A stretch of DNA of 64,000 nt, taken from Candidatus Azotimanducaceae bacterium. GTDB lineage: Bacteria; Pseudomonadota; Gammaproteobacteria; Pseudomonadales; Azotimanducaceae. Shown here piece after piece: positions 1-64,000 of the stretch (positions are counted from its first letter, which is position 1; every line of letters begins with the position of its first letter). The stretch spans positions 1,480,415-1,544,414 of the forward strand of contig OZ251530.1 of NCBI GenBank assembly GCA_965243095.1, read 5' to 3'. The notes under the pieces were generated by a model. It did no database searches. It saw only the letters and a program-made list of their open reading frames with translations, and was not told the origin of the DNA. The translations under genes were made by a program, and so were the position numbers.

Positions 1-8
1 GGCAACAA

Positions 9-431
9 ATGCGCATCGCCTACCTCACCGAAACAACCGAACAAAACGGCCTATACCGCGGCACCTGCCCGACGGTTCCAATGGTCTCCGCAACCGCTCG
101 CACACCGCTCGGCTTACGCGCCGCCCTGCGCCAGAGCTTGGTGGACGCCCTGGCAATCCGTATAAAAGACCGCCAACGCCTGCCACGCCCGGGTCACGGG
201 CCGAACGCCGTGATGCTGGAGCCGCCGGCGCTGCTCGCCGCCAAACTCGCCCTCTATCGAACCATGCGCGAACAGCACGTCAGCAACGTCGCGCTGGCCA
301 AGCGCTTGGACACGGTAGAGGGCACGGTGCGACGGCTGTTGGACCCCTACCACCGCTCGCACATCAACCAAGTGGAAGCGGCGCTGGCACAGTTCGGCAA
401 ACGCTTGGTGGTGGAAATGCGCGACATTTGA
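9..431 (+). CDS. hicB: type II toxin-antitoxin system HicB-family antitoxin
   Basis: 140-aa ORF. The N-terminal HicB-like region is followed by a C-terminal DNA-binding segment (VSNVALAKRLDTVEGTVRRLLDPYHRSHINQVEAALAQFGKRLVVEM) typical of HicB antitoxins. A cognate hicA would lie upstream of the window edge. Confidence 0.75.
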   Translation: MRIAYLTETTEQNGLYRGTCPTVPMVSATARTPLGLRAALRQSLVDALAIRIKDRQRLPRPGHGPNAVMLEPPALLAAKLALYRTMREQHVSNVALAKRLDTVEGTVRRLLDPYHRSHINQVEAALAQFGKRLVVEMRDI

Positions 432-461
432 GCCGGGGGATCCGTGTCGAAAAGGTGCGAG

Positions 462-656
462 TCAACGCTCCAACGCCACGCTGCGGCCCATGTCCCGCCT
501 GCGTTGGGCGTAGATTTCGTCGATCAGCGAGTCCACCTCGTCACTGGCGACTTCGCTCCAAGCGCCCACGAGCACCAGTGCTCCCTGTGGGTGCGGCGAG
601 AGCGGCGCCTCCCGTGGCGTGGCCTTGGCCCCAGCAGTGCCAACCTTGGCTTCCAT
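462..656 (-). CDS. small hypothetical protein (64 aa), possible antitoxin-like remnant
   Basis: The ATG at 656 opens the only protein-like part of the 462..1142 ORF (GAWSEVASDEVDSLIDEIYAQRRRD). It is convergent with hicB. No family was recognised. Confidence 0.2.
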   Translation of the reverse strand: MEAKVGTAGAKATPREAPLSPHPQGALVLVGAWSEVASDEVDSLIDEIYAQRRRDMGRSVALER

Positions 657-703
657 TAGGCAATCCCTAGAACCTTCTACTCGTAGAGCATTTTGACCTA
701 TGG

Positions 704-3067
704 CTAGGCCAAATACCCCGCCTGCTCGCCGGCCCGCACTTCCTCTTCGGACATTCCCAGCCAGTCCGCCAACACCGCGGCGTTGTCCTCGCCGACTTGC
801 CGGCTGCGGTCGTATTCGTTGCAGGGTGTGCGCTCGAAGTGGAGGGGGAGGCGATCCCCGAAGGTGGTTTTTTGCACCGGGTGCGGGTCGTCCAGCTCGA
901 ACAGGAAGTTCGACGCTTTGAGCTGCGGGTCGCGCTCGGCCAAGTCCTCGCCGGTTTGCACGACGCCGGCCGGCACGCCGGCGGCTTGGCAGCGTTGCAT
1001 TGCGTCTTCCGCCGTTACCGTGCGCGTCCAATCGGCGATTTTTGCATCGAGGTCCGCGAACGCCAGCCGCCCGTCCACGGTGGCGAGGGCGTCGGCGCGC
1101 GCCCACTGCGGTTCGCCCATCACCCGCTTCAGCGCGGCCCATTGCGCGTCGGTCATGCAGGCGATGGCCACCCAGCGCTCGTCCTCAACGGCATCGGAAT
1201 TCGCTCCGGCGCAGGGGTAGCAGCCGTGGGGCGCGGCCTTGTCGTAGGGCAGGCGGTTGCCGCAGGGCGTGGCCACGCGCCCGTTGGCGAAGTAGTCCAT
1301 CAACGTGGGGCCAGAGAGGCTGACGCCCAGCTCGAACTGCGACATGTCCACGCGCTGCCCGCGGCCGGTGCGCCGCCGCGCCTGCAACGCCGCCAAGATG
1401 GCCACCGCGCCGTGCAGACCGGCGCAGTGGTCGTTGTAGGAGAAGCCGATGCCGATGTCCTCGCGCCCCGGCACGCCGGTGAGGCGCGTGAGGCCGGCGA
1501 GGGCGTGAATGGTGGGCGCGTAGGTGACGAACTGCGACCACGGCCCGCTGTCGCCCATGCCGGACATCTGCACGTACACCACGCCCGGGTTGGCCGCGGC
1601 GATGGTTTCGTAGCCCACGCCCCAGCGTTCCAGCACGCCCACCGAGAAGTTGTCGATCACCACATCCGCTTGCTGGCAGAGGCGTTTGCAGAGGGCGCGG
1701 CTTTCGTCCTTGGCCATGTCCAGCGCCAAGGCGCGCTTGTTGCGGTTCCAGATCACGTAGTAGATGCCGTTCGGCGGGTTGGCCGCCGTGCGCGTGCCGG
1801 TGTTCACCTTCACCACGTCCGCGCCCATGTCCGCCAAGATGCGCGTGGCGAACGGCCCGGCCAGCACATGGGTGAAATCCAGCACACGCACGCCTTCGAG
1901 GGGGCGGGTTCCTTCCCGGGAAGGCCCGGCCTTGGGTGCGGATTCCGCCTTGCGGGGCGCGAAACCAACGCCCGTCTCGCTCGCGCCGATGCGCCACGGC
2001 GTGGCGCTGAAGCGGTACGGCGCGCCCGGGCCGCGCACCGAACCGCCGCCGGCGAGGGGATGGGGCGTCCACCAATCGCGGGCTTGCAGTTGCGGATTCT
2101 CCGCCACCTTGTCCACCGGCAGCACCCAGCCGTACGGCGCATGGCGGCTTTGCGCCTCGAAGAACAGCGCTTCCACGTCCTGTCCGGACACCCAATCGCG
2201 CAGCACCTGCATCAAGCGGTCGATGTACGCCCGGCGGTTGCCGGGTTCTTGGTAGGAGGGGTCCAGCAGGTCTTCCTGCGCCTCCTGTTCGATCAGCCAC
2301 ACCAACTGGTTGTCGAAGTTCGGCGTGGGCGTGACCATGATCGCGCCGCCCTTCGCCGGCATGACGCAGTAGGCGTTCGACCAGTGCAGGCTGCCACGGC
2401 GCGGCAACGACGCCGCGGTCGCCTTCGGCATGCGCTCGTGGTACCAGTACCACATGAACACGTGCTCCAAGCAGGAGGCGATGCACTCGTGAACCGAGAC
2501 GTCCACCCGCTGGCCGCCACCGCCTTCGCCCACATGGCGCAAACCGGCGAGCGCGGCGATGGCGGCGTACGCGCCGGAGAGCGCGAAGTTGAGCTCGCCG
2601 AAGGTCTTGAGCGGCGGCGTATCCACATCGCCGGTGGTCGCCACCGCGCCGCCGAGGGCGCCGGCGACGAGATCGGGTGCCAAGTAGCCCCGCCACGGGC
2701 CGTTGCGGCCGAAGGAGGAGACGTCCACCACAACCAAGCGCGGATGCCGTTCGCGCGCCGCCTCGGCCTGTGCCGCGAACGGTTCCCCGCACACCAACGC
2801 CACGTCCGCCTCCGCGAACAACCGCGCCAGCGCACTCTCGCCTTCCGGGGTGTTCGCGTCCAGCGGCACGAAGCGACGGTTGGAGGCGTAGAAGGCGTGC
2901 CACAGCGACGCGCCCTCGTGAAATGGGCCGCGCTGCCGCAGCCCCTCGCCTGCGACTCGCACCACATCCGCGCCCAAGTCCGCCAGCAGCTTGGCGCCGT
3001 AGATGGCGCGCTCATCGGTGAGATCCAGCACCCGCACGCCATCCAGCGCACCGCTTGCCGTCGGCAC
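704..3067 (-). CDS. fused tandem family III CoA-transferase (two CaiB/BaiF-type domains in one polypeptide)
   Basis: Two copies of the family III N-terminal signature are present: GVRVLDLTDERAIYGAKLLADLGADVVRV and GVRVLDFTHVLAGPFATRILADMGADVVKV. The track ORF extends to 3319, but its first ~84 codons are Arg/Pro-rich and overlap the divergent gene's upstream region. The GTG at 3067 just before the first domain is the proposed start. Confidence 0.8.
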   Translation of the reverse strand: MPTASGALDGVRVLDLTDERAIYGAKLLADLGADVVRVAGEGLRQRGPFHEGASLWHAFYASNRRFVPLDANTPEGESALARLFAEADVALVCGEPFAAQAEAARERHPRLVVVDVSSFGRNGPWRGYLAPDLVAGALGGAVATTGDVDTPPLKTFGELNFALSGAYAAIAALAGLRHVGEGGGGQRVDVSVHECIASCLEHVFMWYWYHERMPKATAASLPRRGSLHWSNAYCVMPAKGGAIMVTPTPNFDNQLVWLIEQEAQEDLLDPSYQEPGNRRAYIDRLMQVLRDWVSGQDVEALFFEAQSRHAPYGWVLPVDKVAENPQLQARDWWTPHPLAGGGSVRGPGAPYRFSATPWRIGASETGVGFAPRKAESAPKAGPSREGTRPLEGVRVLDFTHVLAGPFATRILADMGADVVKVNTGTRTAANPPNGIYYVIWNRNKRALALDMAKDESRALCKRLCQQADVVIDNFSVGVLERWGVGYETIAAANPGVVYVQMSGMGDSGPWSQFVTYAPTIHALAGLTRLTGVPGREDIGIGFSYNDHCAGLHGAVAILAALQARRRTGRGQRVDMSQFELGVSLSGPTLMDYFANGRVATPCGNRLPYDKAAPHGCYPCAGANSDAVEDERWVAIACMTDAQWAALKRVMGEPQWARADALATVDGRLAFADLDAKIADWTRTVTAEDAMQRCQAAGVPAGVVQTGEDLAERDPQLKASNFLFELDDPHPVQKTTFGDRLPLHFERTPCNEYDRSRQVGEDNAAVLADWLGMSEEEVRAGEQAGYLA

Positions 3068-3228
3068 GTTTTCCGTCCCCCGCCCGTGCGAATATGGGCG
3101 ATCATAGCCGATGCGCCAAATCGTCGCCGACCGCACTATAATTGCGCGTTCGGCAGGCGCCCGCGCAGGGGCAAAACGCCTTGACGCCTTGAATGGCCTG
3201 CCGCGTGGGAAACAATAGGAGGTTGCAG

Positions 3229-4470
3229 ATGACCCGCACCGCGAACGACGCTGGCCGCGCCCGCTGGGCCCGGGGAGCCTGGGGGTTGGCCTGCCTCCTG
3301 GTGGCAGCATCTCCCGCACAGGTCTTGGCCCAAGCCGCGGCCGATCCCGACATCTCGTTCGGCCTGCGCTACCGCTTGGAGCAAGTGCGGCAGGAGGGCT
3401 TCGACCTGAACGCCGGCGGCACCACCGGCCGCGCCCGCGTCACCTTCGACTCGGGCCGGCGCGGCGCGTTGGAGTTCGGCGCGCAGGTGGACTACTCGTT
3501 CATCCTGGGCGCGGACGACTTCAACTCCCTCGCCAACGGCAAGTCGCGGCTGCCCATCATCGCCGACCCGGACGGCCTCGACCTCAACCAGGCGTATGTG
3601 CGCTTCCACATGGGCGAAGACGACGGCGCCACCGCCATCACCGCCGGCCGGCAGCGCATCAACCACGGCAGCCAGCGCCTCTTGGGCGGCGTGGCGTGGC
3701 GCAACAACGAGCAGACGTTCGACGCCGTGCGCGTGCAACACAACGGGCGCGTGGGGCTGGACTACAGCTACGCCTTCAACGTGAACCGCATTTTCGGCCC
3801 GGACGACGGCGTGCAGCCCGCGGTGTGGGAGACCAATTCGCACTTCCTGCGCGCCAGCTTCAACCCGATGGGCGAACACGAGCTGGCGGCCTTCGCCTAC
3901 CTCATCGACCTGAGCCACGACGACGCCCAGTACGGCGGCGGCGCGGCGGCCAACTCCAACATGACGTGGGGCTTCGACTACAAAGGCGCACTGCCGGGGG
4001 TGAGCCTCACCGCCACCGTCGCCTTCCAATCCGACTACGGCGACAACCCGAACTCCTACGACGCCGTGTTCTACGGCGGCGAGGCCGCCTTCGATCTGCC
4101 GTTGCTGAACATCACCGTCGGCCACCACACCCTGGGCAGCGACAACGGCCGCCACGCCTTCCGCGCGCCGCTGGCCACGCTGCACAAGTGGCAGGGCTGG
4201 ACGGACAAGTTCCTGGCGACGCCGTCCAAAGGCGTGCGCGACACCTGGATCGCCACCACGCGCAAGATGTTCGGCTTCACGCTAACCGGCGTGTACCACG
4301 ACTTCCGCGCCGTAGAAGGCGGCGATCGCTACGGCAGCGAACTCGGCGCCTCGCTGGTGTACGCCCCCATCGACAAGCTGACCCTGCAAGCCAAGGCGGC
4401 CCGCTACTTCGCCGACGGCCTGGCAACCGACACGACGAAAATCTGGCTGGTGTTCAGCTGGAACATGTGA
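3229..4470 (+). CDS. outer-membrane beta-barrel protein, alginate-export (AlgE-like) family
   Basis: AGGAGG (3217-3222) lies 6 nt before the ATG at 3229. The signal peptide is WGLACLLVAASPAQVLAQA. The sequence has alternating beta-strand character throughout and an aromatic C-terminus (LVFSWNM). The family call is from memory of AlgE-like proteins of ~430 aa. Confidence 0.55.
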   Translation: MTRTANDAGRARWARGAWGLACLLVAASPAQVLAQAAADPDISFGLRYRLEQVRQEGFDLNAGGTTGRARVTFDSGRRGALEFGAQVDYSFILGADDFNSLANGKSRLPIIADPDGLDLNQAYVRFHMGEDDGATAITAGRQRINHGSQRLLGGVAWRNNEQTFDAVRVQHNGRVGLDYSYAFNVNRIFGPDDGVQPAVWETNSHFLRASFNPMGEHELAAFAYLIDLSHDDAQYGGGAAANSNMTWGFDYKGALPGVSLTATVAFQSDYGDNPNSYDAVFYGGEAAFDLPLLNITVGHHTLGSDNGRHAFRAPLATLHKWQGWTDKFLATPSKGVRDTWIATTRKMFGFTLTGVYHDFRAVEGGDRYGSELGASLVYAPIDKLTLQAKAARYFADGLATDTTKIWLVFSWNM

Positions 4471-4571
4471 GGGGCGGTTGGGGCGATGCGACATGACGCC
4501 CGCTGTTGATTGCGGTGTCGTCGCGTACCGGTAGCACCGCAGCGAACGAACTCGCGCCCGGCCGGCTTGCG

Positions 4572-5606
4572 ATGGAGTACACCGAATACAACGCTGGCCA
4601 CCTGACCGGCCAGCCAAAAGCCGAAGACATCGCCATCCGCGAACCGGTGGTGTTCGCGGATCCGCTTGGCGCATCTACCGGGCCGAGCCTGACCTCGGCC
4701 GAAATCGCCCATTTCAAGCAACAAGGGTTCATCGTCAAGCGGGGCTTGATCGAAAATGCGGGCTTGTTCGCGCAAGCCGCCGATCACCTCTGGCACAACG
4801 TGCCGCAAGGAACTCTGCGCCGAGACAACGCGAAAACATGGCTCGCGGCATGGCAAGGCAACGGAGATGGGAAAACGAACGGCGGCGGCGCATGGCGCGC
4901 GGAAGACGTGCCGCGCATCGGGCGCTGCCTCTACGGCAACTGGAAGATGCGCTCGCCGGGCGCGAACGGCATCGGCACCGAGCAATTCCTAGTCGACGGG
5001 ATCGCCAACCATCCGCACATGGTCGCCATCGCCGCGGCATTGCTGGGCGGTGCCATCAAAACAGCGCGTCGCGTGCGCGGCATCTACGCCGTCTTCCCCA
5101 AGCCGCCGGACGCACCTGCCCGCCTAGGTCCGCACGCGGACTACATGGCGGCACAGCTTTCCGCGATGGTGCTGGCCAGCAACATTCGCCCGCGCAACGG
5201 CGGCTTCACGGTGTGGCCAGGCTCGCATCGGCTGCTGCATCCCCACTGGGACACGGTGCATGGCGGCAAAATGTCGCAAGTTCACGGCGAAGGATTCCGC
5301 CTCGCCCGCGACCGGGTGCTGCGCGACATCACGCCAGTGGAATGTACCGGGCAACCGGGCGACGTGGTTTTCTGGCATCCACGCACACTCCACTCGGCCG
5401 GCGTCAACTACTCCGCAGATTTGGAGGCGGGGCCGCCCAGCGTGCGCTTGGTGGTGCCCTGCGACTACCAACGCGCCGGCATGAGCTACTTCGACGACGA
5501 GGAATTCGGCCCCGGCGAGAAGTACCAGTGGTGGGTGGACACCCGCAACTTCCGCGAAGATGCGCCATCGATGGCGGACAACATCTTCAACGGTTGGGCG
5601 ATTTAG
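4572..5606 (+). CDS. phytanoyl-CoA dioxygenase (PhyH) family Fe(II)/2-oxoglutarate oxygenase
   Basis: PhyH-like N-terminal motif (LTSAEIAHFKQQGFIVKRGLI). Facial-triad-like elements are present (GPHADY, WPGSHRL, GDVVFWHPRTLHSAG). The start was chosen at MEYTEY (ATG 4572); the track start is 4506. Confidence 0.7.
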   Translation: MEYTEYNAGHLTGQPKAEDIAIREPVVFADPLGASTGPSLTSAEIAHFKQQGFIVKRGLIENAGLFAQAADHLWHNVPQGTLRRDNAKTWLAAWQGNGDGKTNGGGAWRAEDVPRIGRCLYGNWKMRSPGANGIGTEQFLVDGIANHPHMVAIAAALLGGAIKTARRVRGIYAVFPKPPDAPARLGPHADYMAAQLSAMVLASNIRPRNGGFTVWPGSHRLLHPHWDTVHGGKMSQVHGEGFRLARDRVLRDITPVECTGQPGDVVFWHPRTLHSAGVNYSADLEAGPPSVRLVVPCDYQRAGMSYFDDEEFGPGEKYQWWVDTRNFREDAPSMADNIFNGWAI

Positions 5607-5721
5607 TCGAATACGTTGGGACGGTTGCGACGTGGCGTCCGCTCGTGGCTGCCAGATCTTCCACCGCTCCCACCCAAGGGCGGAACATTGCCGAACCGAG
5701 CACACCGTCGGTGAGACGGTA

Positions 5722-5862
5722 GGGTCTACCCCGCGAGTGCGGGGGTACAGCGTCGCACTTCCGCATCCCTTCCAACCCTCTCCTGCTGGTTGTTTGTCAG
5801 GGTCAGTTTCCGTGTCGCCTAACAAGCGATGGTGGGGGTCTATCCCGCGAGTGCGGGGGAAC
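5722..5862. repeat. two copies of a 27-nt palindromic repeat resembling type I-E CRISPR repeats (not an array)
   Basis: GGGTCTACCCCGCGAGTGCGGGGGTAC (5722-5748) and GGGTCTATCCCGCGAGTGCGGGGGAAC (5836-5862). The reverse complement GTTCCCCCGCACTCGCGGGATAGACCC resembles the E. coli I-E repeat GTGTTCCCCGCGCCAGCGGGGATAAACCG. The period is 114 nt rather than ~61, there are only two copies, and no cas genes are in the window. Confidence 0.4.
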
Positions 5863-6646
5863 CCGGCCGCTTGCCTTCGCCCAGCGGCGATTTGCGTAGC
5901 ACGATGTCGCGCTCGTGCAAGTCGTTCAAGGCGGCCATTCCGGTGTGCGCGAGGTCGTCGCTTTGTCCGCCGGATTCGTTCGCCAGCGTGGCGAAGCAGT
6001 CGCGCAGTGGGCGTTCCTCGCCGATCAGTTGCAGCAGGCGCAGCGTCGTCGCGGTGGATGTCAGAAACGAGACTCGATCCTTGCGGTCGCGATGGGCGAT
6101 CAGGAAGGTGGGTTGCGCGGGTGGGGCGTCGGGTTGATGGTCGGCGCCGATGCGGTGGACCGGATAGGCGTAGCGCAGCGGCCACGCGAGCGGCGACACC
6201 ACGATGGTGTCGTCTACGGTGAGCGGGGTGTCGTCGTACACGCAGTCCGCGTCGGCGGCGAGGCGTAGCGCCAAACGCACCCACTCGTAGTGGCAAAGCT
6301 CCAAGGCGAAAGGCGGCACGGTGGGGCGGGCGCTGTCGTCGGCGTTGCCGAGGTATTCCAAGAACTCCTCGGGGATTTGCGAGAAGTAGGGCGCGGTGGC
6401 GCGGTGGCGGTGCAGGAAGTCGCGCGCCAGCGCGTGCCAATCCGCGTCGGGAGTGATTTCGCGGAACACGCGGAACGTCTCGGCCAGAAAGCGCTCGACG
6501 TTGTTGTAGAACAGCCGAGCGTACACGCGCATACGACGTTCCGCGACGCCCGGGGGCAGCGGGTTACGCTTTGGCTCGCGGATGTAGGCGGCGAACGCCC
6601 GCTGCGTGGCTTGAAACCCGGCCGCGCTGGTCGCAGCGGCGCTCAT
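5840..6646 (-). CDS. hvfC: DUF2063-family partner protein of an MNIO enzyme (HvfC/BufC-like)
   Basis: The N-terminal motif FQATQRAFAAYIREP...RMRVYARLFYNNVERFL is typical of DUF2063. Its start overlaps the upstream DUF692 gene's stop (ATGA). Confidence 0.7.
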   Translation of the reverse strand: MSAAATSAAGFQATQRAFAAYIREPKRNPLPPGVAERRMRVYARLFYNNVERFLAETFRVFREITPDADWHALARDFLHRHRATAPYFSQIPEEFLEYLGNADDSARPTVPPFALELCHYEWVRLALRLAADADCVYDDTPLTVDDTIVVSPLAWPLRYAYPVHRIGADHQPDAPPAQPTFLIAHRDRKDRVSFLTSTATTLRLLQLIGEERPLRDCFATLANESGGQSDDLAHTGMAALNDLHERDIVLRKSPLGEGKRPGSPALAG

Positions 6647-7494
6647 GTGGTTGGCTGCGCCACGGCGTCGCCAGCGGCCCGCGCTTGCAGTTCGCGCACC
6701 TGCGCCACCTCGCCGAGCAGCTCGTCGATCGGCGGCAAGTTGAAGTCGCGCTCCAGCAGCGTCGGCAGCGGGCCGTGCAGCTTGTAGGCTTCGTCAAGCA
6801 GGCGCCACACCGGGTCGATGACCGGGGCGCCGTGGGTGTCCACGCACAGGTCCGCGGCTTCGCGGCGGTGCCCGGCGACGTGCAGATACGCGGCGCGGTG
6901 GCCGGGCAGGCAGCGCAGGAAGGCGGAGGCGTTGTAGCCGAAGTTGACGCTGTTCACATAGATGTTGTTGACGTCCAAGAGCAGCAGGCAATCCGCCCGT
7001 TCGACCACTTCGTTGATGAAGTCCACCTCGGCCATCTCCTGGCCGGGCGCCGCGTAGTAGGAGACGTTCTCCACGCCGATGCGCTCGCCCAAGGCGTCCT
7101 GCACGCGGCGGACGCGCTCGGCGACGTGTTGCGCGGCTTCCTCCGTGAACGGAATGGGCATGAGGTCGTAGAGGTGGCCGTCGTCGTCGGCGCACGCGGA
7201 GAGATGCTCGGTGTAGCGGCGAACGCGGTGTTCGGCGAGAAAGCGCTTGATCGCCGCCACCAGTTCCATGTCCAGCGGCGCGACGCCGCCAAGATTGAGG
7301 GAAAGGCCGTGGCAAACCAGCGGCAAGCGCTCGGTGAGCGTGTGGAACAGGCGGCCGAAACGGCCACCCACGTCGATCCAGTTCTCCGGCGCGACCTCGA
7401 GGAAGTCCACGCCCGGATCGTCCGGGTGGCAGCGAAGATGCTCTGCCAACGCCGCCATGAGGCCGCGTCGCAGCCCCACTCCAGCGCCTTGCAT
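6643..7494 (-). CDS. hvfB: DUF692-family multinuclear non-heme iron enzyme (MNIO; MbnB/HvfB-like)
   Basis: GVGLRRGL...DFLEVAPENWI...LVCHGLSLNLGG...YTEHLS match the UPF0276/DUF692 TIM-barrel family. The start was taken at MQGAGVGL (ATG 7494); the track start 7548 is also possible. Confidence 0.85.
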   Translation of the reverse strand: MQGAGVGLRRGLMAALAEHLRCHPDDPGVDFLEVAPENWIDVGGRFGRLFHTLTERLPLVCHGLSLNLGGVAPLDMELVAAIKRFLAEHRVRRYTEHLSACADDDGHLYDLMPIPFTEEAAQHVAERVRRVQDALGERIGVENVSYYAAPGQEMAEVDFINEVVERADCLLLLDVNNIYVNSVNFGYNASAFLRCLPGHRAAYLHVAGHRREAADLCVDTHGAPVIDPVWRLLDEAYKLHGPLPTLLERDFNLPPIDELLGEVAQVRELQARAAGDAVAQPTT

Positions 7495-7600
7495 CGCTAT
7501 TGCGGAATCCAGCGCCAACCCGTGTCGCGCGCCGGATGGGGAAGCCAAGGAACCGGGACGGCGGCCGCCGCCCCGGTTCGCTGCCGAAGCTGGCTTCGGG

Positions 7601-7945
7601 CTACTCCTCGGCGGGCGCGTCGTCTTCGGATTCGTCGGAATCCCCGGACTCTTCGCCCTTGCCCTCGCCCTCGCCGCAGTTGCCCTCGCCGCACTTGCCT
7701 TCGTCCATCCCTTCTTTGCCGCCTTCGCCTTCGGCGTCCTCGGCGGGCTTCTCGGCGTCTTCGCCGCAGCCGCCCTCGCCGTGGCTTTTGGCGAACAACA
7801 CGCCGTCGAGCGCGCGGGTTTCGAACGGATCGGCGGCGGTCGTTTCGGCCGGTTGGACGGCCTCCTCGGCCACGGCCGGCGCCAACGACGCAGCGAAAGC
7901 CGCGCCCACAGCGGCAGCGATGGGTTTCATCTTGCGATTCAACAT
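7601..7945 (-). CDS. hvfA: secreted Cys-Gly-motif RiPP precursor (HvfA-family metallophore precursor-like)
   Basis: GGAG lies ~9 nt upstream of the ATG at 7945. The signal peptide is MKPIAAAVGAAFAASLAPAVA. The acidic low-complexity core has three [EG]G[GKN]CGE motifs (EGGCGED, EGKCGEGNCGEGEG). It sits immediately upstream of the DUF692 and DUF2063 genes. Confidence 0.65.
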   Translation of the reverse strand: MLNRKMKPIAAAVGAAFAASLAPAVAEEAVQPAETTAADPFETRALDGVLFAKSHGEGGCGEDAEKPAEDAEGEGGKEGMDEGKCGEGNCGEGEGKGEESGDSDESEDDAPAEE

Positions 7946-8107
7946 CCTTAGAGCTCCTCTCTAGTGCTGGTTTGGTCGCACGCGGCGCGCTCGCGCAGGC
8001 AACGTGGACGCGGCGCACTATACGCCAATTCGCGCAAAATCCATAGGCGCGAAAACGCCCGTTGGGAACGACGCGAGAAGCCACCGCCGAGTAGTAGGAT
8101 CCGCGCC

Positions 8108-10819
<2,712 letters not shown>

Positions 10820-10883
10820 GTACGGCCGTGCGGCGCGACTCCCGCGGCCGAGCGCAGAGCGTGTTACTCTACGGGCGTCAAAG

Positions 10884-11207
10884 ATGCTTGGACGCACGAC
10901 CGTGACGGAGGCCAACTTGACGTTCCCATCGAGCGGGGCGATGTCCTTTGCGGCGCTGAGGCGGCCGTTGAAGACCGACGAGCGCCGGGCCGTTTGCGGC
11001 GAGCGGGGTTTTGATCCCGAAGTCTTCCGTGTGCTTGCCGACAGGTTCGGCGAACCCGTTGCGGAGCAAGTGGCGCAGCGGCTCGTTTGCGCCATGATGC
11101 TGGAGTCGATGAACGCGGCCATGCTGGACGCTCGGCGCGGCCCGGTGCCGATGTTCATCAAGCGTCTCGAACGCTCCGTCAAGACGTTCAATCGCCACAT
11201 CCGCTGA
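10884..11207 (+). CDS. hypothetical protein (107 aa)
   Basis: ORF with moderately protein-like composition (FRVLADRFGEPVAEQVAQRLVCAMMLESMNAAMLDARRG). No recognisable family and the start is uncertain. Confidence 0.3.
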   Translation: MLGRTTVTEANLTFPSSGAMSFAALRRPLKTDERRAVCGERGFDPEVFRVLADRFGEPVAEQVAQRLVCAMMLESMNAAMLDARRGPVPMFIKRLERSVKTFNRHIR

Positions 11208-11252
11208 ACGACTTTGCGTGAACGACACGACCGACCCTTCGGGTGAGGCTCG

Positions 11253-12098
11253 CTAGGGGCCCGGCCAAGGTTCGTCCTTCACGGTGTACGCGCCGAACAT
11301 GCCTTCGAGAATGTCGTCGTGGGCTTGTTTCCAACGGTCTTTCGCGCCCGCAGAGTGGGAGAGCTTGTCCCAAACGCGCACCCAGAAGACGCAGGGATAG
11401 CTACGCACTTGGGCGTTCTTGCCGGCTTGGCTTACCGGTTCGAGATGTTTCCGCAGCGCGGCGTTGTCGAGCGGGGTGCCGTAGGGGATGGTGCCTAGGC
11501 GGAGGTCCGCGGCCTCGACCGCGTAGGGCCGCTTGCTGTCGTTCGCAGCGCCGCCCGGTGGCGTTTGCGTGCGCAGCACGACGAAGTGTTGGTCTAACAC
11601 CGCGACGTTGAACGTGTAGTAGGGCTTCTCGCGTGTTCCACCCTTGCCGTCCGACACCTCGCGGTACCAGCATGGCGGATTGTGGCCTTTTTGCAGCAGT
11701 CGCAGGCGTTGCTCGGCTTCCGCCTTCTGCGCATCGAGTTCGCGCAGTTTCTCCGTAAGTCGCTTGGTTGCGTCGCCCGCGCCTTGTTCCTGCAAAGCGT
11801 CACGCAACATTTCGGTTTCTCGTTCCGCTCGTTCTTTCTCCCGCTGCAATTGTTCTTTGCGTTGACGTAGCGTTCGAATTTCCTCTGGCGTCTTGAATTC
11901 CTCCATTGGGCCGCGCCATTCCTCCAAACGATCCTCCGCCACTTCGAGGCGATCTTGGGTTTCGGTCAGCTCGGTTTCTTTGGCGCGCGACCATGCCAGG
12001 GCGGCGATCAAGATCAGAAACAGCAACAGCAGGAAGATCTCCGCAACGGTGAGGCCCAGCACCACGCCGCGGCGATAGCCGTCAGCGCGTTCGTCCAT
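11253..12098 (-). CDS. single-pass membrane protein, TolR/ExbD/MotB-like N-terminal anchor + coiled coil + unknown C-terminal domain
   Basis: The N-terminal TM helix has an acidic residue near its start (GLTVAEIFLLLLFLILIAALA; compare TolR IVPLLDVLLVLLLIFM). About 110 aa of charged heptad-like sequence follows (ETELTETQDRLEVAEDRLEE...EAEQRLRLLQ). The last ~150 aa form a Cys-containing domain with no OmpA/PG-binding motif. It overlaps the upstream gene by 17 nt. Confidence 0.8.
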   Translation of the reverse strand: MDERADGYRRGVVLGLTVAEIFLLLLFLILIAALAWSRAKETELTETQDRLEVAEDRLEEWRGPMEEFKTPEEIRTLRQRKEQLQREKERAERETEMLRDALQEQGAGDATKRLTEKLRELDAQKAEAEQRLRLLQKGHNPPCWYREVSDGKGGTREKPYYTFNVAVLDQHFVVLRTQTPPGGAANDSKRPYAVEAADLRLGTIPYGTPLDNAALRKHLEPVSQAGKNAQVRSYPCVFWVRVWDKLSHSAGAKDRWKQAHDDILEGMFGAYTVKDEPWPGP

Positions 12099-13299
12099 CG
12101 ATCACTGTTGGCGCGGTGGCGGCAAACGATCCGTCCGTGGCCAGCGCGTGTTCCACGCCTTGCTTGACGCGCTCCGCCTCGTTCTGCAACTGCTCGCGCA
12201 GCTCCTGCGTGGCAGCGGCAAGCTCCGCAAGGGAACGCAGCGCGGCCGCATGGGTTTCGTTTGCGCTGGCCATCAGAGTTCGATGGGCGTTTGCGACTTC
12301 CAAGCCGTTGTCGCGCACGGTGGTTGCGGTGTTGCTTGCCGTTGCGCCGAGACCGGCAACTTGATCGCGCGTTGCCGCCAACGCGGCGGCGAGGTCGCCG
12401 AGGGTGTTGTTGGCGGCGGCCAATCCGCGCAACGTCGCCTGCAATTCCTGCTCGCTGGCTTGCAGCCGCGCCGTGGCGGCCTGCGCGCTTTCGGCGACGC
12501 GGTCGGCGAGATTTCGCCAAACGGCATCGGTTCGAGTGGTGGCCTGCGCGACGCTCTGGTCGATGTTGTCCACCAATTGCCGCCCGGCTTCGCGTAGGGA
12601 TTCGCCGGCGACTTGCCATGTTCGCGCGGTGTCGTCCAAGCCGTGCTCCGCCACCTTGGTGACATGGCCATTGAACTCTTCGATCAAGGCCGCGGTGTGT
12701 ACCTTGACGTGATCGGCGTGGCTGAGCGCGGTGCGCGTGAAGTGCGCGAACGCGTTGGTGGCTTCGCGCAGCGTTCGGCGCAGCTCTTTCGCGTCCTCCA
12801 CCGCCGCGCGGGCTTCGTCGCGCAGCCCTTGTTCCCACAGCCTTTGCTCGGAGGTGAGTGGAACAGGGGCGTCCGTCGCCGAGTCGCCTCCTTCCGCCGC
12901 CGCGGCGTCCTCGGCCTTCTCGTCGTCCGTGTCCAGCAGCAGGATGCGGAAGAAAATGCCTGCCACGGTGGAGACCAGCGCGATGCCAAAACTGCCGATC
13001 AAGTCTTCCACCTGCTCGGCGCCCTGATCGCCGCGGACGACGAACAGGTCGATGAGCGTGTAGATCAACGACACCAACGTGAGCAACAGCCCCAAGTAGT
13101 AGACGTCATCGGCGGCGCGGTCGCGGCTCTTGACGCGCTTCTTCTTGTAGTGGCGATACAGCAGGAACACGGCCAAAACCGCGAAACCGGCCGCGAAGAC
13201 CGCCCCGGTTGTTGGGTCGTGGTGCGCGCCGAGGCGGCAAGCAATGATGAACGCCGCGCCCACCAGAACAGCGGTCAACAGCGGCGATGCCGTTTTCAC
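12082..13299 (-). CDS. MotA/TolQ/ExbB-like four-TM protein with ~270-aa coiled-coil tail (ZorA-like architecture)
   Basis: Four N-terminal TM helices. The last two carry YYLGLLLTLVSLIYTL and LIGSFGIALVSTVAGIFFRILLL (compare TolQ GIAEALIATAIGLFAAIP). An Ala/Leu/Thr/Arg/Glu-rich helical tail follows. The GTG at 13299 overlaps the upstream stop (GTGA); the track start is TTG 13356. Confidence 0.8.
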   Translation of the reverse strand: MKTASPLLTAVLVGAAFIIACRLGAHHDPTTGAVFAAGFAVLAVFLLYRHYKKKRVKSRDRAADDVYYLGLLLTLVSLIYTLIDLFVVRGDQGAEQVEDLIGSFGIALVSTVAGIFFRILLLDTDDEKAEDAAAAEGGDSATDAPVPLTSEQRLWEQGLRDEARAAVEDAKELRRTLREATNAFAHFTRTALSHADHVKVHTAALIEEFNGHVTKVAEHGLDDTARTWQVAGESLREAGRQLVDNIDQSVAQATTRTDAVWRNLADRVAESAQAATARLQASEQELQATLRGLAAANNTLGDLAAALAATRDQVAGLGATASNTATTVRDNGLEVANAHRTLMASANETHAAALRSLAELAAATQELREQLQNEAERVKQGVEHALATDGSFAATAPTVIDGRTR

Positions 13300-14057
13300 A
13301 GGGACTGCTGCCACACGATCCGGCCGCTGAGCGAACCGACCAGCTCGGTCCACCAATAGTAGTGTTCCTTGGTTTGCCAGCGCGCTTCGCGGCTGCGTTC
13401 CAAGCGGTACAGGCTGACGTCCACTCCGGTCAAGTCCGTGCGTAGTGCGCGAGGGATCGCTTTCGGCTTGGGATACGGCCCGTAGTGCGAGAGATCGTCG
13501 CTGTGTTGCAGCAGATCCGAGAACACCACCAAATGGCTTCGCCCGGCCTTCCCCCCGCCTAAGCGGACGCTGGGCACATGGCGAGCAACCACCACGCCGA
13601 TGGTTTCAAGGATGGGCGAACGCGATCGCCCGGTGTTCGCCTCGATTTCGCTGAACAGCCCTTCAATGAGCTCGTCGAAACGCCGCCACCGTCGCATGTC
13701 CAACGCCCGGCCGCGCCACAATCCATCCCACCAGCGGTACTCGTCTGGATGCCCGCCCGGGTTGCAGACCTTCAACAACGGCTTGTCCGCGCCCGCGGCA
13801 ACGTCGTAGACGAACAACGCTTCGCTGGGCGCCACCCGGTGTTCGTGGTCGGCGCTTTGCAGTTCGCCCACCATCCGCCGCAGTTCCGCCCGGTGCTTGT
13901 CGCTGAGCGGATCCGAGGTGTCGAGCAACAACACCGTGTTGCGCGTTGGCGCGCCGCTGCGCGGGCACAAGTCCGCATCCAGCCGGGCGCGGTCGCAAGC
14001 GACGCCGCCAAACAGCAGCGCAGCGCATGGCAGCGCAAGCACGGCTCGGGATCTCAC
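13296..14057 (-). CDS. secreted (possibly lipidated) alpha/beta protein, tentative vWA/Rossmann-like fold
   Basis: GTG start 5 nt after the upstream stop. The signal peptide is MRSRAVLALPCAALLFGGVAC. Strand-like motifs NTVLLLDTSDPLS and SHLVVFSDLLQHSD are present. No family was recognised with certainty. Confidence 0.7.
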   Translation of the reverse strand: MRSRAVLALPCAALLFGGVACDRARLDADLCPRSGAPTRNTVLLLDTSDPLSDKHRAELRRMVGELQSADHEHRVAPSEALFVYDVAAGADKPLLKVCNPGGHPDEYRWWDGLWRGRALDMRRWRRFDELIEGLFSEIEANTGRSRSPILETIGVVVARHVPSVRLGGGKAGRSHLVVFSDLLQHSDDLSHYGPYPKPKAIPRALRTDLTGVDVSLYRLERSREARWQTKEHYYWWTELVGSLSGRIVWQQSL

Positions 14058-14062
14058 GTCAT

Positions 14063-15517
14063 TTACGCCGCCGTGCGGATGGAGTCGAGCCCGTCCTTGA
14101 TCACGGCTTCCAACGGTCGGTGTTTTTTGCGCGCTGCACGGTACGCGGTCTGCAACTCCTCAATGGCGCCGTGTACTTTTTCGGCGACGCCGCTGATGCT
14201 GGTCTCCTCCGGCGGTTGGAAACTCGGCGGCTGCAAGATTTCTTCGTCCACACGTTCTTGCCGCTCGAAATGCGGCGGGGGAGGTGCCGAGCGAGCGGCC
14301 AAGTTCGCGGTGCGGTACGCGGCAAGCAGGAAGTTCAAGTCGAGCTGGTATTGCCCGAGGTTCGTGGAGTAGTCGCTCACCAAGTGATCCGCGCGCTTGC
14401 AAATCTCCCGCCAAGCGCTCTGCTTCACCGTGAGTTTGTGGCGCATATCCAGCAGTTCGGATTGGAACTGCTCGTACTTTCTTTTCACGCCGTCTTGCGC
14501 TACGCCATACGCTTGCGCGTAGTCCTCCTTGATGTCGTCCAACTGCCGGTGCCGGCGACCGTACTCCGGGTATGCGTCGTCGCGTTGAAACCACTTCCAA
14601 GCGCCCACCGCGAAGCAGAGGATGCCGAGCAGCACCAGCAAGACGGTTTGGAAAGACGCCAGTTCCAAGGGCCCGGCAAGCAACCGTTCAACGACGTCGC
14701 CGCCCATGGCCAGAACGTCCGCGTCTGGGTCGTCCACCGACGCCTGCATGCTGTTGCGAAAGTGGCCAACCGCCAAGTTGAAGGCGAACACCAAGGCGAT
14801 CACCGAGGCGATTCCCAACCAAGACGCGACCTTCCGCATCGTAGCGCGATGGTTACTTTGCCGCAGCAGCGACCCCATGACGAGGCCGAGAAACAGCACG
14901 TTGACGGCGCTGATGAGGCCCATCTGCATCGTGGAGCCGAGCAGACCAAACGGATTGACGTCCATCAGAAGCGAAGCGTTGAGAATGACCTCAATGAACG
15001 CGCAACCGAAAACAAACCACAGCGCTTTGGCGCGATGCGAATAGTCCACCAGTCTTGTCAGCCGCTCGCGCGTTCGGAAGCGCTCGAACTCGGAGGCGCC
15101 GGTGGACACGGCTTCCTCTTTGTCCACCAGCGCGGTGCGGCCGGCGTCCACCATGCGCTCCAATTCGATCTCAGCGTCCTGCCGCAACTCGCCCACGCGG
15201 TCCTCGAGTATCCGCAGCTCCGCGTCATCCTCCATGTCCGCCAGCTCGCGTTCCAAGTCCGACAAAAACCCGGCGACGTTCTGCCGGCACACGCGGCCGC
15301 GGCGGTTCACCCAGTCCACGATCTGCGCTTCGACGGCGTCCAAGGCGTCTTCCTCGCCAGCCGGCTGATTCTCGCCGCCACGCCGGGCGCCCTCCTTCTC
15401 TACGCCGTGGTCCGCGAGCCACTTCTTCAAGTCGAGCTGGACGTACTTCTCGGCGACCGGATCGAAGCCGGGGAGATTGTCCCAAGCGTTGGCGGTCTTA
15501 TCGGCGCTGCTCGGCAT
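14063..15517 (-). CDS. membrane protein: N-terminal coiled coil, four TM helices, C-terminal coiled coil (unknown family)
   Basis: The ATG at 15517 (MPSSADKTANAWDNLPGFDP) is taken as the start. The upstream part of the 650-aa track ORF is Arg-rich and antisense-frame to the Sel1 gene. Acidic helical segments (LERELADMEDDAELRILEDRVGELRQDAEIELERM) flank four hydrophobic helices. Confidence 0.75.
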   Translation of the reverse strand: MPSSADKTANAWDNLPGFDPVAEKYVQLDLKKWLADHGVEKEGARRGGENQPAGEEDALDAVEAQIVDWVNRRGRVCRQNVAGFLSDLERELADMEDDAELRILEDRVGELRQDAEIELERMVDAGRTALVDKEEAVSTGASEFERFRTRERLTRLVDYSHRAKALWFVFGCAFIEVILNASLLMDVNPFGLLGSTMQMGLISAVNVLFLGLVMGSLLRQSNHRATMRKVASWLGIASVIALVFAFNLAVGHFRNSMQASVDDPDADVLAMGGDVVERLLAGPLELASFQTVLLVLLGILCFAVGAWKWFQRDDAYPEYGRRHRQLDDIKEDYAQAYGVAQDGVKRKYEQFQSELLDMRHKLTVKQSAWREICKRADHLVSDYSTNLGQYQLDLNFLLAAYRTANLAARSAPPPPHFERQERVDEEILQPPSFQPPEETSISGVAEKVHGAIEELQTAYRAARKKHRPLEAVIKDGLDSIRTAA

Positions 15518-15564
15518 GGCAGGGGAGTCGGGCGTGGAATGGCGTGTACGGCTTGGTGCGCCGC

Positions 15565-16905
15565 TCAAGGAACCAGTTGACCGCTGAGATTCTCCGCCTC
15601 GGTGATTTCGCTTGCGGTCATTAGTGTGCGCAAAGAGGCGCGCTCCTCCTCGGCATTTTCGTGTTGTTGCGCCGCGGCGAGCGTGAGCCACGCATAAGAC
15701 TGCACCAAGTCCTCGGCGACGCCTTCTCCACTGGCATACATCTTTCCCAATTTGTGCTGGGCGGGCGCGAATCCCTGCTCGGCGGATTTCCGGAACCACG
15801 AGGCGGCTTTGCGATAGTCCTTCCCGACGCCTTGTGCGTTGGCGTACATGAACGCCAAGTTGTGTTGGGCTTGCGCCATGCCTTGGGCAGCGGCTTTGCG
15901 GTACCACCTTGCGGCTTCGCGGTAGTCCTTCCGAACGCCTTCGCCGTTGGCGTACATCACTCCGAGGTTGTGCTGAGCTTGCGCGAGCCCTTGTTCGGCG
16001 GCTTTGCGAAACCACCGGCTGGCTTCGCTGTCGTCCTGCGGAACGCCTTGGCCGGTTGCGTAGGAGTTGGCCAGGTTGAACTGCGCTTCCGGTTCGCCCG
16101 CTTCCGCGGCTTCGCGATAGCGGCGAATTTGATCGGCGGCCCAGGCGCGCAAGCTCTGTTTTGCTTCCGCGTGTCCTTGTTTGGAGGCCTCAAGGTACCA
16201 GCGCGCGGCTTCGTAGCGGTTCTTCGGAACACCTTCGCCGTTGGTATACAGGTCGCCAAGCCGGTGTTGAGCGGCGGCGAATCCCTGCTCGGCGGATTTG
16301 CGGAACCATCGTGCGGATTCTTCGACATCCTTGGGCACTCCTTCGCCGTTGGCGTACACGAGACCCAAGCTGTATTGCGCCATCGCGAGTCCCTGCTCGG
16401 CGGCCTTGCGGAACCACCGCACCGCTTCCTGATCGTCTTGCGCAACGCCACGTCCGTGGGCGTACATGAACCCCAGATTGTGCTGCGCTGGCGCGTGCCC
16501 CTGCTCAGCGGATTTGCGGAACCAGCGCACCGCCTCTTGATCATCCTTGGTGACGCCAGCGCCCTCGGCGTACCTAACGCCCAGGTTGTGCTGGGCTTGC
16601 GCGTCGCCCCGCGGGGCGGTGTCGCGGAGCTGGGCGGACTCGCGGGCGTCCTTCGGAACGCTCTCGTCCTTTTGCTCCGCCGCTTCCGAGGCGCTCCGGC
16701 CCGTGGGTTGGGGCTCGGCAGGACGCGGACCTCGGGCTTCCGCGCCAGCGGCAAGAGTAGCTTGCAGCCCAAGCTCGCCAGCAAACAGCGCGGCACCCGC
16801 CAGCCACGCCACGGTTCTGCGCCGGCGGGGTGCCTCGCGACCGTCTGAGCGACGCCCAGCCTGTGGGCCGGACAAACCCCGTTCTTCAGCGTCCATGGCG
16901 GCCAC
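15565..16905 (-). CDS. secreted Sel1-like repeat (SLR/TPR-family) protein
   Basis: Signal-like segment VAWLAGAALFAGELGLQATLAAGAEA, then ~9 tandem 36-aa Sel1 repeats (AQHNLGxMYAxGxGVxxDxxEAxRWFRKAAEQG). Confidence 0.9.
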   Translation of the reverse strand: MAAMDAEERGLSGPQAGRRSDGREAPRRRRTVAWLAGAALFAGELGLQATLAAGAEARGPRPAEPQPTGRSASEAAEQKDESVPKDARESAQLRDTAPRGDAQAQHNLGVRYAEGAGVTKDDQEAVRWFRKSAEQGHAPAQHNLGFMYAHGRGVAQDDQEAVRWFRKAAEQGLAMAQYSLGLVYANGEGVPKDVEESARWFRKSAEQGFAAAQHRLGDLYTNGEGVPKNRYEAARWYLEASKQGHAEAKQSLRAWAADQIRRYREAAEAGEPEAQFNLANSYATGQGVPQDDSEASRWFRKAAEQGLAQAQHNLGVMYANGEGVRKDYREAARWYRKAAAQGMAQAQHNLAFMYANAQGVGKDYRKAASWFRKSAEQGFAPAQHKLGKMYASGEGVAEDLVQSYAWLTLAAAQQHENAEEERASLRTLMTASEITEAENLSGQLVP

Positions 16906-16938
16906 CTTAGCACGATCGCAACCGCTGCTTTCGTGTTC

Positions 16939-19900
16939 CTACCCGGTTGCGGGGCACGAGGTTGCTCGTTTGGGTTGACGTGCGAGGGTGTCCGTGGTGG
17001 CGTCCGTGCCCACGCTGGAAGCCTGACGACTGGCGCGGAGCGCCTTGAAGGCCGCACGCGTGTCCGCGTCGGCCGGCTGCCAGCGGATGGCGTCGGCGAT
17101 GACGCGGGCGCCTTCCGTTTGGTTGGTGATGTGTACTTGCACGGTGCCGGAACGGAGGTCGAAATCCGCGACGGGGTTCCAACCGGCGGTTGCGGCGGCG
17201 GCGTCGAACGGCACGCTCCGACTGCGTTCGCCATCGTACACTTCAATGTTCAAGGTGCCGTGGCGCTCCCGTCCAAGCCCCCCGTACGGCGCGAAAATGC
17301 CGCTGAACTTGCGCCCGGGCAGGTGGTATTCCAAGCGCCAGCGTCCGGCGGCGAGGGCGGCCGGGAACACTGCCCGATGGCGGCCAGCGCCGGCGGGCGT
17401 CCACGCGAGGGTCTGCCGGTAGCGCCCCCATGCCCAAGGTGTGGCGGCGCGATACCACCGGCGTTGGGCGGGGCCGTGCAACAGGATTGGAAGGCCCGCG
17501 TCGCGGAACTCGTTCGCCTCGGTCAGCGTACGCCAACGGCGGGCCAACGCATCCACCAAGTACCCCGCGCCGCTGGGGTTGTCGTCGAACCGCGCTTCCA
17601 GATCGTCCACGACAATGCCGGCCTCCGGTTCGTCTGGCCAGGCAATGGGCCTCGCGCCGACAAAGGGCTCGGCCGGCACCGCGTTCTCGAAATCGAAGTC
17701 GGGCACCGGCAGATGGACGTGCTCGCGGTTCAAGGAGTAGAAGGGATCGACCGAGACGCCGGTGGGCGGATCCGCCGCCAACATCCCCAACTCCAAGGCA
17801 GCGCAACCGGGCACGGCAATCGGCTTGCCGATGAAATAGAAGTTCTGCACATGCGTGTCCGCATGGTAGCGCATTAGCACGAGGCCATCGGCCGGCTCGG
17901 CGTTTTGTACACGTAGCGTCACTTGGTAGCGCGGCGATCCGTCCTCGGCGTCGGGCAACCGAAAGGCTCTGGGCCGTGAGAACAGGAACCCGGGCGCTTG
18001 GGTGGCTTGCAGGTACTTTGCGATGTGTACTTCGGCGCCTTGGCGCTGCGCCGCTGCCTCCACGTCTTGGGCGTGGAACGCGGTACGCTGACGCAATTCG
18101 GCGAACACGGCAGTAGCGTTTCCGAGTTCGGCGTTCAGTTGATCGCCCAGCGCGTTCGCCTTGCGCACGAATGCCGATAGGGTGCGCGGGTGCGCTGTCG
18201 GATCCGCGTGGTCAAGCGGCACGCCTTCCGCCCACTCCCACTTCACGCTGCGCCGGTGCAGCATGGCGTGGCGAACGGGCGCCGTGTCGGCGACGATTGC
18301 GCCCAGCACCGGCAAGCTCTCGGCGGAGGCGAAGGAATGCCCTAGGAAGTCGTCCGCGCCCCCACCGAACCATTTTCCCACCGCCCGCTTTGCCGCTTCT
18401 TCCATGAGCAAGCGGAACGCGTAGCTTCCGGTCGCGTGGACTTGCAGCCCGAAGAGATGTTGATGCGTGGTGGCCAAGGGATTGCCGCCCATGAAGTCTT
18501 GGTCAAAATACCGGCGTACTTCGCCGAGGCGCCCATCGTCGTTCCAGTCCCACTTCCTGACGGTGGAGAAAGCGTACTCGCGCAAGAGCGCCATGGCCGG
18601 CAGCGCGGTATTCGCGTTCGTGTACACGCTGCCGTAAGTGCGCAAGCGTCCGGGCACTTCAGCCAAGTGGAACACATCGTGGGGAAACACATGGCCTTGT
18701 GCGTTGGCGTTGCGCAGCCCGAATGCCACGGACGCCTTCAACTCGGCAATGGCGTCGGCGTCGTATGCGTGGAAGGGCGCCATGTGGCGCGGGTGCAGGA
18801 AGACCGTGAACTGGACATCGCCGATTCGCGTGGAGCGGCGCTCGAACGGGGCGGCAAAGACGGCAGCCTGAGACACTGGTGCCGACGTGTACACATGAAA
18901 CCAAGAGCTATCGCCGTGCCCCGACTCGCGGGGCAGGGGTTTGGCCCGACCGGGCGCCACGACCAGCCAACCCGAGGGAACGCCAATCTCCAGTTCCAAG
19001 TGGAAGAAACCCGTGTCAGGCGATGCGGCTCCGTCCTCCGGGTAGTTGGCGCCGGGCAAGGGCAGCCAGCGAGTCGATGGCATGAGCGCGACGTAGTCAT
19101 TCTCGAACAGCGACGCTTCGGTGCCGAGGATATGCAATCGGCTCTCCGCGAGACTTCGTTCGCCGGCATCCAACACGCTGTCCAAGTACGCGAAACGCTC
19201 GATCGGCACACCGGCGGCGTGCACCGTCAACACCAAGCCCTCTCGCGTGGGAGGCGGCGCGGAACCGCCTGCCAATCGCACCTTGAGCAGGCCGTGCTCG
19301 TGGCGAAAAGATACCTCCCGACCGTCGACCAGAACACTCTCAACCACTAGACCGGGGTTGAGGCTCAACATGATCTCATCCGATGGTTCGTCTGGTGGGC
19401 GAACCAAGTGCAAATCCACCGCCAACTCGAGCTCGCCCGGCGTGATGACGACGCGGCCGGCGATGCGCTGCAGATCCGCCCGCGGTTCGTTGCGCAGGCT
19501 CTTGTGGACGGCGGCCCATTGTTCGCGCTCGCGCCAATCGGTGCGCTGTTGCTCCGCCAGTGCGATCCCGCACGCCAGACCGCTGCTGGCCAACACCGCG
19601 CCCAGCAAAACGCGCACCCGCCGCCGCGTCGCATCCGGCCGCGGATACGCCGCCGCCGCGATGAAGAGCAAGCCGCCAGCCACGACGAGCAGCGCAACCC
19701 GGTGTATCCACGCTTGCGCGTCCACGCCGCGCGGCGCGAGATCCGAGGCGATGGCGGCGGCATCGCCCACGGTCGAGATCAGCGCCAACATGCCAAGCGG
19801 CGTGTGGTACAGCGCCCAGCCTTGGAGTCCAAGCAACGCCAAGGCGATCAGAGCGGCCAGCCAGCGCCCAAGCACGGCGGCCAAGGCGATGGCCAACGCG

Positions 19901-20400
19901 CTCCAGAACGCCACTGCCGTTGGCGCATCGACAAAGGCGAAAGTTGCCAAAGACCACGGCTCGAAAGCCAGCACCGCGCCTTCGCCGTAACTGTCGATCC
20001 ACGCCGCGCCCACGGTCAGGGCGCTGTAGAGCGCGGCCATCAACCAGCCGAGCAGCAACAAGGCCGTGAAGCGACCGGCAACCAACGCCAAGTTCGAACA
20101 CGGCCGGCTGTGCAGCGCGTCCGCGATTCCCTCGCGCCGGTGGCGTGCGTCGGCATCGCTCGCGATCAGCACCAGCCCCAAGAGCAGCACGCCCAACACC
20201 ACCGCGCCGATGCCGTGCGCCAACAGCCGCGGCGGCACCGAGTTGGGGTTGAAGGCGGCGTAGTGGCGAATCGAAAGGTGGAGGAACATCGCCATGCCGG
20301 CGCCAACGGCGAACACCGCTAGGAGCCAGACGCGCGCGCCTCGGATGAGCGACCGCGCCTCGGCGCGCGCCATGACGAACGTCTCCACCTGTCGATCCAC
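16939..20400 (-). CDS. large multi-pass membrane protein with big extracytoplasmic region and golvesin-like C-terminal domain
   Basis: 1153-aa ORF with ~7 N-terminal hydrophobic helices (ABC-2-permease-like topology, speculative). The long soluble region has no HEXXH motif. The C-terminus (GRWRLEYHLPGR...VQVHITNQTEGARVIADAIRWQPA) resembles the golvesin/Xly carbohydrate-binding-like module. Confidence 0.8.
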   Translation of the reverse strand: MDRQVETFVMARAEARSLIRGARVWLLAVFAVGAGMAMFLHLSIRHYAAFNPNSVPPRLLAHGIGAVVLGVLLLGLVLIASDADARHRREGIADALHSRPCSNLALVAGRFTALLLLGWLMAALYSALTVGAAWIDSYGEGAVLAFEPWSLATFAFVDAPTAVAFWSALAIALAAVLGRWLAALIALALLGLQGWALYHTPLGMLALISTVGDAAAIASDLAPRGVDAQAWIHRVALLVVAGGLLFIAAAAYPRPDATRRRVRVLLGAVLASSGLACGIALAEQQRTDWREREQWAAVHKSLRNEPRADLQRIAGRVVITPGELELAVDLHLVRPPDEPSDEIMLSLNPGLVVESVLVDGREVSFRHEHGLLKVRLAGGSAPPPTREGLVLTVHAAGVPIERFAYLDSVLDAGERSLAESRLHILGTEASLFENDYVALMPSTRWLPLPGANYPEDGAASPDTGFFHLELEIGVPSGWLVVAPGRAKPLPRESGHGDSSWFHVYTSAPVSQAAVFAAPFERRSTRIGDVQFTVFLHPRHMAPFHAYDADAIAELKASVAFGLRNANAQGHVFPHDVFHLAEVPGRLRTYGSVYTNANTALPAMALLREYAFSTVRKWDWNDDGRLGEVRRYFDQDFMGGNPLATTHQHLFGLQVHATGSYAFRLLMEEAAKRAVGKWFGGGADDFLGHSFASAESLPVLGAIVADTAPVRHAMLHRRSVKWEWAEGVPLDHADPTAHPRTLSAFVRKANALGDQLNAELGNATAVFAELRQRTAFHAQDVEAAAQRQGAEVHIAKYLQATQAPGFLFSRPRAFRLPDAEDGSPRYQVTLRVQNAEPADGLVLMRYHADTHVQNFYFIGKPIAVPGCAALELGMLAADPPTGVSVDPFYSLNREHVHLPVPDFDFENAVPAEPFVGARPIAWPDEPEAGIVVDDLEARFDDNPSGAGYLVDALARRWRTLTEANEFRDAGLPILLHGPAQRRWYRAATPWAWGRYRQTLAWTPAGAGRHRAVFPAALAAGRWRLEYHLPGRKFSGIFAPYGGLGRERHGTLNIEVYDGERSRSVPFDAAAATAGWNPVADFDLRSGTVQVHITNQTEGARVIADAIRWQPADADTRAAFKALRASRQASSVGTDATTDTLARQPKRATSCPATG

Positions 20401-20539
20401 TACTTGCTGCGGTAAGTGGGCACCACGCTTTTCCCTTCATCCTTTAGGCGCTTGAACACGCCCAAAGGTTCATTTTTTTCGTAGGCCTAGGGCTAGCCGG
20501 CGAGACGGGTTGGCGAACCCGCGGCCCCGACGCCGCCAA

Positions 20540-22093
20540 TCACACGATGCGGCTGCCCGTCTTGCCCCAGTACTCGTCCTTGAGCAGCCGCTTGTAGAGT
20601 TTGCCGGTGGGCAGGCGCGGCAGTTCGGCGCGGAAGTCCACGCTCTTCGGGCATTTGTAGTGGGCGATGCGCTCGCGGGCGTAGGCGATGATCTCGGCCT
20701 CCAGCGCGGCATCGGCGTGGACGCCTTCGGCGGGCTGCACCACCGCCTTCACTTCCTCGCCCATCTCGTCGTTGGGCACGCCGATGACGGCCACGTCCGC
20801 GACTTTCGGATGCAGCGCCAAGGCGTCCTCGATCTCCTGCGGATAGATGTTCACGCCGCCGGAAATGATCATGAACGTGGCGCGGTCGGTGAGGTAGAGA
20901 TAGCCGTCGTCATCCAGATAGCCGACATCGCCCAAAGCGGTCCAGTTCGGGTGCGCCGGATGCTGCACGTCCTTGGTTTTCTCCGGGTCTTTCAAATACG
21001 CGAACGGCATGGCGGGCAACTCGAAATACACGATGCCCGGTTCGCCGTTCGGCAGCGCGGCGCCGCTCTCGTCGCAGATATGCAGCGTGCCGAGGATGGC
21101 CTTGCCCACCGTGCCCGGGTGTGCGAGCCACTCCTCCGGCCCGCAATGCGTGAAGCCGTTCATCTCCGTGCCGCCGTAGTACTCGTACAGGATCGGCCCC
21201 CACCAGTCGAACATGCGCCGCTTCACCTCCGGCGGGCAGGGCGCGGCGGCGTGAATAGCCACCTTGTGCGAGGAAAGATCGAAGCCCTCGCGTTCGCTCG
21301 CCGGCAGCTTCAGCATGCGCGTGAACATGGTGGGCACCCACTGGCTGTGCGTCACGCGGTGGTCTTCGATGGCTTGCAGCGCATGCGCGGGATCGAAGCG
21401 GCGCAGCATCACCACGGTGCCGCCGAGGGCTTGCACGGCTTGGCTGAAACCGATCGGCGCCGAGTGGTAGAGCGGCGCCGGCGAGAGATACACCGTGTCC
21501 TCGCCGAATCCCCACAGCGTACGCTGCAAGCCGGCCACCGGGCTCGCCTCGCTGTCGATGGAGGTCTCCGGCAGCGGGCGCACGATCCCCTTCGGCCGGC
21601 CGGTGGTGCCGGAACTGTAGAGCATGAACGCGCCAGCGGGCTGCTCGGCAAGCGGCTCGGCGGGATGGGCGGCGAGGGCGTCGTCCAAGTCCGCGTAGAC
21701 GCCTTCGGCGCCGTCCGCCATCAACCAAACGCGGCAACCGGGCGCGAACGCCGGAATGTCCGCCGCAGTGGCCGTCAACGCCTTGGAAGCGATCAACGCC
21801 TGGGACTCCGAGTTGTCCAAGATGTAGCCGGCTTCCTCGGCCGTGAGGTAGCGGTTCACCGTGGTCAGGTAAAGGCCGGAGCGCAACGCCGCCCACACCA
21901 CATCGAAGTAGGCGAGGTTGTTCTCCATGAAGATGGAGACGTGATCGCCCCGCCGCAGCCCGGCGTCCCACAACAGTTGCGCGAGCCGGTTGGAGCGGTC
22001 GTTCAACTCGCCATAGCTCCGCACCGCGCCGGTGGCGGCGTCCACCGCCGCCGGCTTGTCGGGGAATACGGTTGCCCAATGTCCCGGGTACAT
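20540..22093 (-). CDS. acyl-CoA synthetase / AMP-dependent ligase
   Basis: AMP-binding motifs MLYSSGTTGRPKG, YYGGTE, GDVGYLDDDGYLYLTDR and PTGKLYKRLL. The ATG at 22093 (MYPGHWATVFPDKPA) is the proposed start. Confidence 0.9.
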   Translation of the reverse strand: MYPGHWATVFPDKPAAVDAATGAVRSYGELNDRSNRLAQLLWDAGLRRGDHVSIFMENNLAYFDVVWAALRSGLYLTTVNRYLTAEEAGYILDNSESQALIASKALTATAADIPAFAPGCRVWLMADGAEGVYADLDDALAAHPAEPLAEQPAGAFMLYSSGTTGRPKGIVRPLPETSIDSEASPVAGLQRTLWGFGEDTVYLSPAPLYHSAPIGFSQAVQALGGTVVMLRRFDPAHALQAIEDHRVTHSQWVPTMFTRMLKLPASEREGFDLSSHKVAIHAAAPCPPEVKRRMFDWWGPILYEYYGGTEMNGFTHCGPEEWLAHPGTVGKAILGTLHICDESGAALPNGEPGIVYFELPAMPFAYLKDPEKTKDVQHPAHPNWTALGDVGYLDDDGYLYLTDRATFMIISGGVNIYPQEIEDALALHPKVADVAVIGVPNDEMGEEVKAVVQPAEGVHADAALEAEIIAYARERIAHYKCPKSVDFRAELPRLPTGKLYKRLLKDEYWGKTGSRIV

Positions 22094-22296
22094 CGTGTGT
22101 GCAACTCCGTGAAGCGGTGCGCGTGAGGCTAACGAACTCCGCCGCCGATTGCGACACACTTGGCGCACCGTCAGCGGTTGGGGCCAAGCGGAAAAAGCGC
22201 CGCTGGGTCACGCGGCGTGGGTTCGCCGGGGCGGCGTGTATAACCTCCTATGGAGTATGCTCCACCCGTGCAGCCGACCTTGCAGCCATCGCGGGA

Positions 22297-23320
22297 ATGG
22301 CCATTCGACCCATGCGCCAAACACCACGTTCCACCGCTCTGACGACAGGCCAAGTAGTCGAACGCCTGCTGGAGACCGTTGGCGGCCAAATCGTCGCCTG
22401 CAATGTCGTGGCTGGCATCCAGAATCGCCTAGTCGACGCTGCGTGGGCCGCGCAGGTGCTGGCATGGATGGGCACACTCGGTAGCCACGATGACCTTCTC
22501 CGAGCATTAGACGATCTCAGGATGCACCGGCACCCATCAACTGCATCGCCTTCCCACCTGCCCGACGTCAGGCTGCGTGACACCGGCGCTACCGTTCTGT
22601 TCGATGTTGAAGTTTCCCACGTCCTGCCGGCGCGGAATCTGAGGCGGTTGATGTCTGACCACGATAAGCGACGTCTTGCGAGGGAAGGCTTGGCGTTACC
22701 GTGGTCGCAACCGGAGGTTTTTGCGCGCGACGTAGATGGGTGGCAGCGCAAACCCGTCCACGCCCATGGTTCGGATCAATCCCGCAGCCACCCTCGGCCG
22801 ACCACACGACATCGTTTGGTTCACCCGTCGCGCCGCACTCGACGATGCGTTGAACGGTGTGCCACTTGCCGCCCGCGCCCAGCGAACGCGCGACGTGCTG
22901 GGCTTGGTGCATCACCAAGAGGGCGATATACTGGCGGCCATGCACTTCCAACCGCCAACGCTGTCGGCCTGCCCGTCCGCCCGCCCTACGTTTGCGGACG
23001 CCGGCAGCAATGCCCGCTTCAAGGCCTGGCCCGACGACGAGGCTGCTCGCGAGGAGCGCAGTTGGGGGCGCACGGTAGACCTGCACGCTCTCAGTGAGTC
23101 CGCCCCATCAGTGGACGGATGCCCGGAACGCATAGCAAAGTCCATAGACGGCCGTTCGCTCTCCAACGGCACGACCTTCGAGTTCGAACTGCTGGGCGCT
23201 GTTCAAGCGTCCGCCGACCGAGGAAGTGAAGCCGACGCCGCATTCGCTAGGAGGCTATCGGGCGGGCGGACGGTCGCGGAACTCGGCGCCGAGCTGAAGA
23301 CCCTCACAGGAACACACTGA
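22297..23320 (+). pseudogene. unknown protein, apparently frameshifted (gene 1 of a three-gene operon)
   Basis: Protein-like sequence runs in one frame from ATG 22297 (..VVERLLETVGGQIVACNVVAGIQNRLVDAAWAAQVLAWMG..) to about 22740-22800. It then becomes Arg/Pro-rich. The +1 frame opens right after a TAG at 22733 and is protein-like to the TGA at 23320 (..IVWFTRRAALDDALNGVPL..TFEFELLGAV..). Confidence 0.4.
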
Positions 23321-23509
23321 CTAGCGCGGCATGTCCAAACAACCCACGCCATTTGATCCCAACGGAGCTGAAGCCGACGACGTTCGCCTGTGGATGCAAG
23401 CGGGCTTGGAGGGCTACTTCAAGCACAACATGGGACGGTGGGCTTTCCGCCCGCTAGAGCGCTATGTGGACGTGAGGTACGACCTGGCAGAAGACCTGCG
23501 TGCGATCTA

Positions 23510-25033
23510 TCAGGATGTGGAACCCCACGCCCAAGGACGTTGGCGCATCGCGATACGAGATCTGCTAGCCATGCAGGGGCGCGACCTCTCTACCCTATTG
23601 TTGCAGGTTTTCGCCGAACTATGTGGCAAGGGCGGCGAGGTATTCGGACATGGCTTCTTCCGTTTGTCGTCGCGCATGATGGATAGCACGGGTTTTCCGG
23701 CTCGGTTCAGGAAGCGGCCGGCGCGGAGCAGGAAGTCGTTGCGCATCGTCCGCGGTTGGGCGAACGACCAGAGCGGCGAGCGCTTGGCGGTGGTGCGCCG
23801 GGAAGGGGCGCGCGTCGCCATCCGCAGTTCCCGGCCCAGGTTGTGGGCGAGCACGGCGGCGAGGGAGAAGAGGCGGTTGGCGGCCTCCTTGCGGCTCGGC
23901 GCGTAGCCGAGGCCGCACTGCGACTTGAGTTCGGCGAACATCCCCTCCCGGGCGCCGCGGCCCTCGTGGAACAGCGCCACGCTGCGGGCGCGGACGCGCT
24001 TGTTGGTCACGACGGCCTTGAACTCGAAGCCGTGCTCCCGGGGCTCGAACAGGTCGAGTTGGAGAGGCCCCTTGCGGCGGACGGGAACGCGCCGGCGAAG
24101 GATGACCACGCGGCGGCGGCGATCCCAGCCGGCGGGTTTCCAGCGCGGCTCGAAGTACGTCAGGCCGCGCCCGGCGCGGTGCCAGACGCGGCGGTCGTTC
24201 ACCATCGCGCGGAGTTCGGCGAAGCGGGCGAACGGCACCGACACCGAGTATTCGACGCCGCGCCGCTCCAGCTCGCCGAGCAGCGCACCGTCGAAGAACG
24301 CCGCGTCCATGCGCGTCTCCAGGCGGACGCCGGGCAGCGCGGCGGCCAGCCGCGTCGTCTGTTCGCCAATGAAGTCGAAGGCTCCCGTCGAGTCCGCCAC
24401 GTTGCCCGGACGGTGCAGCAGGTCGAGCACCTGGCCGGTCTGCGCCACGGTCGCGAACAGCGGCCAGCAGCTCCGCTCGCCCTTGCGCGCCGGGTTGTAG
24501 CCCACCGCCGTTCCCTCCGCCAGCCGCCGCGTCGCCAGCACCGTGCCGTCGAAATCCACCGTCACCCGCCGCGGCGCCAGTTCGCGCAGCCGCTCCACCG
24601 CCATGTCCCGCGACAGCGACCGCACCCGGTCCGCGTCCCGCGCGCCCACGTCCGACAACGACCGCGACACCGTGGACACGTCCGGCAGCCGCCGCAGCCC
24701 CACCGCCCGGCGCACCGCCTCGTCGTTCCGGTAGCGCGCCATGTCGCGCAGCTGGCGGCAGCCGAGCAGCAGATGCACCACCAGCAGCAGCGCCACCACG
24801 TGCGGCGCGTAGGCGCGCCGTCCCGGCTCGCGGAAGCAGCCGCGCAGCCGCTCCTTCAGCCCGAGGCGCGAGAACAGGCGCTGGAACACCACCAGCCCGG
24901 CGTGCGAGGTGAGGCTCTGGGACTCGAACCGGACCTCCGGCCCGCTTCCGGTTTTGCCGCCGACCTCTTTCCTGATACGATTCACTTCGGCGGTCTCCTT
25001 CGATGCTGTTTTCGATACGCACCATCGTACCAA
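23510..25033 (-). CDS. IS1380-family (DDE, IS4-superfamily-like) transposase
   Basis: The N-terminus FESQSLTSHAGLVVFQRLFSRLGL and the body (VDFDGTVL...GYNPARKGERSCWPLF...LETRMDAAFF..FKAVVTN..FHEGRGAREGMFAELK) are typical of IS1380-type transposases. The track start is a TTG, so the start is uncertain. The ORF has no stop inside the element and ends 83 nt beyond the IR. Confidence 0.85.
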   Translation of the reverse strand: MVRWCVSKTASKETAEVNRIRKEVGGKTGSGPEVRFESQSLTSHAGLVVFQRLFSRLGLKERLRGCFREPGRRAYAPHVVALLLVVHLLLGCRQLRDMARYRNDEAVRRAVGLRRLPDVSTVSRSLSDVGARDADRVRSLSRDMAVERLRELAPRRVTVDFDGTVLATRRLAEGTAVGYNPARKGERSCWPLFATVAQTGQVLDLLHRPGNVADSTGAFDFIGEQTTRLAAALPGVRLETRMDAAFFDGALLGELERRGVEYSVSVPFARFAELRAMVNDRRVWHRAGRGLTYFEPRWKPAGWDRRRRVVILRRRVPVRRKGPLQLDLFEPREHGFEFKAVVTNKRVRARSVALFHEGRGAREGMFAELKSQCGLGYAPSRKEAANRLFSLAAVLAHNLGRELRMATRAPSRRTTAKRSPLWSFAQPRTMRNDFLLRAGRFLNRAGKPVLSIMRDDKRKKPCPNTSPPLPHSSAKTCNNRVERSRPCMASRSRIAMRQRPWAWGSTS

Positions 25034-25223
25034 AGGAGACCGCCATTTTCGTTCCCGGAATCAATGAACAACCGTTTTCGGAATCCCGCCGAGGCGCGCA
25101 AACGCGGCCCCGGACAACCTCACTTCCAGTGGCCTTGACCGGGAACGGCACCGCCGGCGGCGCTCCCTACGCAATCGCCGCGTTTTCTCGAACCTCGAAC
25201 GACTTCAAGCTGCAACAATAGGG
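23593..25223 (-). mobile_element. IS1380-family insertion sequence (1631 bp)
   Basis: Perfect 14-bp terminal inverted repeats: CCCTATTGTTGCAG (23593-23606) and CTGCAACAATAGGG (25210-25223). They are flanked by a 4-bp direct repeat TCTA (23589-23592 and 25224-25227). The element encodes one DDE transposase. Confidence 0.85.
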
Positions 25224-25789
25224 TCTAGGCGGGAAGCAACTCGGATACTCATAGATTTCGCCGCGCTCATTCGCGCCTACGAAGTCCTAGATGTGCTGCC
25301 CGCTTTGGCTTCCAACGACCCGGAATTCCTGCTGGACCAAGTCGTGGGGGCCGCCGTGGCGTTGGCCAACCAGACCGACGCCGCACGAGTCTGCCTGCAA
25401 CGCCTTCACACTTCCCCGTCGTTCTCGGAGGATTACGCTGGCCTTGTCTTGGTGGCCTTGTGCCATGTGGACCCGGACGGGTGGTTGCGCCATGTGGAGA
25501 ATCTCGCCCAAGCCATGAACGTCCTCGCCAGTCGGCTGGATGACGGCTCCACCGCTCTCCGCTCCTTCGCCGGTCGCATACTCGAAGCCATCAGCCTGAG
25601 CCGCCTTGACTGTCCGACCCTGAATCGCCTAGCGCGTTTGGAATCGACTTGGCTGTGGAACGAGTGGCTTGGCAAACCTGACTCCCTGCTACGCTACGAA
25701 GCCGAGCCCGGATCAAGTCCGCGCCTTTCCCTCCGCGCAAACCACGCGCAATCCATCGGTCTAGACGAGCCACTCGCAGCCTACGGTTG

Positions 25790-27139
25790 ATGGCGGCGGC
25801 TATGGTTGACAACCGCACGAAACAGACCTCGCGACGGGAGCTGGAGCGATTCTTCGCCGAGGTAGCCCCTCGGTTGGACACCGCTGCGACGTTGGACGCC
25901 GAGTTGGACCGGCAGCTCGCGCGCCGGTTCAACGTGTTCCGCTACTTGCGAGCGGACGAGGTGGGATTCTCTAGGATGATCGCGGATTTGCTGGATCCCA
26001 ACGGCGACCACGGCCAAGGAACGCTGTTCTTGAAACTCTTGACCGACAAGCTGGATTTCGCAAAGGGAGTGAGTCTGGGCCACGCCGAGGTCAAGACGGA
26101 GCGGAAGATCGATGGTCGTAGCCTCGACATCAGCGTCGATATCGGCAGAGAGCATTGCCTCGCCATCGAGAGCAAGAGCAACTTCGCCGGCGATGGGGAA
26201 AGCCAAGTCGAAGACTATCTCAAGTCGCTTAAGCGCTACCGCAACTCCCTGCTCCTTTACCTTTCCCCCACTGGCGCCGGGCCTACGGAAGCGAGCGTGG
26301 GGCCGCAAACCGTCAAGGAACTTAAGACGAAGACGCCCCGAAACTTCGCCATCATGCCATGCGACTCGCCGAGGGCGCCGTCAGACGATGAGTTCGACGA
26401 ATTGCGTCTGTCGTTCTCCCTCGTCGACTGGTTGGCGGATTGCCGGCGGAACTGCGACGTCGATCGGCTCCACTGGTACCTGCGAGAAGTGGAAACACAC
26501 TGTCGGCAACAATATGGAGGGAATCCGGTGACCGACTCAAAGAAGAGCGCAATCGAAAAGTTCGTCCGCGAAGACAGCAAAAACGTCGCCACAGCACTGG
26601 CTGTCTTTGAGGCTTGGCCGGCGGTGGCGTGGAAGATAAAGGAGGAGTTCTGGGGATTGATTTGGAACAAACTACCCGATGGAATGCTCGGACACGATGA
26701 CTGGTACTGGGAAGGCTATTTCGGGCCGAGACGGTACGAAAGCTATATCTACGCCTACCGCAAATCCTGGAGACCGTATGAAGTGGATGGCGAAAGGACG
26801 TTTACACAAATCCGTTTGGACGCGCAGTTGCCGGATGGTACGGGCTGGATTGTTGGCGTTCGGTCGCCCCATGCCAGCGAGTTGTCCGAAGTTGATCAAA
26901 AGAGGCGAAAGGCGCTCGACAAGGAACTCTGGAAACTCGGCAAGAAGCAAAGCCCACACTGGCCTTGCTTTGACGACCAAAAATACGGGGACTGGGACTC
27001 GCTATCTCCCAAACTGGAAGCAGAGTTGCGCGAGGGCGGTGGCGAAATCAGCACCTACTTTGTCGACAGATTCAAGAGATTCGCCCGCGAGGCGACTCCG
27101 ATAATCGACCGCATCGACGGGCGTCGTCCACGCTCCTAA
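25790..27139 (+). CDS. PD-(D/E)xK nuclease superfamily protein (PDDEXK_4-like) with unknown C-terminal half (gene 3 of three-gene operon)
   Basis: The N-terminal motif FNVFRYLRADEVGFSRMIADLLDPNGDHGQGTLFLKLL is followed by the putative catalytic core LDISVDIG..CLAIESKSNF (D...E.K). The ATG at 25790 overlaps the upstream stop (TGATG). Confidence 0.65.
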   Translation: MAAAMVDNRTKQTSRRELERFFAEVAPRLDTAATLDAELDRQLARRFNVFRYLRADEVGFSRMIADLLDPNGDHGQGTLFLKLLTDKLDFAKGVSLGHAEVKTERKIDGRSLDISVDIGREHCLAIESKSNFAGDGESQVEDYLKSLKRYRNSLLLYLSPTGAGPTEASVGPQTVKELKTKTPRNFAIMPCDSPRAPSDDEFDELRLSFSLVDWLADCRRNCDVDRLHWYLREVETHCRQQYGGNPVTDSKKSAIEKFVREDSKNVATALAVFEAWPAVAWKIKEEFWGLIWNKLPDGMLGHDDWYWEGYFGPRRYESYIYAYRKSWRPYEVDGERTFTQIRLDAQLPDGTGWIVGVRSPHASELSEVDQKRRKALDKELWKLGKKQSPHWPCFDDQKYGDWDSLSPKLEAELREGGGEISTYFVDRFKRFAREATPIIDRIDGRRPRS

Positions 27140-27756
27140 ACCTTTGGCGGTGGTGGCGTCAGCCTGTTCTGACGCTCCAGCTCCCTCGCCACGAACGGGG
27201 CGCATCGCTGGAGGTAGGACAGGGAGACCTCGCCGGCCCAATACGCCTGCGCGTATGCGGCCCGCGCCTCGCAGCAGACGTTGTCGCTCAAGCGCAACTT
27301 GGCGATGGTGTCGACGACACGGCGACGCACGTCGGCGGGCAGGCCGCGGCCGGGCACTACTTGGAACTCGACGAGTTCCAACGCAAACCATCCCTCGCCG
27401 ATCTCGAATGGATCCAAGACATCGGCAACGCCCTTGCGGGCGTTCATCAACAAGCACGCCAAGCGGTAGTTGCTCCACTCGTACACCTGATCCCACGCTT
27501 TGGACTTGGCAACCATGTGGTCGACGCTTGGCGTTCCGACTGCCCGCGGGATGTGCAAGCTCAAGTAGGAGCAGGTGCGGTTGTAGCTGGTCAGCAAGTC
27601 ATTGAGAGCACGACGCCAGTAGGGCTTGAACTGGCGAGATGGAATGGAGTCCTCAGATCCGGTTTCTGCCGCTAGCTGGGCGATCAAGGCCAAGCCCGGC
27701 TGCCGCACCTGCTCGTCGAACTCCGGGGGTTCCTTCGCCGGCGTCACTCGGATCAC
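27136..27756 (-). CDS. ptuB: Septu PtuB-like HNH-family nuclease
   Basis: Degenerate HNH core CSYLSLHI...VDHMVAKSKAW...WSNYRLACLLMNARKG. GTG 27756 overlaps the ptuA stop (GTGA); the alternative start is TTG 27792. It lies immediately downstream of an ABC/AAA_15-type ATPase, as in Septu. Confidence 0.65.
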   Translation of the reverse strand: MIRVTPAKEPPEFDEQVRQPGLALIAQLAAETGSEDSIPSRQFKPYWRRALNDLLTSYNRTCSYLSLHIPRAVGTPSVDHMVAKSKAWDQVYEWSNYRLACLLMNARKGVADVLDPFEIGEGWFALELVEFQVVPGRGLPADVRRRVVDTIAKLRLSDNVCCEARAAYAQAYWAGEVSLSYLQRCAPFVARELERQNRLTPPPPKV

Positions 27757-29045
27757 GGATGTCCTCCACACCGTTCCACGAACGCATTCCAACGAACCCA
27801 GAACGGATCCAGTTCCGGCAGCGTTCGGCGCAGGTCGTCGTCAATCTTCCTCACGGCATCCAATCCGGGTTCAGCTTCACGCAGTAGTTCCCTAGCCTTC
27901 AGGACTGCTTCTTCGGCCTCCAAGCTGCCTCGGTCAGTGGCCAGATCGAAGGCTTCGCTGGTCAGCCAGTGGCCCGCCGTGCCCAGCGGCACATAGGGTC
28001 GTCGCTGTAAACACGCTCGTGGCGGGTCCCCGGCGAGGTCGATGTCGAACCAAGCGTCCTTTTCCGCGTCGAACCACGGCTCGGCGGAGGCAAGCACCAA
28101 GGGCGAGTGCGTGGAGATGAGGTACTGGAAAGCCAAACCGGCGAAAATGGCGCTGCTGGCCTCCTGCAGGGATTTGAGAATCGAGCGTTGCCAACGTGGG
28201 TGCAGGTGGCTCTCCACCTCGTCAAAAAGGACGATCACCTGCCGTGCGGCCGGCCGACCGGTTTGGCTAACGGCCAACTGATGTTCACTGCGCGCCCAAG
28301 TGAGCATGTAGGCGAGCGCCACAGCGCGGCGGACGCCGGCGGAGGCGTGTAGGACCGGAACAGCGCCTGCGTGGTGCGTGGCGATGGAGGGGATGTCGCG
28401 GGCATCGTCAAGGGAGAGTCGCACTAGCGGGCCGGGCGCCAACGTCTCGGCCGGGGTAGGCGCCAGCGCCTGCAAGACGGCCGCCATCGCAGCGGCGCGG
28501 TCGTCGTTGGCATTGATCCACTGCGCCCAGTCGTACAACAAGCCGTTGCACATGGGAACTTGGCGCGTGGCGTTCCGGTTCCAAAGGCCATCCCAAACTT
28601 CGGCCTCGGTGAACACATAAGCCGGTCGGCGTTCCGCGCCTGTGCGCTGTCTCCAGTAGTTCCGTATCGGGTCCCAAACGGAAAACGAGCCGTCGGCGTG
28701 GGCGTAAACGACGATTCCTGGGGCCCACGGGCGGTCCTGATCCCGCAGCCACATGCGTTCATCCTTGGAGTAATCCGCTATACACGGCACACTGGTTTGG
28801 TCGTAGAGAACCTGCAAAAGGATTTTCGCCGCTTGAGTGGCGTCGCGCGGCTGCGCCGGCAAGCCGGAAGTCATTCGCGGATTGACTTCCTGCGGCCAGC
28901 TTTGCGTGAGCGCCCACCAAGCCACATCCAGCAGAAAGCTCTTGCCCAAGCCGTTGTCGCTGGTGATCAAGTTGAACCGCGGTGCCAGCTCCAAGGTCAT
29001 TTCTGGCGCTGGCCCCACGTTCGCCAGTTTCAAGCACTCAAGCAT
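27753..29045 (-). CDS. ptuA: Septu PtuA-like ABC/SMC-type (AAA_15/AAA_21) ATPase
   Basis: Start at ATG 29045 (MLECLKLANVGP). Walker A SDNGLGKSF, Walker B VIVLFDEVESHLHP and H-loop region LISTHSPLVL are present. The upstream 36 codons of the track ORF are Arg-rich. Confidence 0.75.
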   Translation of the reverse strand: MLECLKLANVGPAPEMTLELAPRFNLITSDNGLGKSFLLDVAWWALTQSWPQEVNPRMTSGLPAQPRDATQAAKILLQVLYDQTSVPCIADYSKDERMWLRDQDRPWAPGIVVYAHADGSFSVWDPIRNYWRQRTGAERRPAYVFTEAEVWDGLWNRNATRQVPMCNGLLYDWAQWINANDDRAAAMAAVLQALAPTPAETLAPGPLVRLSLDDARDIPSIATHHAGAVPVLHASAGVRRAVALAYMLTWARSEHQLAVSQTGRPAARQVIVLFDEVESHLHPRWQRSILKSLQEASSAIFAGLAFQYLISTHSPLVLASAEPWFDAEKDAWFDIDLAGDPPRACLQRRPYVPLGTAGHWLTSEAFDLATDRGSLEAEEAVLKARELLREAEPGLDAVRKIDDDLRRTLPELDPFWVRWNAFVERCGGHP

Positions 29046-29201
29046 CAGTCTCTCCGGGGCTCTTTCCGCAGTCGGGAAGCGGCGGTGCCAGCGCCTCGTT
29101 GCCCGCGGACTTCCAACGCCGCAAACCACATCCCACGCACAGTAGCGTAGCACGCGCTCTTTCTTCGGTTCTTCGGCACCAAGCGTGCGCCCGCCACCGG
29201 G

Positions 29202-30116
29202 TTAGCAGTCGTAGTGACCAAGGGCAAAATCGTCGGCGTAGCGGTGGCGCAACAGGGCTTTGTTGCGGTCGGTGAGGCTCGCGTTCGCCGCCGTCCTGGC
29301 TTGGGCGAGCGCTTCCGGCGCGGGTTGCCAACCGGCCATCGTGTTCAGCGTTGGCATGACCGGCTTCGGCATGCCCAAGCGTTCGGCTACGGCGGAGAGG
29401 TCCGCGTCCAAGTGCTCGAAGCGGCCGATGAAGTTCGGGGCGCGGTCGCCGGTGATGCGCGTGTGGGCGTGTTGCGAGAGGAAGTGGCGGTCGGCGAACG
29501 CGTCGGCGGCGAGGAACGTGTTGAGCCAGTCGCAGTAGTCGTCGAAGTTGCGCACCTTGCCCAAGCCGTAGTGGCGATGGATCATGCGGCGACGCTTCTC
29601 GTCCTTGCGCTCCGGGCGGGCGGCCACGGCCGCGGGCCGCATGAGGCGGAACGATTGTCCCGCCACCGGATCGAAGAAGCGGGAGGCCGTTTGGTCCTCG
29701 TGCGCGTGGTAGCCCTTCGCGTAGATCTCCCGCGAGAGGAAGAGCTCCTGATACAGGGAAAGCGCCCTTGTGAACGGATGGCGGACGAAGGAGAAAACGA
29801 AGTAGCGCGCGATCTCTGGGCGTGCCGTGAACAGCTCGTCAATGCTAAGGTTGCAGATCTCGATGTCCGGGTCCACGTTCGACAACGCAACTGTCAGGCT
29901 GTGCGACGCCACCTTGGGAATGCAAATGCACACGAAGTTGTACTTGCGCGACACCACCTTCTCGTTGCCGCGATCCGGCTGGCAACCGGCCGTGCGCAGC
30001 ATGCCCAGCGCATCGGCGAACGCGCCGTGCGCCAAGGCGCGGCCGATCAGTCGCCTCGCTTGCGGATGCGCGGGCAGGGCTGCCAAGGCCCTCCGCAGGC
30101 CCTTCATGCTGGTCAT
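29202..30116 (-). CDS. sulfotransferase family 2 protein
   Basis: PAPS-binding-type motifs IPKVASHSL and FSFVRHPFTRALSLY, plus RHFLSQ and IGRFEHLDADL, as in the Sulfotransfer_2 family (PF03567). The start was taken at ATG 30116. Confidence 0.7.
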   Translation of the reverse strand: MTSMKGLRRALAALPAHPQARRLIGRALAHGAFADALGMLRTAGCQPDRGNEKVVSRKYNFVCICIPKVASHSLTVALSNVDPDIEICNLSIDELFTARPEIARYFVFSFVRHPFTRALSLYQELFLSREIYAKGYHAHEDQTASRFFDPVAGQSFRLMRPAAVAARPERKDEKRRRMIHRHYGLGKVRNFDDYCDWLNTFLAADAFADRHFLSQHAHTRITGDRAPNFIGRFEHLDADLSAVAERLGMPKPVMPTLNTMAGWQPAPEALAQARTAANASLTDRNKALLRHRYADDFALGHYDC

Positions 30117-30200
30117 CGTGCGGCGATGGTAGATGATCCGCGGCCACTCGACGCCGCCGGGCGCATGGAACTTTCCACGCATTGCGTTGTACCAAGCGTA

Positions 30201-31517
30201 ATGGCGCTTTCGTTCCCAAAGAGGCTGTGCAGCATCGCCGCGGCGTTGCTCGTCGCTGCCAGCGCCGCGGCCAACCCCGCGCCACTGACCCTGGCCGAAG
30301 CCGAGCGCATGGCGCTCTGCGCGGAGCCGGGCGTGCTGGCGTTGCGTGAAGAGGCGGCGGCGTTTGACGAACTCGCCGTCGCCGCCGGCGCCCTGCCGGA
30401 CCCGCAGATCCGCATCGGCGCGGCGAATCTGCCTATCGAAGGTGGCGGCTTCCGCACCGAAGGCATGACGCAAGCGCAGCTAGGCTTGCGCCAAGCGCTG
30501 CCTCCCAGCGGTTCCCGCGCCGCCGCAACGCGGCGGGAACGCACCCGCGCCGAACAACGCCGAGCGCAGGCCGAGGAACGCGCCCGCAGCGTGCTGCTGG
30601 GCACGCGGAACGCTTGGCTGGATCGGTTTCTCGCCTCGCGCAGCCGCCAACTGGTGCTGGACGCCAACCCATTGTTCGCGGATCTGGTGGCCATCACGCG
30701 CTCGCTCTACACGGTGGGCGACGCCAACCAACAAGATCTGCTGCGCGCCGAACTGGAGAGCAGCCAACTGCAAGCCCGCCTCGTCGCCATCGAACAACAA
30801 GACGCGGAAGCCGGTGCCGCTTTGCGCCGCTGGATTGGCGACGCCGCCGAGCGCGAAGTGGCCGCGCTGTCCACTTGGCGGCCGCCGCCGTCGATGGAGG
30901 AACTCACCGCGTTGGTGGCGGAGCATCCGCTGCTTGCCGCGGCCGACGCCGGCGCCACGGCCGCCGACGCCGCGGTGGCGCTGGCGCGCGCCAGCTACCG
31001 CCCGCGCTGGACGTTGGACGCGGCCTACGCCTACCGCGACGGCGGCTTGCCGGACAGTTCCCCGCGCCCGGATTTCCTCAGCGTGTCGGCCACGTTGAGT
31101 GTGCCCCTGTTCCAAGCCAACCGCCAGGATCGCACGCTGCGCGCCGCCGAAAGCCGGCACCGCGCCGCGCTCGCGTTGCGCGACGACGCGTGGCGTAATC
31201 TACGCGCGGAACTGCTGCGCGAACACGGCCGCTGGGTGGATGTGGGCCGCCGCTTGCAGGTGTATCGCGACGCGGTGCTCGGCCAATCGCACGCCAACGC
31301 CGAGGCGGCGCTCGCGGCCTACCGCAGCGAAACCGGAGACTTCGCGGAAGTGATGCGCGGCTACATCAACGATTTGGAAGTGCAACTCGCGCACTTGTCG
31401 CTGCGCGTGGATCGCCGCCGCAGCCACGCACGGCTGGCGTATCTGGGCGGCTTCGAGTTGACCGACGTCGGCGTTTCCGCCAACGCCGGCAACCAAGAGG
31501 CGTGTACCCCGCCATGA
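30201..31517 (+). CDS. TolC/CusC-family outer membrane efflux protein
   Basis: ATG 30201 with signal peptide MALSFPKRLCSIAAALLVAASAAA. Two OEP-type repeats (LTLAEAERMAL..., ..EHPLLAAADAGATAADAAVALARASYRP) are present. It lies first in an RND efflux operon. Confidence 0.8.
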   Translation: MALSFPKRLCSIAAALLVAASAAANPAPLTLAEAERMALCAEPGVLALREEAAAFDELAVAAGALPDPQIRIGAANLPIEGGGFRTEGMTQAQLGLRQALPPSGSRAAATRRERTRAEQRRAQAEERARSVLLGTRNAWLDRFLASRSRQLVLDANPLFADLVAITRSLYTVGDANQQDLLRAELESSQLQARLVAIEQQDAEAGAALRRWIGDAAEREVAALSTWRPPPSMEELTALVAEHPLLAAADAGATAADAAVALARASYRPRWTLDAAYAYRDGGLPDSSPRPDFLSVSATLSVPLFQANRQDRTLRAAESRHRAALALRDDAWRNLRAELLREHGRWVDVGRRLQVYRDAVLGQSHANAEAALAAYRSETGDFAEVMRGYINDLEVQLAHLSLRVDRRRSHARLAYLGGFELTDVGVSANAGNQEACTPP

Positions 31518-32800
31518 AGCGCCAAGCGTTGTTGCTGGGCGTTGTCGCCGCGGCGGCCGTGCTGGCCGCCGGCATCGGCATCGGCCGTTGGCTTGCCCCC
31601 GCCGCCGACGCGCCCGCCGCCGATGGAGCCGACGCGGAACAGGAGCGCGAAATCCTCTACTGGGTTGCGCCCATGGACAAGAACTATCGCCGCGACAAAC
31701 CCGGCAAGTCGCCCATGGGCATGGATCTGGTGCCGGTGTACGCCGATGAAGCGGCGCCCGAGGATGCCGATGCGGAAGGCGTGGTCGTCATCGACCCGGC
31801 GGTGGTACACAACCTCGGCGTACGCTCGGCGGCGGCCGTGCGCGGCGTCCTGCCGCGGCGCATCGACGCCGTGGGTTACGTCGAGTACGACGAGAACACC
31901 ATGCACCACATCCACACCCGCGTGGAGGGTTGGATCGAGTCGCTGGGTGTGCAGGCCGCGGGCGATCCCGTCACCAAGGGGCAGACGCTGTTCGAGATCT
32001 ACTCCCCGGCGTTGGTGAACGCGCAACGCGAATTCCTCGCCGCCCGCGCCCGCGGCGGCGAAGCGCTGCGCCGGGCGTCCGCGGAACGCCTTGTGGCACT
32101 GGGCATGGCGGCCGCGGAAATCGACGAACTGGCCAAAACCGGCAAGCCGCGCCAGCGCGTGCGGGTGCCGGCGCCGGCGGACGGCGTGGCGACGCATCTC
32201 GGCGTGCGCGAAGGCATCCACGTGACGCCGGCCACGCATGTGCTCTCGGTGGCGGACTTGACCCGCGTATGGATTCTCGCGGAAGTCTTCGACCGGCAGG
32301 CCGCGTGGGTGGCCCCGGGCCAGCGCGCCGAAGTGGAGCTGGAGCACCTGCCCGGCGAAACCTGGGAAGGCCGCGTGGACTACGTGTACCCGGAACTCGA
32401 TCCGCACACGCGCACGCTGAAGGTGCGCATCGGCTTCGCCAACACCGGCCGAGCGCTGCGCCCCAACATGTTCGCCCGCGTCGCCCTGTTCAGCGACGAC
32501 GACGAGCCGGTGGTTCACATCCCCCGCGAGGCGCTGATCCGCGGCGGCGACTTCGACCGCGTGGTTCGCGATCTCGGCGCCGGCCGCTTCCGCGCCGTGC
32601 CGGTGGTGGCCGGCGTCGAAGCCGGCGAGCGCGTGGAAGTGCGCGAAGGATTGCAGGCGGGCCAGCGCGTGGTCACCTCCGGCCAGTTCCTCATCGACTC
32701 GGAATCGAACTTGACCACGGCGCTGGCCCGTTCGGAGAGCGCCGAGGAAGCCGAGGAGTCCGCGCCGGCGGCGCACGGCGAACATCACCACCACCACTGA
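31514..32800 (+). CDS. efflux RND periplasmic adaptor subunit (CusB-like) with C-terminal His-rich tail
   Basis: ATGA overlap with the upstream stop. ILYWVAPMDKNYRRDKPGKSPMGMDLVPVY matches the CusB-type N-terminal metal-binding region. The barrel-sandwich/beta-barrel segments are visible. The protein ends AAHGEHHHHH. Confidence 0.85.
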   Translation: MKRQALLLGVVAAAAVLAAGIGIGRWLAPAADAPAADGADAEQEREILYWVAPMDKNYRRDKPGKSPMGMDLVPVYADEAAPEDADAEGVVVIDPAVVHNLGVRSAAAVRGVLPRRIDAVGYVEYDENTMHHIHTRVEGWIESLGVQAAGDPVTKGQTLFEIYSPALVNAQREFLAARARGGEALRRASAERLVALGMAAAEIDELAKTGKPRQRVRVPAPADGVATHLGVREGIHVTPATHVLSVADLTRVWILAEVFDRQAAWVAPGQRAEVELEHLPGETWEGRVDYVYPELDPHTRTLKVRIGFANTGRALRPNMFARVALFSDDDEPVVHIPREALIRGGDFDRVVRDLGAGRFRAVPVVAGVEAGERVEVREGLQAGQRVVTSGQFLIDSESNLTTALARSESAEEAEESAPAAHGEHHHHH

Positions 32801-32829
32801 GCGCGATCGCGGCGCCGCTGCACACTGAC

Positions 32830-35800
32830 ATGATCGCCGCCGTTGTTCGCTGGGCCATCGCCAATCGCCTGCTGGTGCTGGTGGGCGCCGTGTTGCTGAG
32901 CGTGTGGGGGGTGCGGTCGCTGTTGTCCACGCCGCTGGACGCGCTGCCGGATCTCTCCGATGTGCAGGTGATCGTGAAGACCACCTACCCCGGCCAAGCG
33001 CCGCGGCTGGTGGAGGATCAGGTCACCTATCCCATCGCCACGGCCATGCTGGCGGTGCCCGGCGCGGTGGCGGTGCGCGGTTATTCGTTCTTCGGCGATT
33101 CGTTCGTCTACGTGCTGTTCGACGACGCCACGGATCTGTATTGGGCGCGTTCGCGGGTGCTGGAGTATCTGAACCAGGTGGCGGCGCGGCTGCCGCCGGG
33201 GGTGCAGCCGGCGTTGGGGCCGGACGCCAGCGGCGTCGGCTGGGTGTTCGAGTACGCGCTGGTGGATCGCACCGGAACGCACGATCTGGCGCAGTTGCGC
33301 TCGTTGCAGGATTGGTTTCTGCGCTATGAACTGCAGGCGGTGCCGGGCGTCGCGGAGATCGCCACGGTGGGGGGCATGGTGCGGCAATACCAGGTGGTGG
33401 TGGACCCGGATCGGCTGAGCGCCTTCGGCCTGACGCTGGCGCAAGTGCGGCGCGCCATCGAACGCGGCAACCAGGAGGCCGGCGCTTCCGTGATCGAGAT
33501 CGCCGAAGCGGAATACATGGTGCGCACCACCGGCTATCTGCAAGGCTTGGACGACTTGGCGGCGGTGCCGCTGGGCGTCCACGAGGGCGGCGTGCCGATT
33601 CTGCTCTCCGACGTCGCCCGCCTGCGCGTGGGCCCGCAGATGCGGCGCGGCGTGGCGGATCTCGACGGCGAGGGCGAAGTGGTGGGCGGCATCGTGGTGA
33701 TGCGCAGCGGCGAAAACGCGCTGGCCACCATCGACGGCGTGAAGCAGCGGCTTACCGAACTCAAGAGCGGGCTGCCGGAGGGCGTGGAGGTGGTCACCGT
33801 GTACGACCGCTCGCAGCTCATCGAGCGGGCGGTGGACACGCTGCGCGACACGCTGACCGAGGAGCTGGCCATCGTCGCGCTGGTGTGCGCGGTGTTCCTG
33901 TTCCACCTGCGCTCGGCGCTAGTGGTGGTGCTGAGCCTGCCGGTGGCGGTGCTGGGCGCGTTCGTGGTCATGCGGGCGCAGGGCATCAACGCCAACATCA
34001 TGTCCCTGGGCGGCATCGCCATCGCCATCGGCGCGATGGTGGACGGCGCCATCGTGATGGTGGAGAACGGCCATCGGCGGCTGCGCGAGGCGGGCGCCCG
34101 CACGAGCGCGGAGCGCTGGCGCGTTGTCGGCGAGGCGGCGGGAGAGGTGGGCGCGCCGATCTTCTTCTCGCTGCTGATCATCACGCTGAGCTTTCTGCCG
34201 GTGTTCGCGCTGCAGGCGCAGGAGGGGCGGTTGTTCTCGCCGCTCGCGTTCACCAAAACCTACGCGATGGCCGCCGCGGCGATGCTCTCCATCACGCTGG
34301 TGCCGGTGCTGATGGGCTACTGCGTCCGCTCCCGCGCCGCCAAGCGCAACCCGGTGGAGCGGGCGTTGACCGCCGCCTACCAGCCGGCGCTCTCGCTGGT
34401 GTTGCGCCACCCGTGGTGGGTGCTGGGTGGCGCGGCGCTGCTGGTGACGGCCGGCGTCTGGCCGGCGCAGCGCCTCGGTTCGGAGTTCATGCCGCCGCTC
34501 AACGAGGGCGATTTGATGTACATGCCCACCACCTATCCGGGCATCTCCATCGACAAGGCGCGGGAGCTGCTGCAGCAAACGGACAAGCTCATCCGCACCG
34601 TGCCGGAAGTGCAGCGCGTGTTCGGCAAGATCGGCCGCGCCGAAACCGCCACGGACCCGGCGCCGCTGACGATGATCGAGACGATGATCCAATTGCGGCC
34701 GCAGGAGCAGTGGCGCCCGGGCGTCACGCTGGACGATTTGCGTGCCGAGCTGGACCGCAAGGTGCGCGTGCCCGGCCTCAACAACACGTGGACGATGCCC
34801 ATCAAGACGCGCACGGACATGCTGGCCACCGGCATCAAAACGCCGGTGGGCGTGAAGGTCACCGGCGCGGATCTGGCGGTGATCGAGCGCGTCGGCGAGG
34901 ACATCGCCGCGGTGCTGCGCGAACTGCCCGGCACTGCCTCCGTGCATGTCGAGCGGGTGGCCAGCGGCCGCTATGTGGAAGTGGACATCGACCGGCGGCG
35001 GGCGGCGCGCCACGGCCTCAACATCGCCGATGTGCAGGACATCGTGCGCACCGCGGTGGGCGGCGTGAACGTGACGCGCACCGTGGAGGGCTTGGAGCGC
35101 TATCCGGTGAACGTGCGCTATCCGCAGCGCGTGCGCGATTCGGTGGAGCGGCTGAAGCTGCTGCCGGTGATCACGCCGGCCGGCGCCCGCATCGCGCTGG
35201 CGGACGTGGCGGAGGTGCGCGTCACCGAAGGCCCGCCGATGATCAAGAGCGAGAACGGGCGCCCCACCGGGTGGCTGTTCGTGGATCTGGACGATGCGGA
35301 CATCGGCGGCTACGTGGCAGCGGCGCAGCAAGCGGTTGCGGAGGGGGTGAACTTGCCGGCCGGCTACGCCATCCGCTGGGCCGGGCAGTACGAATACCTG
35401 CTGCGCGCCCAAGAACGGCTGGCGCTGGTGGCGCCGCTGACGCTGCTGGTGATCGTGCTGCTGCTCTACTTCGCGTTGCGCCAAGCGGCTTCGGTGGTGA
35501 TCGTGTTGGTTTCGCTGCCGCTCGCCTTGGTGGGCGGGGCGTGGACGCTGTATCTCTTGGAGTATCAACTATCCGTGGCCGTTGGCGTGGGCTTCATCGC
35601 CTTGGCCGGCGTCGCAGTGGAACTCGGCGTGGTGATGGTGAGCTACCTGAACTTGGCGTTGCGCGACCGGCTCGCGCAGGCGAAGCGCGAAGGGCGGAGC
35701 GCGACCGCGGAAGACGTGTACCAAGCCGTGCTGGAGGGCGCCGGCCGCCGCATCCGCCCCATCGCCATGACCGCGGCCACGCTGGTGGCGGGCCTCGCGC

Positions 35801-35967
35801 CCATCATGCTCGGCGACGGCGCCGGGGCCGAAGTGATGCGGCGCATCGCCGCCCCGATGTTCGGCGGCGTCGTCGGCGTCGCCGTGCTGGCGCTCGCGGT
35901 GGTGCCGGCGCTGTTCCTCCTGTGGCATCGGAAGCGGGCCGTGGCCGCCCCATCAGCGGCGGCGTGA
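32830..35967 (+). CDS. CusA/CzcA-family heavy-metal efflux RND transporter
   Basis: 1045 aa from MIAAVVRWAIANRLLVLVG. HME-RND features run throughout (FGDSFVYVLFDD, GGIAIAIGAMVDGAIVMVEN, AGVAVELGVVMVSY). Confidence 0.95.
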   Translation: MIAAVVRWAIANRLLVLVGAVLLSVWGVRSLLSTPLDALPDLSDVQVIVKTTYPGQAPRLVEDQVTYPIATAMLAVPGAVAVRGYSFFGDSFVYVLFDDATDLYWARSRVLEYLNQVAARLPPGVQPALGPDASGVGWVFEYALVDRTGTHDLAQLRSLQDWFLRYELQAVPGVAEIATVGGMVRQYQVVVDPDRLSAFGLTLAQVRRAIERGNQEAGASVIEIAEAEYMVRTTGYLQGLDDLAAVPLGVHEGGVPILLSDVARLRVGPQMRRGVADLDGEGEVVGGIVVMRSGENALATIDGVKQRLTELKSGLPEGVEVVTVYDRSQLIERAVDTLRDTLTEELAIVALVCAVFLFHLRSALVVVLSLPVAVLGAFVVMRAQGINANIMSLGGIAIAIGAMVDGAIVMVENGHRRLREAGARTSAERWRVVGEAAGEVGAPIFFSLLIITLSFLPVFALQAQEGRLFSPLAFTKTYAMAAAAMLSITLVPVLMGYCVRSRAAKRNPVERALTAAYQPALSLVLRHPWWVLGGAALLVTAGVWPAQRLGSEFMPPLNEGDLMYMPTTYPGISIDKARELLQQTDKLIRTVPEVQRVFGKIGRAETATDPAPLTMIETMIQLRPQEQWRPGVTLDDLRAELDRKVRVPGLNNTWTMPIKTRTDMLATGIKTPVGVKVTGADLAVIERVGEDIAAVLRELPGTASVHVERVASGRYVEVDIDRRRAARHGLNIADVQDIVRTAVGGVNVTRTVEGLERYPVNVRYPQRVRDSVERLKLLPVITPAGARIALADVAEVRVTEGPPMIKSENGRPTGWLFVDLDDADIGGYVAAAQQAVAEGVNLPAGYAIRWAGQYEYLLRAQERLALVAPLTLLVIVLLLYFALRQAASVVIVLVSLPLALVGGAWTLYLLEYQLSVAVGVGFIALAGVAVELGVVMVSYLNLALRDRLAQAKREGRSATAEDVYQAVLEGAGRRIRPIAMTAATLVAGLAPIMLGDGAGAEVMRRIAAPMFGGVVGVAVLALAVVPALFLLWHRKRAVAAPSAAA

Positions 35968-35975
35968 GGGCTCAT

Positions 35976-36054
35976 CCTGGGAGCGCGGGCGTCTCGCCCG
36001 CACAAGGTGAATACCCGTGGACAAAATTGCGGGCGAGACGCCCGCGCTCCCAGG
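35976..36054. repeat. perfect 26-bp inverted repeat pair (REP/BIME-like; probable cusA terminator hairpin)
   Basis: CCTGGGAGCGCGGGCGTCTCGCCCGC (35976-36001) and its exact reverse complement (36029-36054) are separated by 27 nt. Each arm contains an internal palindrome GCGGGCG-N3-CGCCCGC. A related pair occurs at 60186-60264. Confidence 0.6.
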
Positions 36055-36169
36055 GTCGCTGCCGCCACCAAATGTCCCACACCCATTGGCGAGAAAGCGG
36101 TTGCAAAACGGCAGACGAGTACGGTAGCGTGCGATCCATCGTTGCAGGCCAAAACGCACGGAGGTTTCC

Positions 36170-36550
36170 ATGTCACGATTGGTCGTTCGCACCGCGATTC
36201 TCGCCGCCGGCATCGCCGGCTGCGTAGCGCTCGCAACCCTGCCAGCCGCGGCATCCGGCACCGTGGGCACCGGCGGCAGCAAGGCCGGCGGCCGCGGCGA
36301 GTACACCATGGGCAAGGTGATCACCCACAGCACCGCGGTTTGCCCCGGCTGCGCCATCGAGCGCAGCGCGTTCGACAAGCCGCGGGCGGCAACGCTGAGC
36401 GCCAACATTCGCGCCGCCCTGGACGGGAAGCAGCCCACGGATGCCGTGCGCTCGCTCTGCGAAGGCGGCGACCGCGCCGAGTGCCCCGAGCGCCTGCGGC
36501 TGGTGCGGGTTTATCTTGACCGCCGCTTTCAGCTGGGAGAGCAACCATGA
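36170..36550 (+). CDS. small secreted Cys-containing protein (unknown function)
   Basis: The signal peptide is MSRLVVRTAILAAGIAGCVALATLPAAA. The mature part has four Cys (CPGC...C...C). ATGA overlap with the downstream barrel gene. Confidence 0.5.
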   Translation: MSRLVVRTAILAAGIAGCVALATLPAAASGTVGTGGSKAGGRGEYTMGKVITHSTAVCPGCAIERSAFDKPRAATLSANIRAALDGKQPTDAVRSLCEGGDRAECPERLRLVRVYLDRRFQLGEQP

Positions 36551-37431
36551 ACGCAATCGCACGCACCACGCTGGCGACGTTGATCGCCCTGCCTTGCTGC
36601 CTCGCGCCGGCCACGGCGTCCGCGGCCGGCTCGCCGTGGCTGTCGGAGCCGCAAACCGGCAATCTGAGCGTCGTCTACCTGCGCCAAGCGGCGGACGAAA
36701 AGTGGACCGGCAGCGGCGGCACCCAGAAAGGGCCGATGCCCGGCGGCGAACTCACCCAAGGCACGCTCTGGTTCCTCGGCGACTACGCGCTGCGCGACAA
36801 TCTCGCCGTCGACTGGCAAGTGGGCTGGGCGAACAGCGAACTCGCCGCCGACAGCGACAGCGGCTTTGCCGACGCCAACTTCGGCGTCACTTGGCGGCTC
36901 GCGGACGAGCTGGTCGGCCAGCCGTTGAGCGTGGCCGTGCGCGGCGGCGCGATCCTCGCCGGCAACTACGACACGGGTACGGCGCTGCCCACCACCAGCG
37001 GTGCGCCGCCGGGCATCTACGCCCTTGGCGACGGCGCAAGCGGCGTCGAAGCGTCGCTGCTGCTCGGCCGGGTCTTCGCCGATCGGCTAGGCGTGTCCGG
37101 CGAGTTCGGCTACCGCCACCGCAGCGACATTCCCGCCAACACCTTCTACAACGTCTCGGCGTGGCTGCAAGTACACGAACGGGTGACGCTGGCGGTGGAC
37201 TATCAGCGGGTGAATACGGATGGCGACTTGGACATCGGCGTGCCGCCGTTCCATCCCGATCGCTTCCCGGAAGTGGCGGAGGAAACCACGGTTCTGGGCG
37301 CCCGGGCCACGATCGGGCTCACGGACGCCCTCAGCGCCACGGTGTTCTACGGCGACACCATCGACGGCCGCAACGCCTCGGCGTCCAAGATCTTCGGCAT
37401 CGCCGTGGGCTACGCCTTCACGCGGTTCTAG
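36547..37431 (+). CDS. outer-membrane beta-barrel protein (unknown family)
   Basis: The signal peptide is MNAIARTTLATLIALPCCLAPATASA. The sequence has alternating-strand character and a terminal aromatic (YAFTRF). Confidence 0.6.
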   Translation: MNAIARTTLATLIALPCCLAPATASAAGSPWLSEPQTGNLSVVYLRQAADEKWTGSGGTQKGPMPGGELTQGTLWFLGDYALRDNLAVDWQVGWANSELAADSDSGFADANFGVTWRLADELVGQPLSVAVRGGAILAGNYDTGTALPTTSGAPPGIYALGDGASGVEASLLLGRVFADRLGVSGEFGYRHRSDIPANTFYNVSAWLQVHERVTLAVDYQRVNTDGDLDIGVPPFHPDRFPEVAEETTVLGARATIGLTDALSATVFYGDTIDGRNASASKIFGIAVGYAFTRF

Positions 37432-37457
37432 CCGCCCGGGCCAGCGGTCGTTTGCGG

Positions 37458-38291
37458 CTAGGGCGCGTTCAGCGCCCAGTCGTAGGCGAACGCCATGTCG
37501 CCGTCGAAGCGCCGCAAGCGTTCCGCGAGCGGTTCCTCGGCGTATTCCAGAAGGTGCGCCAGCACGCCCGCTTCGCTGTCGCCGAAGTCCTCTTGGAACC
37601 AGTCGTAGATGCTGGACACCGTGACATCCTCGCCGTCGAAGGCCACGCCCCGCGGATGGTTGACGTAGGCGCGCGCGCCGGCCGCCATCAGCTCGGACGC
37701 GTTGGCCGCGGTGAACGCCGTCGCCATCAGATTCGGGCAGCCGTAGCTGGCGCAGTTGACGGCGTAGTGAATGCGGCTGTCGCCCCAGATGGGCCGCAGG
37801 ATGTCGTGCTCGATGTTGTGCAGCGTCAGCGCCTGGCCCGCCACCGTGGCGTTCTCGTCCTTCCACGGCCCGGGCAGCAGCCAACTCTCGCCGATGTCGC
37901 GGATGGACGCGATCGGAAAAGCGGCGGCCACCAGCCGCACCGTGAGCGCGTTGTAGAAGTTGATCCAGTAGGCCAGCTGCTCGGCGCGGGCGTAGCGGCG
38001 CGGATCCACCGCCTGCAAGGCATCGAGATAGCCCGCTAGCCGCGCCGTGTCCTCGGCGCTCGCCTTGAGCGCGGCGTAGTCGAAGCGGGCCACGCCGGAG
38101 GGGTGGTCGGTGCGCAAGTACGCCGTCAAGAGCGCCTGCCAGGGCGCGTGGTCGATGGCGGCTGGATTGGCGTCGTCGTGTTCGCTCCAGAAAGCGGTCA
38201 CCTCGGCATCGGCCCCGGCGACCGCGGCCGCCGCAATGCCGATGGCGGCCGCCGCCCGGCGACCGATGCGTAGCAAGTTCCTGAATCCCAT
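37458..38291 (-). CDS. DUF547 domain-containing protein
   Basis: YWINFYNALTVRLV and IHYAVNCASYGCPNL are hallmark DUF547 motifs. Start at ATG 38291 (MGFRNLLRIG) followed by a signal-like segment. Confidence 0.8.
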   Translation of the reverse strand: MGFRNLLRIGRRAAAAIGIAAAAVAGADAEVTAFWSEHDDANPAAIDHAPWQALLTAYLRTDHPSGVARFDYAALKASAEDTARLAGYLDALQAVDPRRYARAEQLAYWINFYNALTVRLVAAAFPIASIRDIGESWLLPGPWKDENATVAGQALTLHNIEHDILRPIWGDSRIHYAVNCASYGCPNLMATAFTAANASELMAAGARAYVNHPRGVAFDGEDVTVSSIYDWFQEDFGDSEAGVLAHLLEYAEEPLAERLRRFDGDMAFAYDWALNAP

Positions 38292-38414
38292 CTCCGTCCT
38301 CCGCTTGCCGCCTGTGCCCCGGCGCAGGGCGGGCTTACGATTGGCGGCAGCATACTGCCGGCGACACCGGATTGCATCGCCGGCGACGAAGCCCTGCACA
38401 TAGGAAATTCGCTA

Positions 38415-38443
38415 TTGTCGCGTTGCCGCCGCAGGGTTAGAAT
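38415..38443 (+). promoter_or_regulatory. candidate sigma70 promoter for infC-rpmI-rplT
   Basis: TTGTCG (38415-38420), 17 nt, then TAGAAT (38438-38443). A ~100-nt leader with two short hairpins follows. Pattern match only. Confidence 0.35.
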
Positions 38444-38547
38444 CCGCGCTGTTTTCGGGCTGCTGCGGGCAGCCGAGACGTGGCGGCGCGATGGTGCGCC
38501 GGGTTAAGAGATGATGGCGCGACGATCGCGCCGAGGCTGCAAGGAGA

Positions 38548-39174
38548 TTGCCTATCAAGAGAGCAAACGCCAAAGTCGGCGGCGAACGCGCCGTGCTGAA
38601 CGACGACATCACGGCTTTCCGGGTGCGTCTGATCGGCGCGGACGGTGCCCAAGTGGGCATCGTGCCACGCGAGACCGCGCTCAGCGAGGCGCAAAGCAAG
38701 AGCATGGATCTAGTGCTCATCGCGCCCGATGCGGAGCCGCCGGTGGTCAAGGTGATGGACTACGGCAAACACGTCTTCGACAAGAAGAAGGCCAAAGCCG
38801 CGCAGCGCAAGCGGCAGAAACAGATTCACGTGAAGGAAGTGAAGTTTCGTCCAAGCACCGAAGAGCGCGACTACCAAGTGAAACTGCGCAACCTGACGCG
38901 GTTTCTCGAGGAAGGCGACAAGGCCAAGGTGAGCCTGCGCTTCAAGGGCGGCGAGATGCGCCACCCGGAACGCGGCGTGGACTTGCTGAAACGCGTCGAG
39001 CAAGACTTGGACGAGCTGGCCAGCATCGAAACCGCCCCCCGCTTTGAGGGCCGGCAAATGACGATGGTGCTGGCGCCCAAGAGGAGGCGCAAACAACGCG
39101 CCCAAAGCGAGGCGCCAGGCGCAAAAGCCGAGGCCAACAACGAAACGGACAACGCCGGCGGAAACGCCGGCTAG
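38548..39174 (+). CDS. infC: translation initiation factor IF-3
   Basis: [58 protein letters not shown]... matches IF-3 throughout. No ATG start is available; the candidates are TTG 38548 and ATC 38554 after AAGGAG (38541-38546). Confidence 0.9.
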
Positions 39175-39280
39175 ACCGCGGGCGAGACAGCCCGCTTAGA
39201 ACGTGGCAAAGCGCCCACCAAAACAAGTGCGCCAAGGCCGGGCTGAGCCTTGGCGCAACGCAAAACGCCAGGAGAAAATC

Positions 39281-39481
39281 ATGCCGAAGATGAAAACCAA
39301 CCGCGGCGCGGCGAAGCGATTCCGCCGCACCGCCAAGGGGTTCAAACACAAGCGCTCCAACAAGAGCCACATCCTCACCAAGATGGCACCCAAGCGCAAA
39401 CGGCGCCTCAAGGGGTTCAAGTCGCTTTCCGCGGCGGATGTGGCGGCGGTCAAGCAGATGGTGCCGAAGAAGGCGCGGTAG
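39281..39481 (+). CDS. rpmI: 50S ribosomal protein L35
   Basis: [39 protein letters not shown] lies 6 nt upstream. Confidence 0.95.
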
Positions 39482-39567
39482 TCGGGCCTTCGCTTTGAAT
39501 CGAGGCATAGCCTCGCCAACGCTTGATCATCACGCCGGCGCAAGCGCCGGCGACAAAGGAGCGAAAC

Positions 39568-39978
39568 ATGCCAAGGGCAAAGAACAGCGTCGCCACGCGG
39601 CGGCGCCGCAAGAAGGTCTTGAAGGCGGCGAAGGGCTACTACGGTGCCCGCAGCCGTTCCTTCAAGGTCGCCAAACAGGCGGTCATCAAGGCCGGGCAGT
39701 ACGCCTACCGGGACCGGCGCCAACGCAAGCGCCAATTCCGCGCCTTGTGGATTTTGCGCATCAACGCCGAGGCGCGCATGCACGGCCTTTCCTACAGCCG
39801 CTTCATGGCCGGCTTGAAGAAGGCCGACGTGTTGGTGGACCGGCGTGTGCTGGCGCACCTCGCGCTGAAGGAGAAGACCGCGTTCGCGGCGCTGGTGGCG
39901 AAAGCCAAGGCCGCGCTCGAACAGGCGGCGGCCGAACGGGAAGGCACCACCGGCGAACCGGCCGGCTCGCCGGCCTGA
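39568..39978 (+). CDS. rplT: 50S ribosomal protein L20
   Basis: [67 protein letters not shown]. Confidence 0.95.
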
Positions 39979-39990
39979 CCGCCGGCGGCG

Positions 39991-41043
39991 ATGAGCGCGG
40001 ACGGGGCGCGCCCCGAAACCATCGCGGACGCGACGGCGCGCATCGAGCAAGAGTGCCTCTTGGCGGTGGCCGAGGCGGCGGACGAACGCGCCGTGGACGC
40101 CGTGCGCGTTCGCTATCTCGGCAAGAAGGGCGAGATCACCGCCCTGCTCAAGGGCTTGCGGGAGGTGGCGGCGGAACAGCGGCCCGCAGCCGGGGCGCAT
40201 GTGAACGCGCTCAAGCAACGGCTGCAAGGCGCGGTTGAGGCGAAGCTGGCCGACATCCGCGCCGAGACATTGCGCCAAACGCTGGCCGCGGACGCCGTGG
40301 ATGTCACCTTGCCCGGGCGCCGTCGGCCGGGCGGCAGCCTGCATCCCGTCACGCAAACCTCCCGTCGCATCGCCGAGATCTTCGTCGCCGCCGGCTACGA
40401 GGTGGTGTCCGGCCCGGAGATCGAGGACGACTACCACAACTTCCAAGCGCTGAACATCGCCGCCGATCACCCCGCCCGCGCCATGCACGACACCCTGTAC
40501 TTGGACAACGGCCTGCTGCTGCGCACGCACACCTCGCCGGTGCAGATCCGCGTGCTGGAGGAGCGCCCGCCGCCCATCCGCGTGATCTGCCCGGGCCGCG
40601 TGTACCGCAAGGACGACATGGACGCCAGCCACAGCCCGATGTTCCACCAAGTCGAGGGCCTGGTGGTGGACGAGGGCATCGCCTTCGCGGACTTGAAAGG
40701 CACCGTGGTGGAGTTCGTGCGGCGCTTCTTCGAGCGCGATTTGGCGGTGCGGTTCCGCCCGTCGTACTTCCCCTTCACCGAGCCATCCGCCGAGGTGGAC
40801 GTGCAATGCGTCCACTGCGCCGGCGACGGCTGCCAGGCTTGCGGCCGCTCCGGCTGGACCGAGGTGATGGGCTGCGGCATGGTGCATCCGAACGTGCTGC
40901 AAATGGTGGATGTGGACACCGAGCGGTTCACCGGCTTCGCTTTCGGCTTCGGCGTGGATCGCTTCGCCACGTTGTTCTTCGCCATTGACGACATGCGCCT
41001 GCTGTTCGAGAACGACCTGCGCTTCCTCGGCCAATTCGCGTGA
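39991..41043 (+). CDS. pheS: phenylalanine--tRNA ligase alpha subunit
   Basis: Class II aaRS motifs ([37 protein letters not shown]). Canonical position after rplT. Confidence 0.95.
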
Positions 41044-41050
41044 GGCCGGC

Positions 41051-43489
41051 ATGAAATTCAGCGCCTCTTGGCTGCGGCAGTGGCTGCCGGGGGACGTGCC
41101 GGTCGAGCAAATGTGCGAGCAGCTCACCAACGCCGGCTTGGAAGTGGATGGCGTGGAGGTGGTGGCGCCCGCGTTCTCCGGCGTCGTGGTTGCGGAAGTG
41201 CGCGCGGTGCGCCCGCATCCGAACGCGGACAGGCTCTCGGTGTGCGACGTGGATGGCGGCGGCGAATCCGTTGAGGTGGTTTGCGGTGCGCCGAACGTGC
41301 GCCCGGGCCTGAAAACCGCGCTCGCCACCGTTGGGGCGAGACTGCCCGACGGCCCGGTGCGGGCCGCGAAACTGCGCGGCGTGATTTCGCGGGGAATGTT
41401 GTGCAGCGCCGCCGAACTGGGCCTCGGCACCGATCACGACGGCATCATGGAACTGGGCGACGCGCTTTTCGAGCGAACGCCGCGCCAGCTAGAGCCCGGC
41501 GCGAACTTGCGCGATGCGCTGCGCTTGGACGACGTCTGCGTCAACGTGGATCTCACCCCCAACCGCGGCGACTGCCTGAGCCTCCGCGGGCTGGCCCGCG
41601 AACTGGCGCTGTTGAACGATGTCGCGGCGGTGCCACCGAAGTGGCAAAAGGCGGCGTCCGACAGCGAGGCGGTTTTTCCCGTGCGCGTGGACAACCCCGT
41701 TGCCTGCCCGCGCTATCTCGGCCGCGTCATCGAGGACGTGGACCTCTCGCGTCCCACCCCGTTGTGGTTGCGCGAACGCCTGCGCCGCTCGGGGTTGCGC
41801 TCCATCGACCCGGCGGTGGACGTGACCAACTACGTGCTGCTCGAACTCGGTCAACCGATGCATGCCTTCGACCGCGACCAGCTGCAGGAAGGCATCGTGG
41901 TGCGCGACGCCGCCGCTGGCGAGACGCTCACCCTGCTCGATGGCCGCGAATTGCGCTTTGCCGACGACGCGCCGCTGCTCATCACGGATGGCGGCGGGCC
42001 GGTCGCTCTCGCCGGCGTGATGGGGGGCACTCGCAGCGGCGTCACCGCGCAGACGCGCAACCTGTTCTTGGAGTGTGCCTTCTTTTCGCCGCCGGCGGTG
42101 GCCGCCGCGGCCCGACGCTACGGCCTGCGCACGGACGCCTCGCATCGCTACGAGCGCGGCGTGGATTTTGCGCTGCCGTTCGACGCCATCGAACGCGCCA
42201 CACAGCTGCTGTTGGACATCGCAGGCGGACGCGCCGGCCCGGTTTCCGGCCCCACAAGCGACGAGGATCTGCCGCGCCGGGGCCGAATCCAGCTTCGCAA
42301 AGCGCGGTTGGACGCCTTGGTCGGCGAGGAATTGCCGCCCCAGCGCATCCAGCAGATCTTCGAGCGACTTGCGCTCGCGCCGTCGGTCAATGGCGAAGGC
42401 GCTGGCCGCGTCTGGACGGTCACCCCGCCGAGCCATCGTTTCGATCTGGCCATTGAGGAGGATTTGGTGGAAGAAGTGCTGCGCGTCCACGGCTACAACG
42501 CCGTCGCCAGCCGTCTTCCCCCGGCGCCCGTCCCCCTCGGCCGCGTCTCCGCCGAACAGCTGGCGCAGGAGCGGTTGGCGGACTTGCTGGTTGATCTCGG
42601 CTACAGCGAAGCGATCACCTACAGCTTCGTCGCCTCGGACAAGATGGCGGCGCTGGCGCCAAACGCCACTCCCCTCCGCGTCCGCAATCCGGTTTCCAGC
42701 GACCACGCCGTGATGCGCACGAACCTCCTGCCCGGCCTCTTGGACGCCCTCGGCAACAATCTGGCCCGGCAAGCGCGGCGTGTGCGCTTGTTCGAGATCG
42801 GCCAGTGTTTTCCGGGCGAACCTGCGAACGATGGCGATGCTCAGGCAGGCGAACGCACCGCCCCACCGCCGCAGCGGGTGCTGTGCGGCGGTGTGCTGTT
42901 CGGCGCCCGCGAAGAACACAGCTGGGCGCACGACGGTACTGCCACGGACTTCTTTGACGCCAAAGGCGATGTGGAGCGCCTGCTGGCCTTGGGCGGCGGC
43001 GATGTCGCGTTCGAGCCAACCGCAGACCCGGTGCTGCACCCGGGCCAAGCGGCCGCGGTGCGCGTGGGCACGGTTCACGTCGGCCGCGTCGGCCGCCTGC
43101 ATCCGCGTTTGGAGGCGGAGTTGGCGCTGCCGCCCGGCGTCTTCGTGTTCGAATTGCGCTTGGAAGCCGCGCTCGCCCTGCGCCCCCGCCGCCACGGCAT
43201 CGTGTCGCGGCAACCCGCGGTGCGGCGCGACCTCGCGCTGGTGTTGGCGAAGGACGTTCCGGCGGTGCGACTCGAATCCGTGGCGCGCAACACGCTGGGC
43301 GATGCCTTGACCCGCTTCGAGTTGTTCGACCTCTACACCGGCGAAGGCGTAGCCAACAACGAGAAGAGCGTCGCCGTCGGCTTGACCTTGCAGCATCCAT
43401 CGCGCACCCTTGCGGCGACCGACATCGATCGGCTCCTGCGCGGCGTGCTCGACGCCTACGCAAACGAGCTCGGCGCGCGCCTGCGCTGA
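41051..43489 (+). CDS. pheT: phenylalanine--tRNA ligase beta subunit
   Basis: [14 protein letters not shown]-terminus, tRNA-binding domain, B3/4 and B5 domains, and a C-terminal FDX-ACB domain. Confidence 0.95.
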
Positions 43490-43496
43490 CCGGTCG

Positions 43497-43835
43497 ATGC
43501 TGTGTGACGGAGGGCGGGTTTTGAGCGCATTGTCGAAAGCCCGAATGGCGGAGGCGCTTTGCGACGAGCTGGGTTTCAGCCGCCGCGAGGCCAAGGACAT
43601 CGTGGAGTCCTTCTTCGAGGAGATCAGCGTTTGCCTAACCCGCGGCGAAGCCGTCAAGTTGTCCGGCTTCGGCAACTTCGAACCCCGCGACAAGCCCCCG
43701 CGCCCGGGCCGCAACCCCCGAACGGGCGAGGACGTGCCCATCAAGGCGCGGCGCGTGGTGACCTTCCGCGCCAGCAAAAAACTGCGCACACACGTGGACA
43801 CGGGCGAGTTCCCGGACGCGCCTGAGCGGCGATGA
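43497..43835 (+). CDS. ihfA: integration host factor subunit alpha
   Basis: [32 protein letters not shown]...[39 protein letters not shown]. The start is ATG 43497 or TTG 43521. Confidence 0.9.
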
Positions 43836-43858
43836 ACAGCGTTTACTGAGGCGAAACA

Positions 43859-45094
43859 TTGAGAATCGCGATACTTGGGGGCGACGGCTTCGTTGGCTGG
43901 CCGACCACCCTGCATCTCTCCAGCATTGGCCACGAGGTGGCCATCGTGGACAACCTGAGCCGGCGCTGGATAGACGCCGAGCTGGGCGTGCAATCCCTCA
44001 CGCCCATGGACTCCATTCAAGAACGCCTCCGCATCTGGAAGGACGTGAGCGGCGCCACCCTCGCCTTCGAGCACATCGACGTCGCGGGCGAATACGAGCG
44101 CTTCAAGGCGTGGCTGGCCGATTGGCGTCCGCAAGCGGTGATCCATTTCGCCGAGCAGCGGGCGGCGCCATATTCGATGAAAAGCGACCGCCACAAAACC
44201 TACACCGTCCACAACAACGTCAACGCCACGCACAACCTGCTGAACGCGCTGGTGGCGACGGACACCGACGCCCACGTCGTACATCTCGGCACGATGGGGG
44301 TGTACGGCTACGCCACCGCCGGCGCGTCCATTCCGGAAGGCTACTTGACGGTGGACGTGGCGTTGGACGATGGCGGCAAGGCGGCGCGGGAGATTCTCCA
44401 CCCCACGGACGCCGGCAGCATCTATCACATGACGAAGTGCTTGGATCAACTGCTGTTTCAGTTCTACGCCAAGAACGACGGCCTGCGCATAACGGACTTG
44501 CACCAGGGCGTGGTTTGGGGCACGCACACCGCGCAAACCCGCCGCCACGAGCAACTGGTCAACCGCTTCGACTACGACGGCGACTACGGCACCGTGCTGA
44601 ATCGGTTTCTGATCCAAGCGGCGCTGCAGCATCCGCTCACGGTGCATGGCGTGGGCGGACAGAAACGCGCGTTCATCCACATTCAGGACTCCGTGCGCTG
44701 CGTGGAGCTCGCGCTCACGGACCTGCCGGCGGCCGGGGAGAAGCCGAAGATCTTCAACCAAATGACGGAAGTGCATCGCGTGCGCGACTTGGCGGAGTTG
44801 GTGAGCTCCCTCACCGGCGCGGAGATCGCGTTCCTGCCGAATCCGCGCAAGGAAGCGCCGGAGAACGAACTCTCGGTGCGCAATGACCAGTTCCTCGCCT
44901 TGGGCTTGGAACCCACGAAGCTGCGCGACGGACTGCTCACCGAACTGGTGGACGTGGCGCGCAAGTTCATCCACCGGGTGGACCGCTCGCGCATCCCCAG
45001 CACGTCGGCTTGGACGCGCGCCATCGCCGGTTCGCTGGTGACGGATGTGGAGCAGGGCCGCGCCTCGGCGCGGCAAAGCAACGGCGGGCGCTAG
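43859..45094 (+). CDS. sqdB: UDP-sulfoquinovose synthase
   Basis: Close to plant SQD1 along its length: ILGGDGFVGWPTTLHLS, VDNLSRRWIDAELGVQSLTPMDSIQERLRIW, HFAEQRAAPYSM, LGTMGVYGY, YHMTKCLD, TDLHQGVVWG. TTG start. Confidence 0.85.
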   Translation: MRIAILGGDGFVGWPTTLHLSSIGHEVAIVDNLSRRWIDAELGVQSLTPMDSIQERLRIWKDVSGATLAFEHIDVAGEYERFKAWLADWRPQAVIHFAEQRAAPYSMKSDRHKTYTVHNNVNATHNLLNALVATDTDAHVVHLGTMGVYGYATAGASIPEGYLTVDVALDDGGKAAREILHPTDAGSIYHMTKCLDQLLFQFYAKNDGLRITDLHQGVVWGTHTAQTRRHEQLVNRFDYDGDYGTVLNRFLIQAALQHPLTVHGVGGQKRAFIHIQDSVRCVELALTDLPAAGEKPKIFNQMTEVHRVRDLAELVSSLTGAEIAFLPNPRKEAPENELSVRNDQFLALGLEPTKLRDGLLTELVDVARKFIHRVDRSRIPSTSAWTRAIAGSLVTDVEQGRASARQSNGGR

Positions 45095-45150
45095 AAGCCT
45101 GGCTTTGGCGGTTTCGCCAATGCCTCCGCGTGTCCACGGCTTCCACACCA

Positions 45151-45942
45151 ATGGCGCAGTTCGCCTACGCAACGCTGGTCACCGGGCCGGACTACGCCAT
45201 CGGCGCGCTCGCCTTGGCGCGTTCGCTGCGCGCCGTGGGCAGCGAGTGGCCGCTGGTGGTGCTGTGTACCGCGGCCGCCGGCGAACTCGAAGAGCTCCGC
45301 GCCGCTGGCTGCCTAATCCGCCGGGTGGAACCGCCACCGCTTTCGCCGGGTTTCCTCGAACGCCACGAACGGGCGGCACTGCATCGCCGAGCGCCGTTCG
45401 ACAAGGGCGGCAAGCCGAGTTTTCATGTGCCGGTGGAGAACTTTTGCAAACTGGAGGTGTGGCGGCTGGTGGAATATCAGCGCGTCGTCTTTCTGGACGC
45501 CGACACGCTGGTGCTGCAGAACATCGACAAGCTGTTCGGCTATCCGCAGTTCAGCGCCGCGCCCAATTTGTACGAATCCCTGGCGGACATGCATCGGCTC
45601 AATTCCGGGGTCTTCGTGGCCGCGCCCTCGCAGGCCACTTGGCGCGCCATGCTGGAACGCTTGGACGCGCCGGACGCCTTTTGGCGACGCACCGACCAAA
45701 CTTTCCTAGAGCATTACTTCCCGGATTGGCACGGCCTGCCCTACACCTTCAACGCGCTGCAATACCTGTATTTCAATCTGCCCGCGCTGTGGCGTTGGTC
45801 GAGCATCAAGGTGGTGCATTACCAGTACGAGAAACCGTGGACGCCGAACCACGCGAAAGCCCACCTGCTGCGCCCGTTGATCGAGCTGTGGCAGACGGTT
45901 CTGCGCGACGGCGTCATTCCCGCGGACCTGCCGGCCCCGTGA
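45151..45942 (+). CDS. sqdD: glycosyltransferase family 8 (glycogenin-like; SqdD-like)
   Basis: FAYATLVTGPDYAIGALALARSL..., the DxD region VVFLDADTLVLQNIDKLF, and NSGVFV. It sits directly after sqdB, as in the Rhodobacter sqd operon. Confidence 0.7.
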   Translation: MAQFAYATLVTGPDYAIGALALARSLRAVGSEWPLVVLCTAAAGELEELRAAGCLIRRVEPPPLSPGFLERHERAALHRRAPFDKGGKPSFHVPVENFCKLEVWRLVEYQRVVFLDADTLVLQNIDKLFGYPQFSAAPNLYESLADMHRLNSGVFVAAPSQATWRAMLERLDAPDAFWRRTDQTFLEHYFPDWHGLPYTFNALQYLYFNLPALWRWSSIKVVHYQYEKPWTPNHAKAHLLRPLIELWQTVLRDGVIPADLPAP

Positions 45943-45949
45943 GCGGGCG

Positions 45950-46876
45950 ATGAAGGTCGCCGTCACCGGCGCGTCCGGTCTGGTGGGCGGGTTCGTCGTG
46001 CGGCGTCTTCTGGCGGAAGGCGCAAGCGTGCGGGCGCTGACGCGCACGTCCGGCCTCAGCGCTTTTCCAACCGTGGATTGCGTTCGCGGCGACATCGCCG
46101 ACGCGCAAGCGGTGGACACCTTGCTGGCGGGCATGGACGCGGTGGTGCATTGCGCCTATCAGCACGCGCCGGGCAAATACCGCGGCGGCGAAGGCGACGA
46201 CCGATTCGCCTATTGGCGCGCGAATCTGCTCGCCGGCGTGGCTCTGATGGAACGGGCGCGGCAAGCATCGGTTCCGCGCTTGGTGCTGCTCTCCAGCCGG
46301 GCGGTGTTCGGCCGCGCATCCCCGGAGCGAGACCATGTGACCGACACGAGCCTGCCCGTGCCGGACACCCCCTACGGCGCCATGAAACTCGCGTTGGAAG
46401 CCCACGCGGCCGCGTTCAGCGCCGCGGACTACGTTTGCTACGCCAGCCTGCGCCCCACCGGCGTGTACGGGCTGGCGCGCCCGGTCGAACGCAGCAAGTG
46501 GTTCGACATCGCCCAGCTAGTGCGCCGCCCGGAGTTCGACGTGGCCGACCTGCCGCCACCGCGGCGTGCCACCGAAGTGCATGGCGCGGACGTGGCGGAC
46601 GCCGTTTGGCGCTTGCTCACCGCACCGGCCGACCGCGTCGCCGGCCGCGCCTTCAACTGTTCGGACCTCGTGGTGGACAACCGCGACGTCATCGCCGGAC
46701 TGGCCGCCCGCGCCGGCGTACGGCTTTCGTTGCCGCCGCCAGCGACCAATCCGCTACGCCAGCAAATGCGCTGCCCAGGTCTCACCGCCTTGGGTTGGCG
46801 CCCGGGCGGCCAGCCGTTGTTCGTGGCGACACTCGATGCGCTCGCCGCGGCGGCAGAACGAAGTTCGAGTACGTGA
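45950..46876 (+). CDS. NAD-dependent epimerase/dehydratase family protein (SqdC-like position)
   Basis: The Rossmann motif is MKVAVTGASGLVGGFVVRRLL and the catalytic YxxxK-like motif is PYGAMKLALE. It follows the GT8 gene by 7 nt. Confidence 0.7.
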   Translation: MKVAVTGASGLVGGFVVRRLLAEGASVRALTRTSGLSAFPTVDCVRGDIADAQAVDTLLAGMDAVVHCAYQHAPGKYRGGEGDDRFAYWRANLLAGVALMERARQASVPRLVLLSSRAVFGRASPERDHVTDTSLPVPDTPYGAMKLALEAHAAAFSAADYVCYASLRPTGVYGLARPVERSKWFDIAQLVRRPEFDVADLPPPRRATEVHGADVADAVWRLLTAPADRVAGRAFNCSDLVVDNRDVIAGLAARAGVRLSLPPPATNPLRQQMRCPGLTALGWRPGGQPLFVATLDALAAAAERSSST

Positions 46877-46932
46877 GAAGACGTGAGAAGCGTCACAGAC
46901 GCCTATAATGACGCGCCATCTTCGCTAGATTT

Positions 46933-47532
46933 GTGCGGCGGGCCGCGGCCGTGATCCTCGTTATCGACAACTACGATTCGTTCACCTACAACGTGGTGCA
47001 GTACCTCGGCGAACTGGGGGCGACGGATTTGCAGGTGCGGCGCAACGACGAGGTGACGCTGGCGGATATCGAACGCATGGCGCCGGAGAAGATCGTCATC
47101 TCGCCAGGGCCCTGCACCCCGAACGAGGCCGGCGTCTCCGTGGCCGTGGTGGAGCGCTTCGGGGCGCGGCTGCCCATCCTTGGCATCTGCCTTGGGCATC
47201 AGAGCATCGGGCAAGCCTACGGTGCCGCCGTGCGCCGTGCTCGCGAGGTGATGCACGGCAAGATCAGCCGCATCCACCACGCCGGGCGCGGCGTGTTTCG
47301 CGGCCTGCCAACCGCGTTCAACGCCACGCGCTACCATTCGCTGATCGTTGACGATGTGCCGGACTGCTTGGAAGTTACGGCGTGGACGGCGAACGGCGAC
47401 GACGAACGGGATGAAGTGATGGGCCTTAGACATCGCCAACACCCGGTGCAGGGTGTGCAGTTCCATCCCGAATCCATCAAGACGCCGGACGGCCATCAAC
47501 TGCTCGGCAACTTCCTGCGCGGGGAGCACTGA
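46933..47532 (+). CDS. trpG: anthranilate synthase component II / aminodeoxychorismate synthase glutamine amidotransferase
   Basis: [33 protein letters not shown] and QFHPESI. GTG start. Confidence 0.9.
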
Positions 47533-48566
47533 TGATGTCGATCACCGACGCCATTGCCGCCTTGTGCGGCGGCGCGAGCCTTACCCAAGACGACGCCAAG
47601 GCGTTGTTCGACGCCATCATGCGCGGCGATGCCACGCCGGCGCAGATCGCCGCGGTGCTGGTGGGGCTGAAGGCCAAGGGCGAGACGGTGGACGAAATCG
47701 CCGGCGCCGCCCTCGCCATGCGCGCCGCGTCCACCAAGGTGGCCGTGGACGCGCCGCACTTGGTGGACACCTGCGGCACCGGCGGCAGCGGCGGCGCGAA
47801 GCGCTTCAACATCTCCACCGCGGCGGCCATCGTGGCCGCGGCGGCGGGCGGCGCGGTGGCCAAGCACGGCAACCGCGCCATGTCCAGCGCCAGCGGCAGC
47901 GCGGACGTGCTGGAGGCGGCTGGTGTGGAGCTACAGCTTTCGCCGGAGCAGGTGGGCCGCTGCATCGCCGAAGTGGGCGTGGGTTTTCTGTTCGCGCCGA
48001 GCCATCATCCGGCCATGCGCCACGCTGGGCCGGTGCGCCGCGAGCTCGGCGTCGGCACCGTGTTCAACCTGCTCGGCCCGCTCACCAATCCGGCTGGCGC
48101 GCGGCGGCAGGTGCTCGGCGTGTTCGCGGCGGAGTGGCAACGGCCGCTAGCGGAGGCGGCGCGGGCCTTGGGCGCCGAGCGTGTGCTGGTGGTTCACGCC
48201 GATGGGTTGGACGAACTCGCCATCGACGTGCCTTCGCGGATCGTGGAAGTGGGCGCGGCGGGCATCGACAGCTACGAGATCGCGCCGACGGATGTGGGCT
48301 TGCGCGAGCGTGGTATGGAAGGACTGCGCGCGGCGACGCCGGCCGAGAGCTTGGCGTTGGTGAACGGCGCTTTGGATGGCAGCGTGGCCGCGGCGGCGGA
48401 CGTGGTGGCGCTGAACGCCGGGGCGGCGTTGTACGCGGCGGGCGTTAGCGAAACCCTTGCGGCGGGCGTGGCTTCGGCGCGGGAGGCCATCGGCAGCGGG
48501 CGCGCCAGCGAGAAGCTCGCCGAGCTGGTTGCGTGGACCCGCGCTGCTGCTGCGGAGGCGCCGTGA
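47532..48566 (+). CDS. trpD: anthranilate phosphoribosyltransferase
   Basis: VDTCGTGGSGGAKRFNISTAAAIVAAAAG, KHGNRAMSSASGSADVLEA and FNLLGPLTNPA. Confidence 0.95.
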   Translation: MMSITDAIAALCGGASLTQDDAKALFDAIMRGDATPAQIAAVLVGLKAKGETVDEIAGAALAMRAASTKVAVDAPHLVDTCGTGGSGGAKRFNISTAAAIVAAAAGGAVAKHGNRAMSSASGSADVLEAAGVELQLSPEQVGRCIAEVGVGFLFAPSHHPAMRHAGPVRRELGVGTVFNLLGPLTNPAGARRQVLGVFAAEWQRPLAEAARALGAERVLVVHADGLDELAIDVPSRIVEVGAAGIDSYEIAPTDVGLRERGMEGLRAATPAESLALVNGALDGSVAAAADVVALNAGAALYAAGVSETLAAGVASAREAIGSGRASEKLAELVAWTRAAAAEAP

Positions 48567-49345
48567 GCGGCGGGGTGCTGGCGCGGATCATCGAGCACAA
48601 ACGCGCGGAAGTGGCGGCCCGGCGTAAGGCGCGGCCGTTGGCGGCGATACGCGAACAGGCCGAATGTGCGCCGCCGGTGCGCGGTTTCCACGCGGCGCTC
48701 ACGCGGCATCGGCCAGCGGTGATCGCCGAGCTTAAGAAGGCGTCGCCAAGCGCCGGGGTGATCCGCACGGACTTCCAGCCGGTTGCCATCGCCGAGTCCT
48801 ACGCACGCGCCGGCGCGGCCTGCCTCTCCGTGCTCACCGACGAGCGCTTCTTTCACGGGGCGGACGCGCATCTGGCCGAGGCCAAAAGCGCGTGCGGGCT
48901 GCCGGTGCTGCGCAAGGATTTCGTCGTCGACGCCTATCAGCTCTTTGAGGCGCGGGCGTTGGGGGCGGATTGCGTTCTGCTCATGGCGTCCGTGTTGGAG
49001 CGCGAGCAGCTTGCGGACTTCGCCGGCGTGGCGGCGGCACTTGGCTTGGACGTGCTGTTCGAGGTTCACGATCGGGCGGAATTGGACACGGTGCTGTCCC
49101 TGCAACCAGCGCTCGTCGGGGTGAACAGCCGCGATCTGCGCACGTTCGAGACGTGCTTGGACACCACCATCCGCCTGCGCGAACACATACCGCCGGACGT
49201 CACGGTGGTGGCGGAAAGCGGTATCCACAGCCGCGCCGACATTCAGCGTTTGCGCGCGGCCGATGTGCATGCGTTCCTAGTGGGCACGGCGTTCATGCGC
49301 CAAGCCGACCCGGGCCGCGCCCTCCGCGAGATCATCGCGCCATGA
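48563..49345 (+). CDS. trpC: indole-3-glycerol phosphate synthase
   Basis: VLARIIEHKRAEV, VIAELKKASPSAG, LSVLTDERFF, LRKDFVVD and GVNSRDLRTF. The GTG start overlaps the trpD stop (GTGA). Confidence 0.95.
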   Translation: MSGGVLARIIEHKRAEVAARRKARPLAAIREQAECAPPVRGFHAALTRHRPAVIAELKKASPSAGVIRTDFQPVAIAESYARAGAACLSVLTDERFFHGADAHLAEAKSACGLPVLRKDFVVDAYQLFEARALGADCVLLMASVLEREQLADFAGVAAALGLDVLFEVHDRAELDTVLSLQPALVGVNSRDLRTFETCLDTTIRLREHIPPDVTVVAESGIHSRADIQRLRAADVHAFLVGTAFMRQADPGRALREIIAP

Positions 49346-49740
49346 CCGCTCGTCCGCCGCTGGCCGGCCTTCGTCACGTGGCCTTGCACGCCCGACGCTT
49401 CGAGGCGACGTTGGCCTTCTACCGCGACATCCTCGGCTTGCGCGTGGAGTGGCAGCCGGACGCGGACAATGCCTATCTCACCTCCGGCGTGGACAACCTG
49501 GCCATCCACCGTGCGGAAGACGCCGTGGCGGCAAGCGGCCAACGCCTGGACCACATCGGCTTCGTGTTGGACGCTGCCGCCGACGTGGATCGCTGGCACG
49601 AATACTTGGCCGCCCGCGGCGTGGTCGCCGACGCGCCGCCGCGCACCCACCGCGACGGCGCGCGCAGCTTCTACTGCAAGGATCCCGAAGGCGGCGTGGT
49701 GCAGTTCATCCACCACCCGCCCATCGCCGGCGCGCTTTGA
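49342..49740 (+). CDS. VOC (glyoxalase/bleomycin-resistance/dioxygenase) family protein
   Basis: LRHVALHARRFEATLAFYRDILGL...LDHIGFVL...SFYCKDPEGGVVQF. ATGA overlap with the trpC stop. Confidence 0.8.
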   Translation: MTARPPLAGLRHVALHARRFEATLAFYRDILGLRVEWQPDADNAYLTSGVDNLAIHRAEDAVAASGQRLDHIGFVLDAAADVDRWHEYLAARGVVADAPPRTHRDGARSFYCKDPEGGVVQFIHHPPIAGAL

Positions 49741-49764
49741 CGTTCGCGGGAAGCCGGCGCGGCG

Positions 49765-50685
49765 TTAGTGCCCGCCGACTTCGCTGCGGATAGCGTCGTG
49801 CGCCTTGCCCAGCACGTCCACCATCGCGTCCACGCTGCGGGCGCCGGCTTGGAAGATGGCGGTGGCGTTCAACGCGCCCCACTCGAAGCCCATCTCCTTC
49901 ACCGCGGCGGCGCGGGCGGCGACCCGATCCACCTCGGCGTAGAAGCGTTTGCCTTCGGCGTCGCGGGGCGGCACGTCCAGCATCATCTGATAGCCGAGCG
50001 CGTTCGGGTCGCGCCCCGCCGCTTCCGCGTACGCGGCGATCTTCGCCTTGCAACGCGCCGCCACCGCGGGGTCCGTGATGGCGGTCGCGAGCCAGCCATC
50101 GCCCAGCTCGGCCACCCGTTTGAGCGCCCGCTCCGCAGCGCCGCCGATCCAGATGGGCAGCTTGCGGCCTTGCGGGGGCTTCGGCTCCATCGCCATCGCG
50201 GTGGAGGAGTAGAACGCGCCGTGGTAATCCACTTGGGTGTCGCCCCAATACGCGCGCAACACCTCGATGGCCTCGTCCATGCGCCGGCCGCGCGTACGGA
50301 AGTCCTCCTCCAAGGCGTCGTACTCGGATTCTTGCCAGCCGACGCCAACCCCCAGCCGCACCCGCCCGCTGGACAGCGTGTCCAAGGTGCTCACCTGCTT
50401 GGCCACCAGCACCGGCTGGCGCTGCGGCAGCACCAGCACCTCGGTGCCGAGGCCGATGCGCTCGGTCACCGCGGCGATGTGCGACAGCGCCATCAGCGCT
50501 TCCAGAATCGGCATCTTCGGCGGATACATGGGCGCCGGCCGATCCCCGCTGGGAAAGCCCATGATGACGTGGTCGAACACGTCCAGTTGATCGAAACCGA
50601 TTTGCTCGATGGCCTTGGCCAAACGGATCACGCCGGCACCACCTTCGCGGTAGCTGACGGAAGGAAACTCGACGGACAGCTTCAT
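49765..50685 (-). CDS. luciferase-like monooxygenase (LLM) class oxidoreductase, probably F420-dependent
   Basis: [54 protein letters not shown] and PIWIGG are typical of the LLM family. Confidence 0.85.
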   Translation of the reverse strand: [306 protein letters not shown]

Positions 50686-51137
50686 GGGCCTCGCTCGCTA
50701 AGCAATCAAGGCGTCATGTTAGCGCGGCCGGTCCGCCTTTCGATGCGGGAATGTGAAACCGGGGCGAAGGACGCAACGCATCCCCCGCCCCGGCGATTTT
50801 GTGGGGGGCTTCCCCACGACTCGTTGGTGAAAAACCGAGTCAGAGGGGTTGCCCCCCAACAATCGACTGCACTTGATCACCTCCTTTTTCCGCCCAACAC
50901 AGCGGCGAACTATACGACATTCGCACATAAGTGCAAATACCGGAGGAATGCAATGCAAGAGACGGGGCAATTGTATTGGAGTTTCGGCGAGGCGGTTGGC
51001 CATGCCAAGGCGCTTTCCGGGGAGGACTTTTGTCTTCGCGGTGGCCCATCCGGCCGTCTTTTCCACGCTCACCGGGGTGAAGCCCGCCGCACCCGTGGGC
51101 CCATCGACCGGTTCCGCACGGGCGGCGCGACCGGCGT

Positions 51138-52210
51138 TCACCCCCGCTCGGTCTCGAAATCGGCCATGTATTCCACCAGCGCGTCCACCGCGGCCTCGGG
51201 GACGGCGTTGTAGAGGCTGGCGCGCATGCCGCCGACGCTGCGGTGTCCGCGCAGGTTGAGCAGCCGGCGCTCTTCGGCGCCGGCGAGGAAGGCGGGGTCC
51301 AAGGCGGGGTCGGCTAGGGCGAAAGGCACGTTCATGAGCGAGCGGTCTTCGCGCCGCACGGGGGCGCTGTAGAAGTTGCTGGCGTCGATGGCGGCGTAGA
51401 GCTTGCCGGATTTACGTTCCGCCGCGGCTTGCATGGCCGCCACGCCGCCTTGCTCGCGCGCCCAGCGCAGCATCAAGCCGACGAGATACCACGCGAAGGT
51501 GGGCGGGGTGTTGAACATCGAGCCGTCCGCGGCCTGCAAGCCGTAGTCGAAAACCCGCGGCGTGCCGGCGCGGGCGCGGCCGGCCAAGTCTTTGCGGACA
51601 AGCACTACGGAGAGGCCGGCCGGGCCCAAGTTCTTCTGCGTGCCGGCGTAGATGACGCCGAAGCGGCTGACGTCGATTGGCCGGGAAAGCAGATCCGAGG
51701 ACATGTCGGCCACGAGGGGCGCGGTCGTTTCCGGGAAACTGTGGAACTGCACGCCGCCGATGGTTTCGTTGGCGGTGATGTGGCAGTACGCGGCGCCATC
51801 CGTCAAACGCCAAGAGTCCACCGGCGGAATGTGGTTGAACCCGTCGGCTTCGGAGGACGCGGCGATGTGGACGCGGGCGAGGCGGCGCGCCTCGGTGATG
51901 GCCTTGGTGCCCCACGAGCCGGTGTGGATGTAGTCCACGGTTTCCGCCGCGTCGCACAGGTTCATCGGCAGCATGGCGAATTGCACGGAAGCTCCGCCGG
52001 ACAGGAACAGCACATGGTGCTCGTCGCCCACGTCCAGCAGCGCGCGCAGATCCGCCTCGGCGTTGGCGGCGATCTCGCTGAACGCTGCCGAGCGGTGGCT
52101 CATCTCCATCACCGAGTGGCCTAGGCCCTGGTAGTCCAACAGCTCGGCTTGCGCTTGCTCCAACACCGCATCGGGCAGCGCCGCCGGCCCGGCGGAGAAA
52201 TTGAACGCCC

Positions 52211-52214
<4 letters not shown>
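51138..52214 (-). CDS. serC: 3-phosphoserine/phosphohydroxythreonine aminotransferase
   Basis: [27 protein letters not shown]-like [12 protein letters not shown] and RASLYNA. Confidence 0.95.
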
Positions 52215-54961
<2,747 letters not shown>

Positions 54962-55093
54962 GGAGCGGAGGGGTCTCGGAAAGCGAAAGCGTAGTCTAAC
55001 ACGCTGGCTGCTGATGGCGGTTTCGGAGCGCCGCGTTTTCGGCGTGCGCGACAAGCCGCAGTGCCGCGCCCGCAACCGCTCCGCACGGCGCAG

Positions 55094-55495
55094 CTAGCCG
55101 CCGAGGAACGCCTTCAATTTACGCCGTTGTCGCTTATCCGGGCGCCGTGGCGGAGCGACGACGCCGGCGCGAGCCATGCGTCGCGCTGCCGCCGCGGCCT
55201 CGCGTTTGGCCACGGATTCGGGCGCCTCGGTGTACAAAGTCGCGGCCAAGGTGGCGCTGCCGCGGCGCTCGGCGAGGGCCGTCACTACTACGGTTTGCAC
55301 CATCTGGCCGCGGGTCACGCGCAGCTCGTCGCCCACCTTCACCTCTTTGGACGCCTTGCCGCGTACGCCATGCACATGCACCTTGCCGCCGTCGATGGCG
55401 GCCTTGGCGAGGCTGCGGGTCTTGAAGAAGCGGGCCGCCCAAAGCCACTTGTCGAGGCGCACGCCCTCCGCCCCATCCGCCGCCGGCGTGCTCAC
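55094..55495 (-). CDS. hslR: ribosome-associated heat shock protein Hsp15 (S4-domain RNA-binding protein)
   Basis: VRLDKWLWAARFFKTRSLAKAAIDGGKVHVHG. GTG 55495 overlaps the yrfG stop (GTGA). Confidence 0.85.
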   Translation of the reverse strand: MSTPAADGAEGVRLDKWLWAARFFKTRSLAKAAIDGGKVHVHGVRGKASKEVKVGDELRVTRGQMVQTVVVTALAERRGSATLAATLYTEAPESVAKREAAAAARRMARAGVVAPPRRPDKRQRRKLKAFLGG

Positions 55496-56148
55496 GGCAT
55501 GATCTCGCGGAAGTGGCCGATGGCGCGGAACGGGAGGTCGCGGCGTGGGGCGCCGGTGGAGTCCGGTTGCGCCACGCAGAGCAGGTGCCGAACGCCGGCG
55601 CGTTCGGCCGCGGCGAGGACCACGTCGTTGTCGTCCACCAGCAGCGTGCGCGCCGGGTCGTAGGTTTCGCCCAAGCGCTGCGCGAGACCGCGCCAGTAGC
55701 CGTCGTCTTCTTTCGGCGCGCCTACTTCGTGGGCGGAAACGCAGCCGTCCACGGCGTCGAGCAAGCCGATGGCGCGATGCTTCACCGCCACGCTGCGCGG
55801 GTGGGCGTTGGTGGCGAGGAACAGGGCGCGGCGCGAACGCCGCACTGCGACCGTGAAGCTCTCGGCGCCCGGCCGGTAGCGGATGAGGTGCCTCAGCTCT
55901 TCGTGGATGGCGTCGATGTCCAGCCGCGTTTGCCGCGCCCAGTAGTCCAAGCTGTAGAAATCCAAACTCGCCTTGCGGCCGAGCATGTCGCGGTAGAGGC
56001 GGTCGGCCGCTTGCGCCTCGCCGATGCCTTCGCGCTGCGCGAAGCGTTGCACCACCACGACGTTCCACAGGTGGTTGTCGAAGTGCAAGTCGATGAGCGT
56101 GCCGTCCATGTCCAACAACACGGTGTCGATTTCCGCCCAACAGACCAT
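55492..56148 (-). CDS. yrfG: HAD-family GMP/IMP nucleotidase YrfG-like
   Basis: IDTVLLDMDGTLIDLHFDNHLW is close to E. coli YrfG. LATNAHP and LLVDDN are also present. It lies upstream of hslR, as in enterics. Confidence 0.8.
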   Translation of the reverse strand: MVCWAEIDTVLLDMDGTLIDLHFDNHLWNVVVVQRFAQREGIGEAQAADRLYRDMLGRKASLDFYSLDYWARQTRLDIDAIHEELRHLIRYRPGAESFTVAVRRSRRALFLATNAHPRSVAVKHRAIGLLDAVDGCVSAHEVGAPKEDDGYWRGLAQRLGETYDPARTLLVDDNDVVLAAAERAGVRHLLCVAQPDSTGAPRRDLPFRAIGHFREIMP

Positions 56149-56992
56149 GCAGGCAGCCTATCATGCGCCCGTGATCGCCGCTCTATTGGACATCGTTCGC
56201 GCCGCCGGGGAGGAGATCCTCGCGGTGTATCGTGGCAGCGACTTCGCCGTGCGCTCGAAGGCGGACGACTCGCCGCTCACCGAGGCGGATCTGCGCGCCC
56301 ACCGCGTGATCGCGGACGGCCTCAAGGCGCTGCACCCGGTGTTGCCGATCCTCTCCGAGGAGTCCACGCCGCCGCCGTTCGCCGAACGCCAAGGCTGGAC
56401 GCGCTACTGGCTGGTGGATCCGCTCGACGGCACCAAGGAGTTCATCGAGAGGAACGGCGAGTTCACCGTGAACATCGCCCTCATCGAGCACGGCGCGCCG
56501 GTGCTGGGCTTGGTGGGGGTGCCCGCGCAAGGCGTGGTTTTCGTGGGCGATTGCCGAGGCGGCAAGACGGACGCCTATCGTTTGGATGCGGACGGGCGCA
56601 CCACGCTGCGCACCAAACCGATGCGCGGCGACGCGATTCGTGTGGTGGCCAGCCGGCGTCACGGCGGGGAACGCTTGGCGGCCTATTTGGAGACGCTCGG
56701 CGGCCGCTTCCGCGTGTCCAAAGTGTCCGTCGGCAGCTCGCTCAAGCTGTGCATCTTGGCGGAAGGCGGGGCGGACCTCTATCCCCGCCTAGGCCCGACG
56801 TCCGAGTGGGACATCGCCGCGGCGCACGCCGTGCTGCGGGCTGCCGGCGGCGATCTGATGCGTTGCGATGGCGGCGCGATGCGTTACAACGCCAAGGAGT
56901 CCCTGCTCAATCCGCACTTCCTCGCCATCGCGGATCCCGCCTTTCCGTGGCGACAGCTTTTGCCACCAACGCCGCCGACGCAACCCGCGTAG
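56147..56992 (+). CDS. cysQ: 3'(2'),5'-bisphosphate nucleotidase
   Basis: SKADDSPLTEADLRAH, PILSEES, WLVDPLDGTKEFI and SSLKLC are inositol-monophosphatase-fold CysQ motifs. The start is ATG 56147 or GTG 56171. Confidence 0.85.
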   Translation: MQAAYHAPVIAALLDIVRAAGEEILAVYRGSDFAVRSKADDSPLTEADLRAHRVIADGLKALHPVLPILSEESTPPPFAERQGWTRYWLVDPLDGTKEFIERNGEFTVNIALIEHGAPVLGLVGVPAQGVVFVGDCRGGKTDAYRLDADGRTTLRTKPMRGDAIRVVASRRHGGERLAAYLETLGGRFRVSKVSVGSSLKLCILAEGGADLYPRLGPTSEWDIAAAHAVLRAAGGDLMRCDGGAMRYNAKESLLNPHFLAIADPAFPWRQLLPPTPPTQPA

Positions 56993-57008
56993 CTGGCCGC
57001 CCCGCCGC

Positions 57009-60000
57009 TTACGGCCTTGCGGTGGCGGAGAGATTGGCGAGGTGCCCGGCGGGGCTCTCCATCAAGCTCATGACGGTGAGCGGGTTGTCGAAGGAAACGG
57101 TCAGGCGCCACTGGCCCTCGCCATCGCCGAGCGCGCCTTCGAGACTCTCGTCGCCGGCTTCGAGTTGCGCCGCGGTGAGAGTCAGCGCCTCGCCGGCCGG
57201 CACCATGACGGTTAGCGGCCCCGCCTCCGCGCCAGCGTCGTCCACGCCGTTGATCGTCGCCGTCGCCGCATCCGCGCCGTTGTTCGCTAGGCGCAGGAGG
57301 CTCCCTTGTTGTTCGTTCGACGCCGGGTGGAACACCGCCACGCGCGCGGCGCCATCCGCAGCTGGTGCCACTTCGTGCAGACTGGCCACGAAGCCGTCCG
57401 CGTGGCGTACATAGGCCGCCGCGGCGAGTGAGAGGGTGCCGCTTCGCAGTTCCAAGCGCCACGCGCCCTTCGTCGGCGCGCCGACGCCGGACGCCAAGCC
57501 CTTCTTGGCGTTGCCGTTCTCCAAGTCGTCCGAGTTGAAGTGCATTGTCGCCCGCGCCGCAAGCTGTAGCTGGATCGGGCCGGCGCGGACGCCGGCGTCG
57601 TCCACCGCCGAAATCTCCACCATGCCTTCGGCCGCGGTCATGTTCGCCACGCGGGCGAAGCCCTCGCGGCCGGCCGGGTTCATCGCCGACGGGAACAGTG
57701 GCAGGCGCAGCGTCTCGCCCGCGGCCGCGCGCAGCGGCGGCGGCGACAGGTTCGAGAGGTGTCCGCTCGGGCTCGCCAGCCACGAGGACGCCGACAGCGG
57801 CCACGGCGCGTGTACGCGCAAGCGCCACTTGCCGGCGCCGTTGCCGAGTCCCGCGCCGGCGGCGCCCCGCGACCGCTCCAACTGCCCCGCCGTCAATGCC
57901 AGCGTCGCGCCCGCCGGCGCCTCGAAGCCGGGCGCGAAGCGCCCGCGGCCGGCGTCGTCCACGCCCCACACGGACATCCTCGCGGAAGCGGGGACCGGGT
58001 TGAAGACGCGCAGCGAACTGCGTTGGGCGCGGTTGCTCGCCGGGTTGAAGAGGAACGCGGAAAGCGAGTCGCCCGCGCGCGGCAACGCGCCGTGCAACGG
58101 GGTGAGGAATCCGTCCGGCGTGCGGACGTAGGCCAGAACCTCGATGTCGAGCGGGGACCACAGATGCAGCCGCCAGCTGCCCGCCATCGGCGGGCCGACG
58201 CCGTCCATCAGCCCCATCTCGGCGTTGCCGTTCTCCAAGTCCGCCGAGTCGAAGCTCGCCGCCGCGCCGGCGGCCAGCGAAAGCGCCGCCGGGCCGAACG
58301 TCTGCCCGGCCTCGTCCACGGCCTCCACCAGCACCGCGCCATCCATGTCCGATCGGTTCAGCACGCGCACCACGCCGCTCCGCCCGGAAGCGTCCGCCGC
58401 GGAGGGAAACAACGGCACGGCCCAGCCGAACACCACCGTGGCGCCGGCATCGCGCAGCGCCGGAATGTGCGTGTCCAGCGCCGCCGCGCCCAGCGGATTG
58501 CCGCGCAGGCCCAGCGCGCCGCCATCCGCAAGCCCCGGGTGCCCGGCCAGCCCCGACACGTCCGCCAGCCGGTTCCAGCCCAGGCGCAGCCACGACAGCC
58601 GCGTCAGCCCGCGCAGCGGCGAAGCGTCCGCGATGCGGTTGCGCGACAGGTCCAGCCGCGTCAGCGCCCGCAATCCCGCCAGCGCCGAGACGTCGGCCAC
58701 CATGTTGTTCGGCAGCCACAGCCGTCGCAGCTTCGAGAGCCCCGCCAGCGGCGAGATGTCCGCGATGCGGTTGTCGCCCAGATGCAGGTAGATCAGCGAG
58801 TTCAAGCCCGACAGCGCCGAGATGTCCGACAGGCCGTTGCCGTCCAGCCACAGTTGCTCCAAGGACGACAGGCCCGACAGCGGCGACAGGTCGCGCACCG
58901 CCGTGCCGCTCAGCAGCAGCGTCCGCAGGCTGGTCAGCCCCGCCAGCGGCGAGAGGTCCAGCGGCTCGCCTCCGGCCGCCGGCGCGTTGCCGCCCAAGGA
59001 CAGCGACTCCAGCGACACCGCCTGCTCCAGACCCGCCAGCGACGAGATCCCCGCGCCGTCCAGGTTCAGCGTCCGCGCCGCCTGAATGTCCAATATCCTC
59101 AGCGTTCCCGGCTGCTTGCCCAGCGCCCGTTCCACGGCGGCCGTCAGCGCCGGGTCCGGCAGCGAGAACAGCCCGCCAACCACCGGTATGGTTGTCCATG
59201 TCGTCAGGTCGATGCCGCCCGCGTGCGCGGCGGTCAGCACCCGCACCGCGTAGTCTTGGGTGGCGGGCAGTTCGCCCCCGGACAAGGCGATCGTCAGGGT
59301 GGCCGTCGTGCCGCCGGCGACGGCGCCCGCCACGTTGGCGACGGACAGGCCCGGCGTCGCCGGCACCAGCGCGAAGCTGTCCGCGGCGACGCCGCTTGCG
59401 AAGGTGGTTCCGGTCAACGAGACGGCGATCGTCGCGCCGTCCAGGTTCCGCTCGGTGAGGGAAGAGGGATTCACGGACGAGATGGCCACACCGCTGCCCA
59501 GAACCCTGTGGCGCGGGTAGTCCGTGGGCAGGTCTCGGATCGCGTGGTGGTCGTCGACATGGGGGAGATTGGGGTCTTGAAGCTGTCCACCGTGCAACCT
59601 GCCGATGCTCAACCCGTCGGCGTCGGCGTCGTCCTGCCCAACCGTATAGGTGAAGGGTATGGTCCAGCGGTAGGCATTGAAGTTGTCCGGGCAGCTCATC
59701 TGCCTGGTGGCCCCGCCAATCAGCAACTCCAGCCTAAGAGTGTTGGTAGGCCAATGGGTGGCTGAACAGGTTCGGTTGTCGATGACACGTATGCTGAAAG
59801 TCAGGGTGACCGTGATGGTCTCGCCCTGCACGAAGGTGTCGCCGTTCGCAGGGTCGCTCACCGTCATGGTGGCGATGCGGGGGTTGCCTCCGTGGTGGGC
59901 CGCGGCCTGCCCCGCGCCGAGCGCCGCAAGCGCGGCCAAGAGCAAGGCGGCGAGGCGCGGAACCGCGCCATCGCGGCGCCCGCGGATGGCGCCCGCAGCG

Positions 60001-60069
60001 CAGGTCAGCAACATGGCAAGCACCGAGCGCCGCGCACACGCGGGGGGGGGGGGGGGTGGAATCACGCAT
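57009..60069 (-). CDS. large secreted LRR protein, paralog 1; SD-proximal ATG is out of frame with the body at the sequenced C15 tract length (candidate phase-OFF)
   Basis: GGAGGAG (60077-60083), 7 nt, then ATG 60069 encoding MRDST, then C15. The long ORF (track 57009..60107, TTG) is in the -1 register relative to this ATG. With C14 or C17 it would read MRDSTPPPPACARRSVLAMLLTCAAG... The body has Ig-like N-terminal domains, ~9 internalin-type 22-aa LRRs, and four ~115-aa C-terminal modules. An in-frame ATG at 60014 downstream of the tract is an alternative start. Confidence 0.75.
60042..60056 (-). repeat. homopolymeric tract, 15 G on + strand (C15 in the coding sense of paralog 1)
   Basis: Counted directly: c + 9 g (60041-60050), then 6 g (60051-60056). 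Consistent with the IPPPPPPA translation in the track ORF. Confidence 0.95.
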
Positions 60070-60109
60070 ACGCTTTCTCCTCCGTCATGCCCAGCAACAC
60101 CCAGCAAAC

Positions 60110-60132
60110 GCGCTCAGCACGGTGCTGAGCGC
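60110..60132. promoter_or_regulatory. 11-1-11 perfect palindrome in the paralog-1 upstream region (operator-like or hairpin)
   Basis: GCGCTCAGCAC-G-GTGCTGAGCGC, located between the conserved GGTTGACC..GGGTAATATG block and the SD of paralog 1. A degenerate copy lies at 63418-63440 upstream of paralog 2. Confidence 0.35.
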
Positions 60133-60185
60133 AATGGCTTGCCCGGCATATTACCCCTTTTCGGTCAACCGTGCGGCCGCAACGA

Positions 60186-60264
60186 CCTTGGGAGCGCGAG
60201 CGTCTCGCCGCGCTCTCGTTCACATGTATTTCACCGAGAGTGCGGGAGGCGCCTGCGCTCCCAG
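60186..60264. repeat. second REP/BIME-like inverted repeat pair, same family as 35976-36054
   Basis: CCTTGGGAGCGCGAGCGTCTCGCC (60186-60209) and the inverted copy at 60241-60264 (reverse complement CCTGGGAGCGCAGGCGCCTCCCGCA). The pair begins 7 nt downstream of the paralog-2 stop (60271). Confidence 0.5.
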
Positions 60265-60270
60265 GACGGC

Positions 60271-63200
60271 TTACGGTCTTGCGGTGGCGGAGAGGTTGGA
60301 GAGGTGGCCGGCGGGGCTTTCCAGCAGGCTCATGACCGTGAGCGGGTTGTCGAACGCCACCGTCAAGCGCCACTTGCCGTCGCCGTCGCCCAGCGCGCCT
60401 TCCAAGCCTTCGCCGCCGTCTTCGAGTTGCGCGGCGGTGAGCGTCAGCGCTTCGCCTGCGGGCACGGTGGCGGTTAACGGTTCCGACGTCGCGCCGGCGT
60501 CGTCCACCCCGGTGATGGTCGCCATCGCCGGCTCGTCGCCGTTGTTCGCCAAGCGCAGGAGGCTGCGCTGCCCGTCGCTGGACGCCGGGTGGAACACGGC
60601 CACCCGCGCCGCGCCGTCGGCAACCGGGGCCGTCTCGTGCAGGCTGGTCACGAAGCCGTCGGCGTGGCGGGTGTAGGTTGCGGCGGCGAGTGTGAGGGTG
60701 CCGCTTTGCAGTTCCAGCCGCCACGCGCCCTTCGTCGGCGCGCCAACGCCGGACGCCAAGCCCTTCGCGGCGTTGCCGTTCTCCAAATCCTCCGAGTTGA
60801 AGTGCATCGTCGCCCGCGCCGCAAGCTGGAGCTGGATCGGGCCGGCGCGGACGCCGGCGTCGTCCACCGCCGAAATCTCTACCATGCCTTCCGCCGCGGT
60901 CATGTTCGCCACGCGGGCGAAGCCCTCGCGGCCGGCCGGGTTCATCGCCGACGGGAACATTGGCAGCCGCAGCGTCTCGTCCGCGGCCGCGCGCAGCGGC
61001 GGAGCCGACAGGTTCGAGAGATGCCCGCTCGGGCTTTCCAGCCACGAGGACGCCGACAGCGGCCAGGTTGCGTGTACGCGCAGGCGCCACTTGCCGGCGC
61101 CGTTGCCGAGACCCGCGCCGACGGCGCCCCGCGACCGCTCCAACTGCCCCGCCGTCAACGCCAGCGGGGCGTTCGCGGGCGCCTCAAAGCCGGGCGCGAA
61201 GCGCCCGCGGCCGGCGTCGTCCACGCCCCACACCGACATCCTCGTGGAAGCGGGGACCGGGTTGAAGACGCGCAGCGAACTGCGTTGGGCGCGGTTGCTC
61301 GCCGGGTTGAAGAGGAACGCCGAAAGCGAGTCGCCCGCGCGCGGCAACTCGCCGTGCGCCGGGGTCAGGAATCCGTCCGGTGTGCGGACGTAGGCCAGAA
61401 CCTCGATGTCCAGCGCCGACCACACATGCAGCCGCCAGCTGCCCGCCATCGGCGGGCCGACGCCGTCCGTCAGCCCCATCTCGGCGTTGCCGTTCTCCAA
61501 GTCCGCCGAGTCGAACTGCGCCGCCGCGCCGGCGGCCAGCGGAAGCGACACCGGGCCGACTGTTCGGCCGGCCTCGTCCACGGCCTCCATCAACACCGCG
61601 CCGTCCATGTCCGTGCGGTTCAAGACGCGCACGACGCCGCCGCGCCCGGATGCGTCCGCGGCCGAGGGGAACAGCGGCACGGCCCAGCCGAACACCACCG
61701 CCGCGCCGGCCTCGCGCAGCGCCGGAATGTGCGTGTCCAGCGCCGCCGCGCCCAGCGGATTCCCGCGCAGCCCCAACGCGCCGCCGTCCGCGAGCCCGCG
61801 GTGGCCGGCCAACCCCGACACGTCCGCCAGCCGATTCCAGCCGAGGCGCAGCCACGAGAGCCGCGTCAACCCGCGCAGCGGCGAGGCGTCGGCGACGCGG
61901 TTGCGCGACAGGTCCAGCCGCGTCAGCGCTCGCAGCCCCGCCAGCGCCGAGACGTCGGCCACCATGTTGCCGGGCAGCCACAGCCGCCGCAGCTTCGAGA
62001 GCCCCGCCAGCGCCGAGAGGTCCGCGATGCGGTTGTCCCCCAGATGCAGGTAGATCAGCGAGCCAAGCGCCGACAGCGTCGAGATGTCCGACAGGCCGTT
62101 GCCGTCCAGCCACAACTGTTCCAAGGACGACAGGCCCGACAGCGGCGACAGGTCGCGCACCGCCGTGCCGCTCAGCAGCAGCGTCCGCAGGCTGGTCAGC
62201 CCCGCCAGCGGCGAGAGGTCCAGCGGCTCGCCTCCGGCCGCCGGCGCGTTGCCGCCCAGGGACAGCGATTCCAGCGACACCGCCTCCTCCAGACCCGCCA
62301 GCGACGAGATCCCCGCGCCGTCCAGGTTCAGCGTCCGCAACGCCGGCATGTCCACTAGCCTCAGCGTTCCCGGCTGCTTGCCCAGCGCCCGCTCCACGGC
62401 GGCCGTCAGCGCCGGCTCCCCCAGCGAGAACGTGCCGCCAACCACCGGTATGGTCGTCCACGTCGTCAGGTCGATGCCGCCGGCGTGCGCGGCGGTCGGC
62501 ACCCGCACCGCGAAGGCGTAGCTGGCGGGCAGTTCGCCGCCGGCGTGGGCGAGCGTCAGCGTGGCCGTCGTGCCGCCGGAGGCGGCGCCGGCCACGTTGG
62601 CGATGGACAGGCCCGGAACCGGCGGCACCAGCGCGAAGCTGGCCGCGGTGACGCCGCTTGCGAAGGTGGTGTCCGTCAACGAGAGGGCGATCGTCGCGCC
62701 GTCCACGTTCCGCTCGGTGAGGGAAGAGGGATTCACGGCCGAGATGGCGATGGCGCTGCCGGCGACCTTGTGGTTCGGCGAGTTCTGGATACGCGGTAGG
62801 CTGCCGTAGTCTACCGGGTTCCCGGAGCCGCCGTTATCGGCGTTGGGGAAAATAGTTCCACCGTGCAACCTGCTGATGCTCAACCCGTCGGCGTCGGCGT
62901 CATCCTGCCCAACCGTATAAGTAAAGGGTATGTTCGAGCGGACCCAATTGCCGTTGGTCTGGCATCTCATTTGCCTGGTGGCCCCGCCAATTAGCAACTC
63001 CAACTGCACAATGCCGAGGCCGGACCAGCTCGTTTGACACGTGTTGTTGTCCCTGAGAGGTTCACTGAAGTGCAAGGTGGCCGTGATGGTCTCGCCCTGC
63101 ACGAAGGTGTCGCCCGTCGCCGGGTTGTTCAGCGTGATGCGGGTTATGGTGGGCGGGATCAATTGGGCCGCGGCTTGCCCCGCGCCGAGCGCGGTAAGCG

Positions 63201-63387
63201 CGGCCAAGAGCAAGGCGGCGAGGCGCGGAACCGCGCCATCGCGGCACCCGCGGATGGCGCCCGCAGCGCAGGTCAGCAGCGCGGCAAACGACCAGTGCCG
63301 ACGGCGGAACTCGATGCGATGGCGCAACCGATCAGACATGGGATCGGCCCCGCCGCCGTGGGGGGGGGGGGGGGTGGAATCGTCCAT
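60271..63387 (-). CDS. large secreted LRR protein, paralog 2; SD-proximal ATG in frame through the C15 tract (candidate phase-ON)
   Basis: GGAGGAG (63396-63402), 8 nt, then ATG 63387 encoding MDDSTPPPPHGGGADPMSDRL..., in frame with the whole 1038-aa body. It has the same architecture as paralog 1. The LRR and C-terminal modules are >90% identical by eye, while the N-terminal Ig-like region is divergent. Confidence 0.85.
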   Translation of the reverse strand: MDDSTPPPPHGGGADPMSDRLRHRIEFRRRHWSFAALLTCAAGAIRGCRDGAVPRLAALLLAALTALGAGQAAAQLIPPTITRITLNNPATGDTFVQGETITATLHFSEPLRDNNTCQTSWSGLGIVQLELLIGGATRQMRCQTNGNWVRSNIPFTYTVGQDDADADGLSISRLHGGTIFPNADNGGSGNPVDYGSLPRIQNSPNHKVAGSAIAISAVNPSSLTERNVDGATIALSLTDTTFASGVTAASFALVPPVPGLSIANVAGAASGGTTATLTLAHAGGELPASYAFAVRVPTAAHAGGIDLTTWTTIPVVGGTFSLGEPALTAAVERALGKQPGTLRLVDMPALRTLNLDGAGISSLAGLEEAVSLESLSLGGNAPAAGGEPLDLSPLAGLTSLRTLLLSGTAVRDLSPLSGLSSLEQLWLDGNGLSDISTLSALGSLIYLHLGDNRIADLSALAGLSKLRRLWLPGNMVADVSALAGLRALTRLDLSRNRVADASPLRGLTRLSWLRLGWNRLADVSGLAGHRGLADGGALGLRGNPLGAAALDTHIPALREAGAAVVFGWAVPLFPSAADASGRGGVVRVLNRTDMDGAVLMEAVDEAGRTVGPVSLPLAAGAAAQFDSADLENGNAEMGLTDGVGPPMAGSWRLHVWSALDIEVLAYVRTPDGFLTPAHGELPRAGDSLSAFLFNPASNRAQRSSLRVFNPVPASTRMSVWGVDDAGRGRFAPGFEAPANAPLALTAGQLERSRGAVGAGLGNGAGKWRLRVHATWPLSASSWLESPSGHLSNLSAPPLRAAADETLRLPMFPSAMNPAGREGFARVANMTAAEGMVEISAVDDAGVRAGPIQLQLAARATMHFNSEDLENGNAAKGLASGVGAPTKGAWRLELQSGTLTLAAATYTRHADGFVTSLHETAPVADGAARVAVFHPASSDGQRSLLRLANNGDEPAMATITGVDDAGATSEPLTATVPAGEALTLTAAQLEDGGEGLEGALGDGDGKWRLTVAFDNPLTVMSLLESPAGHLSNLSATARP
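63360..63374 (-). repeat. homopolymeric tract, 15 G on + strand (C15 in the coding sense of paralog 2)
   Basis: Counted directly: g at 63360, 10 g (63361-63370), then 4 g (63371-63374). Consistent with STPPPPH in the ORF translation. Confidence 0.95.
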
Positions 63388-63484
63388 TACGCTTTCTCCT
63401 CCATCATGCCCAGCAACGCGCCCAGCGCGTGGCTGAGCGCAAGCCCTACCCGCCATATTACCCTTTTTTCGGGTCAACCGCACG

Positions 63485-64000
63485 CTAGCGCAGCACCAGG
63501 CGGGCGTTGCGTGGCTGTACCGGGCGGTTGTTCGGGCCGCGCAGCGCATCCGCAAAGGCCGCCATCTGCTCGCTTGATGCCGATGTCGGCGCCTTCATCA
63601 CCAGCCAGATCACGCCTTCCGTGCAGGGCGGCGTGGTGAGGGAGCCGTTGAAGCGGTAGTAGTCGCGGGCTTCGGGCAGCAGGGCCGCCGGATCGATGGG
63701 CGCGGCGAAGACGTGCTCTGCGCCGGTGCCCGGCATGTGCCGCCACGACTGCGCCAAAGCGGCGTTGTGTTCGCCGGCCGCGAACATCACCGCGATCACG
63801 GCCAGACCGCCGTCGGGGCCGACGTGGACGAAGTGGACTTCCATCGGGAACTCGACGCCTTCGATGCGGTTCTCGCTCGGCGCGTGGAAGTGGAATTGCA
63901 GCAGGCGATAGACGCGCCCGTCGAGGGTGATCTCGCTGCCGTCGCCGCTTTCGACCTGAACCGTGTGGCCGTTGTTGACGATCGCCGTGCCGCTCCGGGC
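63485..64000 (-). CDS. alpha-class carbonic anhydrase (partial; 5' end beyond window)
   Basis: Manual translation to the window edge gives ..NNGHTVQVESG..YRLLQFHFHAPSENRIEGVEFPMEVHFVH..YYRFNGSLTTPPCTEGVIWLV..NNRPVQPRNARLV, the canonical alpha-CA zinc-ligand and active-site motifs. Confidence 0.85.
   Translation of the reverse strand, partial: ARSGTAIVNNGHTVQVESGDGSEITLDGRVYRLLQFHFHAPSENRIEGVEFPMEVHFVHVGPDGGLAVIAVMFAAGEHNAALAQSWRHMPGTGAEHVFAAPIDPAALLPEARDYYRFNGSLTTPPCTEGVIWLVMKAPTSASSEQMAAFADALRGPNNRPVQPRNARLVLR

Follow-up and report, generated by a model that had tools for sequence, protein, structure and literature searches.

The window, i.e., the whole stretch of 64,000 nucleotides that was analysed, originates from an uncultured gammaproteobacterium. 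This organism is known only from metagenomes, and the free-living-type genome context assumed in a preliminary description is unsupported. The tandem pair of paralogous LRR genes announced there was recovered as two long head-to-tail ORFs, located on the minus strand (57009..60107 and 60271..63555 in a mechanical ORF listing), and all elements of the proposed shared architecture were found: a hydrophobic leader, Ig-like domains, 22-residue LRRs and four C-terminal modules. Judging from the sequence, the true starts are most likely the Shine-Dalgarno (SD)-preceded ATG codons at 60069 (gene A) and 63387 (gene B). The public protein P0001 is identical to the gene B product and is called from the same ATG at 63387. 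The features of the locus are as follows.

57009..60069, minus strand: gene A, which the observed C15 puts out of frame with ATG 60069 (OFF)
57012..59165, minus strand: gene A, LRR region (58428-59165) and four ASRT-like modules (57012-58427), the modules assigned also by homology to gene B
59166..59897, minus strand: gene A, two Ig-like domains
60042..60056, minus strand: poly-C tract of gene A, C15
60077..60083, minus strand: Shine-Dalgarno sequence GGAGGAG of gene A
60110..60170, minus strand: upstream cassette of gene A, with GGTTGACC at 60163-60170, TAATAT at 60148-60153 and a perfect 11-bp hairpin at 60110-60132
60271..63387, minus strand: gene B, LRR protein of 1038 aa, which the observed C15 puts in frame with ATG 63387 (ON)
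60274..61689, minus strand: gene B, four ASRT-like beta-sandwich modules (two a-b pairs), predicted as one rigid body
61690..62427, minus strand: gene B, internalin-type cap and 8-9 LRRs of 22 residues
62428..63165, minus strand: gene B, two Ig-like beta-sandwich domains, the first being the most diverged part, with a conserved Cys pair
63166..63359, minus strand: gene B, linker and extended signal peptide, read directly from the sequence
63360..63374, minus strand: gene B poly-C tract, with C15 in the sense orientation and hence G15 on the plus strand, codons 5-9/10, encoding TPPPP(H)
63396..63402, minus strand: Shine-Dalgarno sequence GGAGGAG of gene B, 8 nt 5' of ATG 63387, kept in nine cassettes
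63418..63440, minus strand: conserved hairpin/palindrome in the gene B leader, GCGCTCAGC-N5-GCTGGGCGC
63455..63479, minus strand: conserved upstream boxes of gene B, GGTTGACC at 63472-63479 and TAATAT at 63455-63460
63485..63844, minus strand: 3' part of a carbonic-anhydrase gene, directly upstream of gene B

The two genes are in different registers at the same tract length. For gene A, translation from the SD-preceded ATG gives a 111-aa product with C15, a 1019-aa protein with C14 and a 1020-aa protein with C17, and its long frame runs from the tract to the stop at 57009-57011. Frame arithmetic gives in-frame lengths of C12/15/18 for gene B and C11/14/17 for gene A, and every off-frame terminates after 17-112 codons.

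The duplicated upstream block was observed in both copies and also in the orthologs, with its elements in the order GGTTGACC, TAATAT, hairpin, SD, ATG and homopolymer. The homopolymer, earlier assigned to the upstream sequence, is indeed present in both copies, but it lies inside the 5' coding region, after the ATG, and both tracts are positioned behind GGAGGAG-N7/8-ATG-N10. The spacing between GGTTGACC and TAATAT is only 9-11 nt, so these boxes do not form a canonical -35/-10 pair, and a search for a canonical promoter upstream of the pair found none. The hairpin, present in genes A and B, is missing from some cassette types. The boxes of gene B begin 8 nt after the carbonic-anhydrase stop codon (63485-63487). 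In a related genome, carbonic anhydrase-LRR units are duplicated together.

Four distinct 5' cassettes (MDDST-, MHM-/MAM-, MK(I/F)T- and MKV-/MKI-) were distinguished, and in each the tract is located 3-5 codons after an SD-preceded ATG. Carriers of this ATG-plus-tract layout include paralogs with NHL-propeller or Calx-beta N-termini. In a paralog without a tract (L014 gene 2), a 1169-aa ORF begins exactly at the cassette ATG, which indicates that this ATG is a real start codon. Alternatively, the real start could be an internal Met (MSDRLRH... in gene B, MLLTCAAG... in gene A), with SD-ATG-polyC acting as a short leader ORF in which tract length would tune graded expression via translational coupling, termination-reinitiation or polyproline stalling. 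Two ON genes translate the 20-nt linker that separates the tract from the internal in-frame ATG in different frames (HGGGADP in winB, i.e., gene B, and TAAGPIP in R_g2). The linker is therefore not constrained as protein, which would also be compatible with a tract in a short upstream ORF and a mature protein made from the internal Met. Furthermore, one off-frame per gene type stops 5-10 nt past the internal ATG (ATGTCTGA in gene B, ATGTTGCTGA in gene A), a protein starting at the internal Met would still keep a complete signal peptide, and gene callers often pick this Met. We nevertheless consider a leader ORF unlikely: no comparable SD precedes the internal in-frame ATGs of genes A and B, whereas the upstream ATG is preceded by a perfect GGAGGAG; the tract-less paralog begins at the cassette ATG; and the cassettes of L013, L014, L026 and L028 differ downstream yet retain the ATG-plus-tract layout. 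Because the tract would make expression heritably variable even with a leader ORF, this arrangement would be a variant of phase variation rather than a true alternative.

The tracts stand out by their rarity. The two C15 runs are the sole homopolymers of 8 or more bases in the 64 kb, and the next-longest G/C run has 6 bases. About 0.007 G/C runs of at least 15 bases are expected by chance in a window of this size, whereas two were observed, at the same gene position. Polyproline N-termini, the result of in-frame translation of the tract, were found only in proteins of this lineage, in combination with several N-terminal architectures.

Tracts at the same position were found in 15 genes from four assemblies, with lengths of C12, C13, C14, C15, C15, C17, C20, C21, C21, C22, C23, C23, C25, C26 and C28. 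Five of the 15 are in frame and ten are out of frame, which fits the one-third expected for an unconstrained phase. At least two of the four assemblies are apparently short-read, as inferred from scaffold-style record names; some of the C20-C28 tracts come from an assembly with contig names suggestive of long reads, and their lengths may be wrong by 1-2 nt, which makes individual ON/OFF calls uncertain. A random-looking 5:10 split would also come from genes that are all ON with noisy tract lengths. The tract of gene B (C15) is C22 in the ortholog R_g3 and C13 in L009, with flanks that are 95-99% identical, and the tract of gene A (winA, C15) is C25 in R_psd2, where the flanks are 99% identical, and C26 in R_g4, the counterpart of gene A by position. 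In the pairs winB/R_g3 and winA/R_psd2, the 5' regions are 98-99% identical and the tract lengths differ by 7-10 C's. At the psd-glnS locus, lengths of C21 and C28 were found.

Since long-read assemblies are error-prone at homopolymers and two-thirds of the genes are off, the runs themselves or their lengths might be assembly errors, or the off copies pseudogenes of a decaying duplicated family, without adaptive switching. We regard this as very improbable. Four independent assemblies agree in the codon position of the tract, which also holds across different cassettes and unlinked loci, and no other long homopolymers were found in the approximately 250 kb of sequence fetched from the lineage. 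In addition, the ORF behind each tract is otherwise undisrupted, being intact over 1007-1085 aa (more in the NHL- and Calx-beta-type paralogs), and the LRR and C-terminal parts show dN/dS values of 0.2-0.4, indicative of purifying selection, with the off copies included.

Slippage could also occur at the level of RNA polymerase (stuttering) or the ribosome (frameshifting), giving a constant mixture of in-frame and out-of-frame products, with the tract serving as a constitutive attenuator and its DNA length being largely neutral. Tracts of 12-28 nt suffice for transcriptional slippage in other bacteria, as in endosymbiont poly-A tracts and Shigella mxiE, and the 5:10 ratio indicates that there is no selection for an in-frame length in the consensus. 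On the other hand, near-identical orthologs diverge in the DNA length of the tract by as much as 10 nt, which shows that slippage does take place on the DNA. Slippage on RNA would add to heritable switching, not substitute for it, and as the sole explanation it appears improbable to us. Heritable switching by changes in tract length is the preferred reading. Several sequence attributes of SSR contingency loci are present: a repeat far beyond chance expectation in the window; a location inside the ORF 3' of the start where, in the frame tables of the 15 genes, length changes shift the frame and off-frames end early; and length polymorphism between close relatives with conserved flanks.

The leader of gene B, as judged by eye, has an n-region with an Arg cluster, an LLTCAAGAI motif, an h-region (LAALLLAALTALGAG) and a cleavage-type site between AAA and Q, and we infer that the protein is Sec-exported. 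The two Ig-like beta-sandwich domains that follow (AF2 pLDDT 71) gave Foldseek matches to generic Ig only. The LRR part consists of six exact 22-residue LRRs at 22-residue spacing and 2-3 degenerate or capping repeats, and its solenoid would bind a protein ligand. Like the Listeria internalins (InlA/InlB/InlH), it has a helical cap followed by 22-residue LRRs; NCBIfam InlH (E = 9e-36) and InlA (7e-27) match residues ~350-530 of gene B, and PDB internalins are among the top profile matches to the LRR part. As a whole, the protein scores well under the cut-offs of the internalin models (124 bits against 1050). The window proteins further differ from internalins in that the Ig-like domains are N-terminal to the LRR, whereas the internalin inter-repeat Ig domain comes after it, in the lack of an LPXTG or GW anchor, in their C-terminus of four ASRT-like modules and in coming from a Gram-negative organism. 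An autotransporter or other recognised anchor was not found in the window proteins either.

The four C-terminal beta-sandwich modules, of ~115-120 aa each, were modelled with a pLDDT of 94.6 and a pTM of 0.92. In this model each module superposes on the sensory rhodopsin transducer of Anabaena (ASRT; Foldseek probability 1.0, ~20% identity), with target-normalised TM values of 0.67-0.83 against 2ii7/2ii8/2iia, and the predicted fold is that of ASRT. Profile searches with PF07100 and PF18986 gave no match to the window proteins, and a profile built on a single module retrieved ASRT with no better than E = 0.5. Homologous modules do occur in other proteins that reach the Pfam cut-off for DUF5719 and narrowly attain that for ASRT. 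The Pfam entries concerned are PF07100 (ASRT) and PF18986 (DUF5719). The ASRT/ASRAH superfamily is predicted to bind sugars and has extracellular versions (PMC2739507). Carbohydrate is the probable ligand of the four modules and could sit on the bacterium's own envelope, on a host or on a partner. ASRT itself is a free-standing small protein, whereas the window proteins fuse four modules in tandem as one rigid body.

The pair is not an isolated duplication: each genome carries at least 13-14 genes of this family, among which N-terminal domains are swapped. A per-window comparison of genes A and B confirmed that divergence is not uniform along the genes: it amounts to 21.6% over the 5' 800 alignment columns and 18.5% over the final 400 nt, as against 2.7% between columns 1200 and 1600 (chi-square p = 3e-22). 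The mosaic pattern proposed in the preliminary description thus holds, except that the last ~400 nt (the final C-terminal module) are 77-85% identical and not >90%. Mosaic tests across comparisons gave chi-square p values of 1e-13 to 9e-31 for non-uniform divergence. In a sliding-window nearest-neighbour analysis, the nearest paralog switches along both genes and includes paralogs at other loci, in agreement with the suggested scope for recombination or homogenisation. The 5' 1.2 kb of gene A is 99.1% identical to R_psd2, which is at a different locus in a related genome, whereas the 3' 1 kb is only 85.6% identical.

Pairwise Nei-Gojobori estimates, which are confounded by recombination, gave a dN/dS of 0.7-1.4 for the first Ig-like domain in all but one of seven gene pairs (the exception, with 0.30, being the near-identical winB/R_g3) and of 0.2-0.65, mostly 0.2-0.4, for the LRR and C-terminal parts. 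The idea of an exposed tip undergoing diversification is no more than suggestive: values near 1 fit diversifying selection or relaxed constraint alike, and surface exposure is putative.

Considering the sequence evidence, it is likely that slipped-strand translational phase variation together with gene conversion between paralogs explains the family. Support for the contingency-type locus proposed earlier comes mainly from evidence that had been left unused, i.e., the poly-C tract after the start, the single copy in frame and the length differences between orthologs. Gain or loss of one C during replication would shift the long ORF relative to the sole strongly SD-preceded ATG, and slipped-strand mispairing at a poly-C tract 3-5 codons past the start would thereby switch expression stochastically and reversibly. 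In Neisseria, Haemophilus and Campylobacter, the mutation rate of G/C tracts longer than ~8 nt is ~1e-4 to 1e-2 per division. Because their registers differ, genes A and B would each switch on their own, and the same would hold for the ~12 further paralogs in the genome that bear a tract, so that a combinatorial repertoire would result. As a second layer, gene conversion or recombination would trade segments among paralogs that lie at different loci. On/off switching, segment exchange and an N-terminal Ig-like domain with dN/dS near 1 would together vary the displayed protein. From these data we infer switching within populations and effects at the protein level, as well as the cellular location, ligand and ecological role suggested for the proteins.

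Among known systems, the Neisseria opa genes are multicopy and scattered over the genome, with a repeat in the leader-peptide-coding region that frameshifts each copy independently and with recombination between loci that generates mosaics. The window genes resemble opa in encoding a family of predicted exported proteins, in having a per-copy repeat after the start and in being mosaic. In opa, however, a CTCTT pentamer takes the place of the homopolymer; the Opa protein, an 8-stranded beta-barrel of the outer membrane, has no relation to the LRR-Ig-ASRT proteins; and Neisseria is a human pathogen of ~52% GC, whereas the window organism is high-GC. Poly-C/G tracts of up to C22 are found in Bordetella, in the fim2/fim3/fimX promoters and in bvgS, tcfA and bapC, and these tracts are polymorphic between close relatives, concentrated in cell-envelope genes and in some cases inside coding regions, among them those of surface-protein genes (PMC1891110). 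Bordetella is, like the window organism, a high-GC proteobacterium with poly-C tracts, but its best-studied tracts act at promoters via activator-to-promoter spacing, without a fixed post-start position across a paralog family. The phasomes of Campylobacter, Haemophilus and Helicobacter comprise tens of genes per genome with hypermutable poly-G/C, giving combinatorial phase states (PMC6321876, PMC4081817). The organisms concerned are pathogens of low GC, their tracts usually measure 8-13 nt, as compared to C12-C28 here, and the genes involved are mostly glycosyltransferases, restriction-modification genes and assorted outer-membrane proteins rather than one paralog family with a common 5' cassette.

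The record-name code 'PANK22-1' on related scaffolds may stand for a sponge metagenome study, a hint that the habitat could be a sponge. Sponge symbionts carry eukaryotic-like LRR/ANK/NHL/FN3/cadherin proteins (e.g., PMC11706023, PMC8546597), and the present family likewise gives an uncultured high-GC bacterium a large paralogous LRR repertoire with fused NHL, Calx-beta and FN3 domains. Literature searches retrieved no report of phase-variable sponge-symbiont eukaryotic-like proteins and no description of such poly-C switching for this kind of organism or protein. A more far-reaching proposal, which we put forward tentatively and consider possible rather than probable, is a genome-wide phasome of at least 14 exported LRR-ASRT proteins, each poly-C-gated and cassette-shuffled between loci, possibly in a sponge symbiont, to manage how its host, phages or grazers recognise it. 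Since the sense strand of every tract is C, the products of ON alleles start with 4-9 prolines, and tract length could also act as an EF-P-dependent translational rheostat; one off-frame could permit low-level reinitiation, so that each gene would have more than two expression levels.

The results suggest that a family of ~14 genes in an uncultured bacterium is probably switched on and off at random, a strategy familiar from pathogens. If the broader proposal is true, a non-pathogenic symbiont would vary its eukaryotic-like proteins as pathogens do, by combinatorial phase and antigenic variation.

The minus strand carries two long open reading frames arranged head to tail, gene B upstream and gene A downstream, which encode paralogous LRR proteins. 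Gene B is directly 3′ of a carbonic-anhydrase (CA) gene with its stop codon at 63485-63487, and the end of A is 16 nt from the convergent cysQ gene. Both start regions read GGAGGAGAAAGCGT(A)-ATG-NNN-GAT-TCC-A, followed by fifteen C's.

57009-60069, minus strand: gene A (winA), ATG at 60069
60042-60056: poly-C tract of A, read from the sequence as G15 on the plus strand
60271-63387, minus strand: gene B (winB), ATG at 63387
63360-63374: poly-C tract of B, read from the sequence as G15 on the plus strand

No other homopolymer in the 64 kb window reaches 8 bases; after these tracts, the longest run of G or C is 6, and chance alone would give about 0.007 G/C runs of at least 15. According to frame arithmetic, B is open from its ATG for 1038 codons at C15 and is also open at C12 and C18, while A extends for merely 111 codons at C15, for 1019 at C14 and for 1020 at C17. 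The assembled sequence thus has B in frame (ON) and A out of frame (OFF), and since the registers differ, switching of one would be independent of the other. B also starts at ATG 63387 in the public annotation of the source genome (P0001, 100% identical, 1038 aa).

The family is large. Protein B had 809 homologs at E ≤ 1e-5. The 4,807,997-bp contig that contains the window encodes at least 13 of them, and about as many are encoded in a second genome (assembly ERZ26050434, with contigs of 3.37 and 1.37 Mb), whose GyrA is 97% identical to that of the window. In the window's GyrA (52211-54961, minus strand), the C-terminal domain contains a long, acidic insertion of about 50 residues, rich in D/E/A/P, and the C-terminal tail is acidic as well. 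The paralogs have the LRR and C-terminal parts in common, and their N-terminal domains vary between Ig-like, Calx-beta, NHL propeller and FN3 types. We surveyed winA, winB and 13 further genes for which DNA was fetched, and found a tract 3-5 codons after an SD-preceded ATG in every one.

Table. Poly-C tracts of surveyed family genes (gene; source; tract; frame). R_ genes are from the related genome, and L numbers denote fetched loci of relatives.
winB; window; C15; ON
winA; window; C15; OFF
L009; PANK22-1 scaffold; C13; OFF
R_g1; L011; C23; ON
R_g2; L010; C23; ON
R_g3; L010; C22; OFF
R_g4; L010; C26; OFF
R_psd1; L012; C21; OFF
R_psd2; L012; C25; ON
L013 gene; L013; C17; OFF
L014 gene 1 (NHL type); L014; C12; OFF
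L025; PANK22-1 scaffold; C28; OFF
L026 gene; L026; C20; OFF
L027; PANK22-1 scaffold; C14; ON
L028 (Calx-beta type); L028; C21; OFF

The long reading frame is in frame in 5 of the 15 genes, exactly the one-third expected for unconstrained phase. Single ON/OFF calls are provisional: judging by its contig names, ERZ26050434 is probably a long-read assembly, so that tracts of at least 20 C's may be 1-2 nt longer or shorter than given. The 5′ regions of winB and R_g3, and likewise of winA and R_psd2, are 98-99% identical, with tracts 7-10 C's apart. The scaffold code PANK22-1 may refer to the sponge study by Pankey et al. (2022).

No further long G/C homopolymers occur in about 250 kb fetched from the lineage, and distant homologs (at most 45% identical, including one from a Candidatus Azotimanducaceae MAG) are without them. 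A contig scan with protein B returned only distant relatives (at most 43% identity), none with homopolymers. A metagenome scan with the cassette pattern CATGRYGGAGGAGAAARCGTA gave 10 matches, all by chance and lacking a poly-C tract; the lineage was not present in the JGI collection scanned. Among 123 LRR-family homologs examined, poly-proline N-termini, the translation of in-frame tracts, were found in this lineage only. All 15 tracts (window, L009-L014, L025-L028) are C on the sense strand, so that ON alleles open with 4-9 consecutive prolines; their translation should be EF-P-dependent and is possibly sensitive to tract length.

Gene callers picked three different starts for family genes. 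The upstream ATG is preceded by a perfect SD at ideal spacing, the ATG-tract layout is repeated in four different cassette types, and the internal in-frame ATGs have no comparable SD in front of them. A further family gene, L014 gene 2 (L014:13032-16541, NHL type), carries its neighbour's 5′ cassette without a tract, as gagccaagccgATGAAGGTC followed by GATTTCC (also given as ATGAAGGTC before GATTTCC), and its 1169-aa reading frame begins exactly at the cassette ATG. This gene is a constitutively in-frame family member. These features argue for the SD-preceded ATG as the real start codon. It is also possible that this ATG begins a short upstream ORF and that the protein is made from an internal ATG. 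The 20-nt linker after the tract (window 63340-63359 versus L010:3954-3974) is translated as HGGGADP in winB and, in another frame, as TAAGPIP in R_g2, both of them ON genes, because of a 1-nt difference in the C3/C4 run before the internal ATG, and shows no constraint at the protein level. Moreover, for each gene type there is one off-frame in which the short ORF stops 5-10 nt past the internal in-frame ATG:

63330-63340, minus strand: short-ORF stop and internal ATG of B, ATGTCTGA
60005-60014, minus strand: short-ORF stop and internal ATG of A, ATGTTGCTGA

This overlap could leave room for termination-reinitiation and a third, low expression level. Expression would be tract-length-dependent with an upstream ORF as well as with the SD-preceded ATG as start codon.

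Upstream of the cassette ATG, conserved GGTTGACC (TTGACC) and TAATAT boxes (63455-63479 and 60148-60170) are merely 9-11 nt apart, too close for a sigma-70 −35/−10 pair, and a sigma-70 promoter and terminator scan found no promoter. An Rfam scan of the window gave no matches. In folded leader RNAs, only a conserved local hairpin recurs, and overall stability is no better than that of shuffled sequence (z −1.9 to +1.3). On this basis both a riboswitch-like leader and masking of the SD by the poly-C tract were rejected.

The preliminary description had proposed that A and B diverge non-uniformly, and per-100-nt alignment bears this out (chi-square p = 3e-22): identity is 47-78% across the 5′-most ~900 nt, climbs to 84-100% in the central part and drops to 77-85% over the final 400 nt. 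The last value falls short of the >90% identity first estimated for the LRR and C-terminal parts. Across about 400 nt of the LRR region the two genes differ by 2.7%, which fits recent conversion between them. In a sliding-window comparison of 13 genes, the nearest relative shifts along each gene. In winA, the 5′ 1.2 kb shares 99.1% identity with R_psd2, a gene of the related genome at the unlinked psd-glnS locus, and only 83.8% with R_g4, the positional counterpart of winA; the 3′ 1 kb shares 85.6% with R_psd2 (heterogeneity p = 9e-31). Between winB and R_g3, identity falls from 97.6% at the 5′ end to 88.8% mid-gene and rises again to 96.8% at the 3′ end (p = 1e-13). Pairwise dN/dS of the first Ig-like domain was 0.7-1.4 in six of seven pairs and 0.30 in the seventh, the near-identical winB and R_g3. 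In the LRR and C-terminal modules it was 0.2-0.65 (mostly 0.2-0.4). Protein-level change is thus elevated in the N-terminal domain, which does not prove positive selection.

Locus order also varies by strain: CA-B-A-cysQ in the window; Rpn-like gene, g1, CA, g2, CA, g3, g4, cysQ in the related genome; and LRR, CA, B ortholog, then unrelated genes in L009. The CA gene 5′ of B (63485-64000) is co-duplicated with an LRR gene in the related genome (L010:3114-3818 and 7103-7852), giving CA-LRR-CA-LRR-LRR. A further LRR gene may lie just past the window end. At three separate loci of the related genome, genes of PF04754 (Transposase_31, the YhgA/Rpn-like recombination-promoting nuclease family) adjoin or separate LRR paralogs:

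L011:6768-7748, PF04754 gene
L012:10107-11024, PF04754 gene
L014:11864-12790, PF04754 gene

These genes may help exchange between paralogs. Toxin-antitoxin (PhdYeFM/PIN) and AbiEii genes are found near several LRR paralog loci of the same genome (L011:3811-4445, L026:7168-7807, L013:1039-2560).

The encoded proteins are likely exported. Their leader is long and bipartite, with an Arg-rich segment carrying a conserved LLTCAAGAIRG motif, then an h-region (LAALLLAAL..) and an AAA|Q/H site. A lipoprotein via the LLTC motif was rejected: the −1/−2 positions are unlike a lipobox, one paralog has no Cys, and the motif is followed by a canonical h-region of the Sec type and an AxA site. The protein showed neither LPXTG nor any other recognised anchor. 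The mature N-terminus consists of two Ig-like beta-sandwiches (model pLDDT 71; generic Ig matches only in Foldseek), the first with a conserved Cys pair. The LRR block, the only Pfam match in A and B, comprises a cap and 22-residue LRRs that are internalin-like (InlH, E = 9e-36; InlA, E = 7e-27), with an internalin model score of 124 bits against a cut-off of 1050.

The last 472 residues form four beta-sandwich modules in one packed body (model pLDDT 94.6, pTM 0.92). Self-BLAST for internal repeats gave nothing; the repeats are borne out by structure prediction and alignment. Because LRR matches dominated a PDB search with profile A1, it was redone with a single-module profile. The only convincing PDB match of a single module was Anabaena sensory rhodopsin transducer (ASRT; probability 1.0, TM 0.67-0.83, ~20% identity); by sequence, the module profile finds ASRT at no better than E = 0.5. 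In Pfam, homologous modules from other proteins reach the cut-off of DUF5719 and just attain that of ASRT, and PLipase_C_C is likewise a borderline match among relatives of the block. Sugar binding has been inferred for the ASRT superfamily, which includes extracellular versions (PMC2739507). The four-module block (window 60274-61689, compared at the protein level) has 3,017 cluster representatives at E ≤ 1e-3, placed N-terminally, internally or C-terminally in proteins of 450 to 5,419 aa; Pfam has no model of its own for it.

A contingency-type locus had been suggested for the tandem pair, and the tracts, frames, length differences between strains and mosaicism make the pair and its family a real, well-supported candidate contingency system. 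Slipped-strand mispairing at the poly-C tract would place each family member reversibly in or out of frame, and gene conversion between paralogs would reshuffle segments, so that cells of one population would differ in the LRR proteins they export and in the N-terminal variants of these. Of this picture, the analysis shows the tracts, the frames, the length differences between strains, the mosaicism and the folds; we infer switching within populations, its protein-level consequences, and the location, ligands and ecological role of the proteins. The mechanism itself is classical. Its closest functional analogue is the Neisseria opa family, which likewise combines a repeat in the leader-coding region, a multicopy family and mosaic genes. 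A high-GC poly-C precedent is Bordetella, with tracts up to C22 that are polymorphic between species and lie in cell-envelope genes (PMC1891110). For uncultured or symbiotic bacteria, our literature search turned up no account of LRR or eukaryotic-like proteins that are phase-variable.

A handful of cultured pathogens provide the textbook cases of phase variation by simple sequence repeats; to our knowledge, there is little on record for uncultured bacteria from the environment or from symbioses. In the present case, a candidate switch is borne by a whole family of eukaryotic-like LRR proteins, long-suspected mediators of symbiont-host interaction. As a by-product, the analysis defines a widespread, un-modelled four-module ASRT-like domain block. 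If the switch is real, MAG consensus annotation would systematically mis-call the family genes, and stochastic switching would be testable in existing metagenomic reads by tract-length counts. One symbiont population would then be a mix of expression variants, and stochastic switching as in pathogens would extend to a large family of eukaryotic-like proteins of an uncultured lineage.

What the first reader, a model, noticed from the sequence alone, without database searches (positions are those of the whole stretch)
60014..60083. Paralog 1: C15 tract places the strong SD-ATG out of frame with the 1000-aa body (phase-OFF configuration)
On the coding strand the sequence reads GGAGGAG-AAAGCGT-ATG CGT GAT TCC A-C15-GCG TGT GCG... 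From ATG 60069 the C15 tract gives MRDSTPPPPRVCAALG..., an Arg/Pro-rich 111-aa off-frame product (the track ORF 59734..60069). With C14 or C17 the same ATG reads MRDSTPPPPACARRSVLAMLLTCAAG... into the full LRR protein; I worked this through by hand. The only in-frame starts as sequenced are a TTG at 60107 without an SD and an ATG at 60014 downstream of the tract. Paralog 2 has GCG at the position matching ATG 60014 (..FAALLTCAAG). Homopolymer tracts of this length just after a start codon are the textbook slipped-strand phase-variation switch (established for Neisseria, Haemophilus, Campylobacter and Bordetella). A 15-mer G/C run is not expected by chance even in GC-rich DNA.
Basis: partly seen in the sequence, partly recalled or inferred. 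Interest (0 to 1): 0.8.

Follow-up and report, generated by a model that had tools for sequence, protein, structure and literature searches.

The report
Poly-C frame switch on LRR genes
A run of 15 C's just after the start codon of a large internalin-like surface-protein gene, found on many copies of this gene family in an uncultured sponge-associated bacterium, varies from 10 to 30 C's between related genomes and decides whether the start codon is in frame, which is the signature of stochastic on/off switching of host-interaction proteins.

Summary
On the minus strand, GGAGGAG-N7-ATG(60069)-CGT GAT TCC A-C15(60056..60042) precedes a 1001-aa LRR gene. ATG 60069 is out of frame with that gene and gives a 111-aa product; C14 or C17 would restore the frame.

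Paralog 2 carries the same leader and also C15 (63374..63360), but is in frame. These are the only G/C runs of 8 or more in the 64 kb.

In about 230 kb from this clade, all 11 G/C runs of 10 or more sit at the 5' end of LRR-family genes. At the orthologous carbonic-anhydrase-adjacent locus the tract is C15, C13, C23 or C30 in four assemblies, and the frame alternates between in and out. A second locus has C21 versus C28. The relatives come from Agelas clathrodes sponge tissue.

My reading is a homopolymer slipped-strand translational switch carried on a cassette shared by a multigene family of secreted, internalin-like proteins.

- An in-frame GTG at 60065, 11 nt from the same SD, was missed.
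- Weak-SD starts are common in this clade.
- A 1-nt consensus error would flip the state, so "OFF" for paralog 1 is provisional.

Reversible switching within a population was not testable. The mechanism is a known kind; the host context is new.

The parts
60148..60168 (-). Start of the duplicated 5' cassette of paralog 1: TTGACC (60168..60163), G, A4, GGGG, TAATAT (60153..60148). It looks like a promoter, but the spacer is only 9 nt.
   Evidence: The consensus sigma-70 scan finds nothing here, so promoter function is inferred only.
60110..60132 (-). Leader hairpin GCGCTCAGCAC-CGT-GTGCTGAGCGC upstream of the SD.
   Evidence: The fold of the whole leader is not better than shuffles (z -0.89). 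No Rfam family matches.
60077..60083 (-). Shine-Dalgarno GGAGGAG, 7 nt before ATG 60069.
   Evidence: Duplex dG with the anti-SD is -9.5 kcal/mol. An SD (GGAGGAG, GAGGAG, AAGGAAG or GGAG) precedes the leader ATG in all 11 leaders read as DNA.
60067..60069 (-). Leader start codon ATG, out of frame with the body at C15.
60063..60065 (-). Alternative GTG start, 11 nt from the SD, in frame with the body at C15.
60042..60056 (-). C15 homopolymer (G15 on the + strand), the putative slipped-strand switch of paralog 1.
59734..60069 (-). 111-aa off-frame product read from ATG 60069 at C15. It overlaps ATG 60014 and about 280 nt of the body.
60012..60014 (-). Internal in-frame ATG, the start of the publicly annotated 1001-aa protein P0121. 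Weak SD (-3.0).
60005..60007 (-). TGA inside the conserved CTGCTGACC (Leu-Leu-Thr codons). It is the stop of the leader ORF in the third frame (C13/C16/C19), 5 nt after ATG 60014.
   Evidence: The same TGA ends the leader ORF in L005a, L126, L127 and L131.
59898..60014 (-). Signal-peptide region MLLTCAAGAIRGRRDGAVPRLAALLLAALAALGAGQAAA. It has a short first hydrophobic patch, then a canonical n-h-c region with AxA.
   Evidence: hydropathy, AlphaFold helix 20-39.
57009..60014 (-). Body of paralog 1 (1001 aa): variable N-terminal beta domain, low-confidence linker, internalin-like LRR solenoid, four C-terminal beta-sandwich repeats.
63455..63477 (-). Paralog 2 cassette start: TTGACC (63477..63472), CG, A6, GGG, TAATAT (63460..63455). 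It begins 8 nt after the carbonic anhydrase stop codon.
63396..63402 (-). Paralog 2 Shine-Dalgarno GGAGGAG.
   Evidence: dG -9.3.
63360..63374 (-). Paralog 2 C15 homopolymer, in frame with ATG 63387.
60271..63387 (-). Paralog 2 ORF (1038 aa, MDDSTPPPPHGGGADPMSDRLRH...), identical to database protein P0001.

Best explanation
The C15 run is a hypermutable homopolymer inside the translated 5' leader of an internalin-like LRR gene.

The cassette. It consists of a promoter-like box, a strong SD, an ATG, 2-6 codons, poly-C and a partial signal peptide. It is shared by many paralogs in at least three LRR subfamilies of an uncultured gammaproteobacterium whose close relatives live in Agelas sponges.

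The switch. Slipped-strand mispairing during replication adds or removes C's (inferred from established knowledge of homopolymer mutability). This moves ribosomes that start at the SD-ATG among three frames:
1. Fusion to the body, giving the full pre-protein with a poly-Pro N-terminal extension (ON).
2. A 13-43-codon leader peptide. In our subfamily it ends at a conserved TGA just past the internal ATG. In another subfamily it ends in ATGA overlaps. Weak coupled expression is possible.
3. A leader ORF of more than 100 codons that runs over the internal start (OFF, or lowest expression).

The window. As sequenced, paralog 2 is in state 1 and paralog 1 is in state 3 for the ATG. For paralog 1 a low-efficiency in-frame GTG at 60065 and a weak-SD ATG at 60014 are possible leaks.

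The consequence. Each paralog would switch independently, giving a population a mixed repertoire of secreted or surface LRR proteins whose N-terminal domains differ.

Shown: anatomy, frames, family-wide distribution, length polymorphism between samples.
Inferred: mutation mechanism, reversibility, expression consequences, host-interaction role.
For: Anatomy and frames.

Strength of the SD: -9.5 and -9.3 kcal/mol, against a background mean of -2.8.

Specificity: these are the only G/C runs of 8 or more in the 64 kb. In about 230 kb of DNA from this clade, all 11 G/C runs of 10 or more lie at the 5' end of LRR-family genes. Their lengths are 13, 14, 15, 15, 21, 21, 23, 23, 25, 28 and 30.

Orthologous comparison, with identical flanks starting at the carbonic-anhydrase stop codon: window C15 (in frame), L127 C13 (out), L001b C23, L126 C30 (out). 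At the PSD-adjacent locus, L005a has C21 and L133 has C28. L126, L127 and L133 come from short-read (SRR) assemblies of different sponge individuals, so the differences are far larger than a plus-or-minus 1 error.

In-frame relatives read MDDSTP(4-8)...SVLAMLLTCAAG: P0010, P0122, P0009, P0249. This confirms that the C14-type reading of paralog 1 is used elsewhere.

SD plus ATG directly before the tract is kept in divergent leaders: ATGGACGATTCCA, ATGCACATGA, ATGAAGATCATTA, ATGAAAAT.

The product has a signal peptide and an LRR solenoid closest to Listeria internalins (InlB 1d0b: TM 0.87, rmsd 1.2 A). The paralogs differ mainly in the N-terminal domain (51-79% identity, against 85-100% elsewhere).
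Against: - No reads were available, so heterogeneity within a population and reversibility are untested.
- Only 4 of the 11 tracts read as DNA are in frame, about the one-third expected if frame were irrelevant. That fits phase variation with most copies OFF, but it fits a non-coding tract equally well.
- Weak or absent SDs are common in this clade (48% of 63 called genes weaker than -4 kcal/mol; gyrA itself is -3.0). The downstream ATGs could therefore be genuine constitutive starts.
- The peptide between the tract and MSDRLRH is read in different frames in orthologs (HGGGADP versus TAAGPIP), so its amino-acid sequence is not conserved.
- The ON form has an unusually long (about 40-65 aa) region before the hydrophobic core of the signal peptide.
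- Homopolymers of 13-30 are error-prone on every platform, so the individual states are uncertain.
Confidence: 0.65

Rival explanations
1. The tract lies in a 5' leader, or upstream ORF, that is not part of the protein. The real start is the downstream ATG (60014 in paralog 1, MSDRLRH in paralog 2). Tract length drifts neutrally, or at most tunes expression gradually (uORF length, poly-Pro stalling, mRNA stability), without an ON/OFF frame switch.
For: - The public annotation starts paralog 1 at ATG 60014 (P0121).
- Many homologs are called at MLLTCAAG or MSDRLRH.
- Only about one third of the tracts are in frame.
- Weak SDs are common in this clade.
- In other subfamilies a canonical signal peptide starts right at the downstream ATG (MTGRS..., MSPLCRLG...).
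- The post-tract peptide sequence is not conserved between orthologs.
Against: - A top-decile SD plus an ATG directly before the tract is retained in all 11 leaders, including divergent ones. Ribosomes should therefore load there, and frame then determines whether they cross, stop at, or fuse with the downstream start.
- Out-of-frame leader ORFs end at a conserved TGA or in ATGA overlaps with the next ATG, which looks like coupling rather than neutrality.
- A neutral 13-30-nt homopolymer found exclusively in front of one gene family would be hard to explain.
Confidence: 0.2
2. Assembly or consensus artefact. The true tract in paralog 1 is C14 (or C17) and the gene is simply intact and ON. The apparent OFF state is a homopolymer miscall in a single-contig, probably long-read, assembly.
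For: - The source is a 4,807,997-bp single contig, which suggests long reads (inference).
- Both tracts in the window are exactly C15, which could reflect a consensus or basecaller bias.
- The closest homolog, P0122, is in frame.
Against: - This would not remove the phenomenon. Lengths of 13, 28 and 30 in short-read assemblies and 21-25 in another assembly show real variation.
- Out-of-frame states occur in 7 of the 11 loci, across independent assemblies.
Confidence: 0.1
3. Paralog 1 is a decaying duplicate. A 50-nt deletion after the tract, relative to paralog 2, destroyed the frame, and the gene is on its way to becoming a pseudogene.
For: The alignment shows a 50-nt gap right after the tract in paralog 1 compared with paralog 2.
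Against: - The short post-tract form is a separate, widespread type that is in frame in other genes (L005b/P0122, P0010, P0249).
- The 1001-aa body is uninterrupted and 85-100% identical to paralog 2 over the LRR and C-terminal domains.
Confidence: 0.03

Closest known systems
Homopolymeric poly-G/C contingency loci with the tract in the 5' coding region (Campylobacter jejuni poly-G genes, Neisseria lgt/pgl genes, Haemophilus, Helicobacter pylori fucT). General features from my own knowledge and from the reviews PMC11868660 and PMC3315296.
   Same: A G/C homopolymer a few codons after the start codon. A change of 1 nt shifts the frame. Lengths differ between strains. The targets are surface or host-interaction functions. 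There are several independent loci per genome.
   Different: The tracts here are much longer (10-30, against typically 7-13). The genome is 68% GC. The organism is an uncultured sponge-associated bacterium, not a pathogen. One conserved cassette serves a whole paralogous family. Switching has not been measured.
Neisseria opa family (CTCTT repeats in the signal-peptide coding region of about 11 paralogs).
   Same: A multigene family of host-cell-binding proteins. Each copy carries its own repeat inside the leader or signal-peptide coding region. Independent ON/OFF states give combinatorial repertoires. The paralogs differ in exposed variable regions.
   Different: The repeat is a pentamer rather than a homopolymer. 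The products are beta-barrel outer-membrane proteins rather than LRR proteins. Experimental proof exists for opa and does not exist here.
Promoter-located poly-C/G switches (Bordetella pertussis fim2/fim3 C-stretch, Neisseria opc/porA, Treponema pallidum tpr poly-G). From my own knowledge.
   Same: Long C/G runs of about 12-15 nt upstream of members of a surface-protein family.
   Different: Those tracts lie between promoter elements and act on transcription. Here the tract is 3' of the SD-ATG. A separate variable poly-A between TTGACC and TAATAT may be of that type, but this is unproven.
Streptococcus gallolyticus pil1 leader-peptide switch (GCAGA repeats in a leader ORF controlling downstream expression; PMC3894217, title and abstract only).
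   Same: The repeat sits in a short upstream leader ORF whose reading frame or length controls expression of the downstream surface-structure genes.
   Different: That system works through a transcription terminator (attenuation-like). No terminator was found here. Fusion or coupling is the likely route.
Listeria internalins, and sponge-symbiont 'eukaryote-like proteins' with LRR/ANK repeats.
   Same: The LRR solenoid superposes on InlB, InlH and InlC2 (TM up to 0.87, 32-36% identity). There is a large LRR family in a bacterium related to sponge-tissue MAGs.
   Different: No internalin cap plus IR plus LPXTG/GW architecture. Instead there are unique N-terminal beta domains and four C-terminal beta-sandwich repeats with no Pfam match. 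No report of repeat-mediated switching of such proteins was found in the searched library.

Membership tests
SSR-mediated (homopolymer) translational phase-variable locus | Simple-sequence repeat long enough to be hypermutable (G/C run of about 8 or more) within or just after the start of the ORF. | tested here: met
   C15 at 60056..60042, 13 nt after the A of ATG 60069. 0 of 100 shuffles reach the observed count.
SSR-mediated (homopolymer) translational phase-variable locus | Changes of repeat number move the start codon in and out of frame with the full-length product. | tested here: met
   In silico: C14/C17 give 1019/1020 aa, C15 gives 111 aa, C16 gives 21 aa. Caveat: GTG 60065 is in frame at C15.
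SSR-mediated (homopolymer) translational phase-variable locus | Repeat length is polymorphic at the same locus among strains or samples, with both ON and OFF lengths. | tested here: met
   CA-adjacent ortholog: C15 in, C13 out, C23 in, C30 out. PSD-adjacent ortholog: C21 and C28.
SSR-mediated (homopolymer) translational phase-variable locus | Reversible, high-frequency switching within a clonal population, with a matching change in protein expression. | not testable with these tools
   No reads, cultures or expression data. The source genome is not even in the contig index.
SSR-mediated (homopolymer) translational phase-variable locus | The product is a surface-exposed or secreted determinant of interaction with host, phage or environment (typical rather than strictly defining). 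| tested here: inconclusive
   Signal-peptide-like N-terminus and internalin-like LRR fold. Localisation and ligand are unknown.
Promoter-spacer homopolymer switch (Bordetella fim / Neisseria opc type) | The tract lies between promoter elements or activator sites, so its length alters transcription. | tested here: not met
   The tract is downstream of the SD and ATG in all 11 leaders. No consensus promoter overlaps it.
Listeria-type internalin | 22-residue LRR solenoid. | tested here: met
   Pfam LRR_4 5.5e-28 and LRR_8. TRF finds a 66-nt period. Foldseek top hits are InlA/B/H/C2/F, E down to 8e-18.
Listeria-type internalin | N-terminal helical cap, Ig-like inter-repeat domain and LPXTG or GW cell-wall anchoring. 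| tested here: not met
   The C-terminus ends ...ESPAGHLANLSATARP with no LPXTG or GW modules. The flanking domains are different beta domains with no Pfam hit. So the protein is 'internalin-like LRR', not an internalin.
Sponge-symbiont eukaryote-like protein (ELP) | Eukaryote-type repeat protein (LRR/ANK/TPR) expanded in a sponge-associated bacterium. | tested here: inconclusive
   At least 13 paralogs on the 4.8-Mb source contig. Relatives with 96-97% identical GyrA, and orthologous loci, come from Agelas clathrodes tissue metagenomes. The isolation source of the window's own genome was not recoverable.

The most novel reading that the evidence does not exclude
The two tracts in the window belong to a genome-wide 'phasome'. 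A portable cassette (promoter-like box, SD, ATG, poly-C, partial signal peptide) has been placed in front of at least three subfamilies of internalin-like LRR proteins in a sponge symbiont. Each copy would be a three-state translational switch: fusion, ATGA- or TGA-coupled leader, or occluding long leader ORF. This would be the first multi-locus SSR contingency system controlling eukaryote-like proteins in a marine invertebrate symbiont. It would let the symbiont population vary the ligands it shows to sponge cells or phages.
Probability: 0.5. Interest if true: 0.75.

Novelty: new member of a known kind. Interest (0 to 1): 0.6.

Why it matters
A recent review says that genomes with many phase-variable loci appear restricted to pathogens. 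It notes that database bias may explain this, and that surveys across other lineages are needed (PMC11868660, section 8).

Here an uncultured gammaproteobacterium, whose close relatives come from Agelas sponge tissue, carries long and highly polymorphic poly-C tracts on many internalin-like LRR genes. These are the class of 'eukaryote-like proteins' thought to mediate recognition or evasion of phagocytosis in sponges (my own knowledge).

If the tracts switch, symbiont populations would hedge their bets on host- or phage-facing ligands. That gives a directly testable handle, tract-length distributions in existing sponge metagenome reads, on how such symbioses are maintained.

It is also a practical warning for annotation. 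Start codons and 'pseudogene' calls for this family depend on an error-prone homopolymer.

Tried and rejected
- Genome-contig scan with the 21-nt leader pattern: 3 chance hits in unrelated MAGs, none from this clade.
- Metagenome-contig scan with GGAGGAGAAA-N(8,36)-C10: 120 loci, all unrelated on re-screening. The pattern was too permissive, and JGI data seem to lack this clade.
- Proteins of the source genome (P0001, P0010) are not in the contig index, so no other paralog of the same genome could be read as DNA.
- Retrieval of orthologous loci through gyrA: the region upstream of gyrA varies between strains. L128 and L129 lack LRR genes, and the L130 contig breaks inside one.
- N-terminal 161-aa protein query: only one hit, P0249.
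- RNA-element ideas: no Rfam family. The leader folds are no better than shuffles. There are no consensus promoters or terminators.
- Taxonomy: the named relatives are only 'MAG: Gammaproteobacteria bacterium' at about 75% GyrA identity. Cluster look-up gave no names. ERZ26050434 was not found in the supplement I searched.
- Considered and set aside: a G-quadruplex or i-motif role for G15/C15, and EF-P-dependent poly-proline stalling as the primary function. Neither is testable here, and neither explains the period-3 anatomy.

Full report
**1. The observation**

On the minus strand the sequence reads ...GGGCATGAC GGAGGAG AAAGCGT ATG CGT GAT TCC A C15 GCGTGTGCGCGGCGCTCGGTGCTTGCC ATG TTG CTG ACC.... 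The coordinates are:
- SD: 60083..60077
- ATG: 60069..60067
- tract: 60056..60042
- internal ATG: 60014..60012

The ORF table lists 59734..60069(-), 111 aa, from the ATG, and the long frame 57009..60107(-).

A simulation of tract lengths gives, from ATG 60069:

| Tract length | Product from ATG 60069 |
|---|---|
| C14, C17 | 1019 and 1020 aa (MRDSTPPPPACARRSVLAMLLTCAAG...) |
| C12, C15, C18 | 110-112 aa |
| C13, C16, C19 | 20-22 aa, ending at TGA 60007..60005 |

The two tracts are the only G/C runs of 8 or more in the 64 kb. The shuffles never approach the observed count.

One point needs correcting. The in-frame start-type codons also include GTG 60065..60063, GTG 60023 and TTG 60011. GTG 60065 lies 4 nt after the ATG and 11 nt from the same SD. 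At C15 it reads straight into the body.

**2. Paralog 2 and the cassette**

Paralog 2 (60271..63387, minus strand) has the same leader and also a C15 (63374..63360). It is in frame, reading MDDSTPPPPHGGGADPMSDRLRH..., and it is identical to database protein P0001.

The two copies align from CGGTTGACC, about 100 nt upstream of the ATG. Paralog 1 lacks 50 nt right after the tract.

The bodies are mosaic. The N-terminal domain is 51-79% identical, and the LRR and C-terminal parts are 85-100% identical.

The gene order in this part of the window is: alpha-type carbonic anhydrase, paralog 2, paralog 1, inositol monophosphatase (opposite strand), HAD hydrolase, S4/Hsp15, gyrA, serC-like aminotransferase.

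**3. What the protein is**

- Pfam finds only LRR families (LRR_4 5.5e-28).
- An AlphaFold model built from a 44-sequence alignment has mean pLDDT 79 and pTM 0.69. It shows a helix at residues 20-39 (the hydrophobic core of the signal peptide), an N-terminal beta domain, a low-confidence linker, a confident LRR solenoid (about residues 290-525), and four confident beta-sandwich repeats (530-1000).
- Foldseek against the PDB is dominated by Listeria internalins (InlA E 8e-18; InlB LRR 1d0b TM 0.87, rmsd 1.2 A, 35% identity).
- There is no LPXTG or GW anchor.

So this is a secreted or surface internalin-like LRR protein, not an internalin.

**4. The family and the organism**

The homology search shows a very large family, with at least 13 members on the 4,807,997-bp source contig. 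There are many more on two contigs of ERZ26050434 (1.37 + 3.37 Mb = 4.74 Mb), whose GyrA is 97% identical to the window's.

Named relatives are only 'MAG: Gammaproteobacteria bacterium' at about 75% GyrA identity.

Contigs labelled PANK22-1 are re-assemblies of PRJNA555077 (Pankey et al. 2022). SAMN12291529, SAMN12290620 and SAMN12290621 are Agelas clathrodes tissue from Saint Croix and Grand Cayman, sequenced as SRR runs (PMC13083261 supplement). The clade is therefore sponge-associated. The window's own isolation source could not be recovered.

**5. Comparative test of the tract**

I read eleven leaders as DNA.

| Leader | Tract | State from the SD-ATG |
|---|---|---|
| Window P1 | C15 | out of frame, 111 aa |
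| Window P2 | C15 | in frame |
| L001a | C23 | in frame |
| L001b | C23 | in frame |
| L005a | C21 | out, 25 aa, ends at TGA in CTGCTGACC |
| L005b | C25 | in frame, P0122 MDDSTP8RARRSVLAMLLTCAAG |
| L126 | C30 | out, 43 aa |
| L127 | C13 | out, 37 aa |
| L133 | C28 | out, 148 aa |
| L131 (another subfamily) | C14 | out, 34 aa, same TGA |
| L132 (Calx-beta subfamily) | C21 | out, 13-aa leader ending in an ATGA overlap |

In L132 the ATGA overlap leads into a 6-codon mini-ORF that itself ends in an ATGA overlap with the main start.

P0249, known only as a protein, implies about C10, in frame.

Four of these leaders are the same locus, with flanks identical from the carbonic-anhydrase stop codon. 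Their tracts are C15, C13, C23 and C30, and the frame alternates. L005a and L133 are the same PSD-adjacent locus, with C21 versus C28.

In about 230 kb of DNA from this clade (GC 0.66-0.70), every G/C run of 10 or more is one of these.

Differences of up to 17 nt, including in short-read assemblies, cannot be consensus noise.

**6. Is the tract translated?**

For:
- The SD is strong: -9.5 and -9.3 kcal/mol, reached by 1.9% of random positions and by about 11% of called genes.
- An SD plus an ATG directly before the tract survives in leaders that otherwise differ (ATGGACGATTCCA, ATGCACATGA, ATGAAGATCATTA, ATGAAAAT).
- In-frame relatives show the predicted poly-Pro N-termini.
- Out-of-frame leader ORFs end at a conserved TGA 5 nt after the internal ATG, or in ATGA overlaps. 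These are the classical layouts for translational coupling (established knowledge).

Against:
- Only 4 of 11 tracts are in frame, about one third.
- Weak SDs are common here: median -4.1, 48% weaker than -4, gyrA -3.0.
- The post-tract peptide is read in different frames in orthologs (HGGGADP versus TAAGPIP).
- In sister subfamilies a canonical signal peptide begins at the downstream ATG.
- The segment ALLTCAAGA(SAQ) is the real signal-peptide end in the P0036 subfamily. The N-terminus of paralogs 1 and 2 therefore looks like the cassette, with its partial signal peptide, fused in front of a second and complete signal peptide.

**7. Mechanism**

My preferred mechanism, at confidence about 0.65, is slipped-strand length change of the poly-C. 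This moves ribosomes that load at the SD-ATG among three outcomes:
- fusion to the body (ON);
- a short leader ending beside the internal start (possibly low, coupled expression);
- a long leader ORF overlapping the internal start (OFF, or lowest expression).

As sequenced, paralog 2 is in the first state and paralog 1 is in the last. For paralog 1 there are two potential leaks, GTG 60065 and ATG 60014.

Every frame of the tract encodes poly-Pro. Longer ON tracts may therefore also slow translation in an EF-P-dependent way. This is an inference from established knowledge and was not tested.

No RNA family, special fold, consensus promoter or terminator was found in the leaders.

**8. Rivals**

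- A non-coding or uORF tract without frame-dependent ON/OFF switching (0.2).
- A consensus miscall, so that paralog 1 is really C14 and ON (0.1). This changes the state, not the phenomenon.
- A decaying pseudogene (0.03). This is contradicted by the intact body and by in-frame genes that have the same short post-tract form.

**9. Comparison with known systems, and novelty**

The anatomy matches homopolymer contingency loci of Campylobacter, Neisseria, Haemophilus and Helicobacter. As a family-wide switch in the leader of host-binding paralogs, it matches Neisseria opa.

It is not a promoter-spacer switch of the Bordetella fim type, because the tract is 3' of the ATG.

Four library searches that combined sponge or sponge-symbiont terms with phase-variation or repeat terms returned no paper about sponge symbionts. 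A 2025 review notes that multi-locus phase-variable genomes appear restricted to pathogens, possibly through database bias.

I therefore class this as a new member of a known kind, in an unusual biological setting, with unusually long tracts and a shared cassette.

**10. Verdict**

Its interpretation is partly supported. Hypermutable frame control is well supported by comparison between samples. The specific 'OFF' call for paralog 1, and reversible switching, remain unproven.

Interest: 0.6.

Noticed in passing
window 60158..60161 (A4) and 63464..63469 (A6), minus strand; L126 2300..2310 (A11); L001 and L005 leaders (A5-A6): A second variable homopolymer lies in the cassette: a poly-A between TTGACC and TAATAT/TAATGT. 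With A4-A6 the two hexamers are only 9-11 nt apart. With A11 (L126) the spacing is 16 nt, which is canonical for sigma-70. This could be a second, transcriptional length switch, or simply drift.
   Followed up: partly
L132 9946..10004 (ERZ26050434 contig_1): In a Calx-beta/LRR subfamily, a 17-nt tandem duplication (GCGTCCGGCATGACGGG, two copies) after a C21 tract creates a relay. A 13-aa leader ORF ends in an ATGA overlap with a 6-codon mini-ORF (MTGRPA). That mini-ORF ends in a second ATGA overlap with the main start (MTGRSRLA...).
   Followed up: partly
L001 1768..2748, L005 8833..9750, L131 2306..3394 and 21829..22875: Genes with the PF04754 domain (Transposase_31, YhgA/Rpn-like) sit immediately upstream of several LRR genes. 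The DNA between them and the LRR leader is nearly identical in L001a and L005b. This suggests that a unit of Rpn-like gene plus cassette plus LRR gene has been duplicated or moved.
   Followed up: no
window 57009..58420 (-), residues about 530-1000 of paralog 1: Four C-terminal beta-sandwich repeats (pattern A-B-A-B, about 115 aa each) have no Pfam match but very confident AlphaFold models (pLDDT above 90) and many invariant residues across 44 homologs. In some relatives (P0056, P0058, P0076) this module comes right after the signal peptide. Its function is unknown.
   Followed up: partly
window 55075..64000, compared with L126, L128, L129, L130: The region upstream of gyrA varies between strains. 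It holds two LRR genes in the window, one (split) in L126, and none in L128 and L129, where an AAA/DUF4276 pair or uvrC is found instead. Short-read contigs tend to break inside LRR genes (L130).
   Followed up: partly
window 63488..64000 (-), L001 6327..7031, L126 1535..2284, L127 658..1362: A eukaryotic-type (alpha) carbonic anhydrase is conserved directly upstream of the paralog-2 locus in all four assemblies. In L001, LRR genes flank it on both sides.
   Followed up: no
window 59470..59900 (-), compared with 62790..63160 (-): Divergence between the tandem paralogs is concentrated in the first domain after the signal peptide (51-79% DNA identity). A stretch in the LRR region is 100% identical over 100 nt. 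This pattern suggests gene conversion of the body together with diversification of the N-terminal domain.
   Followed up: partly
window 60190..60262 (-): The intergenic region between the paralog 2 stop codon and the paralog 1 cassette contains GC-rich hairpins. The only hit is a weak, sub-threshold Rfam match (mir-2450, 23.9 bits against a gathering score of 59, E 0.25), which is almost certainly chance. It might serve as a terminator or a REP-like element.
   Followed up: no

Follow-up and report, generated by a model that had tools for sequence, protein, structure and literature searches.

Two tandem LRR genes in the window (the whole 64-kb stretch of DNA analysed here) each carry an unbroken run of fifteen cytosines near the 5′ end, raising the question of whether these runs switch the reading frame of the genes and, if so, from which start codon. 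The original prediction held that the run is in frame in the upstream gene (paralogue 2) and out of frame in the downstream one (paralogue 1), and both frames are confirmed from the sequence; the sequence, translation and coordinates given for paralogue 2 are likewise all correct (minus strand; 1038-aa ORF). The features at the 5′ end of paralogue 2 are as follows.

63402-63396, minus strand: Shine-Dalgarno (SD) sequence GGAGGAG, with a spacer of 8 nt to ATG 63387
63387-63385, minus strand: upstream ATG, the proposed true initiation codon, giving the leader M-D-D-S-T before the tract
63360..63374, minus strand: poly-C tract (C15; G15 on the plus strand), encoding part of T-P-P-P-P
63339-63337, minus strand: downstream in-frame ATG (MSDRL...), 20 nt past the tract, an alternative start or possible re-initiation site
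60271..63387, minus strand: ORF of paralogue 2, 1038 aa, from translation and from profile and sequence matches

From ATG 63387 the sequence runs through GACGATTCCA (GAC GAT TCC A) into C15 and then ACGGCGGCGGGG..., with ACGGCGGCGGGGCCGATCCC between the tract and the second ATG. Translation from this codon gives MDDSTPPPPHGGGADPMSDRLRHRIEFRRRHWSFAALLTCAAG... in a frame that stays open for 1038 aa, with the stop at 60271; the N-terminal peptide would read MDDSTPPPPHGGG... from ATG 63387 and (M)SDRLRH... from ATG 63339. Public collections contain an identical 1038-aa protein (P0001, on a contig of 4,807,997 bp), called from ATG 63387. When the tract is edited in silico, paralogue 2 is in frame at n = 12, 15 and 18. 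The tract begins 13 nt after ATG 63387, inside the ORF, and simulated C14 and C16 tracts yield products of 37 and 18 aa, respectively; at C13, C16 and C19 the upstream ORF terminates 5 nt beyond ATG 63339.

Such runs are confined to these two places in the window. A C/G run reaches 10 or more at just two sites, each a C15 on the minus strand (63360-63374 and 60042-60056), and there are no further C/G runs of 7 or more anywhere in the 64 kb. Overlapping C10 matches number 12 where 0.36 are expected, and none of 100 shuffles contained as many. Paralogue 2 thus has a repeat of hypermutable length by the standard of contingency loci (a G/C homopolymer of about 8 or more), and this repeat lies within the ORF past the initiation codon, a placement that depends on ATG 63387 being the codon used, as argued below.

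The corresponding features of paralogue 1 are as follows.

60067..60083, minus strand: SD and ATG (GGAGGAG 60083-60077, 7-nt spacer, ATG 60069-60067; duplex of -9.5 kcal/mol)
60042..60056, minus strand: poly-C tract (C15), fused to the main ORF only at n = 11, 14 and 17 by in-silico tract editing
59734..60069, minus strand: out-of-frame product of the SD-ATG at C15, 111 codons plus stop, which crosses and passes ATG 60014
57009..60014, minus strand: main ORF, 1001 aa from ATG 60014, with no SD before that ATG

Paralogue 1 lies directly downstream of paralogue 2 in tandem and is 84% identical to it in amino acid sequence. It has the same leader, with ATG 60069 followed by CGTGATTCCA (GATTCCA) and C15. 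Paralogue 2 has approximately 50 extra nt after the tract, and the same C15 therefore places the SD-ATG of paralogue 1 in the other register, out of frame, in agreement with the earlier suggestion that a difference in sequence past the tract accounts for the difference in register. Since fusion occurs at C11/14/17 in paralogue 1 and at C12/15/18 in paralogue 2, a -1 slip would switch paralogue 1 ON, while any +/-1 slip would put paralogue 2 out of frame; single-nucleotide slips are thus sufficient to change the states, as had been claimed.

The region upstream of paralogue 2 contains two further features.

63485..64000, minus strand: 3′ part of an alpha-carbonic anhydrase (CA) gene (Pfam PF00194), directly upstream of paralogue 2, with its stop codon at 63487-63485
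63454..63479, minus strand: conserved promoter-like motif GGTTGACC-N-GGGTAATATG (GGTTGACCCGAAAAAAGGGTAATATG), with TTGACC at 63477-63472 and TAATAT at 63460-63455, separated by a non-canonical 11-nt spacer

The TTGACC/TAATAT motif is kept in locus L012 despite divergence of the rest of the upstream region, and about 50 nt of leader separate it from the SD at 63402. Its interpretation as a promoter was rejected, as the spacer is only 9–11 nt and a consensus scan of positions 59900-63700 found no sigma-70 promoter. No Rfam families were found in the 64-kb window, and a structured riboregulator, or sequestration of the SD by the poly-C, was likewise set aside because both leader folds are no stabler than those of shuffled sequences (z = +0.28 and -0.66). 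The CA + LRR unit is repeated in a syntenic locus. Recent duplication or gene conversion, and not selection, could account for much of the similarity of the leaders in the seven CA-cluster loci, a point against the switch proposed below.

Encoded proteins and the LRR family

The protein of paralogue 2 consists of the leader, a long N-region, a signal-peptide-like segment, Ig-like N-terminal domains, an internalin-like LRR block (approximately residues 330-550) and four beta-sandwich domains. The position of the signal-peptide-like segment is given here.

63166..63225, minus strand: signal-peptide-like segment RLAALLLAALTALGAGQAAA, residues 55-74, read from the translation and compared with the N-termini of the family

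A second signal-like remnant, RRRHWSFAALLTCAAGA, precedes RLAALLLAALTALGAGQAAA in paralogue 2 and looks like a vestigial second signal peptide. Membership of the LRR domain families is clear in Pfam (LRR_4, 91.2 bits, and LRR_8, 52.4 bits, each with a cut-off of 27), and against PDB sequences the LRR block matches internalin A with E = 3e-62. The block is the only part with a match, there being no Pfam or PDB sequence match to the C-terminal beta-sandwich domains. Class 1 internalins are defined by an N-cap, LRRs, an IR domain and an LPXTG or GW anchor, together with a score above the family cut-off, and paralogue 2 falls short of those cut-offs (NCBIfam NF033188, 123.6 bits versus 1050; NF033189, 94.1 versus 1600). 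As judged from these matches, it is an LRR-domain-containing, internalin-like protein and not an internalin.

A homologue search identified at least 14 family members on the 4.8-Mb contig of P0001, and a 3.37-Mb contig from a second assembly has a comparable set; the N-terminal domains vary among Ig-like, Calx-beta, NHL and fn3 types, and the other approximately 12 paralogues in the genome of the window are known here from protein sequences alone. The called N-termini form two classes: 10 of 123 are oligoproline (MDDSTPPPPP..., MMRIVMREIPPPPPP... and others), and the rest begin at a downstream Met (MSDRL..., MLLTCAAG..., MTGR...). Two such classes are expected if many members have a 5′ poly-C tract in varying frames. 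Gene starts of family members have been called at three different positions, and two proteins from the same genome as the window (P0010 and P0015) have poly-Pro N-termini. The earlier proposal that the tracts generate combinatorial states stands, but the number of states offered, four, is too low: the genome encodes 14 or more members of the family, with poly-Pro N-termini in at least two further ones. A lipoprotein reading of the segment LLTC|AAG was discarded, as it places Thr at position -1, which the lipobox consensus does not accept.

The DNA, which has a GC content of 68–70%, belongs to an uncultured gammaproteobacterium, and GyrA is 74–76% identical to that of named Gammaproteobacteria and Pseudomonadales MAGs. 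Two related contigs derive from samples coded PANK22-1, which are probably the sponge metagenomes of Pankey et al. 2022, and the organism is probably a sponge symbiont.

Tract lengths and reading frames across related loci

The window was compared with loci L009, L010 and L012-L017 (approximately 230 kb in all; ENA assemblies ERZ23496419, ERZ23495725 and two contigs of ERZ26050434). These sequences contain 13 C/G runs of 12 or more, ranging from C12 to C28, every one of which heads an LRR-family gene, lying at its 5′ end on the coding strand; the 230 kb contain no other C/G runs of 7 or more. Outside the window the lengths are C13 (L009), C23, C23, C22 and C26 (L010), C28 (L012), C14 (L013), C14 (L014), C19 and C19 (L015) and C12 (L016). 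Distant homologues from other taxa (43% identity or less) have no C/G run longer than 7, which argues that the device is specific to the lineage of the window; a scan of metagenome contigs with the leader motif GCATGRYGGAGGAGAAARCGTA gave one chance match, in an unrelated coding region (L011).

The closest comparison is with L010, which is syntenic with the window (LRR, CA, LRR, CA, LRR, LRR, inositol phosphatase, HAD, HSP15, gyrA; GyrA 97% identical) and in which the four genes of the LRR cluster have tracts in mixed frames. The L010 orthologue of paralogue 2 is 98.7% identical over 300 nt downstream, with no gaps, and has C22 as opposed to C15; the flanks of the L009 orthologue are 96–98% identical, and its tract is C13. 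Flanks that are 96–99% identical around tracts of C13, C15 and C22 show the tract itself to be the hypervariable part. Repeat number thus differs where the flanks are conserved (family range 12–28), a further property of contingency loci, and the lengths and mixed frames at orthologous loci are those that phase variation predicts.

Relative to the SD-ATG, 5 of the 13 tracts are fused to the gene body (including paralogue 2) and 8 are not; in three of the latter the upstream ORF stops 1–7 nt past the downstream ATG, and in five it continues out of frame well beyond (including paralogue 1). This near-even 5/3/5 spread of registers would be predicted by rapid unselected switching and equally by +/-1 noise in the consensus, and not by a constitutive coding tract. 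Each non-fused copy retains an uninterrupted ORF of about 1000 codons, and dN/dS is 0.30–0.54; the ORF of paralogue 1 is intact, with dN/dS of 0.38 in comparison with the L012 copy, both members of this pair being out of frame (OFF-OFF). The out-of-frame copies are not pseudogenes and are under purifying selection, so that the absence of decay seen at contingency loci is also found here. The ON and OFF labels themselves are provisional, because they come from consensus assemblies of a probably heterogeneous population in which homopolymers of 15–28 nt may be off by one.

Start codon and rival readings

Whether these tracts shift a reading frame depends on where translation begins. An SD, an ATG and 2–8 further sense codons precede the tract in 13 of 13 loci, including subfamilies with unrelated leaders (MDDST-, MRDST-, MHMT-, MAMT-, MKIIT-, MKTGSIA-, MMRIVMREI- and MKV-), and the GGAGGAG of paralogue 2 is conserved in all seven loci with its leader type. 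The SD/anti-SD duplex is calculated at -8.8 to -9.5 kcal/mol at 11 of the 13 upstream ATGs (-9.3 for pairing of the paralogue 2 SD with the 3′ end of 16S rRNA). Most downstream ATGs lack an SD and give -3.0 to -5.6 kcal/mol (+1.2 for the MTGR type); before ATG 63339 there is only a weak GGCGGGG (-5.6). L016 is an exception, its downstream ATG having the better SD (-7.1 versus -5.6 kcal/mol), and in L014 the downstream ATG is absent. In relatives that lack a slippery tract, the upstream ATG is in frame, both where the tract has been deleted from a homologous leader (P0022/L016) and where it is reduced to C6 (P0025/L017). The SD strength, the recurring layout and the in-frame tract-less relatives together favor a start that lies upstream of the tract, which would make it a true frame switch, and we infer that ATG 63387 is the start used.

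The original prediction had also raised the alternative that ATG 63339 is the real start and that the tract lies in the 5′ UTR. This reading, the weaker of the two, gains from the observation that several paralogues (MTGR..., MSGRRG... and P0011, MSDRL...) have canonical signal peptides that begin precisely with the downstream ATG, and it loses from the consistent location of the strong SD upstream of the tract, with downstream ATGs mostly lacking one. Starting at ATG 63387 gives paralogue 2 an unusually long N-region, with about 54 aa before the hydrophobic core. The stretch from the tract to the downstream ATG is translated in one frame in some fused loci and in another elsewhere (HGGGADP versus TAAGPIP), indicating that it is not under constraint at the protein level.

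A more elaborate form of this alternative, which we regard as unlikely, has the genes starting at the downstream ATG (63339 and 60014) and the SD-ATG-polyC serving as a short upstream ORF, so that the tract acts as a three-state rheostat: a stop just past the real start would allow coupling or re-initiation (ON), out-of-frame crossing would cause occlusion (OFF), and fusion would produce an N-terminally extended isoform. Expression would remain phase-variable under this model, although not through a simple frame switch. The signal peptides that start at the downstream ATG (MTGR, MSGRRG and P0011 types) and the better downstream SD of L016 speak for it, as does the finding that in one non-fused frame the upstream ORF of every subfamily stops 1–7 nt past the downstream ATG (ATGA, ATGTCTGA, ATGTTGCTGA), the state in which L010@9959, L010@13415 and L016@3938 are found. 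However, a control set of 78 ordinary genes at these loci also has an off-frame stop within -2 to +7 of the start in 47% of cases, so this geometry is not distinctive and is no evidence by itself; moreover, most downstream ATGs have no SD, L014 has no downstream ATG at all, and the upstream ATG stays in frame in the tract-less relatives.

It could also be that nothing switches, either because paralogue 1 is a decaying frameshifted copy and paralogue 2 a normal gene with an oligoproline, or because errors of assembly or polishing have altered the tract lengths and every copy is really in frame. In favor of this, the sequences come from consensus assemblies of organisms that are uncultured, every platform is prone to errors in long homopolymers, and the finding of exactly C15 in both window tracts could be a polishing coincidence. 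We nonetheless consider this very improbable, for the tract occupies the same position in five independent assemblies (ERZ23496419, ERZ23495725 and two contigs of ERZ26050434, besides that of the window), its lengths of 12–28 extend far beyond +/-1 errors, the OFF copies retain about 1000 codons without stops at dN/dS of 0.3–0.5, and the registers are spread roughly evenly (5/3/5) and are not all in frame. Similarly improbable is a role for the tract in DNA or transcription, whether through a G-quadruplex (G4) or R-loop formed by G15-G28 in the template strand or as a start point for gene conversion among the 5′ ends of the paralogues, in the manner of the Neisseria pilE G4, and this is the reading to which we give least credence. 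In length, G15 barely suffices to form an intramolecular G4 of three tetrads, the 5′ ends of the genes are mosaic (the MSDRL module is present or absent right after the tract, and signal-peptide-like segments are common to subfamilies), and YhgA/Rpn-like nuclease genes (PF04754) adjoin several of the LRR loci. Against this, the constant SD-ATG upstream and the in-frame tract-less relatives fit a translational switch and would be unneeded for a G4 element, and the leader RNA folds no better than shuffles.

The proposed switch and its relation to known systems

We therefore propose that the C15 of paralogue 2 is probably a slipped-strand contingency switch, which shifts the frame of a secreted LRR gene read from the SD-backed ATG 63387. 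The phase-variation interpretation of the tract is supported by its length polymorphism, the scattered frames, the intact OFF copies and the recurring layout. Translation would begin at ATG 63387 and, after four more sense codons, the poly-C would be read as Thr-Pro(n), with the ribosome reaching the signal peptide and LRR protein of paralogue 2 only at tract lengths divisible by three. As the C:G homopolymer is replicated, polymerase slippage would insert or delete a C at high frequency, bringing the 1000-codon body into the frame set by the SD-ATG or out of it, and paralogue 1 would have the same device in a different register. At least a dozen other family members in the genome may have tracts of their own, and with so many a clonal population would keep yielding cells with different subsets of internalin-like LRR proteins. 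Switching is expected to be frequent and reversible in vivo, and the proteins are presumably exported, with a host (probably a sponge), phages or predators as their interaction partners.

The mechanism is a known one, and the novelty lies in the setting, in the confinement to a single large paralogous family that shares an SD-ATG-tract layout, and in tracts of up to 28 nt. Homopolymer phase variation is textbook knowledge in a handful of cultured pathogens, but little attention has been paid to it in environmental bacteria that are uncultured, high in GC and host-associated; in the present case the switch would extend to the whole of an expanded family of secreted LRR ("eukaryotic-like") proteins. 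Eukaryotic-like LRR proteins are thought to mediate symbiont-host recognition in sponges. If the switching is real, a symbiont population would be a mosaic of LRR-expression types, which bears on how it evades phages or phagocytosis by the host, gene callers would systematically mis-start or truncate such genes, and the consensus of a MAG should not be used to read their ON/OFF state. A broader possibility, which we put forward only tentatively and think doubtful, is a family-wide stochastic generator of repertoire, in which each of at least 14 LRR genes has a switch with three outputs: an extended fusion, the native pre-protein, made by termination and reinitiation when the leader ORF stops 1–7 nt past the downstream ATG, and silence, when the leader ORF crosses that ATG out of frame. 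If true, no earlier contingency-locus system would have been described from a sponge symbiont, and the switch would be graded rather than binary.

Among known systems, the closest single analogue of the proposed switch is the 5′ poly(A) tract of Listeria monocytogenes inlA, for which Orsi, Bowen & Wiedmann (2010) report reversible +/-1 slips at about 1000 times the rate of point mutation (PMC2831843). In both cases a homopolymer follows the first few codons of a gene for an internalin-type LRR protein, secreted or at the surface; in inlA a slip gives either a truncated peptide of a few aa or the full-length product (PMC2831843). The tracts here differ in being poly(C) of 12–28 nt and not a short poly(A), in belonging to a high-GC (68–70%) Gram-negative and in forming part of a multigene family, and the proteins have a different C-terminal architecture with no LPXTG wall anchor.

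On the scale of a genome, the closest analogues are the poly-C/G loci of Neisseria and those of Campylobacter. Campylobacter jejuni has poly-G contingency loci. In Neisseria meningitidis, poly-C tracts in the coding sequences of NalP and MspA make these proteins phase-variable (PMC3723659; contingency loci of this species also in PMC5084427). Shared with these loci are the 5′ intragenic G/C homopolymer, the location in genes for surface or secreted proteins, and the presence of many loci, from which slipped-strand mispairing generates combinatorial variation. In contrast, theirs are typically 7–14 nt and in unrelated genes, whereas the tracts described here reach 22–28 nt and belong to one paralogous family, in an organism that is uncultured.

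Poly-C tracts of approximately 13–15 nt also act as promoter spacers in Bordetella pertussis fim2/fim3 and in Neisseria opc and porA, where their length switches surface structures. Those tracts lie between promoter elements and act on transcription; the paralogue 2 tract is downstream of both SD and ATG, with the promoter-like hexamers 80–115 nt upstream of it, so that spacing logic of the fim type is inapplicable and the locus does not belong to the fim/opc class. We found no report in the literature of homopolymer phase variation of eukaryotic-like proteins in sponge symbionts. In its composition the family nonetheless resembles the eukaryotic-like (LRR/ANK/TPR/fn3/NHL) proteins of sponge symbionts, being a large family of secreted repeat proteins in which LRRs are combined with Calx-beta, NHL or fn3 domains.

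Upstream motif and mosaic 5′ ends

A conserved motif, GGTTGACC-N(8–11)-GTAATATG, is located approximately 80–115 nt upstream of the poly-C tract that lies near the 5′ end of the window's two leucine-rich repeat (LRR) paralogues, and is also present at loci with LRR-family genes from other assemblies:

63454–63479, minus strand, window
60147–60170, minus strand, window
L009
L010, the syntenic sister-genome locus, four copies
L012, around position 5495

The motif persists at L012, where identity in the upstream region around it drops to only about 52%. Its two hexamers resemble −35 and −10 elements, but the spacer between them is much too short for sigma-70.

The 5′ ends of the paralogues are mosaic (window 63226–63339 versus 59980–60041, both minus strand). 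A module of about 50 nt (beginning MSDRLRHRIEFRRRHW) lies immediately 3′ of the tract in paralogue 2 and is absent from paralogue 1, and the SFAALLTCAAGA segment, which is the actual signal-peptide core in family members P0011 and P0028–P0030, is situated in paralogue 2 upstream of a second signal-like segment. This arrangement suggests that the 5′ ends of paralogues have undergone recombination or gene conversion with one another.

The C-terminal region of paralogue 2

The C-terminal ~470 residues of paralogue 2 (residues ~566–1038; window 60274–61692, minus strand) have no match by sequence in Pfam or PDB. The region divides into two units, each about 240 aa long and closed by the conserved motif SP(S/A)GHLSNLS. 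An AlphaFold model of one unit (60973–61692) predicts two beta-sandwich domains with a pLDDT of 93. At the level of domains, the best structural match is to the Anabaena sensory rhodopsin transducer (2ii7), with a target-normalised TM-score (TMt) of 0.65–0.75, an rmsd of ~3.2 Å and ~20% identity. Among some homologues, such as P0056, the protein begins directly with this domain.

Neighbouring genes

Alpha-type ("eukaryotic-type") carbonic anhydrase (CA) genes alternate with the LRR paralogues in the window, L010 and L009, and it looks as if CA and LRR genes were duplicated as one cassette. At several sister-genome loci the LRR paralogues adjoin PF04754 genes (Transposase_31, YhgA/Rpn-like recombination-promoting nucleases), which may be linked to rearrangement of the family, and toxin-antitoxin or abortive-infection modules (AbiEii/AbiEi, DUF433+PIN, PhdYeFM+PIN) also flank family genes in that genome.

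63485–64000, minus strand, window, CA gene
L010 5114–5818 and 9103–9852, CA genes
L009 658–1362, CA gene
L010 555–1535, L014 2306–3394 and 21829–22875, L016 8833–9759, PF04754 genes
L015 13526–15495 and 21144–21803, L016 20804–21453, toxin-antitoxin or abortive-infection modules

An LRR/NHL/Calx-beta family gene at L015 (15775–21056) is called as two overlapping ORFs of 1209 and 564 aa, which suggests an internal frameshift or an assembly error, away from the 5′ tract.

Very long ORFs (744–1227 aa) elsewhere in the window have no Pfam match, and each overlaps with long ORFs of the other strand. They are probably not genes but spurious open frames on the antisense strand, as is typical of DNA with 68% GC; the real genes close by include the two listed here.

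41489–45172, 16939–20400 and 39196–41430, minus strand, very long ORFs
31930–35967, plus strand, AcrB-family pump, real gene
7964–10819, plus strand, pyruvate phosphate dikinase-like enzyme, real gene
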